Below are positions 1 to 64,000 of a DNA stretch of 64,000 bases, piece after piece. The stretch comes from Minisyncoccota bacterium (GTDB lineage: Bacteria > Patescibacteriota > Minisyncoccia > Phycocordibacterales > CAJBRS01), in contig DASRDX010000012.1 in the NCBI GenBank assembly GCA_035652395.1, forward strand, positions 23,861-87,860. Direction: 5' to 3'. The translations under genes were made by a program, and so were the position numbers. Numbering within the stretch: position 1 is the stretch's first letter; every line of letters begins with the position of its first letter. A model generated the notes under the pieces. The model saw nothing but the letters and a program-made list of their open reading frames with translations, was not told where the DNA came from and did not search any database.

Positions 1-757
1 TGATGCAGGCGATTAAATCGCGCTGTTCACACTTGGTTTCCCTATGACTCCACGCTTTTGGCGCTTAGTCGAACCGCATGCATCAACTCGTTGGCTCATT
101 CTTCAATAGGCACGCCGTCGAGGACTTGCGCCCTCTTCGACTCCTTGTAAACATATGGTTTCAGGTCTATTTCACAACCCTCACCGGGTTTCTTTTCACC
201 TTTCCCTCGCGGTACTAGTTCACTATCGATCACAAAATGTATTTAGCTTTGCCGGTTAGTTCCGGCGGATTCCCCCGAGCCATTCGTGTCTCGAGGTACT
301 CAAGAATAGCAATAAGAGATGTTTCGTTTTCACGTACAGGGCTATTACCTCCTGGGGCTTTGCTTTCCAGCAAATTCCGTTAACAAAACATTTTGTAACT
401 CTTTCAGTAATAAATACTAAATTGCTACCTTACAACCCCCAATCACCCAACGGAGTGCACTATTAAAAGTGCCTTCCGTTGGAAGATTAGGTTTGAGCTT
501 AATTCCTTTTCGCTCGCCGCTACTTAGGAAATGTTGCACTTGCGTGCATTGTTTTCTTTTCCTCCAGGTACTGAAATGTTTTACTTCCCTGGGTATGCAT
601 TCCACTAGTTGTGGAATTTCTGCCGAAGCAGAAAGGTTTCCCTATTCGGAGATCTCCGGGTCAAAGGTTGCTAGGCACCTCACCGAAGCATATCGGAGCT
701 ACGCACCGTCCTTCATCGCCATTTTGTGTCAAGGCATCCACCATATGCTCTTAAATT
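1..757 (-). rRNA. rrl: 23S rRNA, 5' ~750 nt (gene continues beyond window start)
   Basis: Reverse complement of 690-760 reads ...TTAAGAGCATATGGTGGATGCCTTGACACAAAATGGCGATGAAGGACGGTGCG..., the conserved 23S 5' domain. Further in: ...CCGGAGATCTCCGAATAGGGAAACC... and ...GAACCGACTAAG... GGGAAACCAAG..., matching 23S domain I/II. The 5' end is placed by similarity only. Confidence 0.88.
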
Positions 758-1196
758 CCCATTAGGAAATTTAAAAATCATTACTTATTAAACAACCACT
801 GCTTAATAAGTTATTTGCTTGTTTATTTTTTAGTTGGTTGGATTTCGCAAAGCGAAATCCAACTTACCTGCCCTTATCAGATTCTTGAGAAATCCAATAA
901 GGTTTGTTCAATCAACTTCTCTCCGAAATTAATTGAACTATTATCTCCGTTACTTAAAAGACCCTCTGTTAAAAGGAGTAACGTGATAATCATTTAATTT
1001 TCAAAGTGTCTGTCGGCCAGAAGGTCTCAATTTGAGACGAAAAAAACCGCTTTTCTAGCGGCTTGTTAAGACCACGCATCAAAAGACGCCTAGTCTAGCC
1101 GCTTATGAAGTTAGGGTTTTTAAACATAATCTGTATAGAGGCATTATATACTCTTGAAGAAGGTTGTCAAATAAGGCTATATTGAGCCTTTTTAAT

Positions 1197-1232
1197 AAAA
1201 GAGCGGCCCGCTTCGCGGGCCGCTCTTTTATA
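1197..1232. terminator. Bidirectional rho-independent terminator hairpin
   Basis: aaaaGAGCGGCCCGCttcgGCGGGCCGCTCttttat: an 11-bp GC-rich stem with A/T runs on both sides. It lies just downstream of the minus-strand CDS ending at 1337. Confidence 0.6.
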
Positions 1233-1336
1233 TACTCCTAGTGAAACAAAACGGTTATTCTAAATGGTCTGGCCGACCTTAAATAGAATCAGCCGGAGAT
1301 CCGAGGACCTTTAAAATAACTGTTTTGTGGAACCTC

Positions 1337-2041
1337 TTATGCTCCCATGCCGTTATTTCGATCCGAAATCTCATTTCTAACTTTATCAATGTATCGAGCT
1401 GCCGCATCCTGACCTCCGAGGCCGAAAGCCAAACCGAAAGCCAAAGACAGAGCCACCACTACTCCCATAAAGAGAGTCTGGATTAAGGAAACTGCGATAC
1501 CAAGCTGCACCAAAGCGGTCAGAATGGCAAAGATCCAGATAGCCCACTTGGCAATGCTGCCAAGAAGATTGGCGTGACTAAGACGAGCTGCTTTAGCGGA
1601 AGCGGAAACAATTCTCTGAACTGCCTGTGCGATGACAACGGCCACCAAAAGAATTAAGACGGCCACGATCACTTGCGGCAAGTAATTCAACACCACGTTC
1701 TTCAGGAAGTCAGTCACTTGAGTCAAGCCTAGAACCTCAAATGAAGCCAAGAGGAAGACAACAATGATGAACCATTTAATCAATCCTCCGACAAAAGCAC
1801 CTGAATTAAGAAGAATGCCCCCTCGATTCAGAGTATTTTCTACTCCGGCACTTCGAAGAGCGTTATCAATTTTCATCGCTCGGAAAGCTTCTCGGACTAA
1901 CTTATCAATGAAGACTCCGATCAACCAGCCGATGACAAAAATGACAATGGCGATAATAATGTTCGGGATGAAGCTAACGATGCCGTACCAAAGATTGGTA
2001 AAGGACGCCACTAAAACGTCACCCCAGGTATTTGTAACCAT
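1337..2041 (-). CDS. Integral membrane protein with repeated hydrophobic 'conserved TM helix'-type segments (MscS-related family-like)
   Basis: 234-aa ORF, 6-7 predicted TM segments with repeated LLxxxxxxLIxxxxVVFLL-like blocks. Family assignment is tentative. Confidence 0.4.
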   Translation of the reverse strand: MVTNTWGDVLVASFTNLWYGIVSFIPNIIIAIVIFVIGWLIGVFIDKLVREAFRAMKIDNALRSAGVENTLNRGGILLNSGAFVGGLIKWFIIVVFLLASFEVLGLTQVTDFLKNVVLNYLPQVIVAVLILLVAVVIAQAVQRIVSASAKAARLSHANLLGSIAKWAIWIFAILTALVQLGIAVSLIQTLFMGVVVALSLAFGLAFGLGGQDAAARYIDKVRNEISDRNNGMGA

Positions 2042-2175
2042 ATTTTTAATAATTAATCATAAATTTAGATAGAAGGGGTCGACCGCCCTTCCCTAGCGTT
2101 CTACTTATAATTATACCCCTTTAATTCTATGGCAAAAAGCCCTGAATTCGAATGTCGGACAATGAAATGTACTTA

Positions 2176-2763
2176 TTAGGAGAGATTCCCAAACTTATCC
2201 AGAAGTACCTTGTGAGGATAGTCCAGAATGTCCCGCAGCAATTTATCCCCAAAATTAAGACGATATTGGAATTCCGAAGTCTCCAAAGCCACGTATTTCA
2301 TCTCTTTGCCGATTTCAGCCTCCAATTTTTTCATAATATTTTCCAGAGCCCGGCCTTTGATCCGGTCTGCCACAACTAAAAGATCGGCTCGGCTGTCCCA
2401 ATCCTGAATAAAGACTCCGGCGACAACTACTACTTTCAAGCGGCCAATTTTAGAAAACTTTTTTAAAACGGAGTCCGGATCAATCGAATCGGTATGGATT
2501 AAGAGATTTTGGAGAGGAGCCAAATGAGGAAATTCCGGATTAAGATACCAGCCTTTGATGCGTCGTTTTTTTACTTTGAGAGACTTCCGCTTAATCAAAG
2601 AAGATTTCTCTAGGCTGTTAATTTCCCTTTTGACTATAGGCAGTCTTAATTTAGTTCTAATGGCAGCCTCTTTGGTTTCAAAAATATTGTTGGGGTTAAA
2701 CAAAAAGAGCCGCATCAATTTCACCCGAGCTTCGGTGCCGAAGAGGTTGGAGAGAATATCCAT
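2176..2763 (-). CDS. Hypothetical protein (N-terminal wHTH-like segment)
   Basis: 195-aa ORF with good coding character and no recognised catalytic motif. Confidence 0.45.
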   Translation of the reverse strand: MDILSNLFGTEARVKLMRLFLFNPNNIFETKEAAIRTKLRLPIVKREINSLEKSSLIKRKSLKVKKRRIKGWYLNPEFPHLAPLQNLLIHTDSIDPDSVLKKFSKIGRLKVVVVAGVFIQDWDSRADLLVVADRIKGRALENIMKKLEAEIGKEMKYVALETSEFQYRLNFGDKLLRDILDYPHKVLLDKFGNLS

Positions 2764-3089
2764 ATCTTTATGATACTGAAAACTCCCCAGAACACAAAGG
2801 TGTTTTGCACAAATTAAAAACCTCGACTAGCGAGGTTGGTGATACGGGTCATGAGAAATTCGATGTTTTAATTCCCAAACCCGCAGAGCAGCTAAAAGAA
2901 GAGCCTTGGTGCGTGTTAGGCTGCCTGCGGCGGCCAAGTGGGGCGTTTCAGCAGCAGTTTTGGATTCTGAAGAACATTTCATTTTTCTTGACTTTCGGAT
3001 TCGTACTTTAGCCGGCTCGCTTTCAGGAAATTTAGATTTCATTCTAATAGAATGTATTAGCAAATTAGAAAGAGATTTGCAAACCGATA

Positions 3090-3124
3090 ATCTTAAAAAG
3101 AAAAGGCGCCGTGCGGCGCCTTTT
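3090..3124 (-). terminator. rho-independent terminator after rplL
   Basis: AAAAGGCGCCGtgcGGCGCCTTTT hairpin 30 nt downstream of the rplL stop, followed by a T-run on the minus strand. Confidence 0.6.
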
Positions 3125-3150
3125 GCTTTTTCTGATTACTTTGAAAAAAC

Positions 3151-3570
3151 TTACTTCAATTCTACCTTTCCTCCGGCTTCCTCAATTTTCTTCTTTACTT
3201 CTTCCGCTTCTTCCTTTTTCATTCCCTCCTTAAGAAGGGCTGGGGCGGCATCTACCAAATCTTTCGCTTCTTTGAGACCTAGAGTAAGCACTTCTTTCAC
3301 CACCTTAATAACAGCGATTTTATTAGCTCCGCCATCGGCCAGATGAACGTTGAAGGTGCTCTTCTCTTCCGCTGGAGCGGCGCCCGCAGCGGGGCCGGCC
3401 ACAGCTACTGCTTGAGCCGAGACTCCGAATTTCTTCTCCAAGAATTTTACTAATTCATGAAGTTCCAATACAGTCATCTTCTCGACGCTTTCTACTAAAG
3501 ATTTAAACTGAGCAGGAGTTTCTACTTTCTCTTCGGTAGCAACTGCTGCATTTTTATTTTCGTCTGCCAT
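3151..3570 (-). CDS. rplL: 50S ribosomal protein L7/L12
   Basis: MADENK...[15 protein letters not shown]...AAPAEEK...[20 protein letters not shown]...GGKVELK. Start chosen at MADENK, internal to the 150-aa track ORF. Confidence 0.9.
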
Positions 3571-3574
3571 AGTT

Positions 3575-4066
3575 TTATGATTGTTTTTTATCGGCGATTG
3601 CATTCAAGGATACGACTAATCCGGCAATCGGTGAGTTAATAATATTTACGAACTGAGCATAGAGAGTTTGAAGCGGCGGAATGGAAGCAATGGAAAGCAT
3701 TTCTTCTTTGCCTTTGTATTTCCCTTCAAAGATGCCGCCAAGAATAGAGAGTTTCTGATCAAATTTCTTCTGAAATTCATAAATTTCTCGAGCCGGCGAC
3801 AGTAAGTCGTCGCCGAAGGCAAGTCCTAATTCCCCTTCTAACAATGGCATTTCCCCTTCAAATTTCTCTCCTTCCAAAGCCTTCTTAGTCAGCGTTTTCT
3901 TGGCCACCATATAATTGACTCCTTTACTTCGGAGTTCTCGGCGCACGGCCGTTGAGTCAGCCACGCCAAGACCGTGAAAGTTTACAAAGACTACTGACTT
4001 GGCGGTTTTGACCGCATCAGTCACCTTCTTTAAAATCTCCTGCTTTTTATTTTTTGAGATAGGCAT
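3575..4066 (-). CDS. rplJ: 50S ribosomal protein L10
   Basis: Classic L10 organisation immediately upstream of rplL. The ~130-nt structured leader upstream is consistent with the L10 leader. Confidence 0.88.
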
Positions 4067-4259
4067 TTTATTTCAGCTTATAGCTATTCTCGACCTTAAG
4101 GCTCCAACAAAAAATCCGCGAAGGCGCGGAATTGAGAAGCAAAAACCTGCGGTTTTTGCCTTTACCTCGAGAGGGCTTATCTGGTTTTCTCTCCATCGCC
4201 TCTTGTCTTTGGCCTTGTAAAAATTAGTATAGTCAAAAAAGAAAATGTGTCAATTATTA

Positions 4260-4805
4260 TTATTTTCCCATTCTTTCATTCTCTTTCTCTTTCTCTTTCT
4301 CTTTCTCTAAGATTTCATATTTATTACCAGCCACATTAGCGCAAAGTTGAATAAAGGAGGCGACTCCAGAAAGAGCCAAGAGTAAAAGAACGATATAAGT
4401 AACCGGAGATAAGTAATACAAAAATAGCGCAATCATAGTCGTCCACCAACCAGTACACCAGACACACTCAATGGTCTCGGCAATAGCGCGGCGAATTCCG
4501 GGCTTGACACGAGTCTTGACAACCATCTTCTCCCCGCCTTCCACTGCCTCAACGATAGTCTTGTCGTATTGAAAGAGTTCCCGCTTCCAGCGCAAAATCT
4601 TGTCATAAGTTGCACCTCGAATCATCCGGAAACTCGCGAGCGCCACGAGCACTGCTCCCGAAAAAGTAATAGTTCGGGGCAGGCTGCCGTTTACTTTAAT
4701 TAAAATCCAACCAAGAATAATGGCCACGATCAAAAAGGCGCCGCCGGGGATGAGCATGTTATAGAAAATCTGCCTATCCTCTCCTTGAGATACTTTATTT
4801 TCCAT
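4260..4805 (-). CDS. DUF1360-like integral membrane protein (CxWCxGWW motif) with C-terminal (EK)n tail
   Basis: 181 aa, 3-4 TM segments, motif CVWCTGWWTT typical of DUF1360. The C-terminus EKEKEKEKENERMGK is encoded by a hexanucleotide repeat. Confidence 0.5.
   Translation of the reverse strand: MENKVSQGEDRQIFYNMLIPGGAFLIVAIILGWILIKVNGSLPRTITFSGAVLVALASFRMIRGATYDKILRWKRELFQYDKTIVEAVEGGEKMVVKTRVKPGIRRAIAETIECVWCTGWWTTMIALFLYYLSPVTYIVLLLLALSGVASFIQLCANVAGNKYEILEKEKEKEKENERMGK
4278..4308. repeat. (CTCTTT)n hexanucleotide microsatellite, ~5 units, inside the 3' end of CDS 4260..4805
   Basis: ctctttctctttctctttctctttctct; encodes the (EK)n tail on the minus strand. Confidence 0.8.
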
Positions 4806-4841
4806 ACCTTAATTATAGCTCAAATAAATGAATAAATTCAG

Positions 4842-5279
4842 CTATTTAGACGCCGGATTTTGAAGAATCTTTCGGTTTTGCCAATAGGCTGCCGTCAGCA
4901 TTATTAGCACAAATAAGAATAATGATATCCCCAGATAAACCAATCCCGGATCAAAGCAGATGGCCCAGCAGCCGGTTTGTTGGTGGTAGGCGTAATATAG
5001 GAAGCCGGCTAAGGGAAGATAAATTAGAGTTCCGATTAAAATTTTTGCCCGAAAAACCCTAGAGAATCTTGCCGTTAAAGTCATGGCTGTTAAGAAACCG
5101 CACAAACCGAGCAAGAAACAGACTTTTTGGATTAAGAGAATGGTTTTGGAGGGAAGTTCGTTAGAGTAAAACAAATTGTCGTAAAGGAAGCCGGTAGCAA
5201 GAATAATAACAATCAAGCCGAGAGTTACTGAAATCCAATAATTACTTCTTTTGGCTAACTGATGAAAAGATTCGTTCAT
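4842..5279 (-). CDS. Small polytopic membrane protein (4 TM), hypothetical
   Basis: 145-aa hydrophobic ORF. Its start overlaps the upstream gene's stop by 4 nt (ATGA-type coupling). Confidence 0.5.
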   Translation of the reverse strand: MNESFHQLAKRSNYWISVTLGLIVIILATGFLYDNLFYSNELPSKTILLIQKVCFLLGLCGFLTAMTLTARFSRVFRAKILIGTLIYLPLAGFLYYAYHQQTGCWAICFDPGLVYLGISLFLFVLIMLTAAYWQNRKILQNPASK

Positions 5280-8200
5280 GAATTTGAATTCAGGCTATCC
5301 AAAAGCTGATTGAGCAAATCGATTAAGGCTTGCGCGTCAGCTTTGGAAATTTTTTGATGTTTGCCATGTTTACTCATTTTTGCTTCAAGCGTGGCATTAA
5401 ACGCCTTAATTTTCTTAGTAGCATTTTTAATTTTACCTTTATTAATTAATTTTAGTAAGTCATCGATTTTGTTTAAAATTTTACTGCGAAGGTTTTCCGA
5501 AATATCCAAACTTAAAACAAGTTTTCTAATTAATGTTAAGTAATAAGCGGGATCAATTTCGGTAGAGGCTGTGCTGCTCGCATCTATTATCCCGTCACCG
5601 TCCTCATCAATCAGTAGGACTGGAGGAGATGATGGAGAGGAAGTCGAGGAAATTACCAATTCGGCGCTAGTCATCGGCGTCACCGGAAGATCAGCGAAAA
5701 GATTGTCTATAATTTGGGTGTCGCCGTCGAACTTTCGTTCCTCTAGAGTAAAACTACCTACATCTAAACCGCTTAACTTGAAACGATAATCTCCGTCCGG
5801 CAGATCAAGATATTTCCCTTCCCCATTTTCCTGATAAGAGCTGTTTGGAATATTTTCCTCCGTAAATTGAAGATCGGTAGAAGGGCTGCTAGAGCTAGTA
5901 AGTCCGGTGTGATTACCGAATGCGTCATAGGCGTCAATAGAAACTGGAGAATGAACACTTATTTCCAGATTGGAGCTGTTATTAGACGTTGGTTTGTTAA
6001 GAGAAATATAGCTCGGCAAAGAGGATGTTCCCTTAATCAGGTTGGCAATTAATTCCTCCACCGGTTTGGTTTCCAGAAGAAAGGCGTGACTGGCATTTTG
6101 TTTATTATTGGAGTTGTAATCTCTGACATTCATATAAAGCTTGGTGCCTGTCTCACTAACGCTGTCACTAACCACCGTTCCATCGCCATCCATAGTTTTT
6201 ATTAACTGATGATCCAACTCGTAACTACAAGGAATAATCGCCAGAAGACAATGCTCTTTACCTAAGTATTCCAGACCATTGGTAGTATTGATGCCCCAAC
6301 CGGCAACCTCTACCACCTGAAGACCTGTCGGAGGAGTCCAGTTATCAAGCTGGCTATGAACGGTTTTGGCACTTGATAAAAGACCGGGGTTCAAAACGTT
6401 TGGATCTGAAATATCAAATTCAGATGGTTTACTTCGACCGTCTTTTGCCAGAAGAAAACTGGAGAGGTTCGAGAGATTATTAATATTGTTGCCGTAAATT
6501 TTCCGAAAGTTATTTATTTTATTTACTGAGGCGTCAAACTGAACGACCGGGGTATTAGTTTTGTTAAAATATTTCTGATTTGGAAGAAGGTTGTAGGCCG
6601 CGGGCATATTCTCTCCCAAACTTCGAGCAGTGGATTTGCTTAGACCAATCGGTAAATTTTGTTCATCACCATGAAGCAATCCTCCGATGACTTGCGGAGT
6701 GCCAAGCTCCGGCGAAGCGACCATCACTAAACGATCTACCAAACCGGCTTTATTTTTCTTTTTCAGAAAATCAATTAAGGCTTTGGCTAGAAGACCGCCA
6801 TTACTGTGAGCGACAATCGTTACTTGGTGGCTCTTGGAAGAGGAAGCTAGCCGATCAATTTCATCCGGAAGCGATATGTATTGATTATTGGCTAACTTAA
6901 TTCCATTTACGATCAGATCATTGTAGTCGCGTCGCCAATCATACGGAACAGCTTCCCAAGCGTTTATAGTTCCCCCTGTCACCAGAGTATTCATAAAATC
7001 CGAGAATTTTTGATAAACATCTTTGTCAAATATTCCGAAGCCGACATTAGTTTTGTTGATAATATCCCGCGTATAAATACTTTGGTCGAGTGCCTCACCG
7101 TGACTATCCATTTTTAATTTGTCGGCGTCGGCGTTTCTATTCGGCTCCCAAAGCTGGTTTTCGGTCAAGAGTCCCCGATTATAAAGACGGCTGGCCTCCA
7201 GCCCCGGCAAGAAGAGAACATTTGAACCGCTGGTGATTGAAGCAGTAGAAGTAGCAGCGCCGGCAAACGGATCAGTGGAAAGCCATGGACTATAGAGAAC
7301 ATTATCCGAAACTTGGTTGCCTGAGCCCGAGGGATTGGAACTCTGGTTGAAAGGTCCGCTTTGATCTCCCCACCAGATATTTTGGGCGAGCAAGCTCGGA
7401 CTACCAGTATAAATTAGACCGTTGTTGTTCTCTTGAATGCTGCTAGTGGAAACAACCAGAGAGGGATCGGCGAAGGAAAGGCCAGTCCCATTATTAATTA
7501 TCTGACTATTGGTGAGATTGACTTGGCCGTTTAGGAATTCTTCAATGCCATTATTCTTAAAATGACTGATCGTGGAAGAAGAGATGTTTATTTTGCTGTC
7601 ATTGTATATCATCAGGCCATCAGCTAAGCCCTTATCAACTAAACTATTTGTGAGATTAGCCTCAGAGGATTCATTTCGATAGATAAGGAGAGCCGAGAGG
7701 CCATTTAAATTGGAAAGCTTTGAATTACTTATAGAAAGTCCGCCATTATCGTAAGCAGTAATACTTCCCTGATAGGAAGTAGGGTTTATATTCTGAATAG
7801 TCGAACTAGAGATGGTAGCTTTCGAGTCATTAAAGACAAGAAAAGCCGATATGCCATTTATATTATTGATACTTGAGCTACCCAAAGTCAGGGCGCTGGA
7901 ATTGTAGACAGAGAAACCGCCAGATGAGTTCTCCAGACTGGAATTATTAAAAGAAAGAGTGCTGCTCCCATATGAGGTAAAGGCTGCTCCGGAGATATTT
8001 TGAAATTGACTATTGTTTACGGATAATTGACTGCCGTTTAAAGTTAGGACGCCTGAGCTTGTAGCAAACTGAACATTTTGAAAATCTCCAAAGGAATGCA
8101 GAAGGAAAAATCCGGAATTAGAATATCTCACCATAATATTCCGTAAGGAAAAAGTGATTGGGCTTTCAATAAAAGAAATACCACCCCAATCTCCGGCGCT

Positions 8201-8533
8201 TGGATTGCCGGTTCCGGTGCGCCCTCCGACAGAATTGTCATTTATTGAAGTGAAATAAATTTTATTGGCGGAAGAACCAACAGCATCCAAACCGCCGGCA
8301 ATAGTGAGACTCGCTCCCTGTCCGAATTTGACTATTGCTCCTGGCTCTATTACCAGCGTAGAACTAGCTGTTACGTAAAGAGGGCTGTTAACAAGGTAAG
8401 GACTTTCGGCCTTAGTCCAAGTAGTATTGACGTCGAGCGTACTACTTGAAACAACAGTGGAAGCCGACAAAGAAAACGGGAATAAAATTGCGGTTAATAA
8501 AACTAAAACTATCTTTTTAAATTGTTTTTTCAT
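5276..8533 (-). CDS. Large secreted multidomain protein: signal peptide + parallel beta-helix repeats + alpha/beta-hydrolase lipase domain (lipase class 2 / PGAP1-like GxSxG) + C-terminal helical/dockerin-like tail
   Basis: 1085 aa. N-terminal MKKQFKKIVLVLLTAILFPFSLSAS signal. Residues ~130-380 are N/S/G-rich degenerate repeats (NxSGxxFxxYNSSxLxLxxSxI) typical of right-handed beta-helix. VTIVAHSNGGLLAKALIDF is a nucleophile elbow and LVMVASPELGTPQ a second lipase motif. DEDGDGIIDAS is a Ca-binding-like loop. The K/L-rich alpha-helical C-terminus follows. Confidence 0.7.
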   Translation of the reverse strand: MKKQFKKIVLVLLTAILFPFSLSASTVVSSSTLDVNTTWTKAESPYLVNSPLYVTASSTLVIEPGAIVKFGQGASLTIAGGLDAVGSSANKIYFTSINDNSVGGRTGTGNPSAGDWGGISFIESPITFSLRNIMVRYSNSGFFLLHSFGDFQNVQFATSSGVLTLNGSQLSVNNSQFQNISGAAFTSYGSSTLSFNNSSLENSSGGFSVYNSSALTLGSSSINNINGISAFLVFNDSKATISSSTIQNINPTSYQGSITAYDNGGLSISNSKLSNLNGLSALLIYRNESSEANLTNSLVDKGLADGLMIYNDSKINISSSTISHFKNNGIEEFLNGQVNLTNSQIINNGTGLSFADPSLVVSTSSIQENNNGLIYTGSPSLLAQNIWWGDQSGPFNQSSNPSGSGNQVSDNVLYSPWLSTDPFAGAATSTASITSGSNVLFLPGLEASRLYNRGLLTENQLWEPNRNADADKLKMDSHGEALDQSIYTRDIINKTNVGFGIFDKDVYQKFSDFMNTLVTGGTINAWEAVPYDWRRDYNDLIVNGIKLANNQYISLPDEIDRLASSSKSHQVTIVAHSNGGLLAKALIDFLKKKNKAGLVDRLVMVASPELGTPQVIGGLLHGDEQNLPIGLSKSTARSLGENMPAAYNLLPNQKYFNKTNTPVVQFDASVNKINNFRKIYGNNINNLSNLSSFLLAKDGRSKPSEFDISDPNVLNPGLLSSAKTVHSQLDNWTPPTGLQVVEVAGWGINTTNGLEYLGKEHCLLAIIPCSYELDHQLIKTMDGDGTVVSDSVSETGTKLYMNVRDYNSNNKQNASHAFLLETKPVEELIANLIKGTSSLPSYISLNKPTSNNSSNLEISVHSPVSIDAYDAFGNHTGLTSSSSPSTDLQFTEENIPNSSYQENGEGKYLDLPDGDYRFKLSGLDVGSFTLEERKFDGDTQIIDNLFADLPVTPMTSAELVISSTSSPSSPPVLLIDEDGDGIIDASSTASTEIDPAYYLTLIRKLVLSLDISENLRSKILNKIDDLLKLINKGKIKNATKKIKAFNATLEAKMSKHGKHQKISKADAQALIDLLNQLLDSLNSNS

Positions 8534-8611
8534 GCGGTCATTATTGCGAATGACCCGTGAAAAGATTTTAAATGATAGTTAAAATCTTCATGAAATATGA
8601 AGAAGGAGATG

Positions 8612-8648
8612 AAAAAGGGCGGCCGTCAATTGACGGCCGCCCTTTTTA
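8612..8648. terminator. Palindromic terminator-like hairpin
   Basis: AAAAAGGGCGGCCGTCAATTGACGGCCGCCCTTTTT. Confidence 0.55.
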
Positions 8649-8792
8649 TTATTGATTGCTCTCTACGGTGCAACAGAGCTGACTTTCGGGAGAGACTGGC
8701 TGATAGCGACCAATGACTATAAACAGAGTGAAGCTAAAAAGCAGAATGATTAGGAAGATGGTAATGAATTTAAATGCGGTCTTATCAAACAT
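8649..8792 (-). CDS. Possible small hydrophobic peptide (47 aa), hypothetical
   Basis: MFDKTAFKFITIFLIILLFSFTLFIVIGRYQPVSPESQLCCTVESNQ; one TM segment, bracketed by two terminator hairpins. Too short for the ORF track; no clear SD. Confidence 0.25.
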   Translation of the reverse strand: MFDKTAFKFITIFLIILLFSFTLFIVIGRYQPVSPESQLCCTVESNQ

Positions 8793-8820
8793 AGCTTACT
8801 TTAATTCTAGCAAATAAAAC

Positions 8821-8848
8821 AAAAAGCCGCCCTTTCGGGCGGCTTTTT
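8821..8848. terminator. Terminator hairpin downstream of CDS 8893..10758
   Basis: AAAAAGCCGCCCtttcGGGCGGCTTTTT. Confidence 0.6.
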
Positions 8849-8892
8849 GTGTCTATCAGCTCTTGATAAATCAAGTTCTGATCACAAGTAGA

Positions 8893-10758
8893 CTAGGTTC
8901 GAGTGACTGGGTCTGTATGCCAGTTGTCAAAGCCCCAAGTCTGCTGGATGTTCTGGAATGCACCATTAACATCTTGAACAGTTGAAGAAGCTCGAGTGAC
9001 ATAGTAGACGTTCGTTCCAGCTGCGGTCTGAGTATCGTTTACCGTTAAGGTAATGTTATACGTCTGACCTTGAGCAAGAATGTTGTTTGTCGGTGTAGGT
9101 GAGATCACTACGCTCTTGTTTACAAGAGTCGTACTTGATGCATGTCTAGCAACGACATCGAAGTCACTTCCGTTAGCGGCGTAGGCGAAAGCCTGACCTG
9201 GGTAAGGAGTAGCAGTGAAGTGGAAGTTGACCTGAACAGCGGTGGTGTTACCACTGGTGTTGTTGGTCTTGGTGTAATCAGCTGATACGAACTGGAGGTT
9301 TGGTGTAGCTCCGAATTCGTACTGATTATTTCCTCTTACAACAGAGTTTGAAGTCTGCTGATTTCCATTGCTATTCTTGTAGGTCACTGAAGTTACCGTG
9401 GCGCTAGCAATAGTTCCTGAAGCGGATGTGGCTGGGAAGTCAGCTTTGATGCTGTAGACATTTCCACCATTAGTTGTACCGCTGTTGAACTGATCTAGGT
9501 TGTTGAAGGTAACTGTTGAAGAACCGCTAAGAACTGGTTGATACTGCAATCGGGTAGCTCCCTGGAAGAGAGTAACGCCGGTTGGAGGAGTACCGGTTCC
9601 GTTTGTCATGATGTTAGCCGTTACCTGGGTCAACTGAGTTGTACCCTGAGTGGTATTGGTGTTGAAGGCCAAGAGGGTCACAGGATTGTTCTGTGTACCA
9701 ACTTTAGCATCAACGTAGTTAGTCAATGACAATGGGTTTGACTGATCAACACCGACAATCAAGGTTGAATTTCCTGGTTTGCTGAAGATTTGAACGACAG
9801 TCATTCCAGAAATATCAACGTAGTTTGAAGTGTTATTTACTCCTGTGTAGTAAAGCAATGAGGTAGCGCCATAACCACGGATGGTGATGGTTCGATTGGT
9901 ATCGATGCTGCCTGCAGTGCTAAAGCTTACGGTCAAGAGCTTGGTTGTGTTAGCAGGTACCATGAAATTGATACCGCTAAGTCGCAAGTAGTAGTCAGTT
10001 GAAGAAGTACCGGTGACAAAATCAGCAGAGCTTACGTTTCGGTTGAGAAGAACGGTTGATCCATCCCAAATCTTAACGTTGTTGATGAAGTTGCCTGGGT
10101 TTTCTGTCTGACCGCTAGCATTGTCGTTCACATCGAGGTCAATTCGATCTACTCGAACTGAACCAAGCTGTGCTCGAAGCTGAAGTCCGTAGACTGGAAC
10201 ATCAACGTTCTGTTGAATGTTGCTGTTACCACCTGGAGGACCCTGAGTAACGGTTAATGTTCCGTCACTTGAGGTAGTTGTAGTACCTCCGACTGGAGTA
10301 CAGGTGTATCCTGCTGGGCAGGTTACGCCAGTATTGTTTGGAGTACAGGTCATTCCTGCTGGGCAAGAAGTTGTACCGCCAGTGCTTGAACCCGTGAAGA
10401 GTTCAGGATGAGCAGCAATGTAAGCTCGAGTGATAGGACCGAAGTATCCAGCGGCTGGTGAAATATTCACGCTAGCCTGGAAAGCGGCCACAGCAGCTCG
10501 AGTAAGGGTGCCGAAGTATCCGAAAGCAACGCCAGCTGGCATTACTAGGAAACCGTGAGCAACCAACATTTGCTGAAGAGCGACAACGTCAGCTCCTCGA
10601 CTACCTACTGTCAGGTTTGAACTGAAAGTGTAGGGAGCCGCAACTGTAGTTGTAGTGCTAGTAGTGGTAGTAGTCATGGTGTCGGCGCTCGCAATGGAGA
10701 CAAACATCATGGCTAGAGCCAAGACTGCAACAACAACTTTCTTTGTGTTTGTTGACAT
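8893..10758 (-). CDS. Secreted/cell-surface protein: signal peptide, Thr-rich linker, peptidoglycan-binding-type (PG_binding_1-like) domain, Cys-rich repeats, large beta-rich C-terminal domain
   Basis: 621 aa. MSTNTKKVVVAVLALAMMFVSIASA signal; TTTTSTTTT linker; GSRGADVVALQQMLVAHGFL...GYFGTLTRAAVAAFQ resembles PG-binding repeats; CPAGMTCTPNNTGVTCPAGYTCTP duplicated Cys motif. Confidence 0.6.
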   Translation of the reverse strand: MSTNTKKVVVAVLALAMMFVSIASADTMTTTTTSTTTTVAAPYTFSSNLTVGSRGADVVALQQMLVAHGFLVMPAGVAFGYFGTLTRAAVAAFQASVNISPAAGYFGPITRAYIAAHPELFTGSSTGGTTSCPAGMTCTPNNTGVTCPAGYTCTPVGGTTTTSSDGTLTVTQGPPGGNSNIQQNVDVPVYGLQLRAQLGSVRVDRIDLDVNDNASGQTENPGNFINNVKIWDGSTVLLNRNVSSADFVTGTSSTDYYLRLSGINFMVPANTTKLLTVSFSTAGSIDTNRTITIRGYGATSLLYYTGVNNTSNYVDISGMTVVQIFSKPGNSTLIVGVDQSNPLSLTNYVDAKVGTQNNPVTLLAFNTNTTQGTTQLTQVTANIMTNGTGTPPTGVTLFQGATRLQYQPVLSGSSTVTFNNLDQFNSGTTNGGNVYSIKADFPATSASGTIASATVTSVTYKNSNGNQQTSNSVVRGNNQYEFGATPNLQFVSADYTKTNNTSGNTTAVQVNFHFTATPYPGQAFAYAANGSDFDVVARHASSTTLVNKSVVISPTPTNNILAQGQTYNITLTVNDTQTAAGTNVYYVTRASSTVQDVNGAFQNIQQTWGFDNWHTDPVTRT

Positions 10759-11316
10759 AATAATTTGTTAATTGATAACTCTCTCCGGTTAATTAATACT
10801 AATGTTTTTAATTTGGAGAAAATTATCGTTACTAAACTTAACTTAATAACCGTTCTGCATAAATTTTCGACATGCAGAATTTGTATCCATTAAACGTGAA
10901 CGTTCATCGCTCAATGAATACTAAACTAATCCTTTTGCTTCATTGATCGACACAAAGCAAATGGGAAGAGTTTCGAAATGAAGACCGAATTTCTTTCAGA
11001 TCAATCGTGGGAGAACAAGGTCGTTCAGAAGTGTATTTTTACTACTTATTTAATTTTCAAAGTGCCAAGTCGATCTGTATGGGCAAATTCAAGTACGGAA
11101 AACCCCTAGATAGGAACGTTTCCCTAGCTCTAGGTAGATAAAGTATATGATTTTAAGCCCTTTATTGCAAACCAGAGTTTGTGGATAACCGCTTAAAATG
11201 ACGTAACCTCTGCCTAAATATTACATTAAAATGAGGGATTTGGCAATTTAAAGACTTTTTAAGGATACGCGAGCTATAAAAAGTTTCTACCTGGTTTAAA
11301 CAGACAAAGCCTAAAT

Positions 11317-12120
11317 CTAAATTAAAGAATATTTACTCCAGCGTCGTTCCCCAACTTTTTTCAGTAGACCTTTCTCTACCATCTGACTAAGTTCGCGTTG
11401 AATAGTCTTCTCGCTGCAATTAGCAAAGGATTGGCTGATGTCCTTGATACTGAGATTGTTCTGTTTTCGCAACATCCCTAGAATCACAGCTTGTCTGTCA
11501 ATAGTTTTGTCAATAGAAGGTTTTGTTAGAGAACTTTTGTCTTTTATCGGGGTCGAACGAAATTGTCCTTTAGCTTTTGTGCTTTTCATATGTTGAGCTT
11601 TGTCCTTTAGTTCGGCTTCCGACTTCAGATTGGAATCTAAATTCCAAGCAGCCGGTAATTGCTCGGTCTTAAACATCTCTTCGTCCAAGACAAAATTGCT
11701 AGGAACTTTTAAAGATTCTTCCCTACCCTCCACTAAAGAAATGAGGTTTTCAAACTCTTTTCTCAAAATCTTTCTATTGGTTTCAGAAATTAAACCTGAC
11801 AAATTAGCCAGATCAAGAAAGCTAAGAATTTCCAGACTTGATTGAAATAAATTGTCTACGATACCTTTTCGGTCGCCGGAGTGTGCAATCGGCAACGCTA
11901 AACTGTCCTCTAGAATATGAGTAGCTTTCTCCCGGACATTCCACTTAAGCGGTTCTTGATCAGGAAAATGTTCACTTACCATATAGAGAGCGGCTGAGAG
12001 GCTCTTACATTTTTTATACAAAAAGACAAAATAGGCGTTGTTGTTGAAAAAGGCCAGTTTTTCAACGTTTAGGCTAAGTTCTTTAGGCTGATCATTTTGT
12101 TTGTCCTTTTGCGGTTCCAT
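11317..12120 (-). CDS. Putative transcriptional regulator, C-terminal winged helix-turn-helix
   Basis: The 267-aa C-terminus LSIKDISQSFANCSEKTIQRELSQMVEKGLLKKVGERRWSKYSL is wHTH-like (DeoR/MarR-like). The N-terminal part is unassigned. Confidence 0.45.
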   Translation of the reverse strand: MEPQKDKQNDQPKELSLNVEKLAFFNNNAYFVFLYKKCKSLSAALYMVSEHFPDQEPLKWNVREKATHILEDSLALPIAHSGDRKGIVDNLFQSSLEILSFLDLANLSGLISETNRKILRKEFENLISLVEGREESLKVPSNFVLDEEMFKTEQLPAAWNLDSNLKSEAELKDKAQHMKSTKAKGQFRSTPIKDKSSLTKPSIDKTIDRQAVILGMLRKQNNLSIKDISQSFANCSEKTIQRELSQMVEKGLLKKVGERRWSKYSLI

Positions 12121-12223
12121 GTCCTTTTGAATGTCTTTTGAGTTAAAATGTCTTTTAGAATGGAAAAAATAATTGTCCTATTATATATAGGACAAGAGTT
12201 TTGTAAATAGTCTCCTTTTGGAT

Positions 12224-12296
12224 TTGTCGATTAAGCAATTACGCTTCCGCTGGAGGTCAAAACGGGAACGCTCCAGCACAATTACTTAATCGACAA
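12224..12296. promoter_or_regulatory. Long nested inverted repeat in the divergent intergenic region between the HTH gene and ftsK
   Basis: TTGTCGATTAAGCAATTAC...(GCTGGAG ... CTCCAGC)...ACAATTACTTAATCGACAA. Outer arms are ~19 nt (16/19 complementary, 12 perfect), the inner stem 7 bp. Confidence 0.4.
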
Positions 12297-12386
12297 AGGC
12301 AATAGCTATTTCAAAACTGACTTGTCGGAGGAGAGGAGAGAAATCGTGATATTATAAGAGCATAAATTTACTTTTGTAGAGCTTCA

Positions 12387-14579
12387 ATGGCTAAAAAGAA
12401 AAATAAGGAGAAGAAAGACAGTAACCTTAATATTTTGAAAAATCTGAAGAAAGAAACTGCTCACGGAGTTTGGGCTGTAGTTTTTATCGTCTTAGCCATT
12501 TTTTTTCTGCTTTCTTCTTTGGGCATTGGCGGTATTGCCGGAGTAAAGATTTGGGAATTATTCTCTTATCTTTTGGGGACAGTTGGCTATTTCTTAATTC
12601 CGTTAGTTCTCTGTCTTCTTGGCATTACTTTCTTCAGATCGGTTATGGAGAGATTTGCCCTAACTAGAATTATCGGCAGTCTTTTATTGTTTGTCTCCAG
12701 TCTAGGCCTTCTGAATTTAATCAAAGAAAACAGTGGCGGCGTGGTGGGCGGTTTAATCTCTACCCCTCTAATCAATCTGTTTGATACGTATGTCAGTTTT
12801 ATCTTTTTGATAGCTCTCTTTCTTATTTCCCTATTCATTATTTTTGATACGACTTTAAGACGAGAGCATTTTTCTTTTTTGAATTTTCGCCAGAGATTAG
12901 GAAAAGATAAAGAAGAGGAGAAGGACCTAGTAATCAAGGCTTCCGATCTTTTTGCCGCAAGCGATGAGGATGAGAAAGAGGAGGAAGAAGAGAAGCCGGC
13001 TAAAGGAAAAAGTTTTTTTGGAAAGAAAGAGGTCAAGAATGACAATAAAGAAAATGAGCAGAAGATTGTGGGAATGACGAAGACGGAAGTGCCGAAAGAT
13101 TTTGAGTTTTCGACAAAATCTTTCGGCACTTCCGGCAAGAAATTCGTCCCTCCTCCCCTCTCTATTCTAGAAACTGATCGCGGTAAACCTGGCGTGGGCG
13201 ACATCAAAGCCAACGCCAACATCATCAAGCGCACTCTCCAAAACTTCGGCATTGATGTGGAGATGGATGAGATCTCAATTGGTCCTTCTATTACTCGATA
13301 CGCTCTGAAACCGGCTGAGGGAGTAAAACTTTCAAGAATTATTGGTCTACAAAACAATCTAGCTCTGGCCCTGGCCGCACATCCCATCCGCATCGAAGCT
13401 CCCATCCCCGGCAAATCACTGGTCGGAATTGAAATTCCAAACAGCGTTAAAACAACAGTTGGTTTAGGCTCCCTTCTGGCGAACGAGGAGTTCCAAAATT
13501 CTGACAAACCTCTGCTAGTCTCTCTTGGCAAAGGTATTTCCGGCAAATCCTATTTTGATAATGTGGCCAAGATGCCGCACTGTTTGATTGCTGGAGCTAC
13601 CGGCTCCGGAAAATCGGTGACTATTCACGCCCTTATCGCTTCTCTGCTTTTTCGAAATTCCCCGGAAAACCTTCGCTTTATCATGATTGATCCAAAAAGA
13701 GTGGAGTTAACTCTCTATAATGGGATTCCTCACCTTCTTACTCCAGTAATTACAGACGCCAAGAAAGCTATTCTTTCCTTAAAATGGGCCGCCAAAGAAA
13801 TGGACCGACGCTACGACATCTTAGAAAAGGAGTCGGTTCGTGACATCCAGTCCTATCACAAAAATATTAAAGGCGGTGAAACAATGCCCTACATCGTCAT
13901 TATTATTGATGAGCTCGCCGATATCATGACTACTTACCCGCGAGAACTCGAATCGGCCATTGTCCGACTGGCCCAGATGAGTCGCGCCGTTGGTATTCAT
14001 TTGATGCTTTCTACTCAGCGCCCTTCCGTAAACGTCATCACCGGTTTAATTAAAGCGAACATTCCGGCTCGTATTGCTCTCCAAGTGGCTTCCCAGATTG
14101 ACTCGCGAACCATTCTTGATGGACCCGGCGCCGAGAAATTATTAGGCGCCGGCGATATGCTCTACCTCTCCGGCGAGATGTCCATGCCACAGCGAATTCA
14201 ATCGGCTTATATCACTGAAGGCGAAGTGAAGAAACTGGTGAAATATTTGAAAGATAATTATAAGGATGAGTTGCCGTCAGAAATTAATCTCTCTGGCGAT
14301 AAAGCTGGTGAAAGCGCCACTAAAGATCCAGTCTTCGATTCCGGATTTGCCAATGATGAGCCCGGAGATGATGACGACCTCTATGAGGAGGCGCGAGAAA
14401 TCGTGGTTCATGCCGGCAAAGCCTCCACTTCCTATCTTCAGCGAAAGCTCCGAATCGGTTACGCGCGAGCCGCTCGTTTAATAGACATGCTTGAGGAACG
14501 CGGAGTCATCAGTGCCGGCGAAGGTGCCAAACCTCGCCAAGTAATTGGCTACGCCGATAATCCAACCACTGAAGAATAG
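12387..14579 (+). CDS. ftsK: DNA translocase FtsK/SpoIIIE
   Basis: N-terminal TM segments; AGATGSGKSV Walker A; IIIDELADIM Walker B; C-terminal gamma wHTH (STSYLQRKLRIGYARAARLIDMLEERGVI). Confidence 0.9.
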   Translation: MAKKKNKEKKDSNLNILKNLKKETAHGVWAVVFIVLAIFFLLSSLGIGGIAGVKIWELFSYLLGTVGYFLIPLVLCLLGITFFRSVMERFALTRIIGSLLLFVSSLGLLNLIKENSGGVVGGLISTPLINLFDTYVSFIFLIALFLISLFIIFDTTLRREHFSFLNFRQRLGKDKEEEKDLVIKASDLFAASDEDEKEEEEEKPAKGKSFFGKKEVKNDNKENEQKIVGMTKTEVPKDFEFSTKSFGTSGKKFVPPPLSILETDRGKPGVGDIKANANIIKRTLQNFGIDVEMDEISIGPSITRYALKPAEGVKLSRIIGLQNNLALALAAHPIRIEAPIPGKSLVGIEIPNSVKTTVGLGSLLANEEFQNSDKPLLVSLGKGISGKSYFDNVAKMPHCLIAGATGSGKSVTIHALIASLLFRNSPENLRFIMIDPKRVELTLYNGIPHLLTPVITDAKKAILSLKWAAKEMDRRYDILEKESVRDIQSYHKNIKGGETMPYIVIIIDELADIMTTYPRELESAIVRLAQMSRAVGIHLMLSTQRPSVNVITGLIKANIPARIALQVASQIDSRTILDGPGAEKLLGAGDMLYLSGEMSMPQRIQSAYITEGEVKKLVKYLKDNYKDELPSEINLSGDKAGESATKDPVFDSGFANDEPGDDDDLYEEAREIVVHAGKASTSYLQRKLRIGYARAARLIDMLEERGVISAGEGAKPRQVIGYADNPTTEE

Positions 14580-14590
14580 TCGCGAATTCG

Positions 14591-15034
14591 ATGCAACGTG
14601 ACGCCAAACATCTCTTTCGGACTAGTGTAGTTGTTTTACTTTTCATTATCATTCTTTCCTACGCTTTTTTTCAGGCCAGAAAGATCCTTGAGGGACCGGA
14701 AATTATCATCAATAATCCGAAAAACGGTCAGACTGTTACAGACTCTTTCCTTTCTATTGATGGAGTAGCTAAAAATATTAATGCCATCAGCCTTGACGAT
14801 CGGCCCATCTTCATTGACGAGGCCGGCAACTTTCACGAAAAATTGCTCCTCTATCCGGGCTATAATATAATGAAATTTGAAGCCAGAGATAAATTCGGCA
14901 AGGATAAGATCGTGATGTTGGAAGTGAATTATCGAGCGCCAGCAGCCGAGTTGGTGCCTACAAGTGCCTCCACAACTCTCCCTACCTCATCGAGCTCTGC
15001 AACAACTACTGTAGCCACTTCGTCTAAAATTTAA
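14591..15034 (+). CDS. Membrane-anchored hypothetical protein with S/T-rich tail
   Basis: 147 aa, one N-terminal TM segment. Confidence 0.45.
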   Translation: MQRDAKHLFRTSVVVLLFIIILSYAFFQARKILEGPEIIINNPKNGQTVTDSFLSIDGVAKNINAISLDDRPIFIDEAGNFHEKLLLYPGYNIMKFEARDKFGKDKIVMLEVNYRAPAAELVPTSASTTLPTSSSSATTTVATSSKI

Positions 15035-15113
15035 GGGGTAAGCCTCTCAATTTAGAAAAATTTGAGGAAAAATTTATGATTTTTATTTAATAATGACAAA
15101 ATAACTAAAACCT

Positions 15114-16142
15114 ATGGCACTTAAGAAAAAGGACAAGGAACCGAAGGAGGAAAAGACGGTGGGCGGAGTTAATATTGAAGATACATTGCGACAGATTCGG
15201 ACCAAATTCGGTGAGGAAGCCATTATGAAGCTCGGAGAAAAACCGAGAGTGGATGTAAATGCCATTCCAACCGGGTCAATTGGTTTGGACGCCGCCTTAG
15301 GAGTCGGCGGCTTACCGCGCGGCCGTATTATTGAAATTTTCGGACCAGAGTCTTCGGGTAAGACTACCCTTTCTCTTCACGTTGTCGCAGAAGCTCAAAA
15401 ACGCGGGGGTATTTGTGCTTTCGTAGATGCCGAACACGCCATGGATCCGGAGTATGCTAAGCGGCTGGGAGTGAAAATTGATGAACTTTTAATTTCCCAG
15501 CCGGACACAGGAGAGCAAGCACTTGAAATCGTGGAAAGCTTGGTACGCTCGGGCAAAATGGATGTCATTGTCATTGACTCGGTGGCCGCTCTTACTCCCA
15601 AGGACGAAATTGAAGGAGACATGGGTGCACATCATGTTGGAAAACAAGCGAGACTGATGTCGCAAGCTCTGCGAAAACTCACTAGCATCGTGGCCAAAAG
15701 TAAAACTATCGTCATCTTCATTAATCAGATTCGAATGCAGATCGGCGTGATGTTTGGCAATCCCGAAACTACTCCGGGCGGTAAAGCTTTGAAATTTTAC
15801 ACTTCAGTTCGTTTAGATATTCGTCGTATTGCCCAGATTAAAAAAGGAGATGAAGTGATGGGCGGGCGAGTGCGGGTGAAAGTGGTAAAGAATAAAGTGG
15901 CGGCCCCGTTTAAACAGACTGAATTTGACTTAATGTACAACGAGGGCATCTCCCGCGAGGGCGAAATCATTGCTCTCGGCGAGAAAATGAATTTGATTGA
16001 TAAAAGCGGCAGTTCTTACGCTTACGGGCAGGTAAAACTTGGCCGCGGCTATGACGCCACCCGCCAATTCCTAAAAGAAAATAAAAAAGTGACAGAGGAA
16101 ATTCTGAAAGAGATTAGGAAGAAATTGAAGGAGGAAGTTTAG
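15114..16142 (+). CDS. recA: Recombinase RecA
   Basis: ...[33 protein letters not shown]...[13 protein letters not shown]... canonical RecA. Confidence 0.95.
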
Positions 16143-16147
16143 TTCTT

Positions 16148-16183
16148 AGATGGCCGCCTTTAGGCGGCCATCTTTCTGTTCTT
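16148..16183. terminator. Bidirectional terminator between recA and the DedA gene
   Basis: AGATGGCCGCCtttaGGCGGCCATCT followed by ttctgttctt. Confidence 0.6.
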
Positions 16184-16747
16184 AATTACAAAAAATATTA
16201 TTACTCCGAAAATAGCTAAAGCGGAGAAAATTAATCCCCCATAATGAATATACTGACCGAAAAGCTGATAACTCTCACCGTAGTAATAACCGATAAAAAC
16301 CAACGCACCCGTTTTTAAAAGACTAACCGCCGTATTAATGCTAAAAAATTTCCAAAGCGGCATTCTGGTTACACCGGCCCCAATCATGGTCGGCCATCCG
16401 ACTCCGTGACTAAGTTTGCCGATAGCGATAGTCTTGCCACCATGTTTTTCAAAATGGGAATCTATTTTTCCCAATCGCTCGGGAGTAAGGCCCAGCCATT
16501 TCAATTTTCGGACAAGACGACTCTCTCTTCCCCACCGACCAATGGAATAGTAAATAAAATCTCCCAAAAGATCGGCCGCCATGGCTAAAATGACAATCGG
16601 CCAAACGGCTAAATAGTGGGAGGGCAAGCTGGCTAGATAACTGGCAATAATGGTAGAAACCGGACCTTCCACAATAAAAACTGGAAATAAAATCAGGTAT
16701 TTATATTTCACCACCAGAGCAATAAATTCGACCAGAGTAATATGCAT
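16160..16747 (-). CDS. DedA/SNARE-associated (VTT domain) membrane protein
   Basis: 195 aa; ...GVTRMPLWKFFSINTAVSLLKTGALVFIGYYYG... typical DedA core. Confidence 0.75.
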   Translation of the reverse strand: MHITLVEFIALVVKYKYLILFPVFIVEGPVSTIIASYLASLPSHYLAVWPIVILAMAADLLGDFIYYSIGRWGRESRLVRKLKWLGLTPERLGKIDSHFEKHGGKTIAIGKLSHGVGWPTMIGAGVTRMPLWKFFSINTAVSLLKTGALVFIGYYYGESYQLFGQYIHYGGLIFSALAIFGVIIFFVIKNRKMAA

Positions 16748-16859
16748 CTTGTAATTATATATCCGATAGACAAATTTTAAGACCTCTGCTAAGCTAAAAA
16801 TATCCGCGAAAGCGGATTTTATATTCTCATTATTTAATACTTAACTACGCACTATTGTT

Positions 16860-17453
16860 ATGGCCATGCTCGAATACAACGAAATTACTGAGCGAAAATA
16901 CATCATCTTGGATGATGAACCATGGGAAGTGCTTACTTCTCATGTCTTTCGCAAGCAGCAAAGAAAACCGGTCAACGCCACAAAGCTAAAGAATATGTTA
17001 ACTGGACGAGTTACGGAGCATTCATTCCATGTTTCTGATAAAGCGGAAGAAGCGGATATTTCCAGCCGTAAAATTAAATATCTTTATACGAATAAAGGCG
17101 AATACTGGTTCTGCGAAGAGAAAGATCCTTCCAAGCGATTCAAACTGGAAGAAGAAATGCTCGGACCGCAAGTCAGATTTTTGAAACCAAACTCAATCGT
17201 AGATGCGCTTATCTTTACCGACGAAGACAACGAAGATGACGGGGGCAAGATTATCGGAGTAAAAGTGCCGATTACGGTAGATCTAAAAGTAACCGAAGCC
17301 TTTGATGCAGTTAAGGGAGACACCGCCACAGGCGGCAGCAAAACCGTCACTTTAGAGACCGGCGCCACTATTAACGTTCCATTGTTTGTAAAACAAGGAG
17401 ACATTATCCGCATCAATACAGAGAATGCGGAATATCGAGAAAGAGTAAGTTAG
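16860..17453 (+). CDS. efp: Elongation factor P
   Basis: The C-terminal two OB domains align closely with EF-P (GVKVPITVDLKVTEAFDAVKGDTATGGSKTVTLETGATINVPLFVKQGDIIRINT). The N-terminal loop region is divergent (FRKQQRKPVNATKLK). Confidence 0.88.
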   Translation: MAMLEYNEITERKYIILDDEPWEVLTSHVFRKQQRKPVNATKLKNMLTGRVTEHSFHVSDKAEEADISSRKIKYLYTNKGEYWFCEEKDPSKRFKLEEEMLGPQVRFLKPNSIVDALIFTDEDNEDDGGKIIGVKVPITVDLKVTEAFDAVKGDTATGGSKTVTLETGATINVPLFVKQGDIIRINTENAEYRERVS

Positions 17454-17476
17454 GTCTTCTCTTCTCTTCTCTCAAG

Positions 17477-17677
17477 TCATCTTGCCACGAATGGCATTAG
17501 GCCCATAAAGCGAGCGCGTTTAATGGCGTTAGCTAATTTTCGTTGGTTTTTGGCGCTAATACCACTTCTTCGTCGAGAAAGAATGCGGCCATGCGGATTG
17601 ATGAACTTTTTTAAAAGTTCCGTATCTTTGTAATCAAAGTAATTTATATTTTGGGCGTTAAAATTTTTATCTTGCAT
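17477..17677 (-). CDS. rpsR: 30S ribosomal protein S18
   Basis: ...[50 protein letters not shown]. Confidence 0.9.
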
Positions 17678-17704
17678 ACTTTTACAACTTTATGAAGTTT
17701 ATAA

Positions 17705-18160
17705 CTAAAACGGTATATCCTCTGGATTAATTTCCTCTTCAGGATAATCGATGGTATCCATATTATCGGTTTTGGCGGGGGCCTGACTCTCATCGCCGCC
17801 CGCTGATTTTCCGGAATAAGGAGTTGTGGCACCGCCGCTTCTTGGTCCGAATTGTACTCGTTCAGCAATTATTTCCGTTCGATAATTCTTTTTGCCATCT
17901 GCTCCTTCCCATGAGCGAGTCTGCATCCGGCCTTCCACCATAGCAGAGCTGCCCTTCTTTAGATATTGAGCGGTGGTTTCAGCCTGTCGTCCGAAAACGA
18001 CGATATTGTGATAATCTGTACTTTCCTGACGAGCTCCGTCCTTTTTCCAGACGCGATTGGTAGCCAGCGAGAAAGTTGTTACCTGCATACCGGAAGGCAG
18101 CGATTTCAATTCTGGATCGCGGGTGAGGTTTCCGTAGACGATGGCTTTGTTTAAATACAT
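17705..18160 (-). CDS. ssb: Single-stranded DNA-binding protein
   Basis: OB-fold MYLNKAIVYGNLTRDPELK..., Gly/acidic tail ending DIPF. Confidence 0.9.
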   Translation of the reverse strand: MYLNKAIVYGNLTRDPELKSLPSGMQVTTFSLATNRVWKKDGARQESTDYHNIVVFGRQAETTAQYLKKGSSAMVEGRMQTRSWEGADGKKNYRTEIIAERVQFGPRSGGATTPYSGKSAGGDESQAPAKTDNMDTIDYPEEEINPEDIPF

Positions 18161-18161
18161 A

Positions 18162-18710
18162 TTAAATCACTAATTCTTCAATGGTTTTATCTAGTTCCGC
18201 TTCGGAAATTGGTTTTTCGGCTTTTTCTTTCTCTTCCTTGTTTCGACGAGCTACTCGATTCGGATCGCTACGCAGATATGAAGGTCGAGGGGTGTAAAGA
18301 ATATTTTCTCGAATAGTTTTTAGAATAATGAAGCGCAAAATGGAGTCAATATTTTCAACCGCCTTCTTAAGCTCGATGGCGACGGCAGAATCGGCTTCAA
18401 ATTTAATCCAGCTGAAGTAAGCCCGATCATGAGTTTGTTTAACCGCTTTTACCGTTTTAGAAATTGAATACGCTAAGGGCCGCATCTTTGGAAAATCTTC
18501 GGAAAGAGGTTTACCTCCCTTCTCTTCGATCAAGGATTTTATTTTGCTGAATTCAGCGCCGACATTTTCAGCAGCTACGGTTGGCACAAGTAGAAAGCCG
18601 AGCTCGTAAATCCGAGCTTCGCCTTCGTCCTGATCCGATTCCTCAATTATTTGAGGTTCTTTAATTTGGGTATCTTCGGCCATTAGTCTAGAGAGATTAT
18701 CATAGGGCAT
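18162..18710 (-). CDS. rpsF: 30S ribosomal protein S6 (with N- and C-terminal extensions)
   Basis: RIYELGFLLVP...KMRPLAYSISK...AYFSWIKFEA pattern; conserved rpsF-ssb-rpsR order. Confidence 0.7.
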   Translation of the reverse strand: MPYDNLSRLMAEDTQIKEPQIIEESDQDEGEARIYELGFLLVPTVAAENVGAEFSKIKSLIEEKGGKPLSEDFPKMRPLAYSISKTVKAVKQTHDRAYFSWIKFEADSAVAIELKKAVENIDSILRFIILKTIRENILYTPRPSYLRSDPNRVARRNKEEKEKAEKPISEAELDKTIEELVI

Positions 18711-18753
18711 AATCTATTGCAAACTGGCCCTTTATGGGGATTTTAAGAAAAAT

Positions 18754-19539
18754 TTAGCCTAATTTGAAGAGCTGATATGCGTTCTGAATTAGCTGTTTTT
18801 TGACCATTTCTGGGTCTTCTCCGCGAATCTCCGCCAGACTCTTGACCACCTCCTTGACATAAAGCGGCTCGTTGCGTTTGCCGCGATATGGCATCGGCGT
18901 CACAAACGGGCAATCGGTCTCCGACATAATCATATCAAGAGGCGCTTTCTTGATGACTTCATCATAATCGCGGGCAAAAGTAATAACTCCAGTAAAAGAA
19001 AGCCTGAAGCCTAAATCTAAAAACGATTTGGCAATTTCCCAGTCGCCGGCGAAAAAATGTAGGTCGGCGGCAACTTTCGCGTGCGACTTTAAAATCTCGT
19101 AAGCGTCTTTGTAAGCCTTTTCGCCTCGAATATGAAGCATTAACGGTTTCCCTACTTCATTGGCCAGCTCAATTTGTTTAATAAAAATTTCTTTTTGTCT
19201 TTCAATTGATTCCGGAGCGGAACGAAAATAATCCAGCCCGCACTCGCCGACCGCTACCACTTTTTCATTTTTCAAAAGTGTTCGGAATTCCGAATCGTGG
19301 AAATCTTCTTCGTTGTCCGTCGGATGCTGGCCGACAATGGCATAGACTCCACTTTCATATTGATTCGCCAATTCTGAAGCGGTCTTGGATGATTCAATAT
19401 CCGTTCCGACGTTTATTATCCAGACATTTTCATCCAAGGCACGTTTGATGGTTTCCTTGCGATCACTTTCATAATCCGGAAAATTTAAATGAGCGTGAAT
19501 GTCTATATATTCGGGCATATCGGTCAGTTTACCTGACAA
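18754..19539 (-). CDS. tatD: TatD family metal-dependent hydrolase/DNase
   Basis: IDIHAHLNF...VGECGLDYFR...LMLHIRGE...DLHFFAG...SETDCPFVTPMPYRG. Confidence 0.85.
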   Translation of the reverse strand: MSGKLTDMPEYIDIHAHLNFPDYESDRKETIKRALDENVWIINVGTDIESSKTASELANQYESGVYAIVGQHPTDNEEDFHDSEFRTLLKNEKVVAVGECGLDYFRSAPESIERQKEIFIKQIELANEVGKPLMLHIRGEKAYKDAYEILKSHAKVAADLHFFAGDWEIAKSFLDLGFRLSFTGVITFARDYDEVIKKAPLDMIMSETDCPFVTPMPYRGKRNEPLYVKEVVKSLAEIRGEDPEMVKKQLIQNAYQLFKLG

Positions 19540-19570
19540 ATTCTTTCTTGTCTGCTAAAGTCAGCATCAG

Positions 19571-20017
19571 ATGAATCGTGAACTTTTTGTAAGTACGGCC
19601 TTGAAATACGAAGGCTACCCTTGTTTATCAGCCGCAAAAAATCCAGGAAAAGGTTATGGTCCGGCAGGGTTTCATTGTTCTGGTTACATTATCTTCTTAT
19701 TGAGAGAACTGGGGTTCCCCCTCCTCCCAAGCATTTTGACTGCCAGGCAACTTTTCGATCTTGTGGGAATTTTAGTACATGAAGAATGTGCCGAGAGAGG
19801 AGATTTAATCTTCTTCAGTCGTCATGGAAGATGGCCAACTCATGTCGGAATTCTCTTAGATGAAACCAGTTACCTCAGCTCCCCTGGAATAACGGACTCA
19901 GTAGTCTGCATCAGAGAAATTCCTCATTGCAGATTCAATAAAAAGCCGGGCATAATTTACGCCCAAAGTCCCATCGGATATAAACGTCTGTTTGCAGTGA
20001 GCCCTTCAGCGAAATGA
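19571..20017 (+). CDS. NlpC/P60 (C40) family cysteine peptidase domain protein
   Basis: GFHCSGYIIFLL (Cys nucleophile context) and WPTHVGILL (His). Confidence 0.55.
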   Translation: MNRELFVSTALKYEGYPCLSAAKNPGKGYGPAGFHCSGYIIFLLRELGFPLLPSILTARQLFDLVGILVHEECAERGDLIFFSRHGRWPTHVGILLDETSYLSSPGITDSVVCIREIPHCRFNKKPGIIYAQSPIGYKRLFAVSPSAK

Positions 20018-20028
20018 AGGGTTTTTAT

Positions 20029-21459
20029 TTAATCCTTCCTTATAAAGAGAGGTTTTTCGGGAGATTTGTTTATTTTAATCAATTCAATAATTTTTTCGGC
20101 GGTTTCGGGGAGGGTAGGATGCAACATCTTTGCCGCTTGATATAAGCCGGTTAGGAGTAGTTTTATATCAGTCAGCGCTTTTTCCTTATCGGTTTTAATA
20201 AGCTTAAACGGCTCTTTCTTTTGAATAAATTCATCCAAAAATGATATTTCCGTCCAGATAACATTCATTGCCTTATTTAATTCAAAATTATTCAGATAGT
20301 TAAAATACTCTTTTGGAATGACGGCGTTAGAAGCATCTGCGTAAGGTTCTGATAAATAAGTCTCGGCCATTTTCATAATACGAGAGACGAGATTGCCGAG
20401 GCCATTGGCTAAATTGGCGTTATAAGCGGTTTTGAATTTCTCCAAGCTAAAATCACTGTCTTCAAAAGGATTTACTTCGCGCAAGTAATAATAACGAAGA
20501 GCGTCAACCCCGTATTCTTTTACCAGACTGACGGGGTTAATAACGTTGCCCAAGCTTTTGGAGATTTTCTGTCCTTCAATATTGATAAAACCGTGAATGA
20601 AGATCTGCTTGGACGACGGCAGACCGGCCGACATTAACATCGCCTGCCACATGGCCGCCTGCATACGGATTTGGTCTTTGCCGGCGATTTGGAGGCCGGG
20701 CCAAAAATCGGAAAAATCCCCTTCGATTTTTGGCCAGCCAAGGGTTGAGATGTAGTTAATTAGGGCGTCAAACCAGACATACATTACGTGTGCCGAATCG
20801 TCCGGCACTGGAATACCCCACGGCATTTTGGAAGCCAGTCGGGAAATACTGAAGTCTTCCAATCCCCTTTCCACAAAGCGTTTGATTTCGTTGAAGCGAA
20901 AATCCGGCACGACAAAAGCCGGATTTTCACGGTAAAGCTTTAAGAGCGGCTCTTGATACTTGGAAAAGCGAAAAAAATAATTTTCCTCTTCGATAATTTC
21001 GATTTTCAGATTCGGGTGAAGCAGGCAATGACCATTTTCATCCAGTTCTGAATCGGTTTTTTCCAATTCACAGCCAACGCAATATTTGATCTTGTAAAAC
21101 TTTTTATAGATGTCGCCCGCCTTATTGCAGCGGCGCCAAAACTCCTGCGCGGCGCTTTCGTGATGCGGATCTGTAGTCCGAATGAAATGAAGATCAGGGT
21201 ACAAATTTAGAAGCGGTTGAAGTTCTCTAAACTTGGCGGCATATCGATCAACATATTTTTGCGGATCTTCTTTATTCTCCCGCGCCTTATCATATATTTT
21301 CTGGCCGTGTTCATCGGTGCCGGTGGTGAAAAAAACTTTATCCCCAATCAAATCATGGTAACGAGCCAAAACGTCGGCCTGCACAAACTCCAAAGCCGTG
21401 CCGATATGAGGTTCCGCGTTCACGTATGGTAGCGTGGTGGTAATGTAGAAATTTTTCAT
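20029..21459 (-). CDS. metG: Methionyl-tRNA synthetase, core only (no C-terminal tRNA-binding domain)
   Basis: TTTLPYVNAEPHIGTALEFV (HIGH region), KISKSLGNVI (KMSKS); 476 aa. Confidence 0.9.
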   Translation of the reverse strand: MKNFYITTTLPYVNAEPHIGTALEFVQADVLARYHDLIGDKVFFTTGTDEHGQKIYDKARENKEDPQKYVDRYAAKFRELQPLLNLYPDLHFIRTTDPHHESAAQEFWRRCNKAGDIYKKFYKIKYCVGCELEKTDSELDENGHCLLHPNLKIEIIEEENYFFRFSKYQEPLLKLYRENPAFVVPDFRFNEIKRFVERGLEDFSISRLASKMPWGIPVPDDSAHVMYVWFDALINYISTLGWPKIEGDFSDFWPGLQIAGKDQIRMQAAMWQAMLMSAGLPSSKQIFIHGFINIEGQKISKSLGNVINPVSLVKEYGVDALRYYYLREVNPFEDSDFSLEKFKTAYNANLANGLGNLVSRIMKMAETYLSEPYADASNAVIPKEYFNYLNNFELNKAMNVIWTEISFLDEFIQKKEPFKLIKTDKEKALTDIKLLLTGLYQAAKMLHPTLPETAEKIIELIKINKSPEKPLFIRKD

Positions 21460-21473
21460 GAGAACTTACTCCG

Positions 21474-22553
21474 TTACTTAAGAGACTCCTCTTTCAATTT
21501 CGGATGTCTCTTGTGCTCAAGGTCATCCAAAAATTCCATTAGGGTCACGGAAATTGGAATAGAGAGAATAATGCCAAAAAATCCCGCGAGCTCCCCTCCG
21601 GCAATCAAGGCAATGATGACCAGAAGAGGCGGGATGCCAACAATTTTCCGCACTACTAACGGATAAATGAGATGAGCTTCAAACTGCTGGACAATGATAT
21701 AAAGGCCGACGATCAAGAAGGCTAGGGTCCAGCCGCCCTGCAAATATCCTAAAAGAAAGGCCGGGATGCCCGCCATGGTCATGCCCACCACCGGAATGAG
21801 CTCAAAGACACCGGCCAAAATAGCCAACGTCAGCGGATGTTGAATGCCGAAAATGTTCAAACCGAGGAAAATCAAAATGGCCACAATCAAACCGAGAAGA
21901 AGCTGCCCCTGCATCCAACGGCCAATTTTAGTGCGAGCGCGCCGCCAAAGATTGATGACATATTTCTCGTGTGAAGGTGGGGTGACGATCCCGAGGAAAT
22001 CGGCCACGCCGTCTTCTCTAACTGCCAGATAAAACGAGAGCACCACGATCAGAATGAAGCTGACCACTCCGCCGAAAATGCCGGAAATGGTGCTAAAGAA
22101 CCCTGAAGAAAGGCCGGCGAAAGAAGAAGTGATGGTGTTAATGATACTGTCAATGGAAATACTTTGCGGAAGACCGGGTAAGGCCGAAGTAAAGTTGGCG
22201 AAGGCGTCGTTGTGGAAAGGATTGATTAGATCAATAGTTTTGACATATTGCGGCAAGTTGGTAAGAAGGCTGGCGGTTTCTGAAAGTAAAGGCGGAATAA
22301 CAAAATAAAAAATGGAAATGAAAACTAAAATAATCAAAGCGTAAACTGTCAGAGTAGCCAAGGCTCGAGGAAATTTTCTTTTGACCAACCAGCTGGTACC
22401 GGGTTCGATAGCTGAGGCAATAGTGACGGCAACCAGAAGAATTAAAACTAATCCGCGTAAAAGAAAAAGAACCCAAGCCAGTACCAGAAAAAGGATGGTC
22501 TTAATGATAGTGCCGGAAGTAATATTGATAGTGATATTCGGAGTTTCTTTCAT
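21474..22553 (-). CDS. AI-2E family transporter (UPF0118/PerM-like)
   Basis: 359 aa, 8 TM, typical AI-2E topology and conserved C-terminal helices. Confidence 0.75.
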   Translation of the reverse strand: MKETPNITINITSGTIIKTILFLVLAWVLFLLRGLVLILLVAVTIASAIEPGTSWLVKRKFPRALATLTVYALIILVFISIFYFVIPPLLSETASLLTNLPQYVKTIDLINPFHNDAFANFTSALPGLPQSISIDSIINTITSSFAGLSSGFFSTISGIFGGVVSFILIVVLSFYLAVREDGVADFLGIVTPPSHEKYVINLWRRARTKIGRWMQGQLLLGLIVAILIFLGLNIFGIQHPLTLAILAGVFELIPVVGMTMAGIPAFLLGYLQGGWTLAFLIVGLYIIVQQFEAHLIYPLVVRKIVGIPPLLVIIALIAGGELAGFFGIILSIPISVTLMEFLDDLEHKRHPKLKEESLK

Positions 22554-22631
22554 AAATAAATCATATCAGGATTTAGCCTCTTGGGGAAAGGCGTTCTCGA
22601 TCGCTTTTGTCGGAATGAGGCCGGCGCCGTT

Positions 22632-23909
22632 TTAGCGGGCGCCGGTCACTTTTAACAAAGGCAGAAATTGTCTGGAATTTTTAACCGGGCCGGCCATTAC
22701 TAAATTCATGCCGCTGTTCTGAAAAATTTCCTGCGCTACTTTCTGAATATCTTTGGCCGTTACTTTTTTAACAATATTGGCCCAATTTTTCGGGGTGATG
22801 ATTTTTTCTTTGTAAATTTCCTGAAATCCAAAGTAATCGGCCAAATCATCTGACGATTCAAGACCGAGGAACATTCGCCCAATTCTGTAATCTTTGGCCT
22901 TTTTTAATTCAATCTCATCAAGTGGGTCAATTCTAATTTTTTTAATTTCTTCCAAGATTGCAGCTACCGCTTCCCTTTCCCGACCCTTGGCTACTCCGCA
23001 GGAGATAACGAAAGTGCCATGATCAATGGAAAAACGATTGCCGGCTGAAATGTAATAGCAGAGGCCTAAGTCCTCCCGCATTTTTTGAAAAAGACGCGAG
23101 CTCATTCCCCCACCCAAAACAGATCCGAGTATCAGGGCTTTTGACCATCTTTTATCAAATCGATTAAAGCTTCTAAAAGCCAGACGGATGTGAGTTTGAT
23201 CACCTTTTGTATGATGTACTTTCAGTTGAGGGCGGCGCTGAGAAACAGTAGTTTTCTTTTTTCCTTTTTTAAGACCCTTAGAAATGGCCGAAAAAGCCTC
23301 TTCTACCGTGGGCAGAATTTTATTATCAACTCGGCCGGCTATCACCAAAACGGTGGCTTTGGAGACATAGTGATCCTTTCGGTATGAAATCAAGTCCTGG
23401 CGACTGAATTTTCGAACATTTTCCCGAGTGCCGGCTATTTCAAAACCGGCCGGCTGATCCGGATAAAGTAATTCGTAGAGAAGCCGCTCCGTCTTGTGCT
23501 GTGGCATTTCCTCATACATATTAATTTCTTCAACTACTACTCCTTTCTCTTTCTCAATCTCTTTTTCGGGGAAAGTGGAATTTAAATAAACATCCGAAAC
23601 TATTTCCACTAATTTGGATAAATGACTCTGATGAGCTTTGGCGTAGTAGCCAGTGTATTCGCTGCCGGTAAAAGCGTTGCTCTCGGCCCCGATGCTATCA
23701 AGTTCATGAGAAATAATCTTAGCGGTCGGGCGCTTGAGAGTACCTTTGAAACACATATGCTCCAGAAAATGAGAAATACCATTATTCTTTTTATTTTCGT
23801 ATTCCGAGCCAGCCTCCACCAAAACCATCACTGTCACGTTTTCAGTGTCTTTCATCGGCACTGTAATCACTCGCATACCATTTTTGAGAACTTTTCGATG
23901 GAATTTCAT
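22632..23909 (-). CDS. M16 family zinc peptidase (insulinase-like)
   Basis: HFLEHMCFKGT (inverted HxxEH zinc motif) ...E... in a 425-aa two-domain protein. Confidence 0.85.
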   Translation of the reverse strand: MKFHRKVLKNGMRVITVPMKDTENVTVMVLVEAGSEYENKKNNGISHFLEHMCFKGTLKRPTAKIISHELDSIGAESNAFTGSEYTGYYAKAHQSHLSKLVEIVSDVYLNSTFPEKEIEKEKGVVVEEINMYEEMPQHKTERLLYELLYPDQPAGFEIAGTRENVRKFSRQDLISYRKDHYVSKATVLVIAGRVDNKILPTVEEAFSAISKGLKKGKKKTTVSQRRPQLKVHHTKGDQTHIRLAFRSFNRFDKRWSKALILGSVLGGGMSSRLFQKMREDLGLCYYISAGNRFSIDHGTFVISCGVAKGREREAVAAILEEIKKIRIDPLDEIELKKAKDYRIGRMFLGLESSDDLADYFGFQEIYKEKIITPKNWANIVKKVTAKDIQKVAQEIFQNSGMNLVMAGPVKNSRQFLPLLKVTGAR

Positions 23910-23952
23910 AGGAAATTAGAATACGGGAATAAAGAGAAAAAGTCTAGAAAGA

Positions 23953-23990
23953 AAAACCGCCCTTCTAATAATATAGATTTGGGCGGTTTT
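23953..23990 (-). terminator. Terminator hairpin downstream of CDS 24081..24632
   Basis: AAAAACCGCCC-N17-GGGCGGTTTT with a T-run on the minus strand. Confidence 0.5.
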
Positions 23991-24080
23991 CAAAATGTTT
24001 GAATCATGAAAACATGAAATCTTAAATAAGAATGTCTATTCAAAATATTTAGACAATCTTATGAGGTTGCAAAGAACTAA

Positions 24081-24632
24081 CTACTTTACCGCGACGATGC
24101 GCTGTTCGGGATAAGCTGCAACTTTCTCTTCCCGTGACATCAGCCGCATTGGTAATGGCTGGAATTCCAGCAGACTGCTTCGATAATGACCCAGATGAAT
24201 CACAACGTACAGAATGCATAGTTTTGGGATAACTAGCTTCCTGTCGAGGACATATTCTCTTCCGTTCCATCTCGAACCAATCATGATACAGGCAGTTCGG
24301 GTTTCTTCGTCGTGACCAAGATGCTGAAAGCGAACCTGATGACGAAGGAATCCGGCAAACAAGGCATAGCTCGTCAGAATTTGACTTTCCTTCTGATGAT
24401 CCAGAAACTTTATCCAGTGCCAAGGCTGATCATAAAAGCTGTTAGGCTTCTGAAACCTTGGATCGTAGTACAGACTTCGACCGCAATTGTAGAATGCGAT
24501 GATGTTGTCATACTTTCCTGAATGTTGGTCTGCCCAGTTTCTACGGACACGACAGTTTCGGATTAATGGACCAACCACTCCGTTAGGACACGGTCGGATT
24601 ACCTGGTCTGCTCTTTTTAGCGGACTTTTCAT
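24081..24632 (-). CDS. Hypothetical protein, unusually W/H/C/R-rich
   Basis: 183-aa ORF; contains GHDEE, several Cys and His, PWHW. Not assignable from sequence alone. Confidence 0.4.
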   Translation of the reverse strand: MKSPLKRADQVIRPCPNGVVGPLIRNCRVRRNWADQHSGKYDNIIAFYNCGRSLYYDPRFQKPNSFYDQPWHWIKFLDHQKESQILTSYALFAGFLRHQVRFQHLGHDEETRTACIMIGSRWNGREYVLDRKLVIPKLCILYVVIHLGHYRSSLLEFQPLPMRLMSREEKVAAYPEQRIVAVK

Positions 24633-24693
24633 TACCTCTCCTTTGTTGATGTTTTTGAAGTGGAGTTATTCCACCCCCCTATAGTGAATTATA

Positions 24694-26004
24694 TCACAAA
24701 TCTTTGAAAATAGCAAGTAGTCCATTAATCTCTAAGCGTCTCTGTTCCCCGCTATCGCGATCGCGTAAGGTGACGGTATCGTCTTCCAAAGTTTGAAAAT
24801 CGATAGTAATACAAAATGGTGTGCCGATTTCATCTTGGCGGCGGTAACGTTTGCCGATGTTGCCGTTGTCGTCGAAGGCAGCATCGGCAATTTCTTTCTT
24901 CAGCATTTGATAAACTTCCTGAGCTTTTTTTACCAACTCCGGCTTGTTTTTGAGAAGTGGAAAGACGGCTGCTTTAATCGGAGCGATAGCGGGTGAAAAG
25001 CGCAAAAAAGCGCGTTTTTCGCCGCCCAATTCATCTTCCGTGTAAGCATTCGTTAAGATAGCCAGCACTAGTCGATCTACTCCAAATGACGGCTCAATAC
25101 AGTGTGGAATAAATTTTTCTTTAGTTTCCTCATCTAAATAAGAGAAATCAGTCTTACTGGCTTCGGCATGAGCTTTTAAATCAAAATCAGTCCGGTAAGC
25201 AAGGCCGCATAATTCTTTGCGACCAAACGGATATTCAAATTCAAAATCGATAGTGCGTTTGGAATAATGAGCTCTTTCTTCTTCAGGAACCTCCAATTCA
25301 CTTACTCCACTTTTTAAACCAATTTTCGAAAGCCAGTCGATGATTTCATCTTTAAGATCTTCAAAAGATTTTTTCCACTCCCCTTCTTTCACAAAGTATT
25401 CGATTTCCATCTGTTCAAATTCTCGAGTCCGGAAAAGAAAATCACGGGGAGCAATCTCGTTTCGAAAAGCTCGACCGATTTGAGCCAGCCCAAATGGCAG
25501 CTTTGGATGATAAGCGTCAATAATATTCTTGAAATTAACGAACATTCCTTGAGCCGTTTCCGGTCTCAAATAGGAAACGGCCGTCGCCTCTTCCGAGGCG
25601 CCGACCTGCGTCTTAAACATCATGTTAAATTGCTTGGCTTCGCCAAGAGTTCCACCACATTCTGGACAGATTGAGGCGTTTTCGATTTGATCGGCCCGAA
25701 AACGCCTCTTGCATTTTCGACATTCAACCAACGGATCGGAGAACCCGCTGACATGACCGCTGGCTTCCCAGACTTTCTGATTCATAAGAATAGCGGTTTC
25801 AATGCCAAAAATATCTTCGCGATTCTCCACAAAAGTTTTCCACCAATCTTTTTTGATGTTGTTTTTGAGGGCCAGCCCGAGTGGACCGTAATCGTAAGTA
25901 CCGGCCAAGCCTCCATAAATTTCAGAGCCGGGGAAAACAAAACCACGTCGTTTAGAAAACGAGACGATTTTTTCCATCAGATTCTCGGAATTTTCCTTCT
26001 TCAT
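24694..26004 (-). CDS. glyQS: Glycyl-tRNA synthetase (dimeric class II type)
   Basis: ...RGFVFPGSEIYGGLAGTYDYGPLG... class II motifs, 436 aa. Confidence 0.9.
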   Translation of the reverse strand: MKKENSENLMEKIVSFSKRRGFVFPGSEIYGGLAGTYDYGPLGLALKNNIKKDWWKTFVENREDIFGIETAILMNQKVWEASGHVSGFSDPLVECRKCKRRFRADQIENASICPECGGTLGEAKQFNMMFKTQVGASEEATAVSYLRPETAQGMFVNFKNIIDAYHPKLPFGLAQIGRAFRNEIAPRDFLFRTREFEQMEIEYFVKEGEWKKSFEDLKDEIIDWLSKIGLKSGVSELEVPEEERAHYSKRTIDFEFEYPFGRKELCGLAYRTDFDLKAHAEASKTDFSYLDEETKEKFIPHCIEPSFGVDRLVLAILTNAYTEDELGGEKRAFLRFSPAIAPIKAAVFPLLKNKPELVKKAQEVYQMLKKEIADAAFDDNGNIGKRYRRQDEIGTPFCITIDFQTLEDDTVTLRDRDSGEQRRLEINGLLAIFKDL

Positions 26005-26026
26005 TATCTAAAGTATACAATGAATT

Positions 26027-26060
26027 AAAGGGGCGCGCTGCAGGCGCGCCCCTTTCTCTT
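26027..26060 (-). terminator. Terminator hairpin downstream of CDS 26071..28011
   Basis: GGGGCGCGCtgcaGGCGCGCCCC followed by TTTCTCTTTT. Confidence 0.55.
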
Positions 26061-26070
26061 TTTGCCCCAT

Positions 26071-28011
26071 TTATTTCACCACCTGATCATCTCCCGAATG
26101 AAAGGCCGGATCGGTGCTTAAGCGAGTAGTCAATTCTTTATTAGTATTTGTCAAAATCGTATTGGTAAAGTCATCGGTACCTTTAACCGTCGCTTCATTG
26201 ATTAAGTTGGGAGAGCTGCCAAACTGGCTGACGCTCGGCAAAAGCGAAATCTGGAAAGAAAGGCGTCGTGGCGAATTCACAAAACCGGTGCCGGCATCCA
26301 GATTTCCAACTTTCCAAGTAATTTGTTTGTTAACAGGATTAAATGTGACGTCTTCATTAGTAGGGCTAATCTTCCCGAGCCAGCTAACATAACTTGGCAA
26401 TGTAGCTGTGACTGTCACGTTATCCGCTCGATTAAAAGAATTAGTCAAAGCCCAGTTAATAGTATAGGTAGTCGGTACTTCGGCTTTTGGCGGAAGTGGG
26501 CCGCTGTTCTGGAACGGTCCAACTGAATAGACAGCTGAAGATGTCAGCAGTAAATTAGAAGCTACTTTCAGAGTGGTTGAGCCGCTAGTGTTAATGGATT
26601 GCGGAACATTTGATTCCGAAAGACGTTGGCCAGTGACACTCTCATTAAATGTAATAATTGGATTACGGAAGGAGCTCATGGTTTGATAATTAGTTGGAAC
26701 AGTTTGAAAAGTGAAGTAGACTCCTCCTTTAGCTCCCGGGCCAATATTGGCCAAATCCGGAGTGTTGGTCTGATCCCAAGTCAGAGTATTGTCGGCCGAT
26801 CGATAAAAACCTCCGCCCGCATCCACAGATGTTTTGTCCAGAATTGGTCCGTTTAATTTAACCGAGATGGACGCATTGGTAATGGAAGTATTCAGATTAT
26901 TTTTCCAATTAATGGCTCCGTGAACAAGTTGCCCGCTTTGAATAACGTGAATGGTGGCCGGATCGCCATCAAAAGTCAGTGGCGTTTGGAAAAATGGCTT
27001 GCTAATCGCTACCGTCTGAGAGGTGTTAATAAAAATGGTGCTGATGTTACTTTGACTCGAGCTTGAGGCAGTACCGGTGTAGAAATGGAAGACTCTTTGA
27101 TCGCCGTCTTCGCCGGTAATTCGTCCCGTAATAGTAATATCGCGACTTGCCCCTTTTGAAAGAGTGCCGAGATTCCAGACATTTTTCAGAAAGGTAGGAG
27201 TCGGAGTAGCATTCTCAAAGCTAAAACCAAATGGATAATCTACTTTCAAAATTAAGTTATTTAAATCTATACCGGAATTTGAAACAAGATGAGCATTAAG
27301 AGTCAGCTCTTCGTTTGAATTAATTTCTTTCAGAGAATCAATGGTTAAGGTGACGGGCGCAGAAGCGATTAAAATACTGTAATCACTTTCTTTGGAATAG
27401 ACAGCATTCGAACCGGCGATGCGGTAAGTTAGAGTCACTTTAATAGTTTGATGACTGTTTTCTTCACCGTAAAGAACAGATTTGGCCGTCTCCCTAAGAG
27501 ACTGGCCGGGATTAATAGTTTCAATTGAAAGTTGGTCGGATTTTAAGGGAGTATTAAAGTCGGCGGCACTTTTTGTTCCGTCTGGATAATCAAAGGTGAG
27601 GTCAGCCAATTGCAGCGGAATATTATTCTTGTTTGTAATTTCCACATCAATAGAAAGAGCTTGGCCGGCAGCCACAGAAACAGGCGCGATAATGGCCATA
27701 TTAATATTATTGGAAGAGACGACGTTCGAGCCACGGAAATAAACGTAGGCGGCCACGGCGATGGAAGCGACAAAGAAAATAACGGCAAAGATTAAAAGAC
27801 CGCGAAAGAAAAAACTGTATTGATTAGTGTCGGATTCGGCCCCGAGAAGAATCGGCTCTTGATCAATTGGCGGCTTTTCCCAATCTTTTTTCACCTCAAA
27901 CTCCCCTGGATGAAGCTTGCGGCGCTTAACTTCCGATGGAGGCGGATGGCTCTTTGAATAAAGGCTTTTGCGCAGTTCATTTATTTTATCCTGCTCTTCC
28001 GGCGTTGGCAT
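26071..28011 (-). CDS. Membrane-anchored large extracytoplasmic beta-rich protein, hypothetical
   Basis: 646 aa; cytoplasmic N-terminus, single TM (LLIFAVIFFVASIAVAAYVYF), then a long S/T/N-rich beta-strand domain. Confidence 0.5.
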   Translation of the reverse strand: MPTPEEQDKINELRKSLYSKSHPPPSEVKRRKLHPGEFEVKKDWEKPPIDQEPILLGAESDTNQYSFFFRGLLIFAVIFFVASIAVAAYVYFRGSNVVSSNNINMAIIAPVSVAAGQALSIDVEITNKNNIPLQLADLTFDYPDGTKSAADFNTPLKSDQLSIETINPGQSLRETAKSVLYGEENSHQTIKVTLTYRIAGSNAVYSKESDYSILIASAPVTLTIDSLKEINSNEELTLNAHLVSNSGIDLNNLILKVDYPFGFSFENATPTPTFLKNVWNLGTLSKGASRDITITGRITGEDGDQRVFHFYTGTASSSSQSNISTIFINTSQTVAISKPFFQTPLTFDGDPATIHVIQSGQLVHGAINWKNNLNTSITNASISVKLNGPILDKTSVDAGGGFYRSADNTLTWDQTNTPDLANIGPGAKGGVYFTFQTVPTNYQTMSSFRNPIITFNESVTGQRLSESNVPQSINTSGSTTLKVASNLLLTSSAVYSVGPFQNSGPLPPKAEVPTTYTINWALTNSFNRADNVTVTATLPSYVSWLGKISPTNEDVTFNPVNKQITWKVGNLDAGTGFVNSPRRLSFQISLLPSVSQFGSSPNLINEATVKGTDDFTNTILTNTNKELTTRLSTDPAFHSGDDQVVK

Positions 28012-28043
28012 GCGTAAATTATAACACGCTTGAAATTCAGCAA

Positions 28044-28640
28044 TTAAAGTTGAGATTCTCGCAGTGAAAGATTAATAGTGGAGATAGCCTCTTTACTGAC
28101 AATCCCCATTTGCTCAAGCAATTCCTGATGCCAGATTTCGGTCTGGAGGAATGGTTCGAAGGTAGAATTCTGGCCGAGATAACCGAGGGAATTCAAAATG
28201 CGGAGGACTAGAATAGCTTCGAAGTTGGAGAGCAGTTCGTTAGAGAGAAAGCGGCCACGCTCTTTGCCAGCAAAGAGCGTGGCCGCTCTCAAAATCTGAA
28301 AAAGTTCTTCATTTTTCTCTTCGCCGGCTAGTAATCGGCGAAGCAGACTAAAGACGCGAGCAAAAACATTAAACTGCTCGCGCCCCAACTCTTCATACAA
28401 ATTATTGAGTTTCGAAGCGCTGGTAATCCGCCAAACATCCTTCCCTCGCACCAGTGACAAATGACTTAACGAATAATCCTGCAAAGAATATCGCAATTTT
28501 GATTCAATCAGGCGCACGCCCTGCGCCGTGGCGTCAATCTTTCCAAGATCTCGAGTCAAAATATTGAAGTAGCGATTAGCTTCCCCGCTATTTGAACTCC
28601 CCAAAATAAATCCGTCTGTTTGATAGATGTGATGGGACAT
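28044..28640 (-). CDS. recO: DNA repair protein RecO
   Basis: N-terminal OB-fold pattern (YQTDGFILGSSNSGEANRYFNILTRDLGKIDATAQGVR); 198 aa (short). Confidence 0.65.
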   Translation of the reverse strand: MSHHIYQTDGFILGSSNSGEANRYFNILTRDLGKIDATAQGVRLIESKLRYSLQDYSLSHLSLVRGKDVWRITSASKLNNLYEELGREQFNVFARVFSLLRRLLAGEEKNEELFQILRAATLFAGKERGRFLSNELLSNFEAILVLRILNSLGYLGQNSTFEPFLQTEIWHQELLEQMGIVSKEAISTINLSLRESQL

Positions 28641-29203
28641 TATTTTGATATCTCCAATAATTTCTCTAAAACAATTGGTAGTTCATTAAAACCATCTTCC
28701 CCATTTATGTGTCCGGCGTTTTTAATAATAATTATTTCTGGATTCAATCGTTCCTTAAATAGTTGAGTATTTTCTTCAAATGGCACCACCGGATCATTAT
28801 CCGAAAAGATTGTGACTATTCTAGAAGAGCGTTTTTTTATCATTGCAAAATCAATTGGTGTCTTGAACCACGGTTCAGCTATCTCGTCTTCCCCTTCTAG
28901 GTTCATCAATGTAAACCATGGGGCTACTAATATAGTGCCCCCCATAGCGTTTCCGGGTCTAGCCAAATAACGAAGAGCGGTTTGCGTACCAATGCTATGG
29001 CCAATTAAATAGGTGTTTTTATCAGTTTTACCGATGATCTTTTCAAGCTGAGAAACCCACTTATCAATTTGAGGGGTTTCTGTCTCTGGCATATCCGGAA
29101 CCTGTACTTCAAAACCTCGAACTTCTAATTCTTTTTTCAGCCACGGAAACCAATCAGATTTCGAATCAGCTCCCCAGCCATGGATAATAATTACTCTTTT
29201 CAT
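28640..29203 (-). CDS. Alpha/beta serine hydrolase, RBBP9/YdeN-like family
   Basis: VIIIHGWGADS...YLIGHSIGT (GxSxG)...; ~190 aa, typical of the PF06821-like family. Confidence 0.65.
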   Translation of the reverse strand: MKRVIIIHGWGADSKSDWFPWLKKELEVRGFEVQVPDMPETETPQIDKWVSQLEKIIGKTDKNTYLIGHSIGTQTALRYLARPGNAMGGTILVAPWFTLMNLEGEDEIAEPWFKTPIDFAMIKKRSSRIVTIFSDNDPVVPFEENTQLFKERLNPEIIIIKNAGHINGEDGFNELPIVLEKLLEISK

Positions 29204-32200
29204 TTCATGATTTTCAATCTTACGGCCATATCTTCAATTTGAATTTCTTTTCCCTCGCCATCTTCAAACTTAATCTCCTTTAAACCGGTGGCGTGGGAAA
29301 TTTCGGTCTGGAATTTTTTAATTAGAGCCTCGCCAGCTGGGCTTGCTGAAATTACAAGCCCAGCCTTTTCTCCTACCTGTAGTCCTTCTTCTTTTCTCAA
29401 ATCTTGAATGGCTCTCATAAGTTCACGTACCTGTCCTTCTTCTTTTAATTCAGAGGTAATGTTGGTATCCAGATGAACTTCACTGTCAAGATGTTTGTCA
29501 ATATGCACCTCTTTGATGTTCAATTCATCTTTAATTAATTCCAAAAAATCTTCACCTAAACCTTTAAATTTAATTACCAACCGTTGAAGAGGCTGTCGGA
29601 CTTTAATATTCCCTTTAGCTCGCGCTTCCAAGCCAAAGGAGACAATTCTTCTAGTTTCTTCCATATCTTGAAGCAGATTTTTAGAGCTTGAAGCTGAAGG
29701 ATTAGGCCAATTTTCCAAATGTACACTTTCTTTGCCATCTTCGCCTTTCACTTTTTGATAAATATCTTCGGCTAGAAATGGCATAAATGGCGCCACTAAT
29801 TTTGAAAATTGCAGCAGAACGAAATGAATGGTGGAGAGAGCCGCCTGTTTGTCATCTTCGTCTTCACTCTTGAATCGTTCGCGGGAGCGCCGTAAATACC
29901 ATGTTGAAAGATCGTCAATGAAATTGGCAATCGGTCGAGCGGCTTTGTCCAATTCGTATTTATCCAGATTCCTTGTGATTTCATTATTTAACTCATTTAG
30001 TCGAGCAATAATCCATTGGTCTAGAATATTTTCAGATTTCGAATTTTGGACTTCGAATTTTCCGTTTTTATACAATTCGTAGAAACTGACAACATTAAGC
30101 AGTCGATTTAATACTTTTTTAGTCACTTCATCCAGCCCTTTTTCGGAAAAGGCCACTTCTTCAGCCCGCACTGCCGGAGAAGAAATCAGGAAATAACGCA
30201 AGGCATCTGCGCTGAATTTGTCGATGGTAGGCTCAAGATCTGGATAATTTTGCAGGCTTTTGGACATCTTGCGGCCATCTTCAGCTAAAATTAAGCCGTT
30301 TACTACCACATTTTTATAAGGCGACTGATCGAACAATTCATAATTCAAAACTAGAAGCGCGTAAAACCAGCCGCGGGTCTGATCCAGCCCTTCGGCGATA
30401 AAATTAGCTGGGAATATGGTCGGTTTTGCTTTACCAAAAAAGCTTTTTTTAACAGACGCAGGATCATAGGGAAAATGGAGTTTGCCGTATGGCATCGATC
30501 CCGACTCATACCAAACGTCAAAAACTTCCGGCACTCGCCTGAATTCGTCACCGCAATCACATTTCCAAGTCACCTCATCGATAAATGGTCGATGAAAGTC
30601 CAGCTGATATTTTTCATTATGTGGGATTTCAGCAAAATCAAAATTCCTAATTTCGGCGTTTGTGAGCATCCATTTATTTTCAAACTGTTTCCGCCAACTT
30701 GTTATGTCTTGATTAAAAACCCCATCTGCCCCCATCATCATTAATTCTATCGGTAAATTGTGGGAAATGATAAAAATATTTTTCCCTTTGTATTTTTTAT
30801 CAATCTCATAGAGAAATTCCATGACTCTGTTTTTTACATCTGACCAATTTTCTCCACTTTTGGGTTTTTTGATAAATCGATCTTCCCGAGAAGCAAACTG
30901 CTCATGATATTCTTTCCAGCTTTTACCCTCATACTCACCCGCATCTAATTCCCTAAGGCGTTTATCAACAATAATTTTATCTTCTGGGAGATTAAGTACT
31001 TTATTGACAATGTCCTTTGTCTCCGTTGTTCGGAAAAAATCTGAGACAGCCAATAGATCCACTTTTTGATGTTTTAAGGTTTTAGCGGCATTTTCTACTT
31101 GTTCTTTCCCTAACTTGGTTAAATGATCCTCGTTGGAATAAACAGAACTAACTAAGTTTTTAGTGTTGGCCTCAGACTGCCCGTGCCGCATCAAAAAATA
31201 ATTATTTCGTCGCGTTTTGGCTTGGATATCGGCGAGAGATCCCAAAACTTCCCGCTTTTCACATTTTTCGCATTTCCAGACCGGAATTGGGGCACCCCAA
31301 TAACGGGAACGGGAAATAGCCCAGTCACGGGCTCCTTCGAGCCAGTTACCAAAGCGATTTTCGCCAATATTTTTAGGCACCCAGTTTATTTTCTGGTTTT
31401 CGGCGACTAACTTGTCTTTAAAGTCCGTTACCCGAACAAACCATGAGGAAGTGGCGTAATTTAATAGCGGCGTCTCACAGCGCCAGCAGTGCGGATATGA
31501 GTGAACAATCTTCTCTTTGGCATAGAGAAGGTTGTGATGAGCCAGATATTTAATAATTTCTATATCAGCTTTTTGGTGATCATCTTTTGGTTTAGCTAAT
31601 TCATTAGCAAAATCTTCTACTTCTGCCTTAAATCGGCCGTTCGAATCAATGTGCTGGATAAACGGAAGTCCTTCTTTTTTGGCCAATTGAAAATCCTCAT
31701 CACCAAAAGCCGGAGCCATATGCACAATGCCTGTTCCTTCTTCGGTAGTAACAAAGTCGGCGGCATAAATTTTCCAGCCGCGTTTTTCGGCATTCGCATT
31801 CCCCTGAACATCTTTTAACGGAACATTTTGATAATAATCAAAAAGAGGTTTGTAAGGCTGACCGATTAATTCGTTAGAGCTGACATTTTTTTCGATATCG
31901 TAAGGTTTATCTTTAAAAACGCCGGCCAGTCGATCTTTGGCCACAATATAAGAAATTCCTTCACTTTCCACCTGGACATATTCAATTTTTGGATTGATGG
32001 CGAGAGCTACATTTCCGGGCAAGGTCCACGGTGTAGTGGTCCAGGCCAAGACAAAAACATCCGGTTTATTAATCAATTCGAACTTAGCGTAGACGGAAAT
32101 GTCCGTGATATCTTTATAACCCTGATTGACTTCAAAGTTTGAAAGTGGAGTGCCGCAGCGCGGACAGTATTGCATCACCAGAAAGCTCTGGTAAATGCGT

Positions 32201-32700
32201 CCTTTTTTGTCGAGCTCTTTGAAAGACCACCAAACACTTTCGGTGTAAGTCGGATCCATCGTTCGATAATCATTTTCCATGTCTACCCAACGAGCGATGC
32301 GTGGGATGATCTTCTTCCATTCGTCGGCATAACGCAAGACACTCTTTTTGGCGGCCGCATTGAATTTTTCAATACCGTACTGCTCAATGTCACGTTTGTT
32401 GTTCAGTCCCAATTCTTTCTCAATCAGATTTTCAATTGGCAAGCCGTGACAATCCCAGCCCCATTTTCGCTCCACGTGATATCCTTGCATAGTTTTGTAA
32501 CGCGGAATGACATCTTTTATAGTGTTGGGCAAAACATGGCCGAAGTGAGGCAAGCCGGTGGCAAAAGGAGGACCGTCATAAAAAACAAAATTGCCTTTCG
32601 GCGACTCTTTGGAAAGGCTTTTCTCAAAAATCTGATTTTCCTGCCAGAATTTTAGGGTTTCCTCTTCTTTTTTGGCAATTTCGCTCTTATTTAAAGCCAT
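29200..32700 (-). CDS. ileS: Isoleucyl-tRNA synthetase (type with CxxC Zn knuckle) carrying an inserted histidine-phosphatase (PGAM-like) domain
   Basis: PFATGLPHFGHVLPNT (HIGH), WTTTPWTLPGN (editing domain), KMSKSLQN. Between WKCEKCEK and WKCDCGDEF sits a ~200-aa block beginning LMRHGQSEAN and containing FIISHN. Confidence 0.9.
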   Translation of the reverse strand: MALNKSEIAKKEEETLKFWQENQIFEKSLSKESPKGNFVFYDGPPFATGLPHFGHVLPNTIKDVIPRYKTMQGYHVERKWGWDCHGLPIENLIEKELGLNNKRDIEQYGIEKFNAAAKKSVLRYADEWKKIIPRIARWVDMENDYRTMDPTYTESVWWSFKELDKKGRIYQSFLVMQYCPRCGTPLSNFEVNQGYKDITDISVYAKFELINKPDVFVLAWTTTPWTLPGNVALAINPKIEYVQVESEGISYIVAKDRLAGVFKDKPYDIEKNVSSNELIGQPYKPLFDYYQNVPLKDVQGNANAEKRGWKIYAADFVTTEEGTGIVHMAPAFGDEDFQLAKKEGLPFIQHIDSNGRFKAEVEDFANELAKPKDDHQKADIEIIKYLAHHNLLYAKEKIVHSYPHCWRCETPLLNYATSSWFVRVTDFKDKLVAENQKINWVPKNIGENRFGNWLEGARDWAISRSRYWGAPIPVWKCEKCEKREVLGSLADIQAKTRRNNYFLMRHGQSEANTKNLVSSVYSNEDHLTKLGKEQVENAAKTLKHQKVDLLAVSDFFRTTETKDIVNKVLNLPEDKIIVDKRLRELDAGEYEGKSWKEYHEQFASREDRFIKKPKSGENWSDVKNRVMEFLYEIDKKYKGKNIFIISHNLPIELMMMGADGVFNQDITSWRKQFENKWMLTNAEIRNFDFAEIPHNEKYQLDFHRPFIDEVTWKCDCGDEFRRVPEVFDVWYESGSMPYGKLHFPYDPASVKKSFFGKAKPTIFPANFIAEGLDQTRGWFYALLVLNYELFDQSPYKNVVVNGLILAEDGRKMSKSLQNYPDLEPTIDKFSADALRYFLISSPAVRAEEVAFSEKGLDEVTKKVLNRLLNVVSFYELYKNGKFEVQNSKSENILDQWIIARLNELNNEITRNLDKYELDKAARPIANFIDDLSTWYLRRSRERFKSEDEDDKQAALSTIHFVLLQFSKLVAPFMPFLAEDIYQKVKGEDGKESVHLENWPNPSASSSKNLLQDMEETRRIVSFGLEARAKGNIKVRQPLQRLVIKFKGLGEDFLELIKDELNIKEVHIDKHLDSEVHLDTNITSELKEEGQVRELMRAIQDLRKEEGLQVGEKAGLVISASPAGEALIKKFQTEISHATGLKEIKFEDGEGKEIQIEDMAVRLKIMK
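30601..31218 (-). other. Histidine phosphatase (phosphoglycerate mutase-like) domain inserted in IleRS (approx. residues 495-700)
   Basis: RHGxSExN catalytic motif (LMRHGQSEAN) and second His motif (NIFIISHNLPIEL), flanked by the two halves of the IleRS Zn-binding CxxC...CxC element. Confidence 0.7.
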
Positions 32701-32712
32701 GTATTAAGAATA

Positions 32713-34479
32713 CTACATCTTCTCGGGAACTTGAATGCCTAAAAGATATAAACCATTTTTCATGACTGTTGAGACGGATTGAGTTAAGGCTAATCTGTAA
32801 CTGGAATTTTTGTCTTCTTTATCAATGATTTTTGAGTGGGCGTAGAAATTATTAAATTCTCCAGCTAATTCAATTAAGTAAGTGGCGAGGTGATGGGGTT
32901 CCATTTCATCCAAAGCACGTTGGACAATTTCTGGGAAGCGATAGAGGTAACGTTCGAGAGAGGTGGATGGCGGAGGCGTTTCAGTAGTCGCCTCCGCCAT
33001 CATTCCCTCTTCCTTGGCCTTTCGCAAAACTGATTCAGCGCGGGTGTGAGTGTACTGAAGATACGGTCCCGAATCCCCTTCAAATGATAGAGAATTTTCA
33101 ATATCAAAAATGATATCCTTGCCAATCTTTTGTTTAAGAATTGAGTATTTAATGGCGCCGACGGCAATAATGGAAGCCAATTTAGTTTGTTCCTCTTCAT
33201 TAAAGCCGCGATCTTTCATCTTTTCTTTGGCTCGGTTTTCAATCTCAGACAAAAGCGCTTCGGCAGCGATGACTTCGCCGGTGCGGGATGACATCTTGCC
33301 GGTCGGCAATTTTAGCAGACCGTGAGAAATATGTTTGGTCTTTTCGGCTAATTTTGGATTGGTGAATTCTAAGGCTTTTAGCAGAACTTTAAAATAATCA
33401 TTGACTTCATTGGCAGTCACTACGATAGAAAGATCGTACGGGAAAACTTCGTGCTTCATTTCAGCCAAAGCAAGCTCTTTGGCTTCATAGGTTGGCAGGC
33501 CCTGACTGTTAATAAAGACGCGGGTGTGAAGTCCGGATTTTTCTTCCTTCAGGACCACAGCCCCTTCACTTTCTTCAAAGACGCCTTTCTTTAGAAATTT
33601 CGTCACTATCTCTTTGCCGCGTGGCGCCGCTACGCTCTCAAAAAAATATTGATCAAATTGCGTACCGAGCTTTTTATAGATTTCTTCAAAATACTCTAGA
33701 CTCCACTCGCGACCTTGATCATAAAACTGGTTAATCTCTTCATCAGAGCGATCATAGATTTTCTGGTTGATTGAATTGATCTCCTTTTCATTTTCCGGAG
33801 AGTCTTTAGCATGACTGGCACCGAGAGCATAGGCTTGGCCAAGGTATTTGATGCGGGAAGAGAGGGCGGCCGTTTCCGCAGGAAACGGCTCTTTCATAAA
33901 TCGAATGCCCCAAATAGCCAGCGCGACATGGCGCCCCGCATCCCCTTGATAACAAACTCTTTTAATATTCGCCGAGGCGAAAGAAATGATTCGCGAGAGG
34001 GATTCTCCGACGGCATTACTCATCAAGTGACCGATATGAAATTGTTTAAAGGGATTCGGGTCGGTGTACTCAACTAAAATCAGCCGATCTTTAAGAGTTT
34101 GATTCTGGCCGAAATTTTGGCCGCTTTTTGCCGCGGCCAAAATTTCGGCTACCCTCTCTCTAAAAAACTTGCCTGACAAATAAAAATTAATAAAACCCGC
34201 TCCCGCCACTTCGACCCTTTCAACATCAATATCTTTTTTCTCATTTAATTTTTGGGTAATCTCCACCGCCAGCGAAAGCGGCTCCTTCTTTAACTTCTTT
34301 CCCAGCACTAAAGCCACATTGGAAGAATAATCTCCATGATCAAGGTTGGTTGGATGCTCCAAAACAAATTCCGGAACTTCTAAATTCAGTTCCTTTAAAG
34401 CCACCTCTATGAGTTCTTTTAATTTCGGCACACTCATGAGTTTATTATATGCTAAATCAAAATAAAATCCGCCAATCAT
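32713..34479 (-). CDS. argS: Arginyl-tRNA synthetase
   Basis: FHIGHLMSNAVGESL (HIGH); DALR-type C-terminus. Start at 34479 overlaps the upstream stop (ATGA); an alternative start is 34437 (MSVPKLK). Confidence 0.88.
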   Translation of the reverse strand: MIGGFYFDLAYNKLMSVPKLKELIEVALKELNLEVPEFVLEHPTNLDHGDYSSNVALVLGKKLKKEPLSLAVEITQKLNEKKDIDVERVEVAGAGFINFYLSGKFFRERVAEILAAAKSGQNFGQNQTLKDRLILVEYTDPNPFKQFHIGHLMSNAVGESLSRIISFASANIKRVCYQGDAGRHVALAIWGIRFMKEPFPAETAALSSRIKYLGQAYALGASHAKDSPENEKEINSINQKIYDRSDEEINQFYDQGREWSLEYFEEIYKKLGTQFDQYFFESVAAPRGKEIVTKFLKKGVFEESEGAVVLKEEKSGLHTRVFINSQGLPTYEAKELALAEMKHEVFPYDLSIVVTANEVNDYFKVLLKALEFTNPKLAEKTKHISHGLLKLPTGKMSSRTGEVIAAEALLSEIENRAKEKMKDRGFNEEEQTKLASIIAVGAIKYSILKQKIGKDIIFDIENSLSFEGDSGPYLQYTHTRAESVLRKAKEEGMMAEATTETPPPSTSLERYLYRFPEIVQRALDEMEPHHLATYLIELAGEFNNFYAHSKIIDKEDKNSSYRLALTQSVSTVMKNGLYLLGIQVPEKM

Positions 34480-35150
34480 TTGATTGACGGCCGGATATTA
34501 TACTTATCAATGAGATGCCGAGTAATTTCATCTGCAATGTAAGAAGGGTGCTGACAGCCATCAAGTATTTTCCAACGTTCTGGCTCAGCTAAAATCTGCT
34601 CTTCATAATTCTTAATCACTTTCGAGTTTTCAAGAATCCGATCATTGTCATACGGTCCCATAAGCAAGCTTCGCAGGTACCCCTGCGCTTCTTGTAGACC
34701 GTCCTCTTCGCTAATCCGAGGATAAAAAAGCTGATCGGGTAGAAGAGCATTACCATACCGCTGGTAAAGAAGATTGATCCTTTCAGAAAAATCTTCTTGG
34801 TTTATCTCCGATTGATAGTGAGCTTTAGTCGCTTCCACGTAGGCATGCCAGCTAATAACTGACTTTCCTTGAGCAATAATTTGCCTAACTTTTTCCGCTT
34901 GAACCAGACAATAACTTAAGCAGATCTCAAGTAATTGATTGGAGGAAAATCCCAGCGGTGGAAATAAGACGCTAAAAAGTTGAGGTTTGGTTCTTTCTCC
35001 AATGCCGGCGCGTGGTCGTCCATAAAAATTCAGAACCCCTCGAAACCTTGATTGCAAGAGACGATAGGCTGTTTCTTTGTTAAATCGTGACACTCCGGCG
35101 AAAGCAAAGTGATAACCTCTTTTACGAGGTTCGCGTTTAAAGAGCTTCAT
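34476..35150 (-). CDS. Hypothetical protein
   Basis: 224-aa ORF translationally coupled to argS; no recognised motif. Confidence 0.45.
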   Translation of the reverse strand: MKLFKREPRKRGYHFAFAGVSRFNKETAYRLLQSRFRGVLNFYGRPRAGIGERTKPQLFSVLFPPLGFSSNQLLEICLSYCLVQAEKVRQIIAQGKSVISWHAYVEATKAHYQSEINQEDFSERINLLYQRYGNALLPDQLFYPRISEEDGLQEAQGYLRSLLMGPYDNDRILENSKVIKNYEEQILAEPERWKILDGCQHPSYIADEITRHLIDKYNIRPSIK

Positions 35151-35191
35151 TCATTTTTAAGATAGCACAAGAAAAATTTTTGCCTAGAGGA

Positions 35192-36367
35192 TTATTTCTG
35201 GCGCAAGATTGAGTCAATCTTTCGGGCAATCTTGCGCATATCTTCTTCCTTCTTGCCGCGAGTAGTTTCCGCGGCCGTACCCAAGCGTATACCCGATGGA
35301 TCAACGGCGCTGCGCGATTCACCCGGAATTGTATTTTTGTTGACGATAATGCCAGCTTTCTCTAGTCGATCACTGGCTTCCTTGCCGGAAAGTCCTGTGC
35401 CCCCCATCCAAGTGTCCATCAAAATCAGATGGCTGTCAGTACCTCCGGAAATAATCCGCCAGCCGAGTTTGGCCAATTCACCCGCCATGGCAGCTGTGTT
35501 CTTAATCACTTGCTTGGCGTAGTTTCTAAATTCCTTAGTATCAGCTTCTCCAAGAGCCACCGCCACGGCGGCAATCTGATTGAGGTGCGGACCGCCTTGC
35601 ATACCGGGGAAGATGGCTTTGTCAATCTTTTTGTCAAATCCCCTCTCGTCTTTTCGCACAAAGATCATGGCCGCTCGCGGGCCGCGCAGGGTTTTATGAA
35701 CCGTAGTGGTAACAACATCGGCGTAATCAAAGGGCGAAGGATAAGCGCGACCGGCCACCAGTCCGGCAAAGTGAGACATGTCCACCATTAAAATGGCCCC
35801 AACTTTATCGGCAATTTTTCTAAATTTTTTAAAATCAACAATGCGAGGATAAGCGGTAAAACCGGCCACAATAATGTCCGGCCTTTCCAGTTCAGCAATT
35901 TTTTGGAGAGCTTTGAAATCCAGAGTTTCAGTTTTTTCATTTACTCCGAATGGCACCTGCTGCCAGAAACTGCCGGTAATGGAAACTTTGTGTCCGTGCG
36001 TGAGGTGCCCACCCGCCGTCAGACTCATACCCATAATTTTGCCTCCTGGCGGCACCAGGGCTAGATAAACGGCCACATTGGCGGGAGAACCGGAGAGAGG
36101 TTGGACATTCACGTGCCATTTCTTTGGATTTAATTTGAATAATTTCAGAGCCCGAGCTTTTGCCAAGTCTTCTATTTGGTCAGTCACCTCGTTACCCCCA
36201 TAGTAACGTTTAGCCGGATAACCTTCAGCATATTTATTAGTCAGCTCCGATCCGAGAGCCGTGAGTACATCCGCCGACACAATATTCTCGGAAGCAATAA
36301 GATTAATAACTTTTTTCTGGCGCGAAATTTCTTCTTTAATTAATTTAGCAATTTGTTTATCTTTCAT
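35192..36367 (-). CDS. glyA: Serine hydroxymethyltransferase
   Basis: ...VTTTVHKTLRGPRAAMIF...GGTDSHLILMD... canonical SHMT. Confidence 0.95.
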   Translation of the reverse strand: MKDKQIAKLIKEEISRQKKVINLIASENIVSADVLTALGSELTNKYAEGYPAKRYYGGNEVTDQIEDLAKARALKLFKLNPKKWHVNVQPLSGSPANVAVYLALVPPGGKIMGMSLTAGGHLTHGHKVSITGSFWQQVPFGVNEKTETLDFKALQKIAELERPDIIVAGFTAYPRIVDFKKFRKIADKVGAILMVDMSHFAGLVAGRAYPSPFDYADVVTTTVHKTLRGPRAAMIFVRKDERGFDKKIDKAIFPGMQGGPHLNQIAAVAVALGEADTKEFRNYAKQVIKNTAAMAGELAKLGWRIISGGTDSHLILMDTWMGGTGLSGKEASDRLEKAGIIVNKNTIPGESRSAVDPSGIRLGTAAETTRGKKEEDMRKIARKIDSILRQK

Positions 36368-36527
36368 GATTCATTGAAATTAAAGTGGAATAAAGGGAAA
36401 CGGTTTTTTAGGAAGCTAAATCATAAAAACATCTTATCATAAATAAAATACGCCCAGAGATTATACGGGTGAGGTTAGTTTTGTAAAGATTTTGACTTTT
36501 TGAAAGGCGATAAGATAGACTGAGGAT

Positions 36528-37439
36528 ATGAAGCCATACGATCAGCGGACGGCTGATAATCAATACCAAATTCTTCTTCGAAAAATCCTCGAAGAAGGAG
36601 AAAAAATGACGAGTCAACAAGGCATCGATGCTATCACTTTAATGGCTCCCGGCTCGATGCGTTTTAAAATGGAAAACGGGTTCCCAATGATCACTGAACG
36701 AAACATGAATCCGAAAACTTCGGAGTTTCTGCCGGTAACAGTCTGGCAGCAAGCTATCGGGGAAATTTGTGCATTTATAAATGGCGCTCGGACACTGGAG
36801 CAGCTTGAGAGTTTTGGTTGTTATTGGTGGAAAGCTTGGGGGACGCCGGAAAAATGCGCCAAACGCGGATTGGCACCAGGAGATCTAGGGCCAGGTTCTT
36901 ATGGCGCCGCCTTTCATGACTTCCCCACCATTGAGGGTCCTACATTCAATCAATTTAAACATATTGTTGAACAAATAATTGAAGAACCTCACCTTCGTAC
37001 TCATTTTGTCAGTCCGTGGATTCCACAATATATAGGCCGCGGCAAAGGCAAACAACAAAAAGTAGTGGTAGCGCCCTGCCATGGTTGGGTTCATCTAAAA
37101 GTAATCAACAATAAATTAACTTTGCACATGTTCCAGCGATCGGGAGATGTTCCAGTGGGAGTACCGTCAAACATGATCCAATATGGAGCCTTATTAATGA
37201 TGCTGGCTCACGTTACCAATACTATTCCTTATGAATATATCCATACTATTTCCGATGCCCATATTTATGTTGATCAAGTCGAAGCTGTAAAAACTATGCT
37301 GGAGAGAGAACCTCGACCATTACCGACCATGACCCTAAACGCTGAAAAGAAAGATCTTTTTGCCTTTCGGTATGAAGATTTCTCTCTATCAGATTATAAT
37401 CCTCATCCGGGAATCAAAAAAATTCCTGTCGCAATCTAA
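36528..37439 (+). CDS. thyA: Thymidylate synthase family protein (divergent ThyA; Cys nucleophile and uracil-specifying Asn conserved)
   Basis: GSMRFKMENGFPMITERNM; VVAPCHGWVHL (PCH nucleophile); QRSGDVPVGVPSNMIQYGALL (Asn as in dUMP-specific ThyA); SDAHIYVDQVE. Confidence 0.7.
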   Translation: MKPYDQRTADNQYQILLRKILEEGEKMTSQQGIDAITLMAPGSMRFKMENGFPMITERNMNPKTSEFLPVTVWQQAIGEICAFINGARTLEQLESFGCYWWKAWGTPEKCAKRGLAPGDLGPGSYGAAFHDFPTIEGPTFNQFKHIVEQIIEEPHLRTHFVSPWIPQYIGRGKGKQQKVVVAPCHGWVHLKVINNKLTLHMFQRSGDVPVGVPSNMIQYGALLMMLAHVTNTIPYEYIHTISDAHIYVDQVEAVKTMLEREPRPLPTMTLNAEKKDLFAFRYEDFSLSDYNPHPGIKKIPVAI

Positions 37440-37440
37440 A

Positions 37441-37920
37441 ATGACTGGAGAGGATCAAAATTTCGTTGAGTTATCAAACGCTCGCCGCGAAGACCAAAAA
37501 AAGGTGTTGGAGCAAATTATTGCAGATGGAGTTTGTCCTTTCTGTAGAGAAAATTTAGTAAAATATCATAAAAATCCGATACTTAAGGAAGGTAAATATT
37601 GGCTGTTAACTGAAAATCAATGGCCATACATTTATACCAAACATCATTACATCGCTATTTATAAAACTCACCAAGAAAGTATTATTGATATCGATTCAGA
37701 AGCAGGTTCTGAGTTAATTAAGCTTTTTCAAGAATTGGTGCGTCAGGAAAATATTCCGGGTGGAGCGGTTGCCATTCGATTTGGTTCAAATTCTAAATTT
37801 GGTAATTATGGCAGCAGTGTTCGTCACATACATGCCCATCTTATAGAACCTGATTTAGAAAATCCGGAAAAGATAGCGATTAAATTTAAGATTGGTGATC
37901 CTAAGGGAAGAAAGAAATAA
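37441..37920 (+). CDS. HIT family protein with N-terminal CxxC
   Basis: GVCPFC ... RHIHAHLIE (HxHxHxx histidine triad). Start placed at the ATG immediately after the thyA stop. Confidence 0.6.
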   Translation: MTGEDQNFVELSNARREDQKKVLEQIIADGVCPFCRENLVKYHKNPILKEGKYWLLTENQWPYIYTKHHYIAIYKTHQESIIDIDSEAGSELIKLFQELVRQENIPGGAVAIRFGSNSKFGNYGSSVRHIHAHLIEPDLENPEKIAIKFKIGDPKGRKK

Positions 37921-38030
37921 ATTGACTTTAGACTTCAATGTGTTAAAAAGGCCTTAGTAAAAAGGAGGACAAAATAGAACCTAAAAATTTAATAACGGTA
38001 CCGGGTCTTCAGGAGGAAGAGATTGGCAGT

Positions 38031-38552
38031 TTGCTCAATGTACGGACATTCCCCCAATACATATCGATGGTTGAAGGAATTCTGGCCAAGCGGTGCATGT
38101 TCTGTCAGATTGACCCGACCAAAAACACCGTGATTTATGAAAACAGGTCGTGGAGAATGTGGTTAAATCCGTTTCCGCAAAAGCACCACGCCTTTCATAT
38201 AGTGGCAGCTTACCGACTGCACACTAATGATCTCGCGGCTTTAAACGATGACGATTGGAGAAGATTGGGTAAGGCTTTTTCTTGGGTCCAGGAAAAATAC
38301 AAATTCCCCGGCGGGGCATTAGCTATCCGGTTCGGTAATCCAAGATTCAACGCCGGTAGCATTCGTCATCTTCACTTCAACATTCAAGTGCCTGACGGAA
38401 GTGGTCGAGTTCAAATAACCTTGGCCAAGGAGCCGGAGGAAATTCTGGCGAAAAACCAGATACTGAGAGTCTTCGAAAAAATGCGGCAAGGAACTTCATT
38501 CGAAAATCTTTCGCTAGCCGAGCAGAGTTTAGTTAGGGATCGCATGCAATAG
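38031..38552 (+). CDS. HIT-like paralog with degenerate histidine triad
   Basis: RCMFCQI ... GGALAIRFGNPRFNAGSIRHLHFNIQV parallels the previous gene (GGAVAIRFGSNSKFGNYGSSVRHIHAHL), but the triad is HLHFN. Track start is TTG at 38031 (SD AGGAGGA upstream); first in-frame ATG is 38067. Confidence 0.5.
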   Translation: MLNVRTFPQYISMVEGILAKRCMFCQIDPTKNTVIYENRSWRMWLNPFPQKHHAFHIVAAYRLHTNDLAALNDDDWRRLGKAFSWVQEKYKFPGGALAIRFGNPRFNAGSIRHLHFNIQVPDGSGRVQITLAKEPEEILAKNQILRVFEKMRQGTSFENLSLAEQSLVRDRMQ

Positions 38553-38565
38553 CGATCCTTTTTAT

Positions 38566-39396
38566 TTAGTCAACTCGGATAATCTCAATACCTTTATCTT
38601 TAAAAATCATCTCGCTGTCGAGAACGCCGTATCCGCTTCGATAAAAGACTCGTTTGATTCCCGCGCAGGCCACCACTTTAGCGCAAGGAGGACATGGGAA
38701 AGTAGTAACGTATATATCAGTTCCCTCCGTAGAAGTTCCTTCTCGTGCCAAATCGGCGATTATCTTGGCTTCAGAATGAATAAAAATAGATAGCTCAAGG
38801 TGAACGCCCTTATGAAAATTATTCCGCGGGTCCCCCTCGTACATCGGAGAGTGTTCCCCTCGCACCGCCTCATTATGGGTCTGGTGTAAAATTTTTTTAT
38901 CCTTAACAAGAATGGATCCAACTCGACGCCAAATATCTGTACTCTTTTCTGCTTCTTGCTCGGCCAGCTTCATAATCTCTCTATCAAATTCTGCAGTTGA
39001 TATTCTGTCCGGCCTTAATTCAGTTTCCTGAACTGTCTTATGTTTATCCCATCTTAAAAAGAGTGGGCTGTAAATTATTTCCTTTTTAGACAAATACTTA
39101 TCGGCCAGAGATTTCATTACTTCTTCATTGGGCAAAATAATTCGAATCTTTTCATCCTTAAGCTTTTCCAAAGCTGGTTCGTCTAATATTTGCACTTGGT
39201 CAAACAAACTCCAGCTTTCTAAGGCTTTCTTGACTTCATCGGGATTGAGCTGTCGGATATCTTTAGCTAAATGAGGGAAATCAGCAATTAGATCCTTCCC
39301 TAAAATAAAAATTTCTTTTGCTTCAGGATGACTTGCGAAAAGCTTCCTATAGCCTTCGTGGAGAACGGGTATATAAGCAATGATAACAGTTTTCAT
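38566..39396 (-). CDS. dCMP/cytidine deaminase-family zinc enzyme with ~140-aa N-terminal extra domain
   Basis: C-terminal HSEAKIIADLAREG...TTFPCPPCAKVV (H(A/C)E ... PCxxC zinc motif). N-terminal half unassigned. Confidence 0.7.
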   Translation of the reverse strand: MKTVIIAYIPVLHEGYRKLFASHPEAKEIFILGKDLIADFPHLAKDIRQLNPDEVKKALESWSLFDQVQILDEPALEKLKDEKIRIILPNEEVMKSLADKYLSKKEIIYSPLFLRWDKHKTVQETELRPDRISTAEFDREIMKLAEQEAEKSTDIWRRVGSILVKDKKILHQTHNEAVRGEHSPMYEGDPRNNFHKGVHLELSIFIHSEAKIIADLAREGTSTEGTDIYVTTFPCPPCAKVVACAGIKRVFYRSGYGVLDSEMIFKDKGIEIIRVD

Positions 39397-40007
39397 TAAT
39401 CCTGATTTTTAAGATTATTTAAGACTTCTTCAATAGTGTCCATTATTTTTGGTGTTAGTGCCATGCCCAAGCTCTTGGCCGTACTGATTTGTAATTTTCT
39501 GATTTTGGCACTAGTTGAAGTGGTGGCCATCGGGTCTAATATCACCACTTCTTTGCACCACTTTTTTAATTTTTTTATCTGCGCCCTGTTGTAAGTTGTC
39601 TTAGTCGCAATCAGAGTGTCCGGCCTAATCATTTTAATTAATTGCCATTTTGGCGCTTTAAGAGGTTTTAAAACCACCACATCTACTGGACGAAGGTGCG
39701 CCACCATTTCAAGTCTTTCTTCTTCCGGAACGACCGGGCGCTCAGGCCCTTTTCTATTGCGAACTTTTTCATCACTATCCACGCCTACTATTAAAATATC
39801 CCCGTGTTTTTTGGCAGTCTCAAAATATCGGGCGTGACCGATATGAACCATGTCATAGGTACCTTGAGTCAAAACAATTTTCAGCCCTAAACCTCGGCAG
39901 TGTTCAACTAATTGAGCTAGGCGTTTGTAGTCAGATATATACCGTTCACGGAAATTTGATCCAGAACTGAAGATGCCTCGATTTATAGAAATATTCTCGG
40001 AAGACAT
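39396..40007 (-). CDS. Cytidylyltransferase-family nucleotidyltransferase (RfaE domain II / TagD-like)
   Basis: VLTQGTYDMVHIGHARYFETAKKHGDILIVGVDSDEKVRNRKGPERPVVPEEERLEMVAHLRPVDVVV parallels heptose-1-P adenylyltransferase and glycerol-3-P cytidylyltransferase (HxGH motif). Confidence 0.65.
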   Translation of the reverse strand: MSSENISINRGIFSSGSNFRERYISDYKRLAQLVEHCRGLGLKIVLTQGTYDMVHIGHARYFETAKKHGDILIVGVDSDEKVRNRKGPERPVVPEEERLEMVAHLRPVDVVVLKPLKAPKWQLIKMIRPDTLIATKTTYNRAQIKKLKKWCKEVVILDPMATTSTSAKIRKLQISTAKSLGMALTPKIMDTIEEVLNNLKNQD

Positions 40008-40016
40008 ACGAAAAAA

Positions 40017-40694
40017 TTATTTAATAGTAAAAACTTTATCAGTTCCGTAATATTCTGGCCAGTGGCTATTGTAAAAAGCAAACATTCGCTCAATTCGCTC
40101 TTGGGATAATTCCCCTACTCCAAAATCGGCCATTAAGACCAGAAGGTTAGATTTGGCGGCAGCGGCCTCTTCCTCATTTTCAATTACCTTCTCAAATTCG
40201 GCCAAATAACCATAACCGGCATTTTTGTCGATAGTTATATTCGTATCTTCCAATTGATACTCTTCCCTCTCGCGCGACCATTTAGCTTGATATTGGAGAC
40301 CGGCAGCTAGCAAGACCTTGTCTAAGTCCTCCAAACTCATATTCGTTTCTGATTCAAACTCCATTCGAGAGACGCCATTGTCGCTAGTATGATCGTCAAG
40401 CGAAGCCTTGATTACCAATAACACTTTTCCATTTGATTCGCGGGTGCGGATGGAGAAATTTTTACCGCGGGTAATGATTTCAGAAAAAATTTCTTTTTTA
40501 TCATTGGGTAGATACGAAAGAATATCGCTGTGAAATTTTGAAAGGTCAGTGTAGGTGAAGTAGTGATTTAACTGTTTGTCGTGAATTTCTGATTTTAGTT
40601 TACCGCCCTTAGCCACAATTTTCTGGCGAAGCGTGTCGGCATTTTCTTTACTACCAAGCAGGCTTTTGATCTCGATTTCATAACTTTTCGACAT
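40017..40694 (-). CDS. CYTH domain protein (class IV adenylate cyclase/triphosphatase-like)
   Basis: YEIEIKSLL... FSIRTRE... EEYQLEDTNITIDKNAGYGYLAEFE: conserved acidic beta-barrel residues of CYTH. Confidence 0.65.
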   Translation of the reverse strand: MSKSYEIEIKSLLGSKENADTLRQKIVAKGGKLKSEIHDKQLNHYFTYTDLSKFHSDILSYLPNDKKEIFSEIITRGKNFSIRTRESNGKVLLVIKASLDDHTSDNGVSRMEFESETNMSLEDLDKVLLAAGLQYQAKWSREREEYQLEDTNITIDKNAGYGYLAEFEKVIENEEEAAAAKSNLLVLMADFGVGELSQERIERMFAFYNSHWPEYYGTDKVFTIK

Positions 40695-40767
40695 AGTGAA
40701 TAAAGTATAACAATCCTCCCTAATTGAACAACTTTCAAGAAATGGGCAAGCGTTTTATAATTCGAAG

Positions 40768-41283
40768 ATGATTAAATGTTTCATTATTGCCGCTCAAAGC
40801 GCTGACGGTTTCATCGCTTTGGATCCGGCCCATCCCTCAAGCTCCCTTAACTGGACTAGCAAGGAGGACAAGAAACACTTTGTTGAGCTAACTAAGCGAG
40901 CCGGTGTGGTGGTGGTTGGTCATACCACTTTTAAGACTTTCCAGAAACCTTTAAAAGACAGATTAAATATTGTTTATTCTCGAGAGCCCCTTCAAATAGA
41001 AGGAGTGGAGGTCATGAACGATGAGCCGCGTCTCCTTTTGGAGAAACTGGAAAAGCAAGGCAAAACCGAAGTGGCAATCTGTGGCGGCAGCCAGATCTAC
41101 ACCATGTTTATGAAAGCCAGCGTGGTGGATAAAATTTATCTGACGGTTGAACCCGTAGTCTTCGGACAAGGCCTTTCCCTTTTCAAAGAGCCTATCGAAG
41201 CCAAGTTGCGTCTAGAAAATCTGGAAAAAACTGAAAGTGGTACTTTGTTCCTAGAATATAGCGTGGTTAAAAGTGAGACATGA
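40768..41283 (+). CDS. Dihydrofolate reductase family protein (DHFR/RibD C-terminal domain-like)
   Basis: MIKCFIIAAQSADGFIALDP... VVVVGHTTFKTF... ICGGSQIY... 171 aa. Confidence 0.65.
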   Translation: MIKCFIIAAQSADGFIALDPAHPSSSLNWTSKEDKKHFVELTKRAGVVVVGHTTFKTFQKPLKDRLNIVYSREPLQIEGVEVMNDEPRLLLEKLEKQGKTEVAICGGSQIYTMFMKASVVDKIYLTVEPVVFGQGLSLFKEPIEAKLRLENLEKTESGTLFLEYSVVKSET

Positions 41284-41325
41284 GTCTCACTTATTTTATT
41301 TAAATAAAAAGTGAGGTTTGAGACC

Positions 41326-41820
41326 TCACCTAAACGCTTGAGATTTGGTTACTATTTTCCTGATCTCTTCAATTGCTCTGTGAACATCTGGACATTGAAT
41401 GACGGTAAATCGAGGCCATTGCCGTCGATGATACCAACCCTTCAGAGCTTCAAAAAGCTCCTCTTTAAAAACGATGGCTAAGAGTTGGGACCCGTAATTA
41501 TGCAGAGAATGACCCAGAGCGAAGGAAATTTGCATTAGACTTTCTCTGCACTTGTCAGAGATGAAAAAAACGGAAAGAGTGGCTGTTCTAGTCAGCTGCG
41601 CTACGTGCTGTACGTGATTTTCTCTTTCTTGTGTATCTGGCACCTGATGAAGAGAGGTCAAATCTAAATATTCTAATTTATACTCCTCTTCCCTCAGAAC
41701 CTGCCTTAAGTAGGTCAGATCATCAGGTAAAAGAACGTTCCAGCCGTGACAGATGACTATGGTAGGTTTTGGACGATAGGAGGAAACCCTGTTTTGACGG
41801 AGAAAAGTGGACTGATTCAT
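41326..41820 (-). CDS. Hypothetical protein (alpha/beta Rossmann-like?)
   Basis: 164-aa ORF; PTIVICHGWNVLLPDD / VFFISDK segments; no confident assignment. Confidence 0.4.
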   Translation of the reverse strand: MNQSTFLRQNRVSSYRPKPTIVICHGWNVLLPDDLTYLRQVLREEEYKLEYLDLTSLHQVPDTQERENHVQHVAQLTRTATLSVFFISDKCRESLMQISFALGHSLHNYGSQLLAIVFKEELFEALKGWYHRRQWPRFTVIQCPDVHRAIEEIRKIVTKSQAFR

Positions 41821-41896
41821 TTCTGACTGAAACTTTAGCTAAAATGGCCAAAAAGTAAAGACCTGACCGATAAATAAAAGACATCCTTGTGGGATG

Positions 41897-42505
41897 TCAG
41901 AAATCGAGTCTGTATTGGTTATCAGCCTCTCGCCAGAGAAAATAAATGGTTCGTCCATCCTCTCTTTCGATATGACCGTCCTTTTTGAAGAGCTCCCTCG
42001 GTATCACACACTGGAATATATGCCGATTATAAACTGCCCAAATACCGGGCCATTTTTCCGATTCAACGGGTATCCGACGTTCCACTTGAAGGCAATCAGA
42101 TAATTGATACTTTGAAGGATCGTGAAAACCAAGTTCCTGTTGCAAAGCCCGTTGTGCTGATTTAATTTTTTCTTCTCCTCTTAACATCGTTTCGCCAATA
42201 CCATTGAAATTGGAACGTCTTAAAATAGTACCGTTGTCGCAAACCTGCCGGTCTTCGTAGATTTCCAGCAAGCGACCTCGATAACGATGCAGAACGATGA
42301 CCACAGCCGCGTGGACATGAATGATTAGCTGATCACCACAGTGGTTTTGGAAATATAATTTCTCCCGTTCATGATATTGGAAAAACGCTTCCAGACTGCG
42401 AGACGCTCCCTGTCCCCAGGTTTGCCATGGGACCTTATACTTATTCAGGAGCCGAAAAATTTCTGAACGAGATTTAATCTTCTCGGAAACAGCTGTTAAT
42501 GCCAT
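41897..42505 (-). CDS. Nudix-like hydrolase with degenerate Nudix box (tentative)
   Basis: GIGETMLRGEEKIKSAQRALQQELGF approximates GX5EX7REUXEEXGU with substitutions. Confidence 0.35.
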   Translation of the reverse strand: MALTAVSEKIKSRSEIFRLLNKYKVPWQTWGQGASRSLEAFFQYHEREKLYFQNHCGDQLIIHVHAAVVIVLHRYRGRLLEIYEDRQVCDNGTILRRSNFNGIGETMLRGEEKIKSAQRALQQELGFHDPSKYQLSDCLQVERRIPVESEKWPGIWAVYNRHIFQCVIPRELFKKDGHIEREDGRTIYFLWREADNQYRLDF

Positions 42506-42560
42506 TGGTATCCTTTCTGGATACCTTATAGCTTAGTCTGAAAGATTTTACAAGGTTACT

Positions 42561-42983
42561 TTACTTAACCTCCACGCCCATAGATCTCGCGCTTCCCTCG
42601 ATAATCTTGGAAGCTGCTTCAATATTGTTGGCGTTAAGATCTACCATCTTCTTCTCGGCAATTTCCCGAATTTTGGCTTTAGAGATGGTGCCCGCCTTCT
42701 TGGTTAAATTGGTGCCTGAACCTTTTTCCGCTCCGATTGCCTTTAAAATCAAACTAGTAGCCGGTTCCGTTTTATAAATCATCTTGTAGCTCCGATCTTC
42801 GTAAACTTCCACTACGGTTGGCACAACCTCTCCTCGCCGGTCTTTAGTTTCCTCATTAAAACGCTTGACGAATTCGCCGATATTAATGCCGGCGCCTCCG
42901 AGAGTCGGGCCGAGTTGCTGCCCTGGTACGGCTGCTCCGCCCGGAATCTGCATTTTTAGAATTTTGGTGATTTTTTTAGCCAT
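42561..42983 (-). CDS. rplK: 50S ribosomal protein L11
   Basis: MAKKITKILKMQIPGGAAVPGQQLGPTLGGAGINIGEFVKRFN... canonical L11. Confidence 0.92.
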   Translation of the reverse strand: MAKKITKILKMQIPGGAAVPGQQLGPTLGGAGINIGEFVKRFNEETKDRRGEVVPTVVEVYEDRSYKMIYKTEPATSLILKAIGAEKGSGTNLTKKAGTISKAKIREIAEKKMVDLNANNIEAASKIIEGSARSMGVEVK

Positions 42984-42999
42984 AGACTGATAAGTTATC

Positions 43000-43545
43000 T
43001 TAAATTTTCTTGACTTGCAAGAAGTCTAACTCTACAGGTGTTTCCCGTCCGAACATTGAAACTAACACCTTTACTTTGCCTCGTTCCTCATCTACTTCAC
43101 TAACTTTACCTTCCAGTTCCTTAAATGGGCCATCAGCAATAATGACGGCATCTCCCGGATCAAGGTTAATAGTGTGTTTAATAGTGTCAGCATTCATGCG
43201 CTTGAAAAGTCCTTCCACCTCACTTTTTTCCAGAGGTACGGGATAAACGCCAGAGCCGACGAAGCCGGTTACTCGAGGAGTGTTTCGCACCACATACCAA
43301 GAATCATCAGTGACAATCATATCTACTAAAATGTAGCCAGGATAAATTTTTTCTTCCTCCTCTACCCGCTTGCCGCCTTTGATTTTGATTTTCTTTTCAG
43401 TTGGAACAAGAACGTTGAAAATTTTATCTTCCATACCAAGCGACTCAATGCGCTGTTTGAGATTTCGCATCACCGCATTTTCATAGCCGGCGTAAGTATG
43501 GATGGCGTACCAGTTACGCTCCCCTTCTAATTGCTGTTTACTCAT
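43000..43545 (-). CDS. nusG: Transcription termination/antitermination factor NusG
   Basis: [15 protein letters not shown] (NGN domain) ... C-terminal KOW ([22 protein letters not shown]...). Confidence 0.9.
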
Positions 43546-43546
43546 G

Positions 43547-43729
43547 TTATTTCAAAATAACTTTCTGGATCAAATAAGAAAATAAAGAATCGAACAAACC
43601 TAAATAAGCGGCAACTACGAGCGAGATGACGATGACAAGCAGGGTGTAATTAATAGCCTGCCGGCGGCTTGGCCAGCTGACATGCTTCATTTCAATTCGT
43701 GTTTCTTTTAGATAATTGCCTAATCCCAT
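43547..43729 (-). CDS. secE: Preprotein translocase subunit SecE
   Basis: 60 aa, single C-terminal TM, immediately upstream of nusG (conserved secE-nusG order). Confidence 0.8.
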
Positions 43730-43835
43730 GACGATTTGTAGCCTTAAATATACTCGCTAAGGCTCGTTATTTTTACTAAAAAACCCCGCACGGGGTTATA
43801 AATTAATCATACTCCGAGCTCTTTAATTGTCAAAT

Positions 43836-43875
43836 AAAAAGACCGGGTTTTGCCGACGGCAAAACCCGGTCTTCC
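43836..43875 (-). terminator. Terminator hairpin after CDS 43885..44709
   Basis: GACCGGGTTTTGCCGACGGCAAAACCCGGTC followed by a T-run on the minus strand. A second hairpin lies at 43778-43797 (AACCCCGCACGGGGTT). Confidence 0.6.
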
Positions 43876-43884
43876 CTTTTCCCT

Positions 43885-44709
43885 CTATCGAATCTCGTAC
43901 GTAATCGTTACGTCCGAAGTAATTTTATTTTGGCCAACTGGAATTTCGGGAGCGACCGGAGCAGAGCCTGCGGCCTGACTAAGGGCCATGTCTTTAGCGT
44001 ACGGAATCGGTCCGGGATTATTGCCGTTCTCTTGGAAACTGACAATTCTGTCAAGATCTATGTCAAGGTCTTTGGCTAACTGCTTAGCTTTAGCTTTAGC
44101 GTCGTCAATGGCCAGTTTGCGGGCAGCTTCCTGAAGAGAGGTTGGATTATCAATGCTAAGAGATAGACCGCTGATATTTGAGACGCCGGCACTGCCAACT
44201 CCCTGCAAAATTGTTCCAGATTTGGATGGATCTCGAAGCTTCACCGTGATGGTTTCACTTACCTCATAACCGTTAATGGTCGGGGTACCTCCACCGCAAT
44301 TATAAGCACCGGTTGGACAGATGATGGCGGATCGATCGGCATAAGTTGGATTGACGCTGTAATCGATGGTTTGAATATCTTTTTGATCTACTCCGTTCTT
44401 TTTTAGAAAATCAATGGCGGCATTGGCTTTGACGGCCATTTTGTTTTGGGCGTCTGTAACGGTTGTCTCTCTATCACTGGCGGTAAAACTAAAGGTAGCG
44501 ACAGTTGAAGTGGCAAAGACTTCCCCATGACCGCTGACGGCTATTGTCGGCAAATTGGCGATATTTTCCCCTTTATAATGACCTTCGTGATGGAAAGCAA
44601 AAACAATCAGAGCAATTATGACAATAAAAATGAGAGCGCCCCAGAAGCGACGTCGCATGCCGTAACGTTGATAATTTTGACTATCATTGGAATTTTGATC
44701 TCCGTTCAT
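43885..44709 (-). CDS. SIMPL/DUF541 domain protein with N-terminal TM anchor
   Basis: 274 aa; TM anchor, then ...TITVKLRD...GVSNISGLSLSIDNPTSLQEAARKLAIDDAKAKAKQLAKDLD... characteristic of SIMPL. Confidence 0.65.
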   Translation of the reverse strand: MNGDQNSNDSQNYQRYGMRRRFWGALIFIVIIALIVFAFHHEGHYKGENIANLPTIAVSGHGEVFATSTVATFSFTASDRETTVTDAQNKMAVKANAAIDFLKKNGVDQKDIQTIDYSVNPTYADRSAIICPTGAYNCGGGTPTINGYEVSETITVKLRDPSKSGTILQGVGSAGVSNISGLSLSIDNPTSLQEAARKLAIDDAKAKAKQLAKDLDIDLDRIVSFQENGNNPGPIPYAKDMALSQAAGSAPVAPEIPVGQNKITSDVTITYEIR

Positions 44710-44747
44710 AAAAATTAAATTAGATGCTAATAATTCAGTATAACATT

Positions 44748-45677
44748 TTAACGATTTCTTTTAATTCGTTTATTACCCTTTTCAATTTTACGCATGTTCG
44801 TTTCTACCAGATTTTGAAAAAGGGCCGCTACCGTCATTGGCCCGACGCCGCCGGGTACCGGCGAGATAGCTTTTACTATTTTAGAAACATTTTTGAAATC
44901 CACATCTCCTACCATTTTCGGAGCGCTAATTTCTTCCTGAAGCTTGGTGATTTTTTTATTCTTTTTAGATGAAGGGCGGCCGGCAATTAAGTTAATACCA
45001 ACGTCGACAATCACTTGACCCTTTTTGACATGCCGAGAACCGATTAAATTCGGTACGCCGGCCGCCACCACGAGAAGATCCGCTTGGCGAGTTTGAGCAG
45101 CCAGATCTTTAGTCTGCCGATGGGCGGTAGTGATAGTGGCTCCTTCTTTTAATAAGAGGGCGGCGGTCGGTCGGCCGACTAAAGCGGAGCGGCCGACCAC
45201 CACCGCTCTCTTTCCCCGAATGGGGATACGATAATATTTAATTAAATTAAGAATGCCGCGCGGTGTAGCGCCGATTAATCCATCGTCTTCTCCGGTCCAG
45301 AGTTTTTTAACATTTTTTGAATGCAAGCCGTCCACATCTTTCTCCGGCAAAATGGTTTCAATAATTTCACTCTTGTTAAGGTGGCGCGGGATCGGCAATT
45401 GAATAATTATGCCGTCTATTCGCCGATCCTTATTTAATTTCTCGATTACCTTGATTAATTTTGATTGGGCAATTGTGGCCGAAAATTTTAAATGAGTAAC
45501 TTTTGCTCCTATTTTTTCTCCGAAAAGTTTTTTCTGCCGAATGTAAGCGCTTGATTGAGCCAGATTTCCAATCTGAACAATAGCCAAAGTTGGTTTTTGG
45601 TCTAATTTAGCGATTTTTCTTTTTAAGTCGGCGGCAAATTTATCGCGAACGACTCTGCCATCTAGTATTTTAGCCAT
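44748..45677 (-). CDS. folD: Bifunctional methylenetetrahydrofolate dehydrogenase/cyclohydrolase FolD (C-terminal basic extension)
   Basis: ILDGRVV...LAIVQIGN...SAYIRQK...IIQLPIP...VDGL...GRSALVGRP...PVPGGVGPMTVAAL. Confidence 0.9.
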   Translation of the reverse strand: MAKILDGRVVRDKFAADLKRKIAKLDQKPTLAIVQIGNLAQSSAYIRQKKLFGEKIGAKVTHLKFSATIAQSKLIKVIEKLNKDRRIDGIIIQLPIPRHLNKSEIIETILPEKDVDGLHSKNVKKLWTGEDDGLIGATPRGILNLIKYYRIPIRGKRAVVVGRSALVGRPTAALLLKEGATITTAHRQTKDLAAQTRQADLLVVAAGVPNLIGSRHVKKGQVIVDVGINLIAGRPSSKKNKKITKLQEEISAPKMVGDVDFKNVSKIVKAISPVPGGVGPMTVAALFQNLVETNMRKIEKGNKRIKRNR

Positions 45678-47028
45678 TTTGTTGCGGTTTCGGAGAATTA
45701 AGACTTTCCGTTTTTGATTCTATCCTTTTAGCTTGAACCGGGTAGATAAGAGCCTCAGCCATTTTTACCAGAATCGGCCAGACATAGGAGCTTCCTCTTA
45801 GAAGCAGGATACAAAAAGTAACACAAAAGACTCCCAGAGCGTAACCGCCAATAATATCGCTTAACCAGTGCACGCTTAAGTAAATACGGCTTGCTCCCAC
45901 CAACAACATTAACAAAAGACAGACAATTAGGAAATAAATTTTCTCTGTATTTGATTTTAGATTGCGCCTCCAGCAATGGAACAACAGCAGGCTGAAAATA
46001 GCGATTAGGGTGGCGTGGCCGCTCGGAAAGCTGAAACTATTCTCTTGGAGAATGGTACTAATTGGTCGTGGCCGGCCGATCAAAATTTTCAAAGAATATT
46101 CGCCAATGACTCCCAGATTTAAAGCGAAGAAGGACAATAAAGCGTAATACCATTCTCTCTTGTGAACGAGGTAACCGATAAATAAACAGGAAAATAGGAA
46201 AACATTTAACGGAGTTAGAAGATTGGTAATAAAAAGCATCGTCTCAGCCGCTATGGGGTTCCAAATGGTAGCAACAAGATGATTAACTAGTCTGTCAGCA
46301 TGATAAAACCAGCCACGCTCCAGAACACTATCGAGTGTTTCAGCAAAAATGTAAATGGAAAAAATATTGATGATGAGGGTGTAGACATGATATTTGCGAA
46401 AAGCGTGATGATGACGATTTATCAACCGATAAGTGTAAAAAATTATTACCGCCAAGACTATGGCTATCAGCATAATGTAATTAATGTAGCGAGCGGCGAT
46501 AGCATAACCCTGACCGACAACAAAACCAATCAAGAGATGGGATAAGTCCCAGATTAAGATAGCGACTAAATCGTAAATTAAGAATTTTCTAAAAGAAATG
46601 TTGGAAACGCCGCCAAGAAAGGGGGTAATGGAGCGAGTAATGTAGCTGAATCTGCCAAAAATTATGGCCTTTCCAGTATGTGTTTGTAATAGTCTTTCCG
46701 TTTGCGCCAGATGAGCCTCTTTCAGAAAAAAGTAGTGACCAAACTGTCTCAAAAAACGATGCCCATAAGCGTGCCCCAGTCCATAGGCTACTAAATCACC
46801 GACTAAGGCCCCGACAAAAGCGATGATAGCGGCAACCCAGAAGTTTAAAACCAAAATTTTCGCCAAAAAACCGCCTAAAATAAGGGAAATTCCACCAGGG
46901 GAAATATAACCAATAAGCGGTAAGCTCTCCAGAAAAACACTGCTGAAAATGATTAAATACCCCCAATGACTAAAAAAAGGTACTAGAATTTCAAAAAGAT
47001 TAAGATGGTGAAGATGATGCCCGAGCAT
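45670..47028 (-). CDS. DedA (VTT domain) - PAP2 phosphatase fusion membrane protein
   Basis: N-terminal ~200 aa DedA-like (GYLIIFSSVFLESLPLIGYISPG...). C-terminal PAP2 motifs: KILIGRPRP (KxxxxxxRP), FPSGHAT (PSGH), SRIYLSVHWLSD (SRxxxxxHxxxD). Confidence 0.75.
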   Translation of the reverse strand: MLGHHLHHLNLFEILVPFFSHWGYLIIFSSVFLESLPLIGYISPGGISLILGGFLAKILVLNFWVAAIIAFVGALVGDLVAYGLGHAYGHRFLRQFGHYFFLKEAHLAQTERLLQTHTGKAIIFGRFSYITRSITPFLGGVSNISFRKFLIYDLVAILIWDLSHLLIGFVVGQGYAIAARYINYIMLIAIVLAVIIFYTYRLINRHHHAFRKYHVYTLIINIFSIYIFAETLDSVLERGWFYHADRLVNHLVATIWNPIAAETMLFITNLLTPLNVFLFSCLFIGYLVHKREWYYALLSFFALNLGVIGEYSLKILIGRPRPISTILQENSFSFPSGHATLIAIFSLLLFHCWRRNLKSNTEKIYFLIVCLLLMLLVGASRIYLSVHWLSDIIGGYALGVFCVTFCILLLRGSSYVWPILVKMAEALIYPVQAKRIESKTESLNSPKPQQNG

Positions 47029-47040
47029 TTTTTCATTTTA

Positions 47041-47763
47041 TCACTTCTTTTCAGATGGATTGAGAGAGTCGGGTTCGGTTTTCGGATCAATCCGGCCATA
47101 ATCATTCCAAATTACCAGCTTCCAACCAAGATTTTCGTGCGGATCAAGCTGACGCTTGCGAAAAAAACCTCTGAATTCCGGCTCGTAGGTGCAGAGAGTG
47201 ATGCCAGCATTATTTAGTGGGTTAAGGAAAGTAAACTTAGCAAAATCGTTAGCGGTAAACTTCTCCCCTTTCTCAATGTAGCCAGCTACACATCGCAAGA
47301 ATATATGATGAGTGATGCAAAGAATCTGCTTTTCCGGTCGCGCCTCTAAAAAGCGCAATAATTTGTTGGTCCGATCCTTCAAATCGCTGAAATTTTCCTC
47401 GTCAGAATAGCGCAGGTCATTTGTATGAAAGCTTCGATCAATACGATCAAGGATGGTGGCCACTTCTGGATCCTCGGACGAGCGCCCGATAATTTCGTGA
47501 GGATTTCGACGTTCACTTAAAATCTCAATAACCTCCACTTTTTTGTCAATTTTTGAAGCAATGATTCTGGCAGTTTCCTCTGCTCGTTCGTACGGACTGG
47601 AAAAGATTATATCAACAGGAATTTTCGTAAAACGCTCGCCGACAAAAGCCGCCTGCTCTCGGCCAAGAGCGCTTAAGGGTCCCTGCCGTCCTTGGCGAAA
47701 ATTTTTGGCATTTAAAGGAGTCTCGCCGTGACGGACGAAATAAACTTGTTTCTTATCTCTCAT
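47041..47763 (-). CDS. Histidine phosphatase family protein (phosphoglycerate mutase-like)
   Basis: VYFVRHGETPLN (RHG motif) ... ILCITHHIFLR (second His). Confidence 0.75.
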   Translation of the reverse strand: MRDKKQVYFVRHGETPLNAKNFRQGRQGPLSALGREQAAFVGERFTKIPVDIIFSSPYERAEETARIIASKIDKKVEVIEILSERRNPHEIIGRSSEDPEVATILDRIDRSFHTNDLRYSDEENFSDLKDRTNKLLRFLEARPEKQILCITHHIFLRCVAGYIEKGEKFTANDFAKFTFLNPLNNAGITLCTYEPEFRGFFRKRQLDPHENLGWKLVIWNDYGRIDPKTEPDSLNPSEKK

Positions 47764-47808
47764 CTTACTATTATAACTCGGCCAACTTGTGTTAACGTTA
47801 ATATATTC

Positions 47809-48405
47809 ATGAACTTTCTGAGCCTCTATTTCCTGCCGTTTTTGTTAGCTTATAAATATTTTGCTCTTTTTTTTATTGTTTTCGTGGCCGCTTTTATTTT
47901 TCCGCTGCCTTCTACGTGGAGTTTGATCATTTCGGGCGGATTGGCCGCACATCAGTACATGAATATTTATGTGGTGATAGGAATTGGCCTTTTGGGCAAC
48001 ATCTTAGGCGATAATCTCGGCTATTTTCTGGGGAGGCTCTATGGTCGGCGTTTTTTATATCAGATTGGATTAGGCTGGATTTTCAGAAAGAAATGGTTTC
48101 AAGATCTTCAGCAGGATTTTAAAAATCATGTTCGCAAGTCAATTTTCATCAGCCGCTTTATTACCGAAATCGGGCCGGCCGTAAATCTCCTTTCGGGCCT
48201 ACGCAAGATTGAATATAGAAAATTTTTGTTTTATGAAGTGCTGGGCGAGACTTCTGACGTTCTTCTCTATGTTTTGGGGGGATATCTTTTTGGCAGAGTC
48301 TGGATTTATATTTACCCTTATTTTGGCGAGTTTTTAATAGCAGTCGTTTTAATCTGGGTCTTCTTTTTAATCTACCGTCGGAGAAAGAAAACTAGATTAA
48401 GTTAA
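47809..48405 (+). CDS. DedA family membrane protein
   Basis: Start at ATG 47809 ([11 protein letters not shown]...) rather than the overlapping track start; ...[34 protein letters not shown]... DedA core. Confidence 0.72.
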
Positions 48406-48887
48406 ATGTCACAAACCTTTAGTCCGCGTTTGGCTAAATATTTTTGGTGGTATTCTTCAGCGCGATAAAAAGTAGTGGCAGGAGCTATTTCAGTGACGAT
48501 AGGGTCTTTGAATTTGCCGGATTTTTCCAGTTCATTTTTGTATTTTTCGGCGATCTCTTTCTGCTCCGGCGTATGATAGAAAATAGCGGAACGGTATTGA
48601 GTGCCGACATCCGGACCTTGACGATTTAAAGTGGTCGGATTGTGATTTTCAAAAAAGATTTTTAGAAGTTCTTCGTAGTCCACTTCTTTGGGATCGTATA
48701 GGATTTCTACCACTTCGGCATGACCGGTTTTATCAGTGCATACCTGCTCGTAGGTGGGATTTTGGAGCTGGCCGCCGGCGTAGCCGGCGGCCGTTTCTTT
48801 TACCCCCTTAATATTGCGAAAGATTTCTTCCACCTGCCAGAAGCAGCCGGCGCCGAAAGTGGCTTTTTGGAGATTGGAATTACTCAT
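48402..48887 (-). CDS. msrA: Peptide methionine sulfoxide reductase MsrA
   Basis: [13 protein letters not shown] ... GYAGG ... canonical MsrA. Confidence 0.92.
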
Positions 48888-49137
48888 GTTGTTATTGTAC
48901 TCAAGATTGGAAAAATAAATAGCCGCAGTTTTGAAATTTCAGCAAAACTGCGGCCCTCTCTACTTTCCTAAGAGAAATTTCCTAATGGCTAGAAGAAGCA
49001 GTCCAAAAAAGACCAAGAGATAGAGAAAAATGCAACCGAAACAAAAGGCCAAAAGAACTATTTTCATTGGCCGAGCTTAGCAAAAGAGCCTTAAATAAAA
49101 GTTAAATGGAAATTAAACGAGAGCTAAAAACGACCGC

Positions 49138-49296
49138 TCACTTACGTGAGCGGTCGACGCCTACCCAGCCGTGACCCATCCAGGTCCAATTATTGCTCGG
49201 CGAAGTATCTTTTTTTGGATATGGGCTCTTGAGATAAGCGTGAGCAGGCGAACTGAAAAGTACTATCCCCGCAACCGCGATTAGAATTCTTTTCAT
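49138..49296 (-). CDS. Possible small secreted peptide (52 aa) with Sec-type signal peptide
   Basis: MKRILIAVAGIVLFSSPAHA|YLKSPYPKKDTSPSNNWTWMGHGWVGVDRSRK; the stop is embedded in the perfect hairpin CGACCGCTCACttaCGTGAGCGGTCG. No obvious SD. Confidence 0.25.
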   Translation of the reverse strand: MKRILIAVAGIVLFSSPAHAYLKSPYPKKDTSPSNNWTWMGHGWVGVDRSRK

Positions 49297-49366
49297 AGGT
49301 AGAGGTGATCTACCTATAATTGTACGCTTCCTGGTCTGGGAAACTATTTACTTATGCACACCTATC

Positions 49367-51133
49367 TTAATTAGTCTTACTATAGACTACTGAATTACTT
49401 GTACCACCACTATTTGTTACTGAGACATTGTAATTTCCAGCCGGAATGACGTGATTTGAGATTGAACAAGAAGGAGAGGTGTGCTGACAGGAATAATCAT
49501 CACTGTAAGGGATGTTGAAGGTTAAAGTGGCCGCGTCATACGAGTTAATATTATTCAAGCTATAGACTTCGTAATTACCGAAGTTAATTTTGTTGCCGTA
49601 ATTGTCAAAGCCGGAACCGTACAAAGTAACTTGAGTGCCATTTGGACCAGCGGATGGTGAGATGTAGCTAACATAGGGCTGAACATGATTGCCTCCCCCA
49701 GAATAGCTGCTGACATAGACTGTGGTAGAGGTTTTGGCGGTTTGACCGGAAGAATTTCTAACGGTAAAGCTAACGTTGTAAGTGCCGGAGACGTTGTATG
49801 AATGAGTGAAGCTTGAAGATTGCTGACCGGCGGCCTGGGCGGCGGCGCTGTTTTGAGAAGCCCCGCAAGAGGCGTAACTCGTGCATTGAGCGCTAGTATC
49901 TCCCCAATCAACGGAATATGTCAGCGTTCCGTTTTGAGGATCACGAGCATTAACTGTCCAAGTACCTGTCTGACCAATGGTTAGAGTGGTTGGGCCACTT
50001 AATCCGTTAATGACTGGCGCAGCGCCGGTAGTTGAAGAAGCGGAAGTGACTAAGAAGTTAACGGCATTACTTGTGCCATTAGCATTCACCACTGAAACCG
50101 CATATGTGCCGGGAGTAATCTGAACAGCGATAGCCGGACAAGCCATGCCCGGAGCACAGTAGTAACCTGCCCATTGTGGAACGGTAAAAGTTAGAATTTT
50201 TTGATTGGGACAGGAGGAGCCTTGCATGCAAGGTACGGCAATTTCCGAATAAGTTGGATTACCTACCGAATAATTTCCGAACTTAATAGTGTTTCCTGTT
50301 GAAGAAAAATTTCCATAAATTTGCACTTGAGTTCCGACCGAACCTGCTGAAGGGTTGATAGAGGTGATTGAAGGAGATCCTGAGTTAGTTCCGGAAGTGA
50401 CATTAAACGTCATTGTATTGCTCGTACCGTTTGAGTTAACTACCTTAACCATTAATGGCCCTGGTAGAACGTGAATGCCCGGAGAAAGTTGTAACCCGTC
50501 AGGAATAGTAAAGGTTAGAGAAGTGTTGCTTACAGCACTCACTTGGAGAGCTGGTAGGTTATCCAAATAAATTGTAGTGATTCCATAACCACTGAAACAA
50601 TTTCCAGTATTGGCGCTGTTCATTAGTATTGCGCAGGAAGGAAATACGGAGGAAGAATTAAGAGGGCAAGTATAACCACCGCAACCCATGCTGCCAGCAA
50701 GAAAGCCTGATCCAGTCAAGGTAACTTGAGTACCAATTGGGCCGCTTGATGGAGTAATAGAAGAAATAGAGACGCCGCTAGAAACATTGCCGCAAGTTAA
50801 TGATTGGATTTTAGCTCGGGTAAATGGACCCACAAATCCTACAGGAGAAATGCCATTAGCTCTCTGGAAATTCTGCACGGCGGCAAAAGTCAGCGGTCCG
50901 TAAGAGGCGCGACCACTAAAGGAACCGTAACCGGCTGAAACTAGAAAATTCTGTAGAACGGTAACTTGTCCGCCGGTATTAAAATCAGTGGATCCTGGAC
51001 CCATGTTATAGGTTAGGTTAACGCAGGACGAGACCGTACTAACGGTGTTGGCTGACTGACCAAAACTTGCGATTGGTAAAACTGCCACTACGGCAAGGCT
51101 CAAAATAAGCCCAAATTTGATTAGATTTTTCAT
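49367..51133 (-). CDS. Secreted/cell-surface protein: signal peptide, PG-binding-type domain, repeated IPT/TIG-like Ig domains
   Basis: MKNLIKFGLILSLAVVAVLPIASFG signal; GQVTVLQNFLVSAGY...GPLTFAAVQNFQRANGI; repeats ITPSSGPIGTQVTLTGSGF / INPSAGSVGTQVQIYGNF / ISPSAGPNGTQVTLYGSGF. Confidence 0.6.
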   Translation of the reverse strand: MKNLIKFGLILSLAVVAVLPIASFGQSANTVSTVSSCVNLTYNMGPGSTDFNTGGQVTVLQNFLVSAGYGSFSGRASYGPLTFAAVQNFQRANGISPVGFVGPFTRAKIQSLTCGNVSSGVSISSITPSSGPIGTQVTLTGSGFLAGSMGCGGYTCPLNSSSVFPSCAILMNSANTGNCFSGYGITTIYLDNLPALQVSAVSNTSLTFTIPDGLQLSPGIHVLPGPLMVKVVNSNGTSNTMTFNVTSGTNSGSPSITSINPSAGSVGTQVQIYGNFSSTGNTIKFGNYSVGNPTYSEIAVPCMQGSSCPNQKILTFTVPQWAGYYCAPGMACPAIAVQITPGTYAVSVVNANGTSNAVNFLVTSASSTTGAAPVINGLSGPTTLTIGQTGTWTVNARDPQNGTLTYSVDWGDTSAQCTSYASCGASQNSAAAQAAGQQSSSFTHSYNVSGTYNVSFTVRNSSGQTAKTSTTVYVSSYSGGGNHVQPYVSYISPSAGPNGTQVTLYGSGFDNYGNKINFGNYEVYSLNNINSYDAATLTFNIPYSDDYSCQHTSPSCSISNHVIPAGNYNVSVTNSGGTSNSVVYSKTN

Positions 51134-51206
51134 AATTATAGAGACGAAATTAGTGATTAAACCTGTCGCCTCAATTATAGCTCTAAAACCTTAAATAAAA
51201 AGCGGC

Positions 51207-51521
51207 TCATTGCTGAGCTGCTCTTTGGGCGTGCTTACGGATTTCCCTTAGCCATTCTCTCCGCCACCAAAAATATTTCCATAGTCTGCGAATAAATGAG
51301 CCAGTATACGAAGCCAGTTGATATTTTTGTTCCATTTCCTCAATCAATCTCATCACCTCTTCTTGCCTTTCCTTGTCAGACATTCTCGGAGGTGGGTCAG
51401 CCGCTAGAACAGCGAGGCGTGTAATATGGGGAAAAAGAGAATCTGTTTGACGCTTGAGAGCGCTTTTCTCCTCCTCCAGACGTCTGATGGTTTGTGCAGG
51501 AGTTTCTTCCGTCTTTTTCAT
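51207..51521 (-). CDS. Hypothetical protein (104 aa, helical, W/R-rich C-terminus)
   Basis: ORF preceded by a conserved leader element (repeat R1). Confidence 0.4.
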   Translation of the reverse strand: MKKTEETPAQTIRRLEEEKSALKRQTDSLFPHITRLAVLAADPPPRMSDKERQEEVMRLIEEMEQKYQLASYTGSFIRRLWKYFWWRREWLREIRKHAQRAAQQ

Positions 51522-51562
51522 CTGCCCCTCACCCTAACAAACTCTAGTTTATTTTCAAAGTG

Positions 51563-51637
51563 GCGCCTTCCCGAATCACATTCTTCTCTTTGAGGATCAG
51601 GAGTATGTGGAGAGTATAGGAGAAAAGTTAGCTTATA
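51563..51637 (-). promoter_or_regulatory. Conserved ~75-nt leader element R1 upstream of CDS 51207..51521
   Basis: ~80% identical to R2 at 52212-52287; core GATC(A/G)GGAGTATGTGGA(G/A)AGTATA is nearly identical. On the transcribed strand it reads ATACTCTCCACATACTCC, a direct repeat of ATACTC at one helical turn. Confidence 0.5.
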
Positions 51638-52175
51638 TAAATAATTTTTCAACAGCCATAATGTCATAGCCCTTATGAACTTCATCTTCTGGTGCAACTC
51701 CAATTGAAATCATAAATTTATTTAGATCTTTTCTAACCAGTTCCTCATCATCATTAGTTTTCCTTTCAATCTCAATGAATGAACCAAGCTTATCTACATT
51801 ATCAATGCATATCTCAAACTCCTCAAAATGTGTGGTGCGGCGATTTTTAATGACGCGGTTAGAAAGTTGATATCCCATTAAAAACAATGCTTGCTCCATT
51901 TCCTTGGCATTTTTTATTTCAGTTTCATGTTCGGCTTTGGTCAAGACCGCCAAGGATAGAGGTTTCTTTACAGTAAAAATAAATCTCCCATCACTTTTCT
52001 CTCTAATTCGGACAAAGTGATCATTTTTCAAGTACTCTTCCACATTCCCAATAATCTTAGTGTAGACCGAATCAACTTGACGAATAGGTTCTGACAAAAC
52101 ACATCCTAATTTTACCAGACTTTTTATAACTTCGTCGGGATTTTTAAGATATGCCTTGACTTCAATTTCTTTCAT
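51633..52175 (-). CDS. CYTH domain protein (CyaB-like), second copy in the window
   Basis: MKEIEVKAYL... FVRIREK... EFEICIDNVDKLGSFIEIE: CYTH signature. Confidence 0.65.
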   Translation of the reverse strand: MKEIEVKAYLKNPDEVIKSLVKLGCVLSEPIRQVDSVYTKIIGNVEEYLKNDHFVRIREKSDGRFIFTVKKPLSLAVLTKAEHETEIKNAKEMEQALFLMGYQLSNRVIKNRRTTHFEEFEICIDNVDKLGSFIEIERKTNDDEELVRKDLNKFMISIGVAPEDEVHKGYDIMAVEKLFI

Positions 52176-52211
52176 ATTTAAGAGTATATCAATTCAAATA
52201 GAAAATGTGGG

Positions 52212-52287
52212 GCGGCTTCCCGAACCTTATTCTGCTATTTGAAGATCGGGAGTATGTGGAAAGTATAAGGGAAAAACTTAGCTATAT
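52212..52287 (-). promoter_or_regulatory. Conserved leader element R2 upstream of the CYTH gene 51633..52175
   Basis: Paralogous to R1 (see 51563..51637). Confidence 0.5.
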
Positions 52288-52301
52288 CCATCAGTTAACG
52301 T

Positions 52302-52973
52302 CTAAGCTTTGATAATGAGCGGATTGAAGTCGGTGTTCGTATCATAGTAATCCTCATTCTCAGCTTTCTTTAGCTTCCCTACCACAAGATAAGTTAATGG
52401 AGTTAATATCACCTCTACAAGAGTTTTCAGAAACCAAGCAGATAAGACCGAACTCCATAATAAGTTGTTTGGAATAACAGCATAGAGGGCAATTGTATAA
52501 AAAAGAAAAGTATTGGCTCCTTCTCCAACAATGGTTGAGCCAATTGTTCTGGCCCAGAGATATTTTCCTTTAGTCCAGATCTTCATCGTGGCCAACACAT
52601 AGTCATTCAGAATGCCGCCAACCCAAACGGCAATCCAACCACCCAATAGAATTCTTGGAACTGAACCCAACACTCTTGCATATGCTGCATTAGCATCAAA
52701 ACCAGCGGCCGGAGGAAGCCAAACAACAATTTGATAAATAAGTCCTGCGATGACAGAGGCGAACAGAACTTTCCAAACGACATTTCTGGCTCTGGCATAT
52801 CCATACACCTCTGTTAGAACATCTGCAAAAATATATGTAATTGGAAAATAAAGAGCGGTTGCAGAAACAGTAAAAATCCCTATCTCAACAATTTTCCCTG
52901 CCGTAATATCGGAGACTAGCTGAAAAGTAACATAGAGAATCGTAATCCAGGTTAGGTATTTGTAGTTTTTCAT
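52302..52973 (-). CDS. YhhQ/VUT family queuosine-precursor transporter-like membrane protein
   Basis: 223 aa, 6 TM; ...ITYIFADVLTEVYGYARARNVVW... typical of the YhhQ (PF02592) family. Confidence 0.7.
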   Translation of the reverse strand: MKNYKYLTWITILYVTFQLVSDITAGKIVEIGIFTVSATALYFPITYIFADVLTEVYGYARARNVVWKVLFASVIAGLIYQIVVWLPPAAGFDANAAYARVLGSVPRILLGGWIAVWVGGILNDYVLATMKIWTKGKYLWARTIGSTIVGEGANTFLFYTIALYAVIPNNLLWSSVLSAWFLKTLVEVILTPLTYLVVGKLKKAENEDYYDTNTDFNPLIIKA

Positions 52974-53425
52974 CTTTTTAAAATTGTAAGAAAATGTTTA
53001 TGACTTCTTTTGGCTAATTGATCTATATTTTTATATTCTGAATTATTCTCACTTAAGTATGAGAACACTATCTCATTTCCTTTCTCTTTATATTTTTTAA
53101 TTAAACCCATTACTTGTTTGTATTCCAAAGCCATAGAACTTACTTGCCAAATCTTATTAAGCTGTTTTAACACTGGTTCACAATCTCCCATTATTATAAC
53201 CTTATTGGACCAACACATTGGCAAACAATGCTCTAACGCTCTAATAATTCCTAAATAGAAACATTTATTAGGCCCAGAATGTCTTAAGTAATGCACCCCA
53301 GCGGCCACTGGTTTTCCCCTACTATCATTACTCCACCAAGCTGCCCAAGCAGCTATTGATTCTCCTCTTTTGTCGTGTTTGGAAGTAGGTTTAGTAGAAG
53401 AATCTACCAATATATATAAATCCAT
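52970..53425 (-). CDS. RNase H-like domain protein (RNase HI-like fold, catalytic Glu apparently not conserved)
   Basis: LYILVDSS ~ VEIFTDGS; VIIMGDCEPV ~ VILSTDSQYV; NIDQLAKRS ~ CDELARAA. The position aligning to catalytic Glu48 is Y/F. Confidence 0.5.
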   Translation of the reverse strand: MDLYILVDSSTKPTSKHDKRGESIAAWAAWWSNDSRGKPVAAGVHYLRHSGPNKCFYLGIIRALEHCLPMCWSNKVIIMGDCEPVLKQLNKIWQVSSMALEYKQVMGLIKKYKEKGNEIVFSYLSENNSEYKNIDQLAKRSHKHFLTILKR

Positions 53426-53603
53426 ATTAAATAAAGTTGGGCGGCTAGAGAGAATCGGTCACACATAAAAATGCTTCTCATTTTTTGCGCGACCCCGCCT
53501 CACTTGGAGCGGTCACAAAGCGACATCGCTCCTTCGCTCCGGCTTTCGATTCTCACTATTATCGCCCCAGCATAAAACCCGAATCCATTTCGGATTTTAT
53601 GCT

Positions 53604-53678
53604 GGGGCGGCTAGAGAGAATCGAACTCTCGACTTCGGATCCACAGACCGAGGTTTTACCATTAAACTATAGCCGCCA
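53604..53678 (-). tRNA. tRNA-His (GTG) with genome-encoded G-1 and CCA
   Basis: Minus strand GGCGGCUAUAGUUUAAUGGUAAAACCUCGGUCUGUGGAUCCGAAGUCGAGAGUUCGAUUCUCUCUAGCCGCCCCA. Anticodon loop CUGUGGA, G-1:C73 pair, T-loop TTCGATT. Confidence 0.85.
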
Positions 53679-53684
53679 TGTATG

Positions 53685-53711
53685 AGCGAAGCGCCGAAGG
53701 CGCTTCGCTCT
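53685..53711. terminator. Perfect palindromic hairpin between CDS 53715..54512 and tRNA-His
   Basis: GAGCGAAGCGCCgaaGGCGCTTCGCTC (12-bp stem); may be a terminator or processing signal. Confidence 0.45.
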
Positions 53712-53714
53712 CTG

Positions 53715-54512
53715 TTATAACAGATTCAAATTCGGATTCAAAATATCTTTCAGTTCGCTCCAAGGAATGGTGACTTCCTGCTCTCCGGCGGCGTAAGCCG
53801 CCACCTGATATTCCGTGAAGATAATTTCTAGTCCGTTATCAGTTACTAAAAAGGCATTGAAGTTTTCCTGCTTTGGGGCGGCGCCCTCTTCAATGGCGGC
53901 TGGCTCCGCATCAGTCCCGAGATTTTTTTTCAGGGTTTTAATGGAATATTCTGAAATGGCTTCTAGATATTGAGCGCCCGGTTTAAAAAGATTAGCTAAG
54001 CTCAATACATCAGCGGTGACTAAATTGTAATTTAGGGTCAAGACATTTGAACCAGGGTGAGCGGCGCCGGCGCTGTAAAACTCCTCGTTGAAGCGCAGCG
54101 GCAAGATTTTATTTAAACGATGATTGTTTAAAACATTAAAATCAATTTGCAAAGTGCTGGTACCATATTCTCCTGCAGAGCTTCCCGGGCCGGCGCTAGT
54201 GTCAAAATCGGCGCGATAAGAAACTAATTCTTGATTAACGATTTCTCGAACACTTCGATTAATCTTGTCGGCTAGAATGCTGTCACTGAACGCAAAGACG
54301 GGGTAACTGGCTTTCAGAGAATAGAACTTTTGACTGTTACTTTCAGTAATAGTCTTGGTGGTGTAAGTAATAGACGAAGTGGCGGCAGTACTTGAAGCGG
54401 TGCCGGTATTTTCCGGAGCGATCGTTTTAGCCGGCATTAGAAAATAAAAGAGGGCCGCAATTATTACTAAAACTAGAACACCAACTAAAAAATGGAGGCG
54501 TTGAGGAGTCAT
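53715..54512 (-). CDS. Membrane-anchored DUF3298/DUF4163-like (RsiV-like) domain protein
   Basis: 265 aa; TM anchor, T/S-rich linker; domain pattern resembles RsiV/PdaC-type DUF3298 proteins. Tentative. Confidence 0.45.
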   Translation of the reverse strand: MTPQRLHFLVGVLVLVIIAALFYFLMPAKTIAPENTGTASSTAATSSITYTTKTITESNSQKFYSLKASYPVFAFSDSILADKINRSVREIVNQELVSYRADFDTSAGPGSSAGEYGTSTLQIDFNVLNNHRLNKILPLRFNEEFYSAGAAHPGSNVLTLNYNLVTADVLSLANLFKPGAQYLEAISEYSIKTLKKNLGTDAEPAAIEEGAAPKQENFNAFLVTDNGLEIIFTEYQVAAYAAGEQEVTIPWSELKDILNPNLNLL

Positions 54513-54532
54513 GGGGAAATTATAGCAAATTG

Positions 54533-54616
54533 TGCACGGGAGAGGACTCGAACCTCCATGCCCTTGCGGGCGCTACCACCTCAAGGTAGTACGTCTACCA
54601 GTTTCGCCACCCGTGC
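54533..54616 (-). tRNA. tRNA-Leu (GAG)
   Basis: GCACGGGUGGCGAAACUGGUAGACGUACUACCUUGAGGUGGUAGCGCCCGCAAGGGCAUGGAGGUUCGAGUCCUCUCCCGUGCA; long variable arm, anticodon loop UUGAGGU. Confidence 0.85.
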
Positions 54617-54656
54617 ATGCGAGCATTATGGCAAAGTTTGCCCCTTTTTCAACTGA

Positions 54657-54697
54657 AAGCGCCCGGCCTTTGGCCGGGCGCTTTTTCTATTTTTAAG
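54657..54697. terminator. Terminator hairpin downstream of rplS
   Basis: AAAGCGCCCGGCCtttgGCCGGGCGCTTTTTCTATTTTT. Confidence 0.6.
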
Positions 54698-55163
54698 ATT
54701 TTGTCTCTTGGTTTTCAGTATTTTCAGCTACTTCTTTCTCTTCAGTTGGTGCTTCCACGGTTGGAGTTTCTACCACTTCTTGTCGGCTACTTTGATCTAA
54801 TCGGGACCGTCTCATCTGGCGGCTAATTTCCTTGGCCGCTTTTTCCCGAACGTAATAAAGTTTTGCCCGCCGCACCTTGGCTCGATTAACCACTTCAATC
54901 TTATCAATCAAAGGTGAATAAAGAGGAAAGATTTTCTCCACTCCATAGCCTCCAGCGACTCTTCGTACGGTAAAAGTGGCGCCGTTTTCGTTGCCATGTT
55001 TGCGTGCTAAAACCAGACCTTCAAAAACCTGCAAGCGAGTCTTGCCCTTTTCCTGAATTTTCTGGGAAACTCGAACGGTGTCTCCCGCCCGAAAGTCAAT
55101 CCTCTGTCGGTCAGCAGTATTTAAAGTAGACAAAGTGATGGGTTTTTTAGTCGCCGTAGCCAT
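54693..55163 (-). CDS. rplS: 50S ribosomal protein L19 (with acidic C-terminal extension)
   Basis: ...[70 protein letters not shown]... Confidence 0.85.
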
Positions 55164-55188
55164 AATTAGGAAGCTAATCTATCACGAT

Positions 55189-55911
55189 TTAAGTCATTAA
55201 ATCAAGCGCTCGTTCAAAATCGGGTGGAAAAGGCGCTTCTGCTTTAATAACCTCTCCGGTTTCAGTCTTAAATTCAATTGAACGGGCGTGCAGGGCTAGC
55301 CGTTCAAAACCTAAAAGCGACTCTCTTTTCGGGGCATAGAGCTTGTCACAGACTACCGGATGATTGATAGCCTTCAGGTGAACGCGGATTTGATGGGTCC
55401 GGCCCGTTTCGGGCCGGACCTCCAAAAAACTGACCCCACCTTTCACATCTTTTTCTTTCAAGACTTGGTAATTAGTTATCGCCTCGCGCGCCTGTCCCCT
55501 TGCCCATCGCTGGGCCGACCACAATCGGAAATCCTTTCGACTGCGAGCAATCGGTCGGTCGATCGTTCCATCTTTTTCTTTCATTAGACCGTAAACAAAG
55601 GCATTGTAAATTTTAGAGACAGCCCGAGTCTGAAATAAATTTTTTAAATAAAAAAATGTCTCCTGATTTCGAGCTACTATTAAAACGCCCGAAGTTTCCC
55701 GATCAAGCCGATGAACAATCCCCGGTCGATAAATTATTTCGCCGATTGGAGTTCTCCATGGCTCCCCTACTTCCTTTATTTCCGGGTATTTTTCCAAAAG
55801 CCATTCCGCCACCGAACCTTCTTTGGTTTTCCCGTCAGAATGAACTACCAAACCTGATGGTTTGTTGAGAATTATCAGATTTTTATCTTCATAAATAAGG
55901 GGAATTTCCAT
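55189..55911 (-). CDS. RluA family pseudouridine synthase
   Basis: LIILNKPSGLVVHSDGK ... GIVHRLDRETSGVLIVARN (catalytic Asp motif). Confidence 0.85.
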   Translation of the reverse strand: MEIPLIYEDKNLIILNKPSGLVVHSDGKTKEGSVAEWLLEKYPEIKEVGEPWRTPIGEIIYRPGIVHRLDRETSGVLIVARNQETFFYLKNLFQTRAVSKIYNAFVYGLMKEKDGTIDRPIARSRKDFRLWSAQRWARGQAREAITNYQVLKEKDVKGGVSFLEVRPETGRTHQIRVHLKAINHPVVCDKLYAPKRESLLGFERLALHARSIEFKTETGEVIKAEAPFPPDFERALDLMT

Positions 55912-56540
55912 TAAGGCATAGCGAAGCCACGAAAAATAAACTGGCTTTTTGATTTATTTTCCTTTTCAGTAATTAGATCCTCCTTAACAAAATGTCTAGG
56001 AATTCGCATTACTACTGCTCGGATATCGTTTTTTTCTAGTCTACCATCTACATGTCTGCATAAATATTGTCTTTTCATAGCATCTCGCAAATCAGTGGTA
56101 TCCTCGGTAAAATCTACAGACAATACTTCCAGATGATCAGTTTTAAAACCTACAAGCGTCTTCCCAAAACCCACCATTAGCCTCACTGGACCCGGCGCTT
56201 GTCCTTCGCTAAAGGCCAACTGAATTCCTTCTGGTTCAGGAACAACAGCGTTGGCATAGTGTGAATCGCCCTTATCCATCCCCACTTCAAATGATTGTCC
56301 TGTCTCCAGAGCTGTAACCACTCTGCTAATGCTTTCAATCCGCGCTAAACAATTTTCCTGTTCCATTATGCTATAGAGACTATTCATATCATCTGTTAAT
56401 TTGATATCTAATGTCTCTTCTAGTTTCTCTAAAAAAATTGGTAGATTTTCGCGAATATATTCTTCATCTTCTGAACTCTCTAATCGGCGCGCTAAATCAA
56501 GCGTCTCTCTTACTTCGGAGTTATTTGGAGGTTGTTCCAT
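55911..56540 (-). CDS. Hypothetical acidic protein
   Basis: 209-aa ORF overlapping the rluA start by 1 nt; no recognised motif. Confidence 0.4.
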   Translation of the reverse strand: MEQPPNNSEVRETLDLARRLESSEDEEYIRENLPIFLEKLEETLDIKLTDDMNSLYSIMEQENCLARIESISRVVTALETGQSFEVGMDKGDSHYANAVVPEPEGIQLAFSEGQAPGPVRLMVGFGKTLVGFKTDHLEVLSVDFTEDTTDLRDAMKRQYLCRHVDGRLEKNDIRAVVMRIPRHFVKEDLITEKENKSKSQFIFRGFAMP

Positions 56541-56562
56541 ACCTAAATGTTATACTAAATTC

Positions 56563-57228
56563 ATGTACAAAACCAAGCCCTATCACCCTTGCGATATGCC
56601 GGCCTCTGAAGAATTAAACGTCCTGGTTCTGAACGCCTCGCTCAAACATACAAAGGAAGAGACCTCCAATACGGAGGAGCTTTCTGAGCTGGTGCTGAAA
56701 TATATGAGCCAGCACGGGTCAAAAATCAAAAGTGAAATTATTCGTCTGGCTGACAAAAATATTCCGGTTGGCCTTAAGTATAAAGAGGGCGAGAATGATG
56801 ATTGGCCCGATATCGTCAAAAAATTAAAAGAGGCTGATGTAGTAATCTTTGCCACTCCCATTTGGTGGGGCAGTCGCTCGAGTTTGATGCAGAGAATTAT
56901 CGAAAGAATGGACGCTCTTGATGAAGACTATATTGCTTCCGGCCGCAGCGCTCTTTTAAATAAGGTGGCCGGAATTACTATCACCGGCAGCGAAGACGGC
57001 GCTCAAGCCACTCTTGGCAGCATTATGGAAGTTCTAACCTTCATGAATTTCACTTTGCCGCCTGAATGCTGCGCTTACTGGGTGGGTGAAGTCGGTCAGC
57101 CGCCGGCGGAAGATCGAGCCAAAAGGCTGAAAAATAAAGCAACTGATCATATGGCTAAAAATCTTGCCCGCAATTTAGTTTATTACGCTAATCTCCTTAA
57201 ACTTCATCCACTAGAAATTAAAAAGTAG
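56563..57228 (+). CDS. Flavodoxin-like fold NAD(P)H-dependent FMN reductase family protein
   Basis: Start moved to ATG 56563 (MYKTKPY...), avoiding overlap with the convergent gene. VLVLNASLK ... ADVVIFATPIWWGSRSSLMQRIIERMD. Confidence 0.55.
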   Translation: MYKTKPYHPCDMPASEELNVLVLNASLKHTKEETSNTEELSELVLKYMSQHGSKIKSEIIRLADKNIPVGLKYKEGENDDWPDIVKKLKEADVVIFATPIWWGSRSSLMQRIIERMDALDEDYIASGRSALLNKVAGITITGSEDGAQATLGSIMEVLTFMNFTLPPECCAYWVGEVGQPPAEDRAKRLKNKATDHMAKNLARNLVYYANLLKLHPLEIKK

Positions 57229-57362
57229 TGGGCGATGAGGGTAAACATTTCTCATTGCCATATATTTGAATTTAGAAGCTCGTTGCCACAGAATTACTTA
57301 AGTTTACCAACATGGCGCCGAAATTTAAAATTACTGGAAAATCCAGATAATTTTAAATTTTG

Positions 57363-57435
57363 TGGGCGATGAGGGACTCGAACCCCCGACCTTTTCGGTG
57401 TAAACGAATTGCTCTACCAACTGAGCTAATCGCCC
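57363..57435 (-). tRNA. tRNA-Val (TAC)
   Basis: GGGCGAUUAGCUCAGUUGGUAGAGCAAUUCGUUUACACCGAAAAGGUCGGGGGUUCGAGUCCCUCAUCGCCCA; anticodon loop UUUACAC. Confidence 0.85.
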
Positions 57436-57485
57436 AAGTATGCTTTCACTTTAATATCAAAGACTTTTTAAATCAACCTTGTGTG

Positions 57486-57557
57486 CGCCCCCGCGAGGAA
57501 TCGAACCTCGATTGACGGCTTAGAAGTCCGCAGTTCTATCCATTGAACTACGGGGGC
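57486..57557 (-). tRNA. tRNA-Arg (TCT), anticodon stem with one mismatch
   Basis: GCCCCCGUAGUUCAAUGGAUAGAACUGCGGACUUCUAAGCCGUCAAUCGAGGUUCGAUUCCUCGCGGGGGCG; loop CUUCUAA. Confidence 0.65.
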
Positions 57558-57595
57558 GTGTTCATAAAATAGCGCGCGCTTTAACTTATAGCAAG

Positions 57596-57934
57596 CTAGA
57601 GTGCCGGGTCCGCAGCGCTTGGTGAGGCTTGTCGCAGGTCTTCAAAATGTTTTTCCCGAGCGTCGTAAGTGCTGATGGTCTGCTTCAGTTTACTAATGGT
57701 GGATTGGTCGGCGCCGGCGGTTTGAGCCGGCGACGCTTCAAAGATGTTGCCTCGATTGATTTGCCAGAAAAGATAGCCGCTCCAGATCAAGATTAAAATG
57801 CTCAAAACAACAAAGATGATGATCGTCTTCTGCCAGTCTCCATAGGGATCGGCTCCGATACGCGGACCGCGCTTTCCGCCTGATCCGCGAAACTTCAATA
57901 ATTTTTTAAAAATGGCTCCTAGATCTTGCTTCAT
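57596..57934 (-). CDS. Small single-TM protein, hypothetical
   Basis: 112-aa ORF with a central TM segment. Confidence 0.4.
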   Translation of the reverse strand: MKQDLGAIFKKLLKFRGSGGKRGPRIGADPYGDWQKTIIIFVVLSILILIWSGYLFWQINRGNIFEASPAQTAGADQSTISKLKQTISTYDAREKHFEDLRQASPSAADPAL

Positions 57935-57935
57935 A

Positions 57936-58559
57936 TTATTTTATTTTCACCACATTAAAATCATACTCCGCCTCCCAAACACTGGCGCGCCTTAGCACCG
58001 TTTTCGGCGTTGAGCTAGAACTTGAAGCACTTAAATCAATATTGCTGGTAGGAACGGCAGCCGTGGTTGTATCCCCGGTTGAATGGAGATTGACTTGATT
58101 AATCCGAATGTTAAACGGCAAAGTCTCTAGCATGGCCAAAAAATAAAAAGTGTTTTGCCAGCTACCGCTGCTATGAAAAGTCAGGTGGAGCAATTCATAA
58201 TTGGCTGAAGAGGGATTCATTTCCATTGTACTAACTGATTCAGTCTTGCCATCAAGATGAGCGAAGGCAGCCAGTCGTTCAATGGTATTGATAAAATCTA
58301 CGGCTCCATCACTTTGGACAAAATAGGAATTAATTTTGCTTTCGTCTCCAGAAGCATTGGAAAAAGTGGAACGGAGCGAGTCTAGATTTTGATCTTCTGC
58401 CTGAAGAGAGGCTACGTCATTGGCCAAAGCCGAACTTTGCTGCACGTATTTTTTCAAGTTATTGAAGAAATAGTAGTAAGCGGCGGCCATTAAAAGAACT
58501 AGAAGTGTCGCTCCTAAAACCAATTCTAAAGTATTGGAAATTTTGACAGATTTTTTCAT
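57936..58559 (-). CDS. Type IV pilus assembly PilO-like protein (tentative)
   Basis: N-terminal TM + coiled-coil + periplasmic domain, third gene after pilM/pilN-like genes. Confidence 0.4.
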   Translation of the reverse strand: MKKSVKISNTLELVLGATLLVLLMAAAYYYFFNNLKKYVQQSSALANDVASLQAEDQNLDSLRSTFSNASGDESKINSYFVQSDGAVDFINTIERLAAFAHLDGKTESVSTMEMNPSSANYELLHLTFHSSGSWQNTFYFLAMLETLPFNIRINQVNLHSTGDTTTAAVPTSNIDLSASSSSSTPKTVLRRASVWEAEYDFNVVKIK

Positions 58560-59143
58560 GATTTTAGTGTCAGGGTCATGGTGAAATCAATATCCCGATC
58601 AGCGGCGAAGGCGGATATTGGCAATTCCACTTTGGTGAAATCTTTAATGGTCTGCAAACTGTGATAAAACTGGGTTAAATCATCACGCTTATTGGCGTTT
58701 CCTTTAATAAGAATGGTTGACCCTTCGGCGCCGTAGTTTACAAAAAATTGGTTGACCGTGATTCCGCTCGTTTTCTTGTCAGTTATTTCCTTAATGTAAA
58801 AGGATGAATTACCGGTTTTATTATCAATTTTTAGAGCACTGAGGTTTCCCTTTAAGGAAGTTAAGAACTTGGCCAAATTTGGATCAGTCTTAGTCGCAAT
58901 ATCGGTTTTAATGCCCGCACTTTGGTCGTTGAGGTCCGCTACTTTCCGATACGAGAGTAAATATGAGGGCAAAAGGAAAGCGCTAGCTATTACTTCGATG
59001 GCGAAAATAAAACACAAAATAACGAAAAGTAATCGATAAAAATATTCGCGTTTCAATAATTTCTTTTCTTCTTCCGGTAATAAATGAAACATTTTATTAA
59101 GATATGGGCTTTGTGGGTAAAGCCAAGCCGATGGCTGCTCCAA
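58556..59143 (-). CDS. Type IV pilus assembly PilN-like protein (tentative)
   Basis: Single N-terminal TM; overlaps pilM's 3' end; alternative start MFHLLPEEEKK at ~59092. Confidence 0.4.
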   Translation of the reverse strand: MEQPSAWLYPQSPYLNKMFHLLPEEEKKLLKREYFYRLLFVILCFIFAIEVIASAFLLPSYLLSYRKVADLNDQSAGIKTDIATKTDPNLAKFLTSLKGNLSALKIDNKTGNSSFYIKEITDKKTSGITVNQFFVNYGAEGSTILIKGNANKRDDLTQFYHSLQTIKDFTKVELPISAFAADRDIDFTMTLTLKS

Positions 59144-60200
59144 AATTTAGAGCATCCGCCGCTTCAACTGGCGGAATATACTGATCAAAACTAAAAGCAT
59201 TACTCCAGACATTGGCAATTTCAACTTCCATCCGAACAGTTTCAGCTAAATATTCCTTAAAACCGATTATTGAAGCTTCTCGACCGAGAAGATAAACTTT
59301 TTGGATTTTCTGGCGTTCCAGAACTTGGCCTCTTTCCGTATGAGTATGCCAATAGCTGAAAATTCTCTCAATCTCGTCCTTCAAAACCGAAGCAACGTTA
59401 ACTAAAGCAAAAAAGACGTCGGTATTTTCTTCAGTCTTAATAAAGCCTTTTTGCTTTTTTATTTTCTCCGCCTCCGATACATCAACTTTGAATTGCTTGG
59501 CGATGGCTTGCGTAAAGTTGTCGCTTCCTACTGCCAGACTGGAATTAAATTGCACCCGCTCGTTACTAACCACCGAGAATCCTGTTTTTGTATCATCAAT
59601 ATTGATAACTAAATAAGTGCCTGCATCGCCGTTTTTAATCACCGCTCGGGCAATAGCTTGGGCTTCGATGGAAAACGATAGCGGCATCAGATCGGCTTTT
59701 TTCAGTAACTCCACGTATTGGTTAATTGTCTCACGAGGTAAAACTGAAACGATGGCTTCCCTTTTTGACTCACTTTCCGGTGCCCCTTCCGATAGTTTGG
59801 GTTCGAGCAAATGATAATCAAAGATGGCTTCTTCTAAAGAAAGAGGTACATTTTCCTCGAGATGAAATTCAATAAAGGTTCGAATTTCCTTATCCGTGGT
59901 GTTCGGAATTTCGGTCGTAAATACATAGGATTTTTCATCCGGTAGAGCCGTTTTCACAAATTTCAGTTTATTTTCCTTTTTTAACTGGCGCAAAATTTCT
60001 ACCAGTTGCTTGTTTTCTGCAAGCGGTGCTTCGGCATTGAAATAATCCAGCTGCTTTTGGCTGAATGAGCCAACTTCCAAAGTTTTCTTGCCCTTTTTAA
60101 ATTCAATCAACCTAAGAGTGTGCGGGCTAAGGTGCAGCCCGGCGTATGGCATCTGGAGAAAGACTGGAGGAGGAAAATATTCAAAAAACTTTTTGGCCAT
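59097..60200 (-). CDS. pilM: Type IV pilus assembly protein PilM-like (actin/FtsA-like ATPase fold)
   Basis: 367 aa with an FtsA/PilM-like two-lobed pattern (YLVINIDDTKTGFSVV...), followed by two small bitopic genes. Confidence 0.6.
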   Translation of the reverse strand: MAKKFFEYFPPPVFLQMPYAGLHLSPHTLRLIEFKKGKKTLEVGSFSQKQLDYFNAEAPLAENKQLVEILRQLKKENKLKFVKTALPDEKSYVFTTEIPNTTDKEIRTFIEFHLEENVPLSLEEAIFDYHLLEPKLSEGAPESESKREAIVSVLPRETINQYVELLKKADLMPLSFSIEAQAIARAVIKNGDAGTYLVINIDDTKTGFSVVSNERVQFNSSLAVGSDNFTQAIAKQFKVDVSEAEKIKKQKGFIKTEENTDVFFALVNVASVLKDEIERIFSYWHTHTERGQVLERQKIQKVYLLGREASIIGFKEYLAETVRMEVEIANVWSNAFSFDQYIPPVEAADALNFGAAIGLALPTKPIS

Positions 60201-60245
60201 TACTAAATATTATATCACCGCTTAACTAAACTTCGCTTGGAGAAA

Positions 60246-60581
60246 TTAATTTCCGGCCGTTCCGGTAGGAATGTTGGGATTTTGCGGCACGATTAAAGAA
60301 AATGGCATGCCTTCTTTACCTCCCATGGCAAAGAGCATGCCGTTGCTTTCGTGGCCTCGAATAGTGCGAGGCTCAAGATTGGTAACGAAAAGGCATTTAG
60401 TACCAATAAGAGCGGCGGGGTCGGGATAATATTCGGCGATGCCGGAGACGATTTGGCGAGGCGGAGCCTCGCCAAAATCCACTGATAGCTTAAGAAGCTT
60501 ATCAGTGTCAGGAATGCGGTCGGCCGTGAGGATCCGGCCGACCCTGATTTCCACCTTTTTGAACTCTTCATAAGAAATCAT
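60246..60581 (-). CDS. Stand-alone tRNA-binding domain protein (Myf/EMAP/CsaA-like; equivalent to MetRS C-terminal domain)
   Basis: EEFKKVEIRVGRILTAD...DKLLKLSVDFGE..RQIVSGIAEYY...LIGTKCLFVTNLEPRTIRGHESNGML; start taken at MISYEEF. Confidence 0.7.
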   Translation of the reverse strand: MISYEEFKKVEIRVGRILTADRIPDTDKLLKLSVDFGEAPPRQIVSGIAEYYPDPAALIGTKCLFVTNLEPRTIRGHESNGMLFAMGGKEGMPFSLIVPQNPNIPTGTAGN

Positions 60582-60583
60582 AA

Positions 60584-60805
60584 TTGTTCTATTATAATGG
60601 AATGATGGAAAGATTCGAACAGCCAACCGAAGAATCGCCCGAGATTAAAGTGCTGGCGCCTGAAGACAGGGAGATGTGGGATTACTATCAAAGGATGAAA
60701 CTCACCAGATTGGAAGACAGGACTCCGGAAGAAAACATTAAACTTGGAGCGGCACTTGAGCGCTTAAAAGACCTTAACCTTCTGGAAGAAAGTGAAAGTG
60801 CTTAA
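60584..60805 (+). CDS. Small acidic hypothetical protein
   Basis: 73-aa ORF divergent from the tRNA-binding gene and convergent with ruvX; could be spurious. Confidence 0.3.
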   Translation: MFYYNGMMERFEQPTEESPEIKVLAPEDREMWDYYQRMKLTRLEDRTPEENIKLGAALERLKDLNLLEESESA

Positions 60806-61192
60806 TTAGCGCGCACGTCTAGCCAAAAAACTTTTTAAAATAAGAGCGGCGGCCGAAGAATCTAATAGAGGCGTCGCGCCTTGCAGGCGCGACGCCTCTT
60901 GGCTTGTCATAAATTCCGGCTCCAAATAAACTGGCAAATTTAATTCTTTCTCCAGAACTCCCTTAAACATTTTAATATCCGCCATAATTTTATTTTCCTC
61001 ACCGGCAAAATTACGCGACTCCCCCATCACCACAGCTGCCACGCCTTCGGCGTGACACAATGCCTTAATCCTCTCCAAAAGGAGTTTGTTATTAGTTATC
61101 ACCCCTTTCGGAAAAGCCATCGTCTGATCATCATTAGAAATGGCCAGTCCCACGTTCTTCTGTCCGTAGTCAATTCCCAGAAGTTTAGACAT
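60806..61192 (-). CDS. ruvX: Holliday junction resolvase-like YqgF/RuvX
   Basis: MSKLLGIDYGQKNVGLAISND... 128 aa, typical YqgF. Confidence 0.85.
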   Translation of the reverse strand: MSKLLGIDYGQKNVGLAISNDDQTMAFPKGVITNNKLLLERIKALCHAEGVAAVVMGESRNFAGEENKIMADIKMFKGVLEKELNLPVYLEPEFMTSQEASRLQGATPLLDSSAAALILKSFLARRAR

Positions 61193-61221
61193 ATCTTTAA
61201 GTATAAATAAAAATCGACAAC

Positions 61222-61422
61222 TTATTTAGCTGCCGATTGTAATCGTGCTGCTACATCATAGGTGTCCTTTAAAGATGGAGACCCGGTCGGGTATTTTTTG
61301 GCCTTTTCTTTCCCTTTATCAATCCTCTCTAATGCCTCGACAATATAGTCGTGAGGAAGAGTAGGTTGTTGACGAGCTAAAGCAGCTCCGTTTACAAATT
61401 CCACCATTCGAGAAGCGTCCAT
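61222..61422 (-). CDS. Small hypothetical protein (66 aa)
   Basis: ORF immediately upstream of ruvX. Confidence 0.35.
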   Translation of the reverse strand: MDASRMVEFVNGAALARQQPTLPHDYIVEALERIDKGKEKAKKYPTGSPSLKDTYDVAARLQSAAK

Positions 61423-61520
61423 TCTGTCTTTAATCTATTAAAAGAATCTGAAAAGTCAATTAGATTTAGTCAAAAGCCACCTTGTATAGATTGCTCCTTT
61501 TCCTGTATAATTAGACTTTA

Positions 61521-62489
61521 ATGAGTCTCGAAAATAGCGGTCGATTGATTCGCCGATTCAAGAAGAAGATGTTTCTCGAAACCCCGGAAGGGGTTATTTT
61601 TTTGTTTGAATTATTAAAAAGAGTGGCGGCCGAAGGCCGCCGCTCCCTTAACCAACAATTAACCATGATCAACAATTACAAAGGAGTAGAAAATGTAGAG
61701 TTATATGACGAAGTTCTTACCAAGCTTCGGTCGTTCTTTAAAAACCGGGGTTTTGTGGAAGTAAATACACAGGACCGCTTGAGCATTTTGGCGGCCTGCG
61801 AAGACCCGAGCACGGTAGCTACCTACAATTATGCCGGCAAGCTGTGGCCGCTTCCCCAGACCGGGCAGATGTGGCTAGAATACGAATTATTGAAACGCCC
61901 GGAGCTCCCGGGCGTTTTTTGTGTCGGCACAAGTTATCGCGCCGAAAAAAATCCGATACCGGGCCGCCACAAAATAATCTTCCCGATGTTTGAGTTCGAA
62001 GCCAAAGGCACCATAGAAGATCTGAAGAACCTGGAAGCCGAAGCCCTTGAGCATCTGGGCTTCGGCTCTTCCGAAAATTTCATCCACAAAACCTATGATG
62101 AAATGAAAGAATATTATGGCAAAGAACTGACCTATAAAGAAGAAAATAAAATGATGGAAGATTTCGGACCGGTGGTCTTTCTGGAAAATTTTCCCATCTC
62201 CACTTCCCCTTTTTGGAACATGAAAAAGAATGGAGAGTACGCCCACAAAATCGACGTCATCCTCTACGGCAACGAAACTATCGGTAGTGCCGAGCGCAGC
62301 ACTGATAAAGAAGAAATGCGAGAGCAATTTGAAACCATCAGTGGTGGAAGATACGCCGCCAAGCTCTACGAACTTTTCGGCCAAGAGCGAGTCCAAAAAG
62401 AACTAAATGAATTCCTATCGCTCGACTTCTTCCCGCGCTTCGGCGCCGGCATCGGCATGAGCCGTCTCATGGACGCGTATCAGAAATAA
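61521..62489 (+). CDS. AsnRS/AspRS catalytic-core paralog lacking anticodon-binding domain (archaeal-type asparagine synthetase AsnA-like)
   Basis: Class II motif 2-like GVFCVGTSYRAEKNPIPGRHKIIFPMFEFE and motif 3-like GAGIGMSRLMD; ~320 aa. Confidence 0.55.
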   Translation: MSLENSGRLIRRFKKKMFLETPEGVIFLFELLKRVAAEGRRSLNQQLTMINNYKGVENVELYDEVLTKLRSFFKNRGFVEVNTQDRLSILAACEDPSTVATYNYAGKLWPLPQTGQMWLEYELLKRPELPGVFCVGTSYRAEKNPIPGRHKIIFPMFEFEAKGTIEDLKNLEAEALEHLGFGSSENFIHKTYDEMKEYYGKELTYKEENKMMEDFGPVVFLENFPISTSPFWNMKKNGEYAHKIDVILYGNETIGSAERSTDKEEMREQFETISGGRYAAKLYELFGQERVQKELNEFLSLDFFPRFGAGIGMSRLMDAYQK

Positions 62490-62523
62490 AAAGCGTCGCC
62501 TTGTGACGACGCTGTTTCTAATG

Positions 62524-63162
62524 TTAGATTTCCTTAGGTATCAATGAGACCGATAGCTCTTCGATCTCTACCACTCGGGCGAGATTGAGCGCCTGATTAT
62601 AAAGCTCTTCCCGACGCCTAGCCCACCTCTTAATAGCTTCTCCCAACTTTTCCCATATTTGCTGCGGTTCTTCCTCAGTTGCTCCGATGATTGTTGGCAG
62701 ATTAGCCTGCTGGATTTCAATGATTTCTGCTTTTTCCCGACCGCGCTCTTTATATCCTGGTAAACCAATGAAATGTATGGTCGCGAGCACCCATAAACCA
62801 GAGCGAGTTAGTCCCCATACCACTTTGCTACCATTAGGAACGCTTGGTCCACTTGGATAGGAACGATAACCACTATTTGGTACCGTTTTTACCGCCTGCA
62901 ATGGCTGAAGATGGAAAATTCCTTGCGTCTCGAGCGAGAAATTTTCATTTCCAACCGTGGTGGGCCCATCAAAACTAATCTCGTGGCAGAATCCGCTTTC
63001 TGATTTCATGCATTCCAACTTACCCAGAGTGGGTAAGGTAAATTTGTCGAGATGGGACTTAATGAGTTTGCGACGCGCTTCGATGAGCTCAACCCATTCT
63101 TCTCTAGTGGGTTGATTTGGTCGAACTAACTTTTCTAATACTTCAGTATTGATTGAGGGCAT
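62524..63162 (-). CDS. Hypothetical protein
   Basis: 212-aa ORF with coding-like composition. Confidence 0.4.
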   Translation of the reverse strand: MPSINTEVLEKLVRPNQPTREEWVELIEARRKLIKSHLDKFTLPTLGKLECMKSESGFCHEISFDGPTTVGNENFSLETQGIFHLQPLQAVKTVPNSGYRSYPSGPSVPNGSKVVWGLTRSGLWVLATIHFIGLPGYKERGREKAEIIEIQQANLPTIIGATEEEPQQIWEKLGEAIKRWARRREELYNQALNLARVVEIEELSVSLIPKEI

Positions 63163-63409
63163 ACCCTAATCCTTTCTTTTGGTTGTTTTTGTGATTTTCA
63201 AGAGGCTTACCTCCTGTCTAAAAATGATTCTCTCTGACTTAGATTTTTTGTCAAGCAAGTTAATTTCCTTGAGAACGAAATTTATTAACGAAAAAGCCTA
63301 CGTTCGTTTGTCTCGCGTACTCGCTCGGTATCCGCTCCGCCGTTCGAATCCCTCTCTGAGTCAGACGGCCTTGCTGCAGAATGATGCAGGTCACTCTTTG
63401 CAAGTCGTT

Positions 63410-63498
<89 letters not shown>

Positions 63499-63540
63499 TG
63501 GAAAAACAGTTACACTATACTGAATTTTTGGGTGTTTTCA

Positions 63541-63579
63541 AAAGAAAGAGGCGGGCGCGAAGCGCCCGCCTCTTTCTTT
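63541..63579. terminator. Palindromic terminator downstream of CDS 63595..63855
   Basis: AAAGAAAGAGGCGGGCGCgaaGCGCCCGCCTCTTTCTTT. Confidence 0.6.
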
Positions 63580-63594
63580 ATGAAATGCTTTTAA

Positions 63595-63855
63595 CTAAAC
63601 CTGCGGATTACTATTCGGATTTCCGACCGGCCCACTTTTTACTTTGTCGTTTGAGAAAACGTACAAGTAAAGAATATCCAGAATACCGGCTGTATTAACG
63701 ATTAATAACGCTACAAACCAAACTTTCTCGCCGCGGCGAGCTGACTTCCACAGAGCCATACCTTTCCAAATCAGACTCCAGATTATTAGAAGAACGAATA
63801 ATATAGGAGCCAGAACCGGAAAAGGGCTGTGGCTAAACATAAATGGTGACATCAT
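63595..63855 (-). CDS. Small 2-TM membrane protein, hypothetical
   Basis: 86-aa hydrophobic ORF followed by a strong terminator. Confidence 0.45.
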   Translation of the reverse strand: MMSPFMFSHSPFPVLAPILFVLLIIWSLIWKGMALWKSARRGEKVWFVALLIVNTAGILDILYLYVFSNDKVKSGPVGNPNSNPQV

Positions 63856-64000
63856 AATGATTTAATTATAACTCCAAATCGAAATTTCAAGTACTAGGTG
63901 CAAGTAAGCCCAATTCGCGCTAAAATTAAGCTTAATGGATCCATTGAGTCCCTTAACTTGGCAGGCCCTTGAGTATCATCATGAACCGAAATCAGTTGAT

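Follow-up and report, generated by a model that had tools for sequence, protein, structure and literature searches.

The locus described here is a two-gene module, and not a three-gene one, in which a large enzyme carrying a Sec signal peptide is encoded together with a 145-aa polytopic membrane partner, and this enzyme-partner pair is widespread and previously undescribed. With moderate confidence, we propose that the pair consists of an exported hydrolase or transacylase of membrane lipids and of a polymorphic membrane partner that protects the producer, and that it serves to attack or harvest the membranes of other cells. Patescibacteria lack lipid synthesis, lysolipids have been attributed to them, and no mechanism of lipid uptake or breakdown has been identified in these organisms (PMC11665869, PMC7242380). 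The pair is a candidate for the way in which lipid-dependent CPR bacteria attack or harvest membranes, and it bears on the unsolved acquisition of lipids by CPR bacteria.

The module lies on the minus strand of the window, i.e. the whole stretch of 64,000 nucleotides that was analysed. A previous sequence-only reading had described an operon of three minus-strand open reading frames, encoding a giant secreted beta-helix/lipase protein and two small polytopic membrane proteins. The three frames are indeed present (Table 1), the first product being, at 1085 aa, large rather than giant. As for the operon, the coupling of the 1085-aa and 145-aa genes stands, with the announced 4-nt overlap of stop and start codons (ATGA, 5276-5279), whereas the DUF1360 gene as third member is an interpretation rather than an observation, since it is preceded by a 36-nt gap in which a TATAAT box is placed 6 nt ahead of the start codon. 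Downstream, the locus is followed by a rplJ promoter-like site (TTGACA-16-TATACT at 4253..4226, consensus match 11/12) and by a full-length match to the Rfam L10_leader (34 bits, E=3.7e-4) that stays under the gathering score of 44. The host genome is a MAG of an ultra-small Candidatus Paceibacterota (CPR).

Upstream of the enzyme gene, a strong terminator-like hairpin indicates that this gene is the first of its transcription unit. The sole promoter-like site before it (8601..8572), assigned by consensus match only, has a TATCAT hexamer spanned by an A/T-rich 10-bp inverted repeat, AAGATTTTAA-N7-TTAAAATCTT. The perfect 7-bp inverted repeat GGTCATT-N6-AATGACC (predicted hairpin energy -8.2 kcal/mol), said to abut the start codon, does exist but ends 2 nt before the ATG. 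Perfect inverted repeats of this 7-bp type number 109 in the window (about 1/590 nt, versus about 26 in shuffled sequences), the chance of meeting one near any given start codon is about 3%, and its presence at the enzyme start is only mildly unusual. The suggestion of a regulatory hairpin or operator was not retained: the hairpin is not kept in four relatives (L001, L003, L004 and L006), the motif has no second copy anywhere in the window, and its function is putative.

Table 1. Features of the enzyme-partner locus and of its borders (positions in the window)
Feature	Position	Strand	Basis
Strong intrinsic-terminator-like hairpin	8612..8647	-	16-bp stem with 10 GC pairs, then T-run
A/T-rich 10-bp inverted repeat	8562..8588	-	sequence
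Perfect 7-bp inverted repeat, 5' leader	8536..8555	-	sequence
Gene of the 1085-aa secreted multi-domain LCAT/LPLA2-like hydrolase	5276..8533	-	ORF, Pfam, AlphaFold2 model
Signal peptide, residues 1-24	8462..8533	-	direct reading; low pLDDT at residues 1-22
Right-handed parallel beta-helix, residues 25-420	7274..8461	-	Pfam Beta_helix; continuous strands in model
LCAT/LPLA2-like alpha/beta-hydrolase domain, residues 437-835	6029..7225	-	Pfam, triad conservation, Foldseek
PYDWR	6932-6946	-	motif codons, coordinates verified
Ser577	6803-6805	-	triad codon, coordinates verified
Asp784	6182-6184	-	triad codon, coordinates verified
His816	6086-6088	-	triad codon, coordinates verified
Beta-sandwich domain, residues 850-990	5564..5986	-	strands in model
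DxDxDG-type loop DEDGDGIID, residues 976-984	5582-5608	-	conserved, inside beta-sandwich
C-terminal four-helix bundle, FIMAH-like, residues 995-1085	5279..5551	-	model helices
Partner gene, 145-aa 4-TM protein	4842..5279	-	overlap, hydropathy, position
DUF1360 membrane protein gene	4260..4805	-	Pfam DUF1360; adjacent neighbour, judged outside module
rplJ promoter-like site and L10 leader	4100..4253	-	downstream boundary of locus

The alpha/beta-hydrolase core recognised earlier matches Pfam LCAT over residues 503-792 (61.3 bits vs a cut-off of 21), and the motifs VTIVAHSNGGLL, VASPELGTPQ and DEDGDGIID can all be read directly in the protein. Across 27 diverse family members, S577, D784 and H816 show no substitution. 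With the AlphaFold2 model of the whole protein (mean pLDDT 84), the top Foldseek matches are LPLA2 (4x90-97, E=3e-9, target TM 0.65) and LCAT, target TM values ranging from 0.60 to 0.66, and in the LPLA2 alignment PYDWR, AHSxG and GDGTV match residue by residue. Judged by family profile and predicted structure, the "lipase" belongs with the LCAT/LPLA2-family hydrolases (Pfam PF02450) and not with the Lipase_2/PGAP1 type for which a domain search had been advised. The likeness to Tle-type effectors did not hold either: Tle3 scores 16 bits (cut-off 27) over the 50-residue nucleophile elbow only, and the Tle4 fold gives a target TM of 0.43 with an rmsd of 12 A. Two points count against our preferred explanation at this level: the enzyme is only remotely similar in sequence to LCAT/LPLA2 (fold alignments at 12-16% identity, profile E of 0.004-0.08 against PDB sequences), and non-lipid esters can be the substrates of alpha/beta-hydrolases with a similar fold.

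The rest of the protein agrees with the multi-domain, Sec-type secreted architecture, combining a beta-helix with an esterase fold, that had been read from the sequence. The N-terminus, MKKQFKKIVLVLLTAILFPFSLSA, is signal-peptide-like, and the beta-helix is recognised by Pfam Beta_helix (E=1e-12, 48.4 bits), with AlphaFold2 strands running through residues 25-420. In the DEDGDGIID loop, D976 and D980 never vary and G979, G981 and D984 hardly do; the motif suggests that this loop may bind Ca2+. The helical tail appears in the AlphaFold2 model as four helices (995-1008, 1013-1031, 1035-1054 and 1064-1084), for which Pfam FIMAH scores 18.2 bits in the window protein, below the cut-off of 24.8, and 26.5 bits, above it, in the homolog P0011.

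In the explanation that we prefer, the first gene would provide a Sec-exported enzyme whose constant core combines an LCAT/LPLA2-type serine hydrolase (Ser577-Asp784-His816) with the beta-sandwich and its DxDxDG loop, usually ends in a helical bundle and is preceded by a swappable N-terminal module, here the beta-helix, which most likely binds cell-surface glycans. By analogy with LPLA2 and LCAT, the enzyme would settle on a lipid bilayer, where an acyl chain of a glycerophospholipid would be transferred to Ser577 to give an acyl-enzyme; this chain would then pass either to water (phospholipase A, giving a lysolipid and a fatty acid) or to an acceptor (transacylase). The second gene would encode a small polytopic protein whose two ends lie in the cytoplasm and whose two outward loops are short, most likely shielding the producer's own membrane from the enzyme in an immunity-like way. 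In a lipid-auxotrophic phylum, the likely purpose would be the attack or harvest of membranes of host or neighbour cells.

For the 145-aa partner, hydropathy and model both give four hydrophobic helices, in line with the earlier 4-TM claim. The positive-inside distribution places the N- and C-termini inside, with an outward Cys-loop (C104-x3-C108-F-D), and the low-confidence model has a hairpin at 94-109 in addition to the helices. Searches of 5.8 billion clusters and of 1.84 billion representatives gave no relative, making the protein a sequence orphan; its topology and Cys-loop are those of the main partner type. Its homology to the partners of the main family is weak, and unstable from one comparison to the next (combined profile E=4e-4, no match with a type-A-only profile, hhalign probability 48%), which weighs against our explanation.

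Relatives of the enzyme number 279 in the database and are found in more than 560 stretches of species-representative genomes, nearly all labelled Patescibacteria. At 57 of the 73 evaluable loci, a hydrophobic ORF of 84-181 aa (2-5 TM) starts -4 to +39 nt from the enzyme stop, 54 of these ORFs scoring at least 3 TM with a TM counter, and profile searches add L070 and L081, bringing the partner to 59/73 loci (~80%). The background rate of a small hydrophobic downstream ORF is 3% (4/134 other long ORFs of the same loci). Given this recurrent linkage and the ATGA overlap, the coupling of the large gene to a small polytopic membrane protein, as first proposed, is real. At least three different genomic surroundings harbour the pair, namely the region upstream of rplJ, the interval from SHMT to ArgRS and the one from MacB to YchF. 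The 14 partnerless loci among the 73, some of which keep the same enzyme C-terminal domains, are an argument against our explanation.

The partner is polymorphic. Eight loci contain more than one partner gene; seven of these combine one enzyme gene with 2-4 partner paralogs sharing just 26-63% identity (with common termini in some arrays), and L030 contains two enzyme genes whose downstream partners differ in type. In close relatives of the window, unrelated 95-aa 3-TM proteins occupy the partner slot: the enzyme is 57% identical to its relatives and the neighbouring genes 72-88%, and the partner has no detectable similarity. By these sequence comparisons, enzyme and partner evolve much faster than the neighbouring genes, and within the partner family variability peaks in the first outward loop. 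The orphan status, the unrelated partners of close relatives, the diverged arrays and the variable outward loop all point to an immunity-like behaviour of the partner. The earlier effector/immunity idea is therefore kept for a partner slot that is tightly linked, hypervariable, sometimes arrayed and moving with the enzyme, and abandoned as regards the Tle type and DUF1360. Against a blocking role, the outward loops are short (~12-25 residues) in comparison with a 400-residue enzyme, and the lipase immunity proteins of which we know (Tli, TilA) are either lipoproteins or soluble proteins of the periplasm rather than small polytopic ones.

The partner might instead be a membrane dock that holds the anchorless enzyme on the producer surface via the beta-sandwich or the helical tail, for surface lipid harvesting without self-protection; we regard this as unlikely, though by no means far-fetched. 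The 1085-aa protein has neither a lipobox Cys nor an LPXTG motif nor a C-terminal TM segment, the beta-sandwich accompanies the hydrolase in 81/84 loci, the tail is often conserved (helix bundle detectable by sequence in 47/84 loci) and translational coupling suggests matched amounts of both proteins. The partner is also slightly commoner alongside a detectable bundle (bundle seen at 37 partner loci and not at 20, vs 7 and 9 at loci with no partner). However, 2-4 strongly diverged paralogs beside one enzyme gene are unexpected for a simple anchor, as is the entire replacement of the partner between close relatives in which the enzyme C-terminal part is still 50-57% identical; the tail is kept at some partnerless loci, and the same short loops argue against docking.

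It is improbable, in our opinion, that the protein is a glycan-directed surface enzyme or adhesin in which the beta-helix binds or cleaves polysaccharide, the hydrolase is a carbohydrate or other non-lipid esterase, e.g. a deacetylase, and membranes are not the target. The beta-helix does resemble in fold the AlgG/AlgE4 alginate epimerases, PL6 lyases, phage tailspike depolymerases and the PfbA adhesin, with a profile match to the phage receptor-binding protein 8egr, and other family members have N-terminal DUF642, DUF5018 or NosD-like modules, which we take to be of carbohydrate-binding type. This beta-helix is nevertheless dispensable: present in just 44/84 loci, missing from the closest relative (L089) and replaced in some relatives by DUF5018, DUF642 or MBG modules, it is a variable N-terminal module that probably serves to bind glycans or surfaces. 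What stays constant is the LCAT/LPLA2-type domain, which matches lipid enzymes best over the whole 377-residue target and has the family-specific PYDWR motif, and it is hard to see why a glycan esterase would need a membrane partner.

The transacylase activity of LCAT speaks for a role in building the producer's own envelope: an extracytoplasmic transacylase would move acyl chains of scavenged phospholipids onto own lysolipids, lipoproteins or glycolipids, the partner presenting the acceptor or handling lipid. This reading, to which we give little credence, would also fit the lysolipid-rich membranes and missing key acyl-activation genes reported for CPR (PMC7242380), and the recurrence of the site upstream of rplJ, a conserved housekeeping neighbourhood, in 25/84 loci. 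However, a housekeeping pair is expected to be conserved and both genes are among the fastest-evolving ones, with an orphan partner; the enzyme is entirely lost in a close relative (L090), and both the arrayed partners and the swappable targeting modules speak for an action directed at other cells.

The product of the third gene was correctly recognised as a DUF1360-like membrane protein (Pfam DUF1360, 61.2 bits vs a cut-off of 21). It adjoins the module only in the window's own sub-clade, following it in four related genomes (the window, L088, L089 and L091), and there it belongs to a block that lies upstream of rplJ and is inherited vertically. Since DUF1360 is absent within 5 kb at the 84 other homologous loci and is retained in the same place in L090, where the LCAT-like gene is lost, it is a bystander; its synteny with unrelated partners rejects it as a second immunity protein. 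That the 145-aa and DUF1360 proteins of a three-gene operon both confer immunity to a Tle-like lipase effector, as fully proposed at first, is very improbable: the genes are co-oriented and close together, but DUF1360 is 74% identical, a ribosomal-protein-like conservation unlike that of the fast-evolving module, its gene has its own TATAAT box, the enzyme fails the Tle family models, and the neighbours examined included no T6SS genes.

The secreted phospholipase of the CPR predator Vampirococcus lugosii, proposed to supply host phospholipids, shares with our preferred explanation the idea of a lipid-auxotrophic CPR that damages host membranes and gains lipids (PMC8080830). That proposal concerns one gene of one genome, cites only unnamed homologs in parasitic bacteria, and makes no mention of an LCAT-type fold, a partner gene or a phylum-wide family (PMC8080830). 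The T6SS Tle/Tli pairs (Tle4-Tli4, PDB 4R1D) are alike in their alpha/beta-hydrolase, GxSxG-type elbow, putative membrane-lipid target and adjacent, polymorphic and putatively protective gene; unlike them, the window enzyme matches the Tle4 fold poorly and uses a Sec signal peptide for export. Its bacterium is a CPR of monoderm type, and no T6SS genes were seen nearby. Tli proteins are, to our knowledge, periplasmic or lipoproteins and not 3-4-TM proteins. Small polytopic immunity proteins are associated with membrane-acting toxins, namely those of pore-forming colicins (3 or 4 TM helices) and the membrane Tsi proteins; like the partner (~90-180 aa, 3 or 4 TM), they are encoded beside the toxin gene, evolve fast and sometimes have extra copies. 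No sequence or family relationship was found between the partner and these proteins, and colicin-type toxins are pore-formers that insert helices whereas the window enzyme is a hydrolase without hydrophobic hairpin. The beta-helix is likened at the level of fold to AlgG, AlgE4, PL6 lyases, CBA120 TSP3 and phage Andhra gp15 (profile match E=9e-9); unlike in these glycan enzymes and tailspikes, it is optional here and interchangeable with other binding domains. LPLA2 (group XV PLA2; PDB 4X90-4X97) and LCAT (PDB 4XWG, 5TXF and 6MVD) belong by score to the same Pfam family as the window hydrolase, are its best structural matches over the whole catalytic unit, and share with it PYDWR, the AHSxG elbow, the GDGTV Asp motif and the Ser/Asp/His residues. 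Both work at the lipid interface via an acyl-enzyme intermediate, and hydrolyse or transacylate. In contrast with these distant animal enzymes, the window enzyme is bacterial, Sec-secreted and known here from its sequence and model; its hydrolase sits between a swappable N-terminal module and a beta-sandwich with helical bundle, and it is encoded with a small polytopic membrane partner.

The predicted secreted protein of 1085 aa (the enzyme) matches the LCAT family of Pfam (PF02450) with 61.3 bits against a cut-off of 21, over its residues 503-792 and positions 62-356 of the 392 of the profile. The same cut-off is passed by all five homologs that were re-scanned (5/5), and the PF02450 annotation is present in 120 of the 120 relatives among the matches listed. 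PGAP1, DUF676, Tle3 and the other Pfam families reached by the enzyme all stayed below their cut-offs and covered only the nucleophile elbow (about 50 residues). An AlphaFold2 model was computed from a 27-member family alignment (mean pLDDT 84) and compared with the PDB using Foldseek, which returned LPLA2 (E=3e-9, target TM 0.65-0.66) and LCAT (target TM 0.56-0.66). In the family alignment, S577 (AHSNGG), D784 (DGDGTV) and H816 are invariant, as are Y531, D532, W533 and R534; these last belong to the PYDWR stretch (residues 530-534) which lies upstream of the nucleophile and pairs with the PYDWR of LPLA2. With a hydrolase-only profile, the AHSxG and GDxTV motifs of the family were aligned onto VAHSMG and GDGDGTV of LPLA2. 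H816 is taken as the probable equivalent of the triad His of the human enzymes. The sequence-only reading had proposed a lipase-type core around this nucleophile, and an esterase fold was indeed found there: catalytic triad, motif alignment, PF02450 match and fold matches agree, and the esterase core is specifically of the LCAT/LPLA2 kind.

The other motifs expected in the enzyme, including DEDGDGIID, are all present by direct reading, and the three ORFs announced for this locus do follow one another head to tail, all on the minus strand (see the table of features). Foldseek against the PDB pairs the beta-helix part with AlgG/AlgE4 epimerases, PL6 lyases and phage tailspikes. The DEDGDGIID loop (residues 976-984) follows the DxDxDG pattern and is located in the beta-sandwich; D976 and D980 are invariant in the family alignment, and G979, G981 and D984 nearly so, which makes putative calcium binding plausible from the residue pattern. 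The C-terminal helical tail is FIMAH-like (PF22888): it scores 18.2 bits in the enzyme, below the cut-off of 24.8, and 26.5 bits, above it, in the homologous protein P0011. Cytochrome b562 fusion tags, the sole PDB matches of the full protein searched as a single sequence, were hit through this helical tail and were discarded as compositional or helical similarity, not homology. Neither an LPXTG motif, nor a lipobox, nor a C-terminal transmembrane (TM) segment was found in the enzyme sequence. A literature search gave nothing relevant on FIMAH and nothing relevant linking LCAT or PF02450 to Patescibacteria.

Relatives of the enzyme are numerous and distant: 279 were retrieved at E<=1e-5 among the scored candidates, with a top identity of only 39-47%, and a scan of one genome per species confirmed at least 562 stretches. 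The taxon labels of these stretches are nearly all Patescibacteria, Paceibacterota, Parcubacteria or Saccharibacteria, the last being possibly a placeholder label. Among 84 homologous loci, the hydrolase is found in 84 and the beta-sandwich in 81, and these two therefore form the constant core. The beta-helix occurs in 44 of the 84 loci and the helical bundle, where it can be detected by sequence, in 47; in other members, NosD-like, DUF5018, DUF642 or MBG modules replace the beta-helix or are added to it, and the closest relative (locus L089; L handles designate loci of other genomes) encodes an enzyme without any N-terminal module. As these modules vary or are missing, the N-terminal part looks like a swappable targeting module.

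Features of the locus and of the window (window coordinates, or residues of the enzyme where stated)
Feature	Position	Strand	Remark
23S rRNA gene, 5' part	1-764	-	runs off the window start; Rfam LSU_rRNA_bacteria, 518 bits
Rfam L10 leader match	4100-4230	-	full-length, 34 bits, below gathering score 44; E=3.7e-4
Sigma-70-like site	4253-4226		11/12 match, directly past the DUF1360 stop
Low-complexity (EK)n tail	4260-4310	-	EKEKEKEKENERMGK; ends the DUF1360 protein
DUF1360 gene, 181 aa	4260-4805	-	third head-to-tail ORF, 36 nt past the 145-aa gene
Partner ORF, 145 aa	4842-5279	-	second of three head-to-tail ORFs
Enzyme ORF, 1085 aa	5276-8533	-	first of three head-to-tail ORFs
GGTCATT-N6-AATGACC inverted repeat	8536-8555		2 nt before the enzyme ATG
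Perfect 10-bp inverted repeat, A/T-rich	8562-8588		AAGATTTTAA-N7-TTAAAATCTT
Weak promoter-like site	8601-8572		only one upstream of the enzyme gene
Strong terminator-like hairpin	8647-8612		upstream of the enzyme gene
47-aa ORF	8649-8792	-	MFDKTAFKFITIFLIILLFSFTLFIVIGRYQPVSPESQLCCTVESNQ; one hydrophobic helix
Strong terminator-like hairpin	8850-8819		upstream of the enzyme gene
PG_binding_1 protein	8893-10758	-	secreted; directly upstream of the enzyme gene
646-aa ORF	26071-28011	-	no Pfam match at E<=1e-5
Isoleucyl-tRNA synthetase, 1166 aa	29200-32700	-	His_Phos_1 domain inserted at residues 502-667
Membrane protein, 452 aa	45670-47028	-	VTT/DedA-type domain fused to PAP2 phosphatase domain
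PG_binding_1 protein	49367-51133	-	secreted
Signal peptide	enzyme residues 1-24		AlphaFold2 model
Right-handed beta-helix	enzyme residues 25-420		AlphaFold2 model; Pfam Beta_helix at residues 231-380
Low-confidence linker	enzyme residues 425-434		AlphaFold2 model
Alpha/beta-hydrolase unit	enzyme residues 437-835		AlphaFold2 model
Beta-sandwich	enzyme residues 850-990		AlphaFold2 model
Four-helix bundle	enzyme residues 995-1084		AlphaFold2 model

The gene following that of the enzyme overlaps its end by four bases (ATGA) and encodes the 145-aa membrane protein. To evaluate this linkage, a partner was defined as a hydrophobic ORF of 84-181 aa with 2-5 predicted TM helices, starting -4 to +39 nt from the enzyme stop, and was looked for in the 73 loci with enough downstream sequence. 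Such an ORF lies directly downstream of the enzyme in 57 of the 73 loci (with at least three TM helices in 54, according to a crude TM counter), and profile searches added L070 and L081, giving 59/73. Applied in these loci to the remaining ORFs of 300 aa or more, this test gave 4/134 (3%). The linkage of such ORFs to the enzyme gene is far above chance, and the 145-aa protein, already noted as translationally coupled, occupies this position.

The partners fall into two types. Type A (50 loci) comprises proteins of 120-150 aa with four TM helices, a basic N-terminus, a basic tail and an inner loop carrying a WxKFA-like motif; the outward loops often contain one Cys pair each, with a C-x3-5-C-[FY]-[DN] motif ahead of TM4. 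Type B (7 loci, plus L088 and L089) comprises proteins of about 92-103 aa with three TM helices. No Pfam or PADLOC family matched either type, and no conserved polar TM residue was seen in the type-A consensus or in the A3 alignment. CidB/LrgB was dismissed as partner family (NCBIfam, E=0.005, 16 bits against a cut-off of 250). A Lipocone/VanZ-type membrane enzyme was also rejected, with no family match and the module being absent from the description in the Lipocone paper.

The enzyme-partner pair (the module) is found in different chromosomal settings: (i) upstream of rplJ in the window, L004, L088, L089 and L091, L006 having the same rplJ synteny and an enzyme without partner gene; (ii) between the SHMT and ArgRS/IleRS genes in L003, the equivalent region of the window (29-39 kb) containing no pair; (iii) between MacB-type transporter genes and ychF in L001; and (iv) beside a transposase and a toxin-antitoxin pair in L091. 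Enzyme and partner therefore move as a unit, as a small downstream gene does with its toxin gene in polymorphic toxin-immunity systems. In L091, a BrnT/CopG-like toxin-antitoxin pair and a Y1 transposase gene (3486-4839) lie immediately 5' of the LCAT-like gene, which hints at mobility of the region.

The partner encoded in the window is itself an isolated sequence. A word-index search of 5.8 billion protein clusters returned no relative beyond itself, and 1.84 billion representatives scanned exhaustively with HMMER yielded none either, apart from one marginal partial match (the protein P0135). Its sequence similarity to the partner family is weak: a profile of all partners, built without the 145-aa protein, recovered it with E=4.2e-4 in 9,901 ORFs (best reversed decoy, 0.11), and a type-A-only profile did not match it. 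By hhalign, its alignment with the partner family has a probability of 48% (P=1.9e-4) and covers TM3-loop-TM4. Its C104 and C108 (then F-D) align with the Cys-loop of the family. Size, number of helices (four) and positive-inside distribution are those of the family, this distribution placing the N-terminus, the middle loop and the C-terminus inside. The single-sequence structure model (pLDDT 65) is too uncertain for fold comparison. We treat the 145-aa protein as the positional and topological equivalent of the partner family, and it is probably a very diverged type-A member.

Variability and copy number of the partner were then considered together. More than one partner gene was found in 8 of the 60 loci with profile matches, and the partner paralogs of an array are 26-63% identical. 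Identical C-terminal tails are common to the array paralogs of L023, L035 and L045, and identical or similar N-termini to those of L023 and L070; the differences therefore sit in the middle, and the likeness of the ends points to cassette-like diversification or to gene conversion of the termini. Conservation within type A is lowest in the first outward loop (mean identity 14%, BLOSUM mean about 0, most insertions) and highest in the inner loop and TM4. L088 and L089 have an unrelated 95-aa partner with three TM helices, and their ribosomal proteins are 74-77% identical to those of the window. Identities between the window and L089 are 88% for the MscS-like protein, 76% for L10, 74% for L7/L12 and for the DUF1360 protein, 72% for FtsK, 57% for the enzyme core, 45% for the HTH protein and 39% for the PG_binding_1 protein, the partners having no detectable identity. 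In this, the partner gene resembles the hypervariable immunity genes of polymorphic toxin-immunity systems, with their extra or orphan paralogs. Partner presence gave no clear signal when compared with the beta-helix or the helical tail: it is independent of the former and depends only weakly on a detectable helical tail, a comparison that does not tell a docking from a self-protecting partner.

The arrays are of several kinds. A single enzyme gene is followed by three partners in L023 (5069-6500), one partner precedes and three follow the enzyme gene in L070 (3662-9300), and two partners accompany a single enzyme gene in L035, L045, L047, L077 and L081. L030 (855-6500) contains two tandem enzyme genes, with a type-B (3-TM) partner behind the first and a type-A (4-TM) one behind the second.

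The third ORF of the series belongs to DUF1360 (PF07098, 61.2 bits against a cut-off of 21) and had been read as a second membrane protein of the same operon. This membership did not hold. Among the 84 other loci, none has a DUF1360 ORF less than 5 kb from the enzyme gene (0/84), and the close relatives of the protein (71-81% identical) are found in one conserved block, ordered FtsK, HTH, PG_binding_1, [enzyme, partner], DUF1360, rplJ, rplL and MscS-like. In L090, this block is intact and DUF1360 is kept, the LCAT-like gene not being found by tblastn; in L004 and L006, which are more distant with the same synteny, the enzyme gene directly precedes rplJ and DUF1360 is missing. A TATAAT box lies inside the 36-nt gap, 6 nt before the DUF1360 ATG. 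The null co-occurrence, the L090 case, the slow evolution and this -10-like box of its own therefore designate DUF1360 as a lineage-specific neighbour outside the module, its adjacency being confined to one sub-clade. A literature search on DUF1360 gave nothing relevant.

Upstream, the two terminator-like hairpins and the promoter-like site indicate that the enzyme gene starts its own transcription unit. The 47-aa ORF stands alone between both hairpins. The 10-bp inverted repeat spans the TATCAT hexamer of the promoter-like site and forms an 11-bp stem in the leader fold; its only other match in the window, with 3 mismatches, is inside ftsK. The 7-bp inverted repeat next to the start codon had been proposed as a regulatory hairpin or operator. 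Its predicted folding energy is -8.2 kcal/mol; perfect 7-bp inverted repeats with 3-8-nt loops number 109 in the window against about 26 in shuffles, and a given site has a chance of about 3% of lying within 20 nt of such a repeat. No counterpart was found upstream of the homologs in L001, L003, L004 and L006, and the repeat occurs once in the window; a regulatory role has no comparative support. Since no Shine-Dalgarno sequence is evident in the leader, the hairpin may affect translation initiation. At the other end, the L10 leader match sits between the near-consensus promoter and rplJ, then rplL, and the motif GGCCAAAGACAAGAGGCG is also present upstream of rplJ in L006.

Several other genes of the window deserve description. 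The isoleucyl-tRNA synthetase with an inserted histidine-phosphatase domain has the same architecture in the last gene of L003. The VTT/DedA-PAP2 fusion handles lipid or polyprenyl-phosphate and is the only clearly lipid-related gene among the ORFs scanned against Pfam. The PG_binding_1 domain is N-terminal in both secreted proteins, the larger (621 aa) being very rich in Thr and the smaller (588 aa) including a PKD domain; the copy next to the enzyme gene keeps its position in several relatives, has homologs in 16 of the 84 loci and evolves fast (39% identity to the L089 copy). Because the 23S rRNA gene occupies the window start, several short ORFs listed there are not genes.

Tight linkage, hypervariability, extra diverged copies and tandem cognate pairs are hallmarks of polymorphic effector-immunity loci. 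The partner is possibly a docking protein; as these hallmarks are all encountered at the enzyme-partner loci, we prefer a putative self-protection role. By analogy with LPLA2 and LCAT, the enzyme would bind the surface of a bilayer, Ser577 would be acylated from a glycerophospholipid, and the acyl chain would be released or transferred, leaving lysolipids. The module, whose function is putative, is a known kind of enzyme (LCAT/LPLA2) combined with an undescribed partner family. If the partner is an immunity protein protecting its producer, lipase immunity would be provided by a small polytopic membrane protein, and polymorphic effector-immunity by plain Sec export would be evidenced in ultra-small bacteria.

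Patescibacteria (CPR) account for much of bacterial diversity and presumably obtain their lipids from other cells; lysolipids are products of phospholipase A. Membrane-lipid synthesis is absent in Patescibacteria (PMC11665869, PMC7242380), and lipidomics attributed unusually many lysolipids to CPR cells, which phospholipase A could generate (PMC7242380). One proposal has Vampirococcus feed by means of a single secreted phospholipase (PMC8080830). The locus would offer a concrete, widespread and testable candidate, namely a predicted secreted phospholipase-A/transacylase-type enzyme that hundreds of genomes, counted at species level, encode; its surface-targeting modules are interchangeable and its cognate membrane partner diversifies rapidly. 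A bolder proposal, which we consider rather unlikely, is that enzyme and polymorphic partner are the long-sought lipid-acquisition machinery of Paceibacteria-type CPR, a surface-targeted activity stripping the membranes of hosts or neighbours of acyl chains or lysolipids, with the partner protecting the lipid-auxotrophic producer or receiving the product for it. Were it true, the lysolipid-rich membranes of CPR would be explained, and the variation of targeting modules and partners would track host range.

Finally, the module was compared with the T6SS phospholipase effectors and their immunity proteins (Tle/Tli). The Tle3 model (PF24322) aligns with residues 559-608 of the enzyme only and scores 16.1 bits, short of its cut-off of 27, and Tle4 (4r1d) ranks sixth by E-value in Foldseek, with a target TM of 0.43 and an rmsd of 12.3 A; both were rejected. 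No VgrG, PAAR or Hcp gene was found in the neighbourhood of the enzyme gene, where the annotated genes encode FtsK, the HTH protein, the PG_binding_1 protein, rplJ/rplL and the MscS-like protein. Housekeeping genes typical of reduced Patescibacteria, such as those of RecA, tRNA synthetases, folate and thymidylate enzymes and PilM, make up the 20 larger ORFs scanned in the rest of the window. Both the 145-aa and the 181-aa protein have identical counterparts on a 209-kb contig of a metagenome-assembled genome labelled "Candidatus Paceibacterota bacterium". The initial proposal of a lipase effector with membrane immunity proteins thus survives for the enzyme, its family being LCAT/LPLA2, and for the 145-aa partner, and is abandoned for the DUF1360 protein and the Tle assignment. 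The module would act in the manner of a lipase effector-immunity pair but is not a Tle/Tli member, since Tle models are not satisfied and T6SS context is missing, and since export and partner differ: Tle/Tli rely on T6SS delivery whereas the enzyme has a Sec signal peptide, and the known Tli are periplasmic proteins or lipoproteins whereas the partner is a membrane protein with three to four TM helices, outside Pfam and PADLOC families.

Follow-up and report, generated by a model that had tools for sequence, protein, structure and literature searches.

As predicted from its sequence, the window (that is, the whole stretch of 64,000 nucleotides analyzed here) encodes one polypeptide that combines a complete type-2 isoleucyl-tRNA synthetase (IleRS) with a complete histidine phosphatase, the latter being nested in the zinc-knuckle hairpin of the CP3 region. 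The gene and the main features of the synthetase part are as follows:

29200..32700, minus strand: ileS, encoding the 1166-aa type-2 IleRS with the nested domain (public record HZS43155.1)
31219..32700, minus strand: IleRS residues 1-494, comprising the first half of the catalytic fold, the CP core, CP1 editing, CP2 and the start of CP3 (aligned to 8c8u residues 12-476)
29200..30606, minus strand: IleRS residues 699-1166, comprising the end of CP3, the second half of the catalytic fold, the anticodon-binding domain and the type-2 C-terminal domain (DUF5915)
32536..32550, minus strand: HIGH signature (PHFGH, residues 51-55), kept in alignment A1
32023..32043, minus strand: editing-site motif WTTTPWT (residues 220-226), 99-100% conserved in A1
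30256..30270, minus strand: KMSKS signature (residues 811-815), conserved in A1

Judging from its intact signature and editing motifs, the host is a functional synthetase. The isoleucine--tRNA ligase equivalog TIGR00392 matched it with 894.5 bits (cutoff 621.4) in two stretches with the insert between them. The CP1 editing motifs, which include GTGIVH (residues 322-327) and D335/D336 in addition to WTTTPWT, were conserved in the window protein, and HIGH, KMSKS, WTTTPWT, GTGxVH and the editing aspartates were also conserved across its relatives in the alignment. The assignment to type 2 is based on PF19302 at the C-terminus and on the best sequence and fold matches, which were IleRS2 and eukaryotic IleRS; the best solved relatives were the IleRS2 of P. 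megaterium (8c8u) and the enzymes of yeast (8wnd) and T. thermophilus (1ile). The window protein shares its signature motifs, CP1 editing, CP3 zinc knuckle and type-2 C-terminal domains with 8c8u, 8wnd/7d5c and 1ile. However, CP3 is short in the type-2 enzymes of known structure (in yeast, residues 459-526), whereas that of the window protein is ∼200 aa longer and forms a second enzyme. Models for acquired mupirocin resistance (MupA NF000257, 721.9; MupB NF000258, 770.7) were below their cutoff of 1900.

The following features define the site of the insertion:

30607..31218, minus strand: insertion, residues 495-698, a linker plus the complete histidine-phosphatase domain, a single gap against 8c8u and the insert-less IleRS of loci L162, L165 and L170
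31261..31272, minus strand: first half of the CP3 zinc knuckle, C477-E-K-C480, identified in the sequence
30553..30561, minus strand: second half of the CP3 zinc knuckle, C714-D-C716, identified in the sequence and alignment
31294..31332, minus strand: CP2-CP3 linker ARDWAISRSRYWG, residues 457-469, the homolog of yeast IleRS 453-465, a segment lining the tRNA-CCA/reveromycin pocket
30496..30519, minus strand: DVWYESGS, residues 728-735, where the catalytic fold resumes; its yeast homologs D527/W529 belong to the tRNA-CCA/reveromycin pocket

When aligned with 8c8u, query residues 10-494 matched chain residues 12-476 and query residues 699-1126 matched chain residues 485-910. Because the alignment breaks between chain residues 476 and 485, residues 495-698 take the place of ∼8 residues. 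The original prediction had set the insert at 30601..31218 (residues 495-700); its start at residue 495 was reproduced, whereas its end has to be moved to residue 698 (30607..31218) on the basis of this alignment. It had also described two CxxC knuckle halves, which holds for the first (CEKC, C477/C480) but not for the second, since the flanking cysteines C714 and C716 form CDC and this half is therefore CxC. In insert-less relatives, the loop between the cysteine pairs measured 25-35 residues, in good agreement with the ∼30 residues stated before, and the insert size in the 120 best full-length homologs ranged from 199 to 219 aa. Both knuckle halves were present in 105 of the 167 relatives having both flanks and absent in 52 of them. 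In yeast IleRS, the lining of the tRNA-CCA/reveromycin pocket includes the ARDWxxSRxRYWG motif and the D and W of DxWxESGS, with CP3 running from one to the other. As both ends of CP3 line this pocket, the phosphatase would be anchored at the entrance to the synthetic site, close to where the CCA end of the tRNA is bound, a position that we propose with moderate confidence.

The nested domain is characterized by the following features:

30700..31197, minus strand: Pfam His_Phos_1 (PF00300) match, residues 502-667, E=1.3e-32
31180..31188, minus strand: RHG motif, R505, nucleophile H506 and G507, with R and H in 369 of 369 copies
31030..31032, minus strand: R557, second phosphate-binding arginine, in 369 of 369 copies
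30949..30951, minus strand: E584, proposed general acid, E or D in 367 of 369 copies
30760..30762, minus strand: H647, second catalytic histidine (IISHN), in 369 of 369 copies

Taken together, the insert is a compact branch-1 histidine phosphatase of the PhoE/PspA/GpgP/CobC type inside the CP3 knuckle hairpin. The PF00300 profile scored 113.5 bits (gathering cutoff 21.7), and the insert contains the motifs LMRHGQSEAN (R505-H506-G507) and IISHNLP (H647) as well as R557 and E584. It has a PGAM-like alpha/beta fold; the AF2 model of the full-length protein had a mean pLDDT of 91.7 and a pTM of 0.84, and the blocks over the insert reached 91-97 except for two near its C-terminal end (85 and 77). 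The idea from which we started, that a branch-1 histidine phosphatase with its catalytic residues kept lies within the zinc knuckle, is well borne out by R505, H506, R557 and H647, and the objection that the insert might lack a significant His_Phos_1 match falls away with E=1.3e-32. These four residues were unchanged in 369 copies of the domain, which elsewhere diverges to ∼30% identity. From this residue set, we strongly infer that the nested domain is catalytically active.

The closest likenesses were found among small enzymes of ∼200 aa that have the same RHG...R...E...H set: PhoE of Geobacillus stearothermophilus (1ebb/1h2e), the phosphoserine phosphatase PspA of Hydrogenobacter (4ij5), a glucosyl-3-phosphoglycerate phosphatase (6s2q), a riboflavin-pathway phosphatase (9mmh) and CobC (6e4b, 6nru). 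All of these are free-standing, whereas the window domain is nested in another enzyme. The insert was below the equivalog cutoffs of CobC (TIGR03162, 75.9 versus 162.9) and PspA (NF045917, 65.8 versus 350), and those of dPGM were not reached either (archaeal dPGM NF038349, 85 versus 225; other dPGM models, 33-43 versus 261-320). The term 'PGAM-like' is therefore used for the insert as a description of fold only. As no curated equivalog cutoff was reached, substrate specificity is not transferable from known phosphatases. The charge of the insert is near-neutral (median pI ∼7), which gives no hint of the substrate and was discarded as a clue to RNA binding. Compared with the synthetase core, the insert evolves more quickly and has a slightly higher AT content. 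PADLOC gave no match for the insert; a marginal match of one stand-alone relative (P0322, Aga_Cas4-like_Nuc, E=4.6e-4) was taken as chance.

The reading frame of the 1166-aa ORF is unbroken, and the identical protein was found on at least three contigs from more than one source, including the Logan assembly of SRR5581483. HZS43155.1 sits on a 209-kb contig. An assembly chimera, frameshift or pseudogene, the first two of which had been named as grounds for refuting the original prediction, could draw on a single point, the lower G+C content of the insert (35.3% versus 42.0% in the rest of the gene). However, this dip is a mild trend of the whole family, the frame and the repeated recovery of the same protein speak against an artifact, and the same junctions recur in hundreds of diverged homologs. 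The probability of such an artifact is thus negligible. A recent transfer, for which the G+C dip was considered as a sign, was rejected on the ground that the dip is mild and runs across the family.

All of the 120 best full-length homologs contained PF00133 and PF00300 together, and of the 150 best representatives at 50% identity, 115 had the flank motifs of the synthetase. We also scanned the GTDB species genomes with a hand-designed, junction-specific DNA pattern, which returned at least 120 stretches; among these, the nested architecture was verified for at least 106 species genomes. The record labels of the carriers included Paceibacteria/Parcubacteria, Magasanik-/Falkowbacteria and Peregrini-/Peribacteria. 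Thus, the survey of related IleRS that had been proposed revealed that the insertion is clade-wide and not peculiar to one genome, and that the nested architecture is old and widespread across Patescibacteria. The placement of the window in Patescibacteria, assumed in the original prediction, was correct. It should be noted that we do not claim the presence of the architecture in Saccharimonadia, as the many GTDB records labeled 'Candidatus Saccharibacteria' interleave with Paceibacteria-labeled sequences, and that our neighbor-joining trees of host and domain are sketches without support values.

The domain occurs more than once and in more than one synthetase. A second copy with intact catalytic residues was found at another CP3 site in Peribacteria. 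In five metagenome contigs, the domain was located in ValRS directly after WWGHxIP, a site homologous to that of the insertion in IleRS, and in three of the five it lay between both CxxC halves. Among the best 150 relatives, the sole non-synthetase host was one TsaC fusion. Two further genes were set aside as anecdotes: a multi-copy IleRS (P0361), which is interrupted by an in-frame TAA, and a ValRS with four copies (P0368), which also has an in-frame TAA and is known only from 3.9-kb low-coverage contigs. The ValRS and second-site results given above rest on other loci.

Three genes of the window are needed to compare the neighborhood of ileS with that in related genomes:

32713..34479, minus strand: argS, directly upstream of ileS and a conserved neighbor; relatives with the split form have the phosphatase gene in between these two
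28044..28640, minus strand: recO, a conserved downstream neighbor, by which the synteny with split-form relatives can be recognized
47041..47763, minus strand: a separate His_Phos_1 gene outside the system; it has 25% identity to the insert and branches in the domain tree as a distant outgroup

Besides the insert and the last of these genes, no further His_Phos domain was found within the window; at 25% identity, the separate gene is not a recent local duplicate of the insert, as had been argued. In some related genomes, a phosphatase of the same subfamily and the synthetase are encoded separately, with the gene order argS-hp-ileS-recO (hp being the phosphatase gene) and an insert-less ileS. 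Neighboring genes were visible on the contigs of six stand-alone relatives, and five of these (P0322, P0331, P0357, P0319 and P0370; 37-41% identical to the insert) were immediately upstream of such an ileS, with a spacing that ranged from an 11-nt overlap to a 112-nt gap. The three IleRS2 lineages in which this adjacency was observed share 35-50% identity with the window host. The existence of a split form implies that tethering is not obligatory. On the other hand, the adjacency itself may reflect inherited housekeeping synteny, because hp sits between argS and ileS and is nearer to argS in loci L168 and L170 (8 nt, versus 82-112 nt from ileS). The argS-ileS-recO type of housekeeping synteny was kept in ∼45% of loci, and the neighborhoods of the 106 fused loci contained only housekeeping genes, with no toxin, defence gene or kinase.

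The best explanation of these data, to which we would give about an even chance, is that the domain is an active phosphomonoesterase of the PhoE/PspA/CobC type that serves as a dedicated partner of IleRS and is anchored beside the tRNA-CCA pocket. By the mechanism usual in the family, H506 would attack a terminal phosphate gripped by R505, R557 and H647, E584 would donate a proton to the leaving group, and the phospho-histidine intermediate would then be hydrolysed. The role might be to strip phosphate from a small phosphorylated compound that otherwise disturbs the formation of Ile-tRNA, perhaps a by-product, substrate analogue or inhibitor present at the synthetic site. A protein or the body of an RNA is probably not the target. 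A function that every adenylate-forming synthetase would require, for example the removal of pyrophosphate, is disfavored because the MetRS, ArgRS and class II synthetase in the window have no such phosphatase domain. The repeated nesting in CP3, the same nesting in ValRS and the alternative form with adjacent genes argue that the association of IleRS and phosphatase has been selected, and we are moderately confident that the domain is a dedicated accessory and not a passenger. With regard to the coupling to aminoacylation or editing suggested in the original prediction, the hp-ileS adjacency, the repeated CP3 nesting in IleRS and ValRS and the anchoring at the tRNA-CCA pocket provide only indirect evidence for it, and nothing pointed specifically to the editing site.

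A possible, though somewhat doubtful, alternative is that the domain is a passenger, that is, a housekeeping phosphatase of metabolites (for example, of phosphoserine, sugar phosphates or cofactor precursors) without any role in aminoacylation. An ancestral operon neighbor of ileS could have been nested into a permissive surface hairpin during streamlining, with the essential host assuring its expression. The metabolic functions of the closest solved relatives (PspA, PhoE, GpgP, the riboflavin-pathway phosphatase and CobC), the conserved housekeeping cluster devoid of functionally telling genes, the split form that works untethered and the faster evolution and slightly higher AT content of the insert relative to the synthetase core are all consistent with a passenger, and so are the promiscuous fusions of Patescibacteria. 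A passenger would hardly explain, however, why this subfamily is hosted in nearly all cases by IleRS or ValRS and invariably at CP3, why a second copy with intact catalytic residues became fixed at another CP3 site, or why the association with ileS holds over IleRS2 lineages that are only 35% identical. Some observations run counter to a dedicated partner: fusions are common in these genomes, and the extra copies in IleRS and ValRS could stem from local duplication or from recombination between paralogous CP3 segments, with no need for independent selection. With respect to TsaC (Sua5), its fusion partners in these bacteria were MGMT, TruB, 2H-phosphoesterase, NUDIX and GNAT, and rarely this phosphatase; a reading of the TsaC fusion as a 'Rosetta stone' for adenylate/pyrophosphate chemistry was dropped in view of the many unrelated partners and of only four clusters with His_Phos_1.

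Other readings place the phosphatase at an RNA or protein target, or deny it a catalytic role. It is quite unlikely that the domain acts as a tRNA 3'-end phosphatase, which would free tRNA(Ile) of a 3'-phosphate or 3'-pyrophosphate when its CCA end enters the synthetase and would thereby restore chargeability to tRNA that had been blocked by ribonuclease toxins or toxSAS enzymes. To our knowledge, no branch-1 histidine phosphatase acts on RNA ends, the nearest folds are small-molecule enzymes, and the domain is not basic. In addition, PADLOC gave no match for the insert and no toxin or defence genes were nearby, a repair that serves only tRNA(Ile) or tRNA(Val) would appear incomplete, and the tether is missing in the split form. 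In favor of such a role, CP3 is anchored by residues of the tRNA-CCA pocket, the chemistry of the family needs a terminal phosphate, which such ends offer, and there is a precedent in toxSAS toxins, which pyrophosphorylate the CCA end, block aminoacylation and can be tRNA-specific (PMC11559606; bioRxiv 10.1101/2021.04.30.441581). It is very unlikely, in our analysis, that the domain would dephosphorylate IleRS itself (for example, a serine of the KMSKS loop) or tune it by sensing a phospho-metabolite via a phospho-histidine. The KMSKS signature is conserved, and the HipA family offers an analogy: HipA-family kinases phosphorylate GltX and TrpS, and HipA-type kinases inactivate class I synthetases. 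Nevertheless, the closest relatives are small-molecule phosphatases and not SixA or PGAM5, and no kinase was found among the neighboring genes. Insertions of class Ia synthetases are often structural, as is the leucine-specific domain of LeuRS, and a non-catalytic scaffold that enlarges CP3 by an extra tRNA- or partner-binding surface would fit this pattern; it is hardly credible for a domain of neutral charge whose four core catalytic residues are fixed in 369 copies while the rest falls to ∼30% identity.

Returning to a dedicated phosphomonoesterase, it is conceivable, albeit unlikely, that IleRS performs a second, translation-related catalysis that would be new among synthetases, by unblocking the CCA end of the tRNA or by destroying a phosphorylated inhibitor or by-product at the entrance to the active site. 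If true, one protein would carry out both charging and 'licensing', with the ValRS fusions and the split form as other versions of this two-enzyme system.

Few enzymes are as well conserved as the aminoacyl-tRNA synthetases, and their extra domains have repeatedly proved functional in editing, tRNA binding or signaling. A curated precedent is ileS_w_GNAT (NF040702), an IleRS with an extra catalytic N-acetyltransferase domain. That accessory domain differs from the phosphatase, and the window protein is not a member of the family (317.7 versus a cutoff of 1999) and had no Pfam match to a GNAT domain. The bifunctional RNase H/acid phosphatase (NF005567, PRK07238; Rv2228c/SCO2299 type) likewise joins a PhoE/CobC-like phosphatase to a nucleic-acid enzyme, and NF005567 was the best-scoring phosphatase-containing NCBIfam model on the insert (87 bits, far under the cutoff of 326). 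That fusion is end-to-end and has another partner, whereas the window domain is nested; we know of no clear role of its phosphatase. In 6-phosphofructo-2-kinase/fructose-2,6-bisphosphatase, the arrangement is tandem and both activities act on the same metabolite, but for IleRS a substrate shared in this way is not apparent. Our literature search found no description of a histidine phosphatase nested in IleRS, and the main text of a preprint survey of 96,219 IleRS architectures contains no mention of phosphatase, Patescibacteria, CPR or candidate phyla. As a kind, synthetases with an accessory catalytic domain are already known.

What makes the arrangement in the window protein important is that an apparently active second enzyme is found inside the catalytic body of IleRS, beside the pocket that receives the acceptor end of the tRNA, and that this holds throughout a very large radiation of uncultivated bacteria. 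The identity of its substrate could expose a step or safeguard in tRNA charging that is new, or a weak point found only in Patescibacteria. Annotation is affected as well: the window protein and at least five further relatives are named only 'class I tRNA ligase family protein' at NCBI.

The host protein was a type 2 isoleucyl-tRNA synthetase (IleRS), with the C-terminal DUF5915 domain of Pfam, and kept the HIGH, KMSKS and CP1 editing motifs. Its best sequence and fold matches were P. megaterium IleRS2, yeast IleRS and T. thermophilus IleRS. The gene and its insertion are as follows.

Host gene and insertion
29200..32700, minus strand: ileS, 1166 aa; TIGR00392 score 894.5 bits (cutoff 621.4)
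30607..31218, minus strand: insertion, residues 495–698; gap in the alignment with 8c8u (P. megaterium IleRS2 structure)

Residues 10–494 and 699–1126 aligned collinearly to chain residues 12–476 and 485–910 of 8c8u, so that residues 495–698 represent a single clean insertion, flanked by C477-x-x-C480 and C714-x-C716. This location agrees with the original prediction, which had placed a phosphoglycerate mutase (PGAM)-like domain in the zinc knuckle at 30601–31218, and residues 502–667 gave a strong match to Pfam His_Phos_1 (E=1.3e-32). The label 'PGAM-like' held for the fold and failed for identity as dPGM: the insert reached none of the curated equivalog cutoffs tested (dPGM, CobC, PspA and GpmB models) and was therefore classed as a histidine phosphatase without specificity assignment. 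The full-length AlphaFold model was confident (mean pLDDT 91.7, pTM 0.84), with pLDDT of 91–97 for the blocks of the insert except two near its C-terminal end (85 and 77). Among histidine-phosphatase folds matching the insert, PhoE (1h2e, 21.4), glucosyl-3-phosphoglycerate phosphatase (6s2q, 20.9), a riboflavin-pathway phosphatase (9mmh, 20.3) and CobC (6e4b, 19.7) outscored dPGM, FBPase-2, TIGAR and SixA. The G+C content was 35.3% in the insert (GC3 33.8%) and 42.0% in the rest of ileS (GC3 40.7%). Recent transfer was rejected as the cause, since this difference lies at the upper end of a slight tendency across the family: the insert was lower than its host in 51 of 71 related genes, with a median difference of only 1.4 percentage points.

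In yeast IleRS, CP3, the connective segment with the zinc knuckle, comprises residues 459–526, and the CP2–CP3 linker ARDWNVSRNRYWG and residues D527 and W529 form the lining of the pocket for reveromycin A and the tRNA CCA end (PMC7955072). The counterparts of these pocket segments in the window protein, ARDWAISRSRYWG at 457–469 and DVWYESGS at 728–735, bound its CP3, and the phosphatase is thus nested inside this segment. By homology to the yeast enzyme, both CP3 anchors would lie at the opening of the synthetic site. In P. megaterium numbering the insertion falls at ∼476–485, just N-terminal of the second half of the catalytic core (513–632; PMC10485003). In insert-less relatives the knuckle was intact and its loop spanned 25–35 residues precisely here, and among insert-bearing relatives both cysteine pairs were kept in about two-thirds and lost in about one-third.

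A protein identical to the window IleRS was found on at least three contigs, one of them a Logan assembly of SRR5581483, and its public record is HZS43155.1, from a Candidatus Paceibacterota MAG. PF00133 and PF00300 were both present in all of the 120 best full-length homologs (1131–1228 aa, 54–64% identical). Searched exhaustively on its own, the insert yielded 74 cluster representatives at E<1e-30, and synthetase flank motifs surrounded 115 of its best 150 relatives. When GTDB species genomes were searched with a DNA pattern for the junction (W-G-x-P-x-P-x-W, 27–33 codons, then R-H-G-E/Q), at least 120 stretches matched, in 106 of which the domain lay within a long ORF, in most cases together with clear motifs of a synthetase. 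The architecture is widespread among Patescibacteria, the fused records being labelled Paceibacteria/Parcubacteria (Nomura-, Jorgensen-, Giovannoni-, Lipton-, Zambryski-, Colwell-, Sungii- and Specht-), Magasanik-/Falkowbacteria and Peregrini-/Peribacteria. We consider the architecture, its age and its spread to be established; an assembly chimera or other artefact is practically excluded by the identical protein on several contigs and the many homologs with both domains. It should be noted that the many 'Saccharibacteria' labels were discounted, as they came from a single submission series whose sequences interleave with Paceibacteria-labelled ones. Fused ileS genes of the Patescibacteria type also occurred in MAGs labelled 'Gammaproteobacteria' or 'Spirochaetia' (L013, CAYOXM010000018.1; L022, QYPD01000003.1), which are probably mis-binned contigs or mislabelled bins.

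A comparison of 369 domain copies (nested, second-site, ValRS-borne, TsaC-fused and stand-alone) revealed that R505, H506, R557 and H647 were invariant, E584 was E or D in 367, E617 was conserved in 368 and R625 in 364, with the remainder of the domain down to ∼30–40% identity and the insert length confined to 199–219 aa. From these residues, the domain is very probably catalytically competent.

We also examined the neighbourhoods of seven stand-alone relatives, six on contigs long enough to show neighbours. Five of these six (P0322, P0331, P0357, P0319 and P0370; 37–41% identical to the insert) lay immediately 5' of an insert-less ileS encoding 931–955 aa, at spacings from an 11-nt overlap to 112 nt; the sixth, P0312, had no adjoining ileS on its 3-kb contig. 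The gene order of this split form, argS, phosphatase, ileS, (x), recO, is that of the window, and it occurred in three IleRS2 lineages with 50%, 46% and 35% identity to the window host, one of them bearing GVHH as its signature motif. Rough neighbour-joining trees, which carry no support values, grouped the nested domains with the ileS-adjacent and TsaC-fused ones in a single subfamily, distant from the stand-alone gene of the window, with split and nested hosts interleaved and the GVHH lineage basal. In this split-form lineage (L165 4596–7463, L166 1248–1502, L167 719–1171), GVHH replaces the HxGH signature, a class of alteration tied to mupirocin hyper-resistance (PMC10485003).

The domain also recurred at other sites. 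Peribacteria IleRS of 1465–1487 aa (L009, L023, L029) had one copy at the canonical site and another after the host DLHKxxVDxIxW element, a different point in CP3, with catalytic residues intact in both. By using a ValRS-specific junction pattern, we found ValRS with the domain after WWGHxIP, a site homologous to the IleRS insertion, on five metagenome contigs, in three of which it lay between the two CxxC halves of the knuckle; these domains were only ∼30–36% identical to IleRS inserts. Local duplication, or recombination between paralogous CP3 segments, is a possible origin of both the second copies and the ValRS copies. All hosts of non-stand-alone domains in the best 150 relatives were class Ia synthetases, except one TsaC fusion; MetRS, ArgRS and one class II synthetase in the window had no such domain. 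Patescibacteria TsaC/Sua5 (threonylcarbamoyl-AMP synthase; P0389–P0505) showed strikingly varied fusion partners, most commonly the MGMT DNA-binding domain (PF01035), others being TruB, 2H/cyclic phosphodiesterase, NUDIX, GNAT and methylpurine glycosylase, with this histidine phosphatase in only four clusters. One IleRS (P0361; L125 1711–4974, L126 1570–4833), which lacks the CP1 zinc knuckle, a eukaryote-like feature, had three His_Phos_1 copies at non-canonical sites, and one ValRS (P0368; L123 366–3851) had four. Both end at an in-frame TAA inside the last copy, after which clearly homologous sequence continues in frame; that of P0361 was present in two independent assemblies. Possible causes are gene decay through a nonsense mutation, readthrough and TAA recoding. 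Another IleRS (P0288), possibly chimeric or the product of a degenerate gene, has the CP3 phosphatase, an IS200-like Y1 transposase domain within CP1 and, after the catalytic core, a GNAT domain replacing the anticodon-binding part.

On balance, a dedicated partnership between phosphatase and IleRS appears probable, and we hold it with moderate confidence. The nested domain would act as a phosphomonoesterase whose putative substrate is a small phosphorylated compound near the opening of the synthetic site; this mode is tentatively the most likely one, since its closest relatives all act on small molecules and the insert is charge-neutral rather than basic. A passenger metabolic phosphatase is a possible but less probable reading. 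Fusions are frequent in these genomes, and the adjacency to ileS may partly reflect inherited synteny, because the split-form phosphatase also abuts argS (3–8 nt in L162, L168 and L170) and the argS–ileS–recO cluster is itself conserved in ∼45% of loci; against it stand the recurrence at CP3 of class Ia synthetases and an association with ileS that extends to an IleRS2 lineage only 35% identical to the window host.

A phosphatase or pyrophosphatase acting on the tRNA 3' end, for which toxSAS chemistry may be cited (PMC11559606), would suit a site near the CCA pocket, yet the non-basic domain speaks for a small compound and a PADLOC scan of the insert gave no match; we consider it unlikely. A protein phosphatase or switch is very improbable given the small-molecule relatives, and a structural module, to be set against the invariant catalytic residues, even more so.

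NCBI names HZS43155.1 only 'class I tRNA ligase family protein', despite its passing the IleRS equivalog cutoff, as it does at least five other homologs among MES2437321.1, MDD5050916.1, P0009, P0010, P0133, P0149, P0226 and P0507; some fragments are called 'broad specificity phosphatase PhoE' by JGI. The sequences are public and both Pfam domains were annotated automatically. A full-text literature search found no description of a phosphatase-bearing IleRS, and the main text of a 2026 preprint annotating 96,219 IleRS architectures has no mention of phosphatase, Patescibacteria, CPR, candidate phyla, fusion or additional domain. Accessory domains as such are already known, as in the curated IleRS-with-GNAT (NF040702); we found no earlier report of an intact histidine phosphatase within CP3, of the operon-split form or of the ValRS counterpart.

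Other genes in the window are listed below.

Other window genes
47041..47763: stand-alone His_Phos_1 gene, 25% identical to the insert
5279..8578, minus strand: large protein, 1100 aa, with a right-handed beta-helix and an LCAT-like lipase/acyltransferase domain
8896..10767 and 49370..51190, minus strand: two large proteins with peptidoglycan-binding domains, one also with PKD

The stand-alone gene is, as had been stated, not closely similar to the insert, and no third His_Phos_1 copy was present within the window. Membrane proteins lie on either side of it (45670..47028, minus; 47728..48405, plus): one is a VTT/DedA domain fused to a PAP2 lipid-phosphatase domain, and the other also has a VTT domain, its ORF lying on the strand opposite to the phosphatase gene and overlapping the 5' end of that gene. 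No informative neighbour genes were found around related fused loci. A Ser_hydrolase-family alpha/beta hydrolase (PF06821; 28640..29203, minus) was not in the 16 most widely shared neighbour clusters of related loci; its 4-nt overlap with the ileS stop codon suggests translational coupling. The 666-aa protein at 26074..28071 (minus) had no Pfam or NCBIfam match, and its counterparts in L162 and L168 gave only a faint match to CLIPPER; among 106 related loci, 38 conserve the family close to recO and ileS. The proteins at 5279..8578, 8896..10767 and 49370..51190 are probably surface or secreted proteins.
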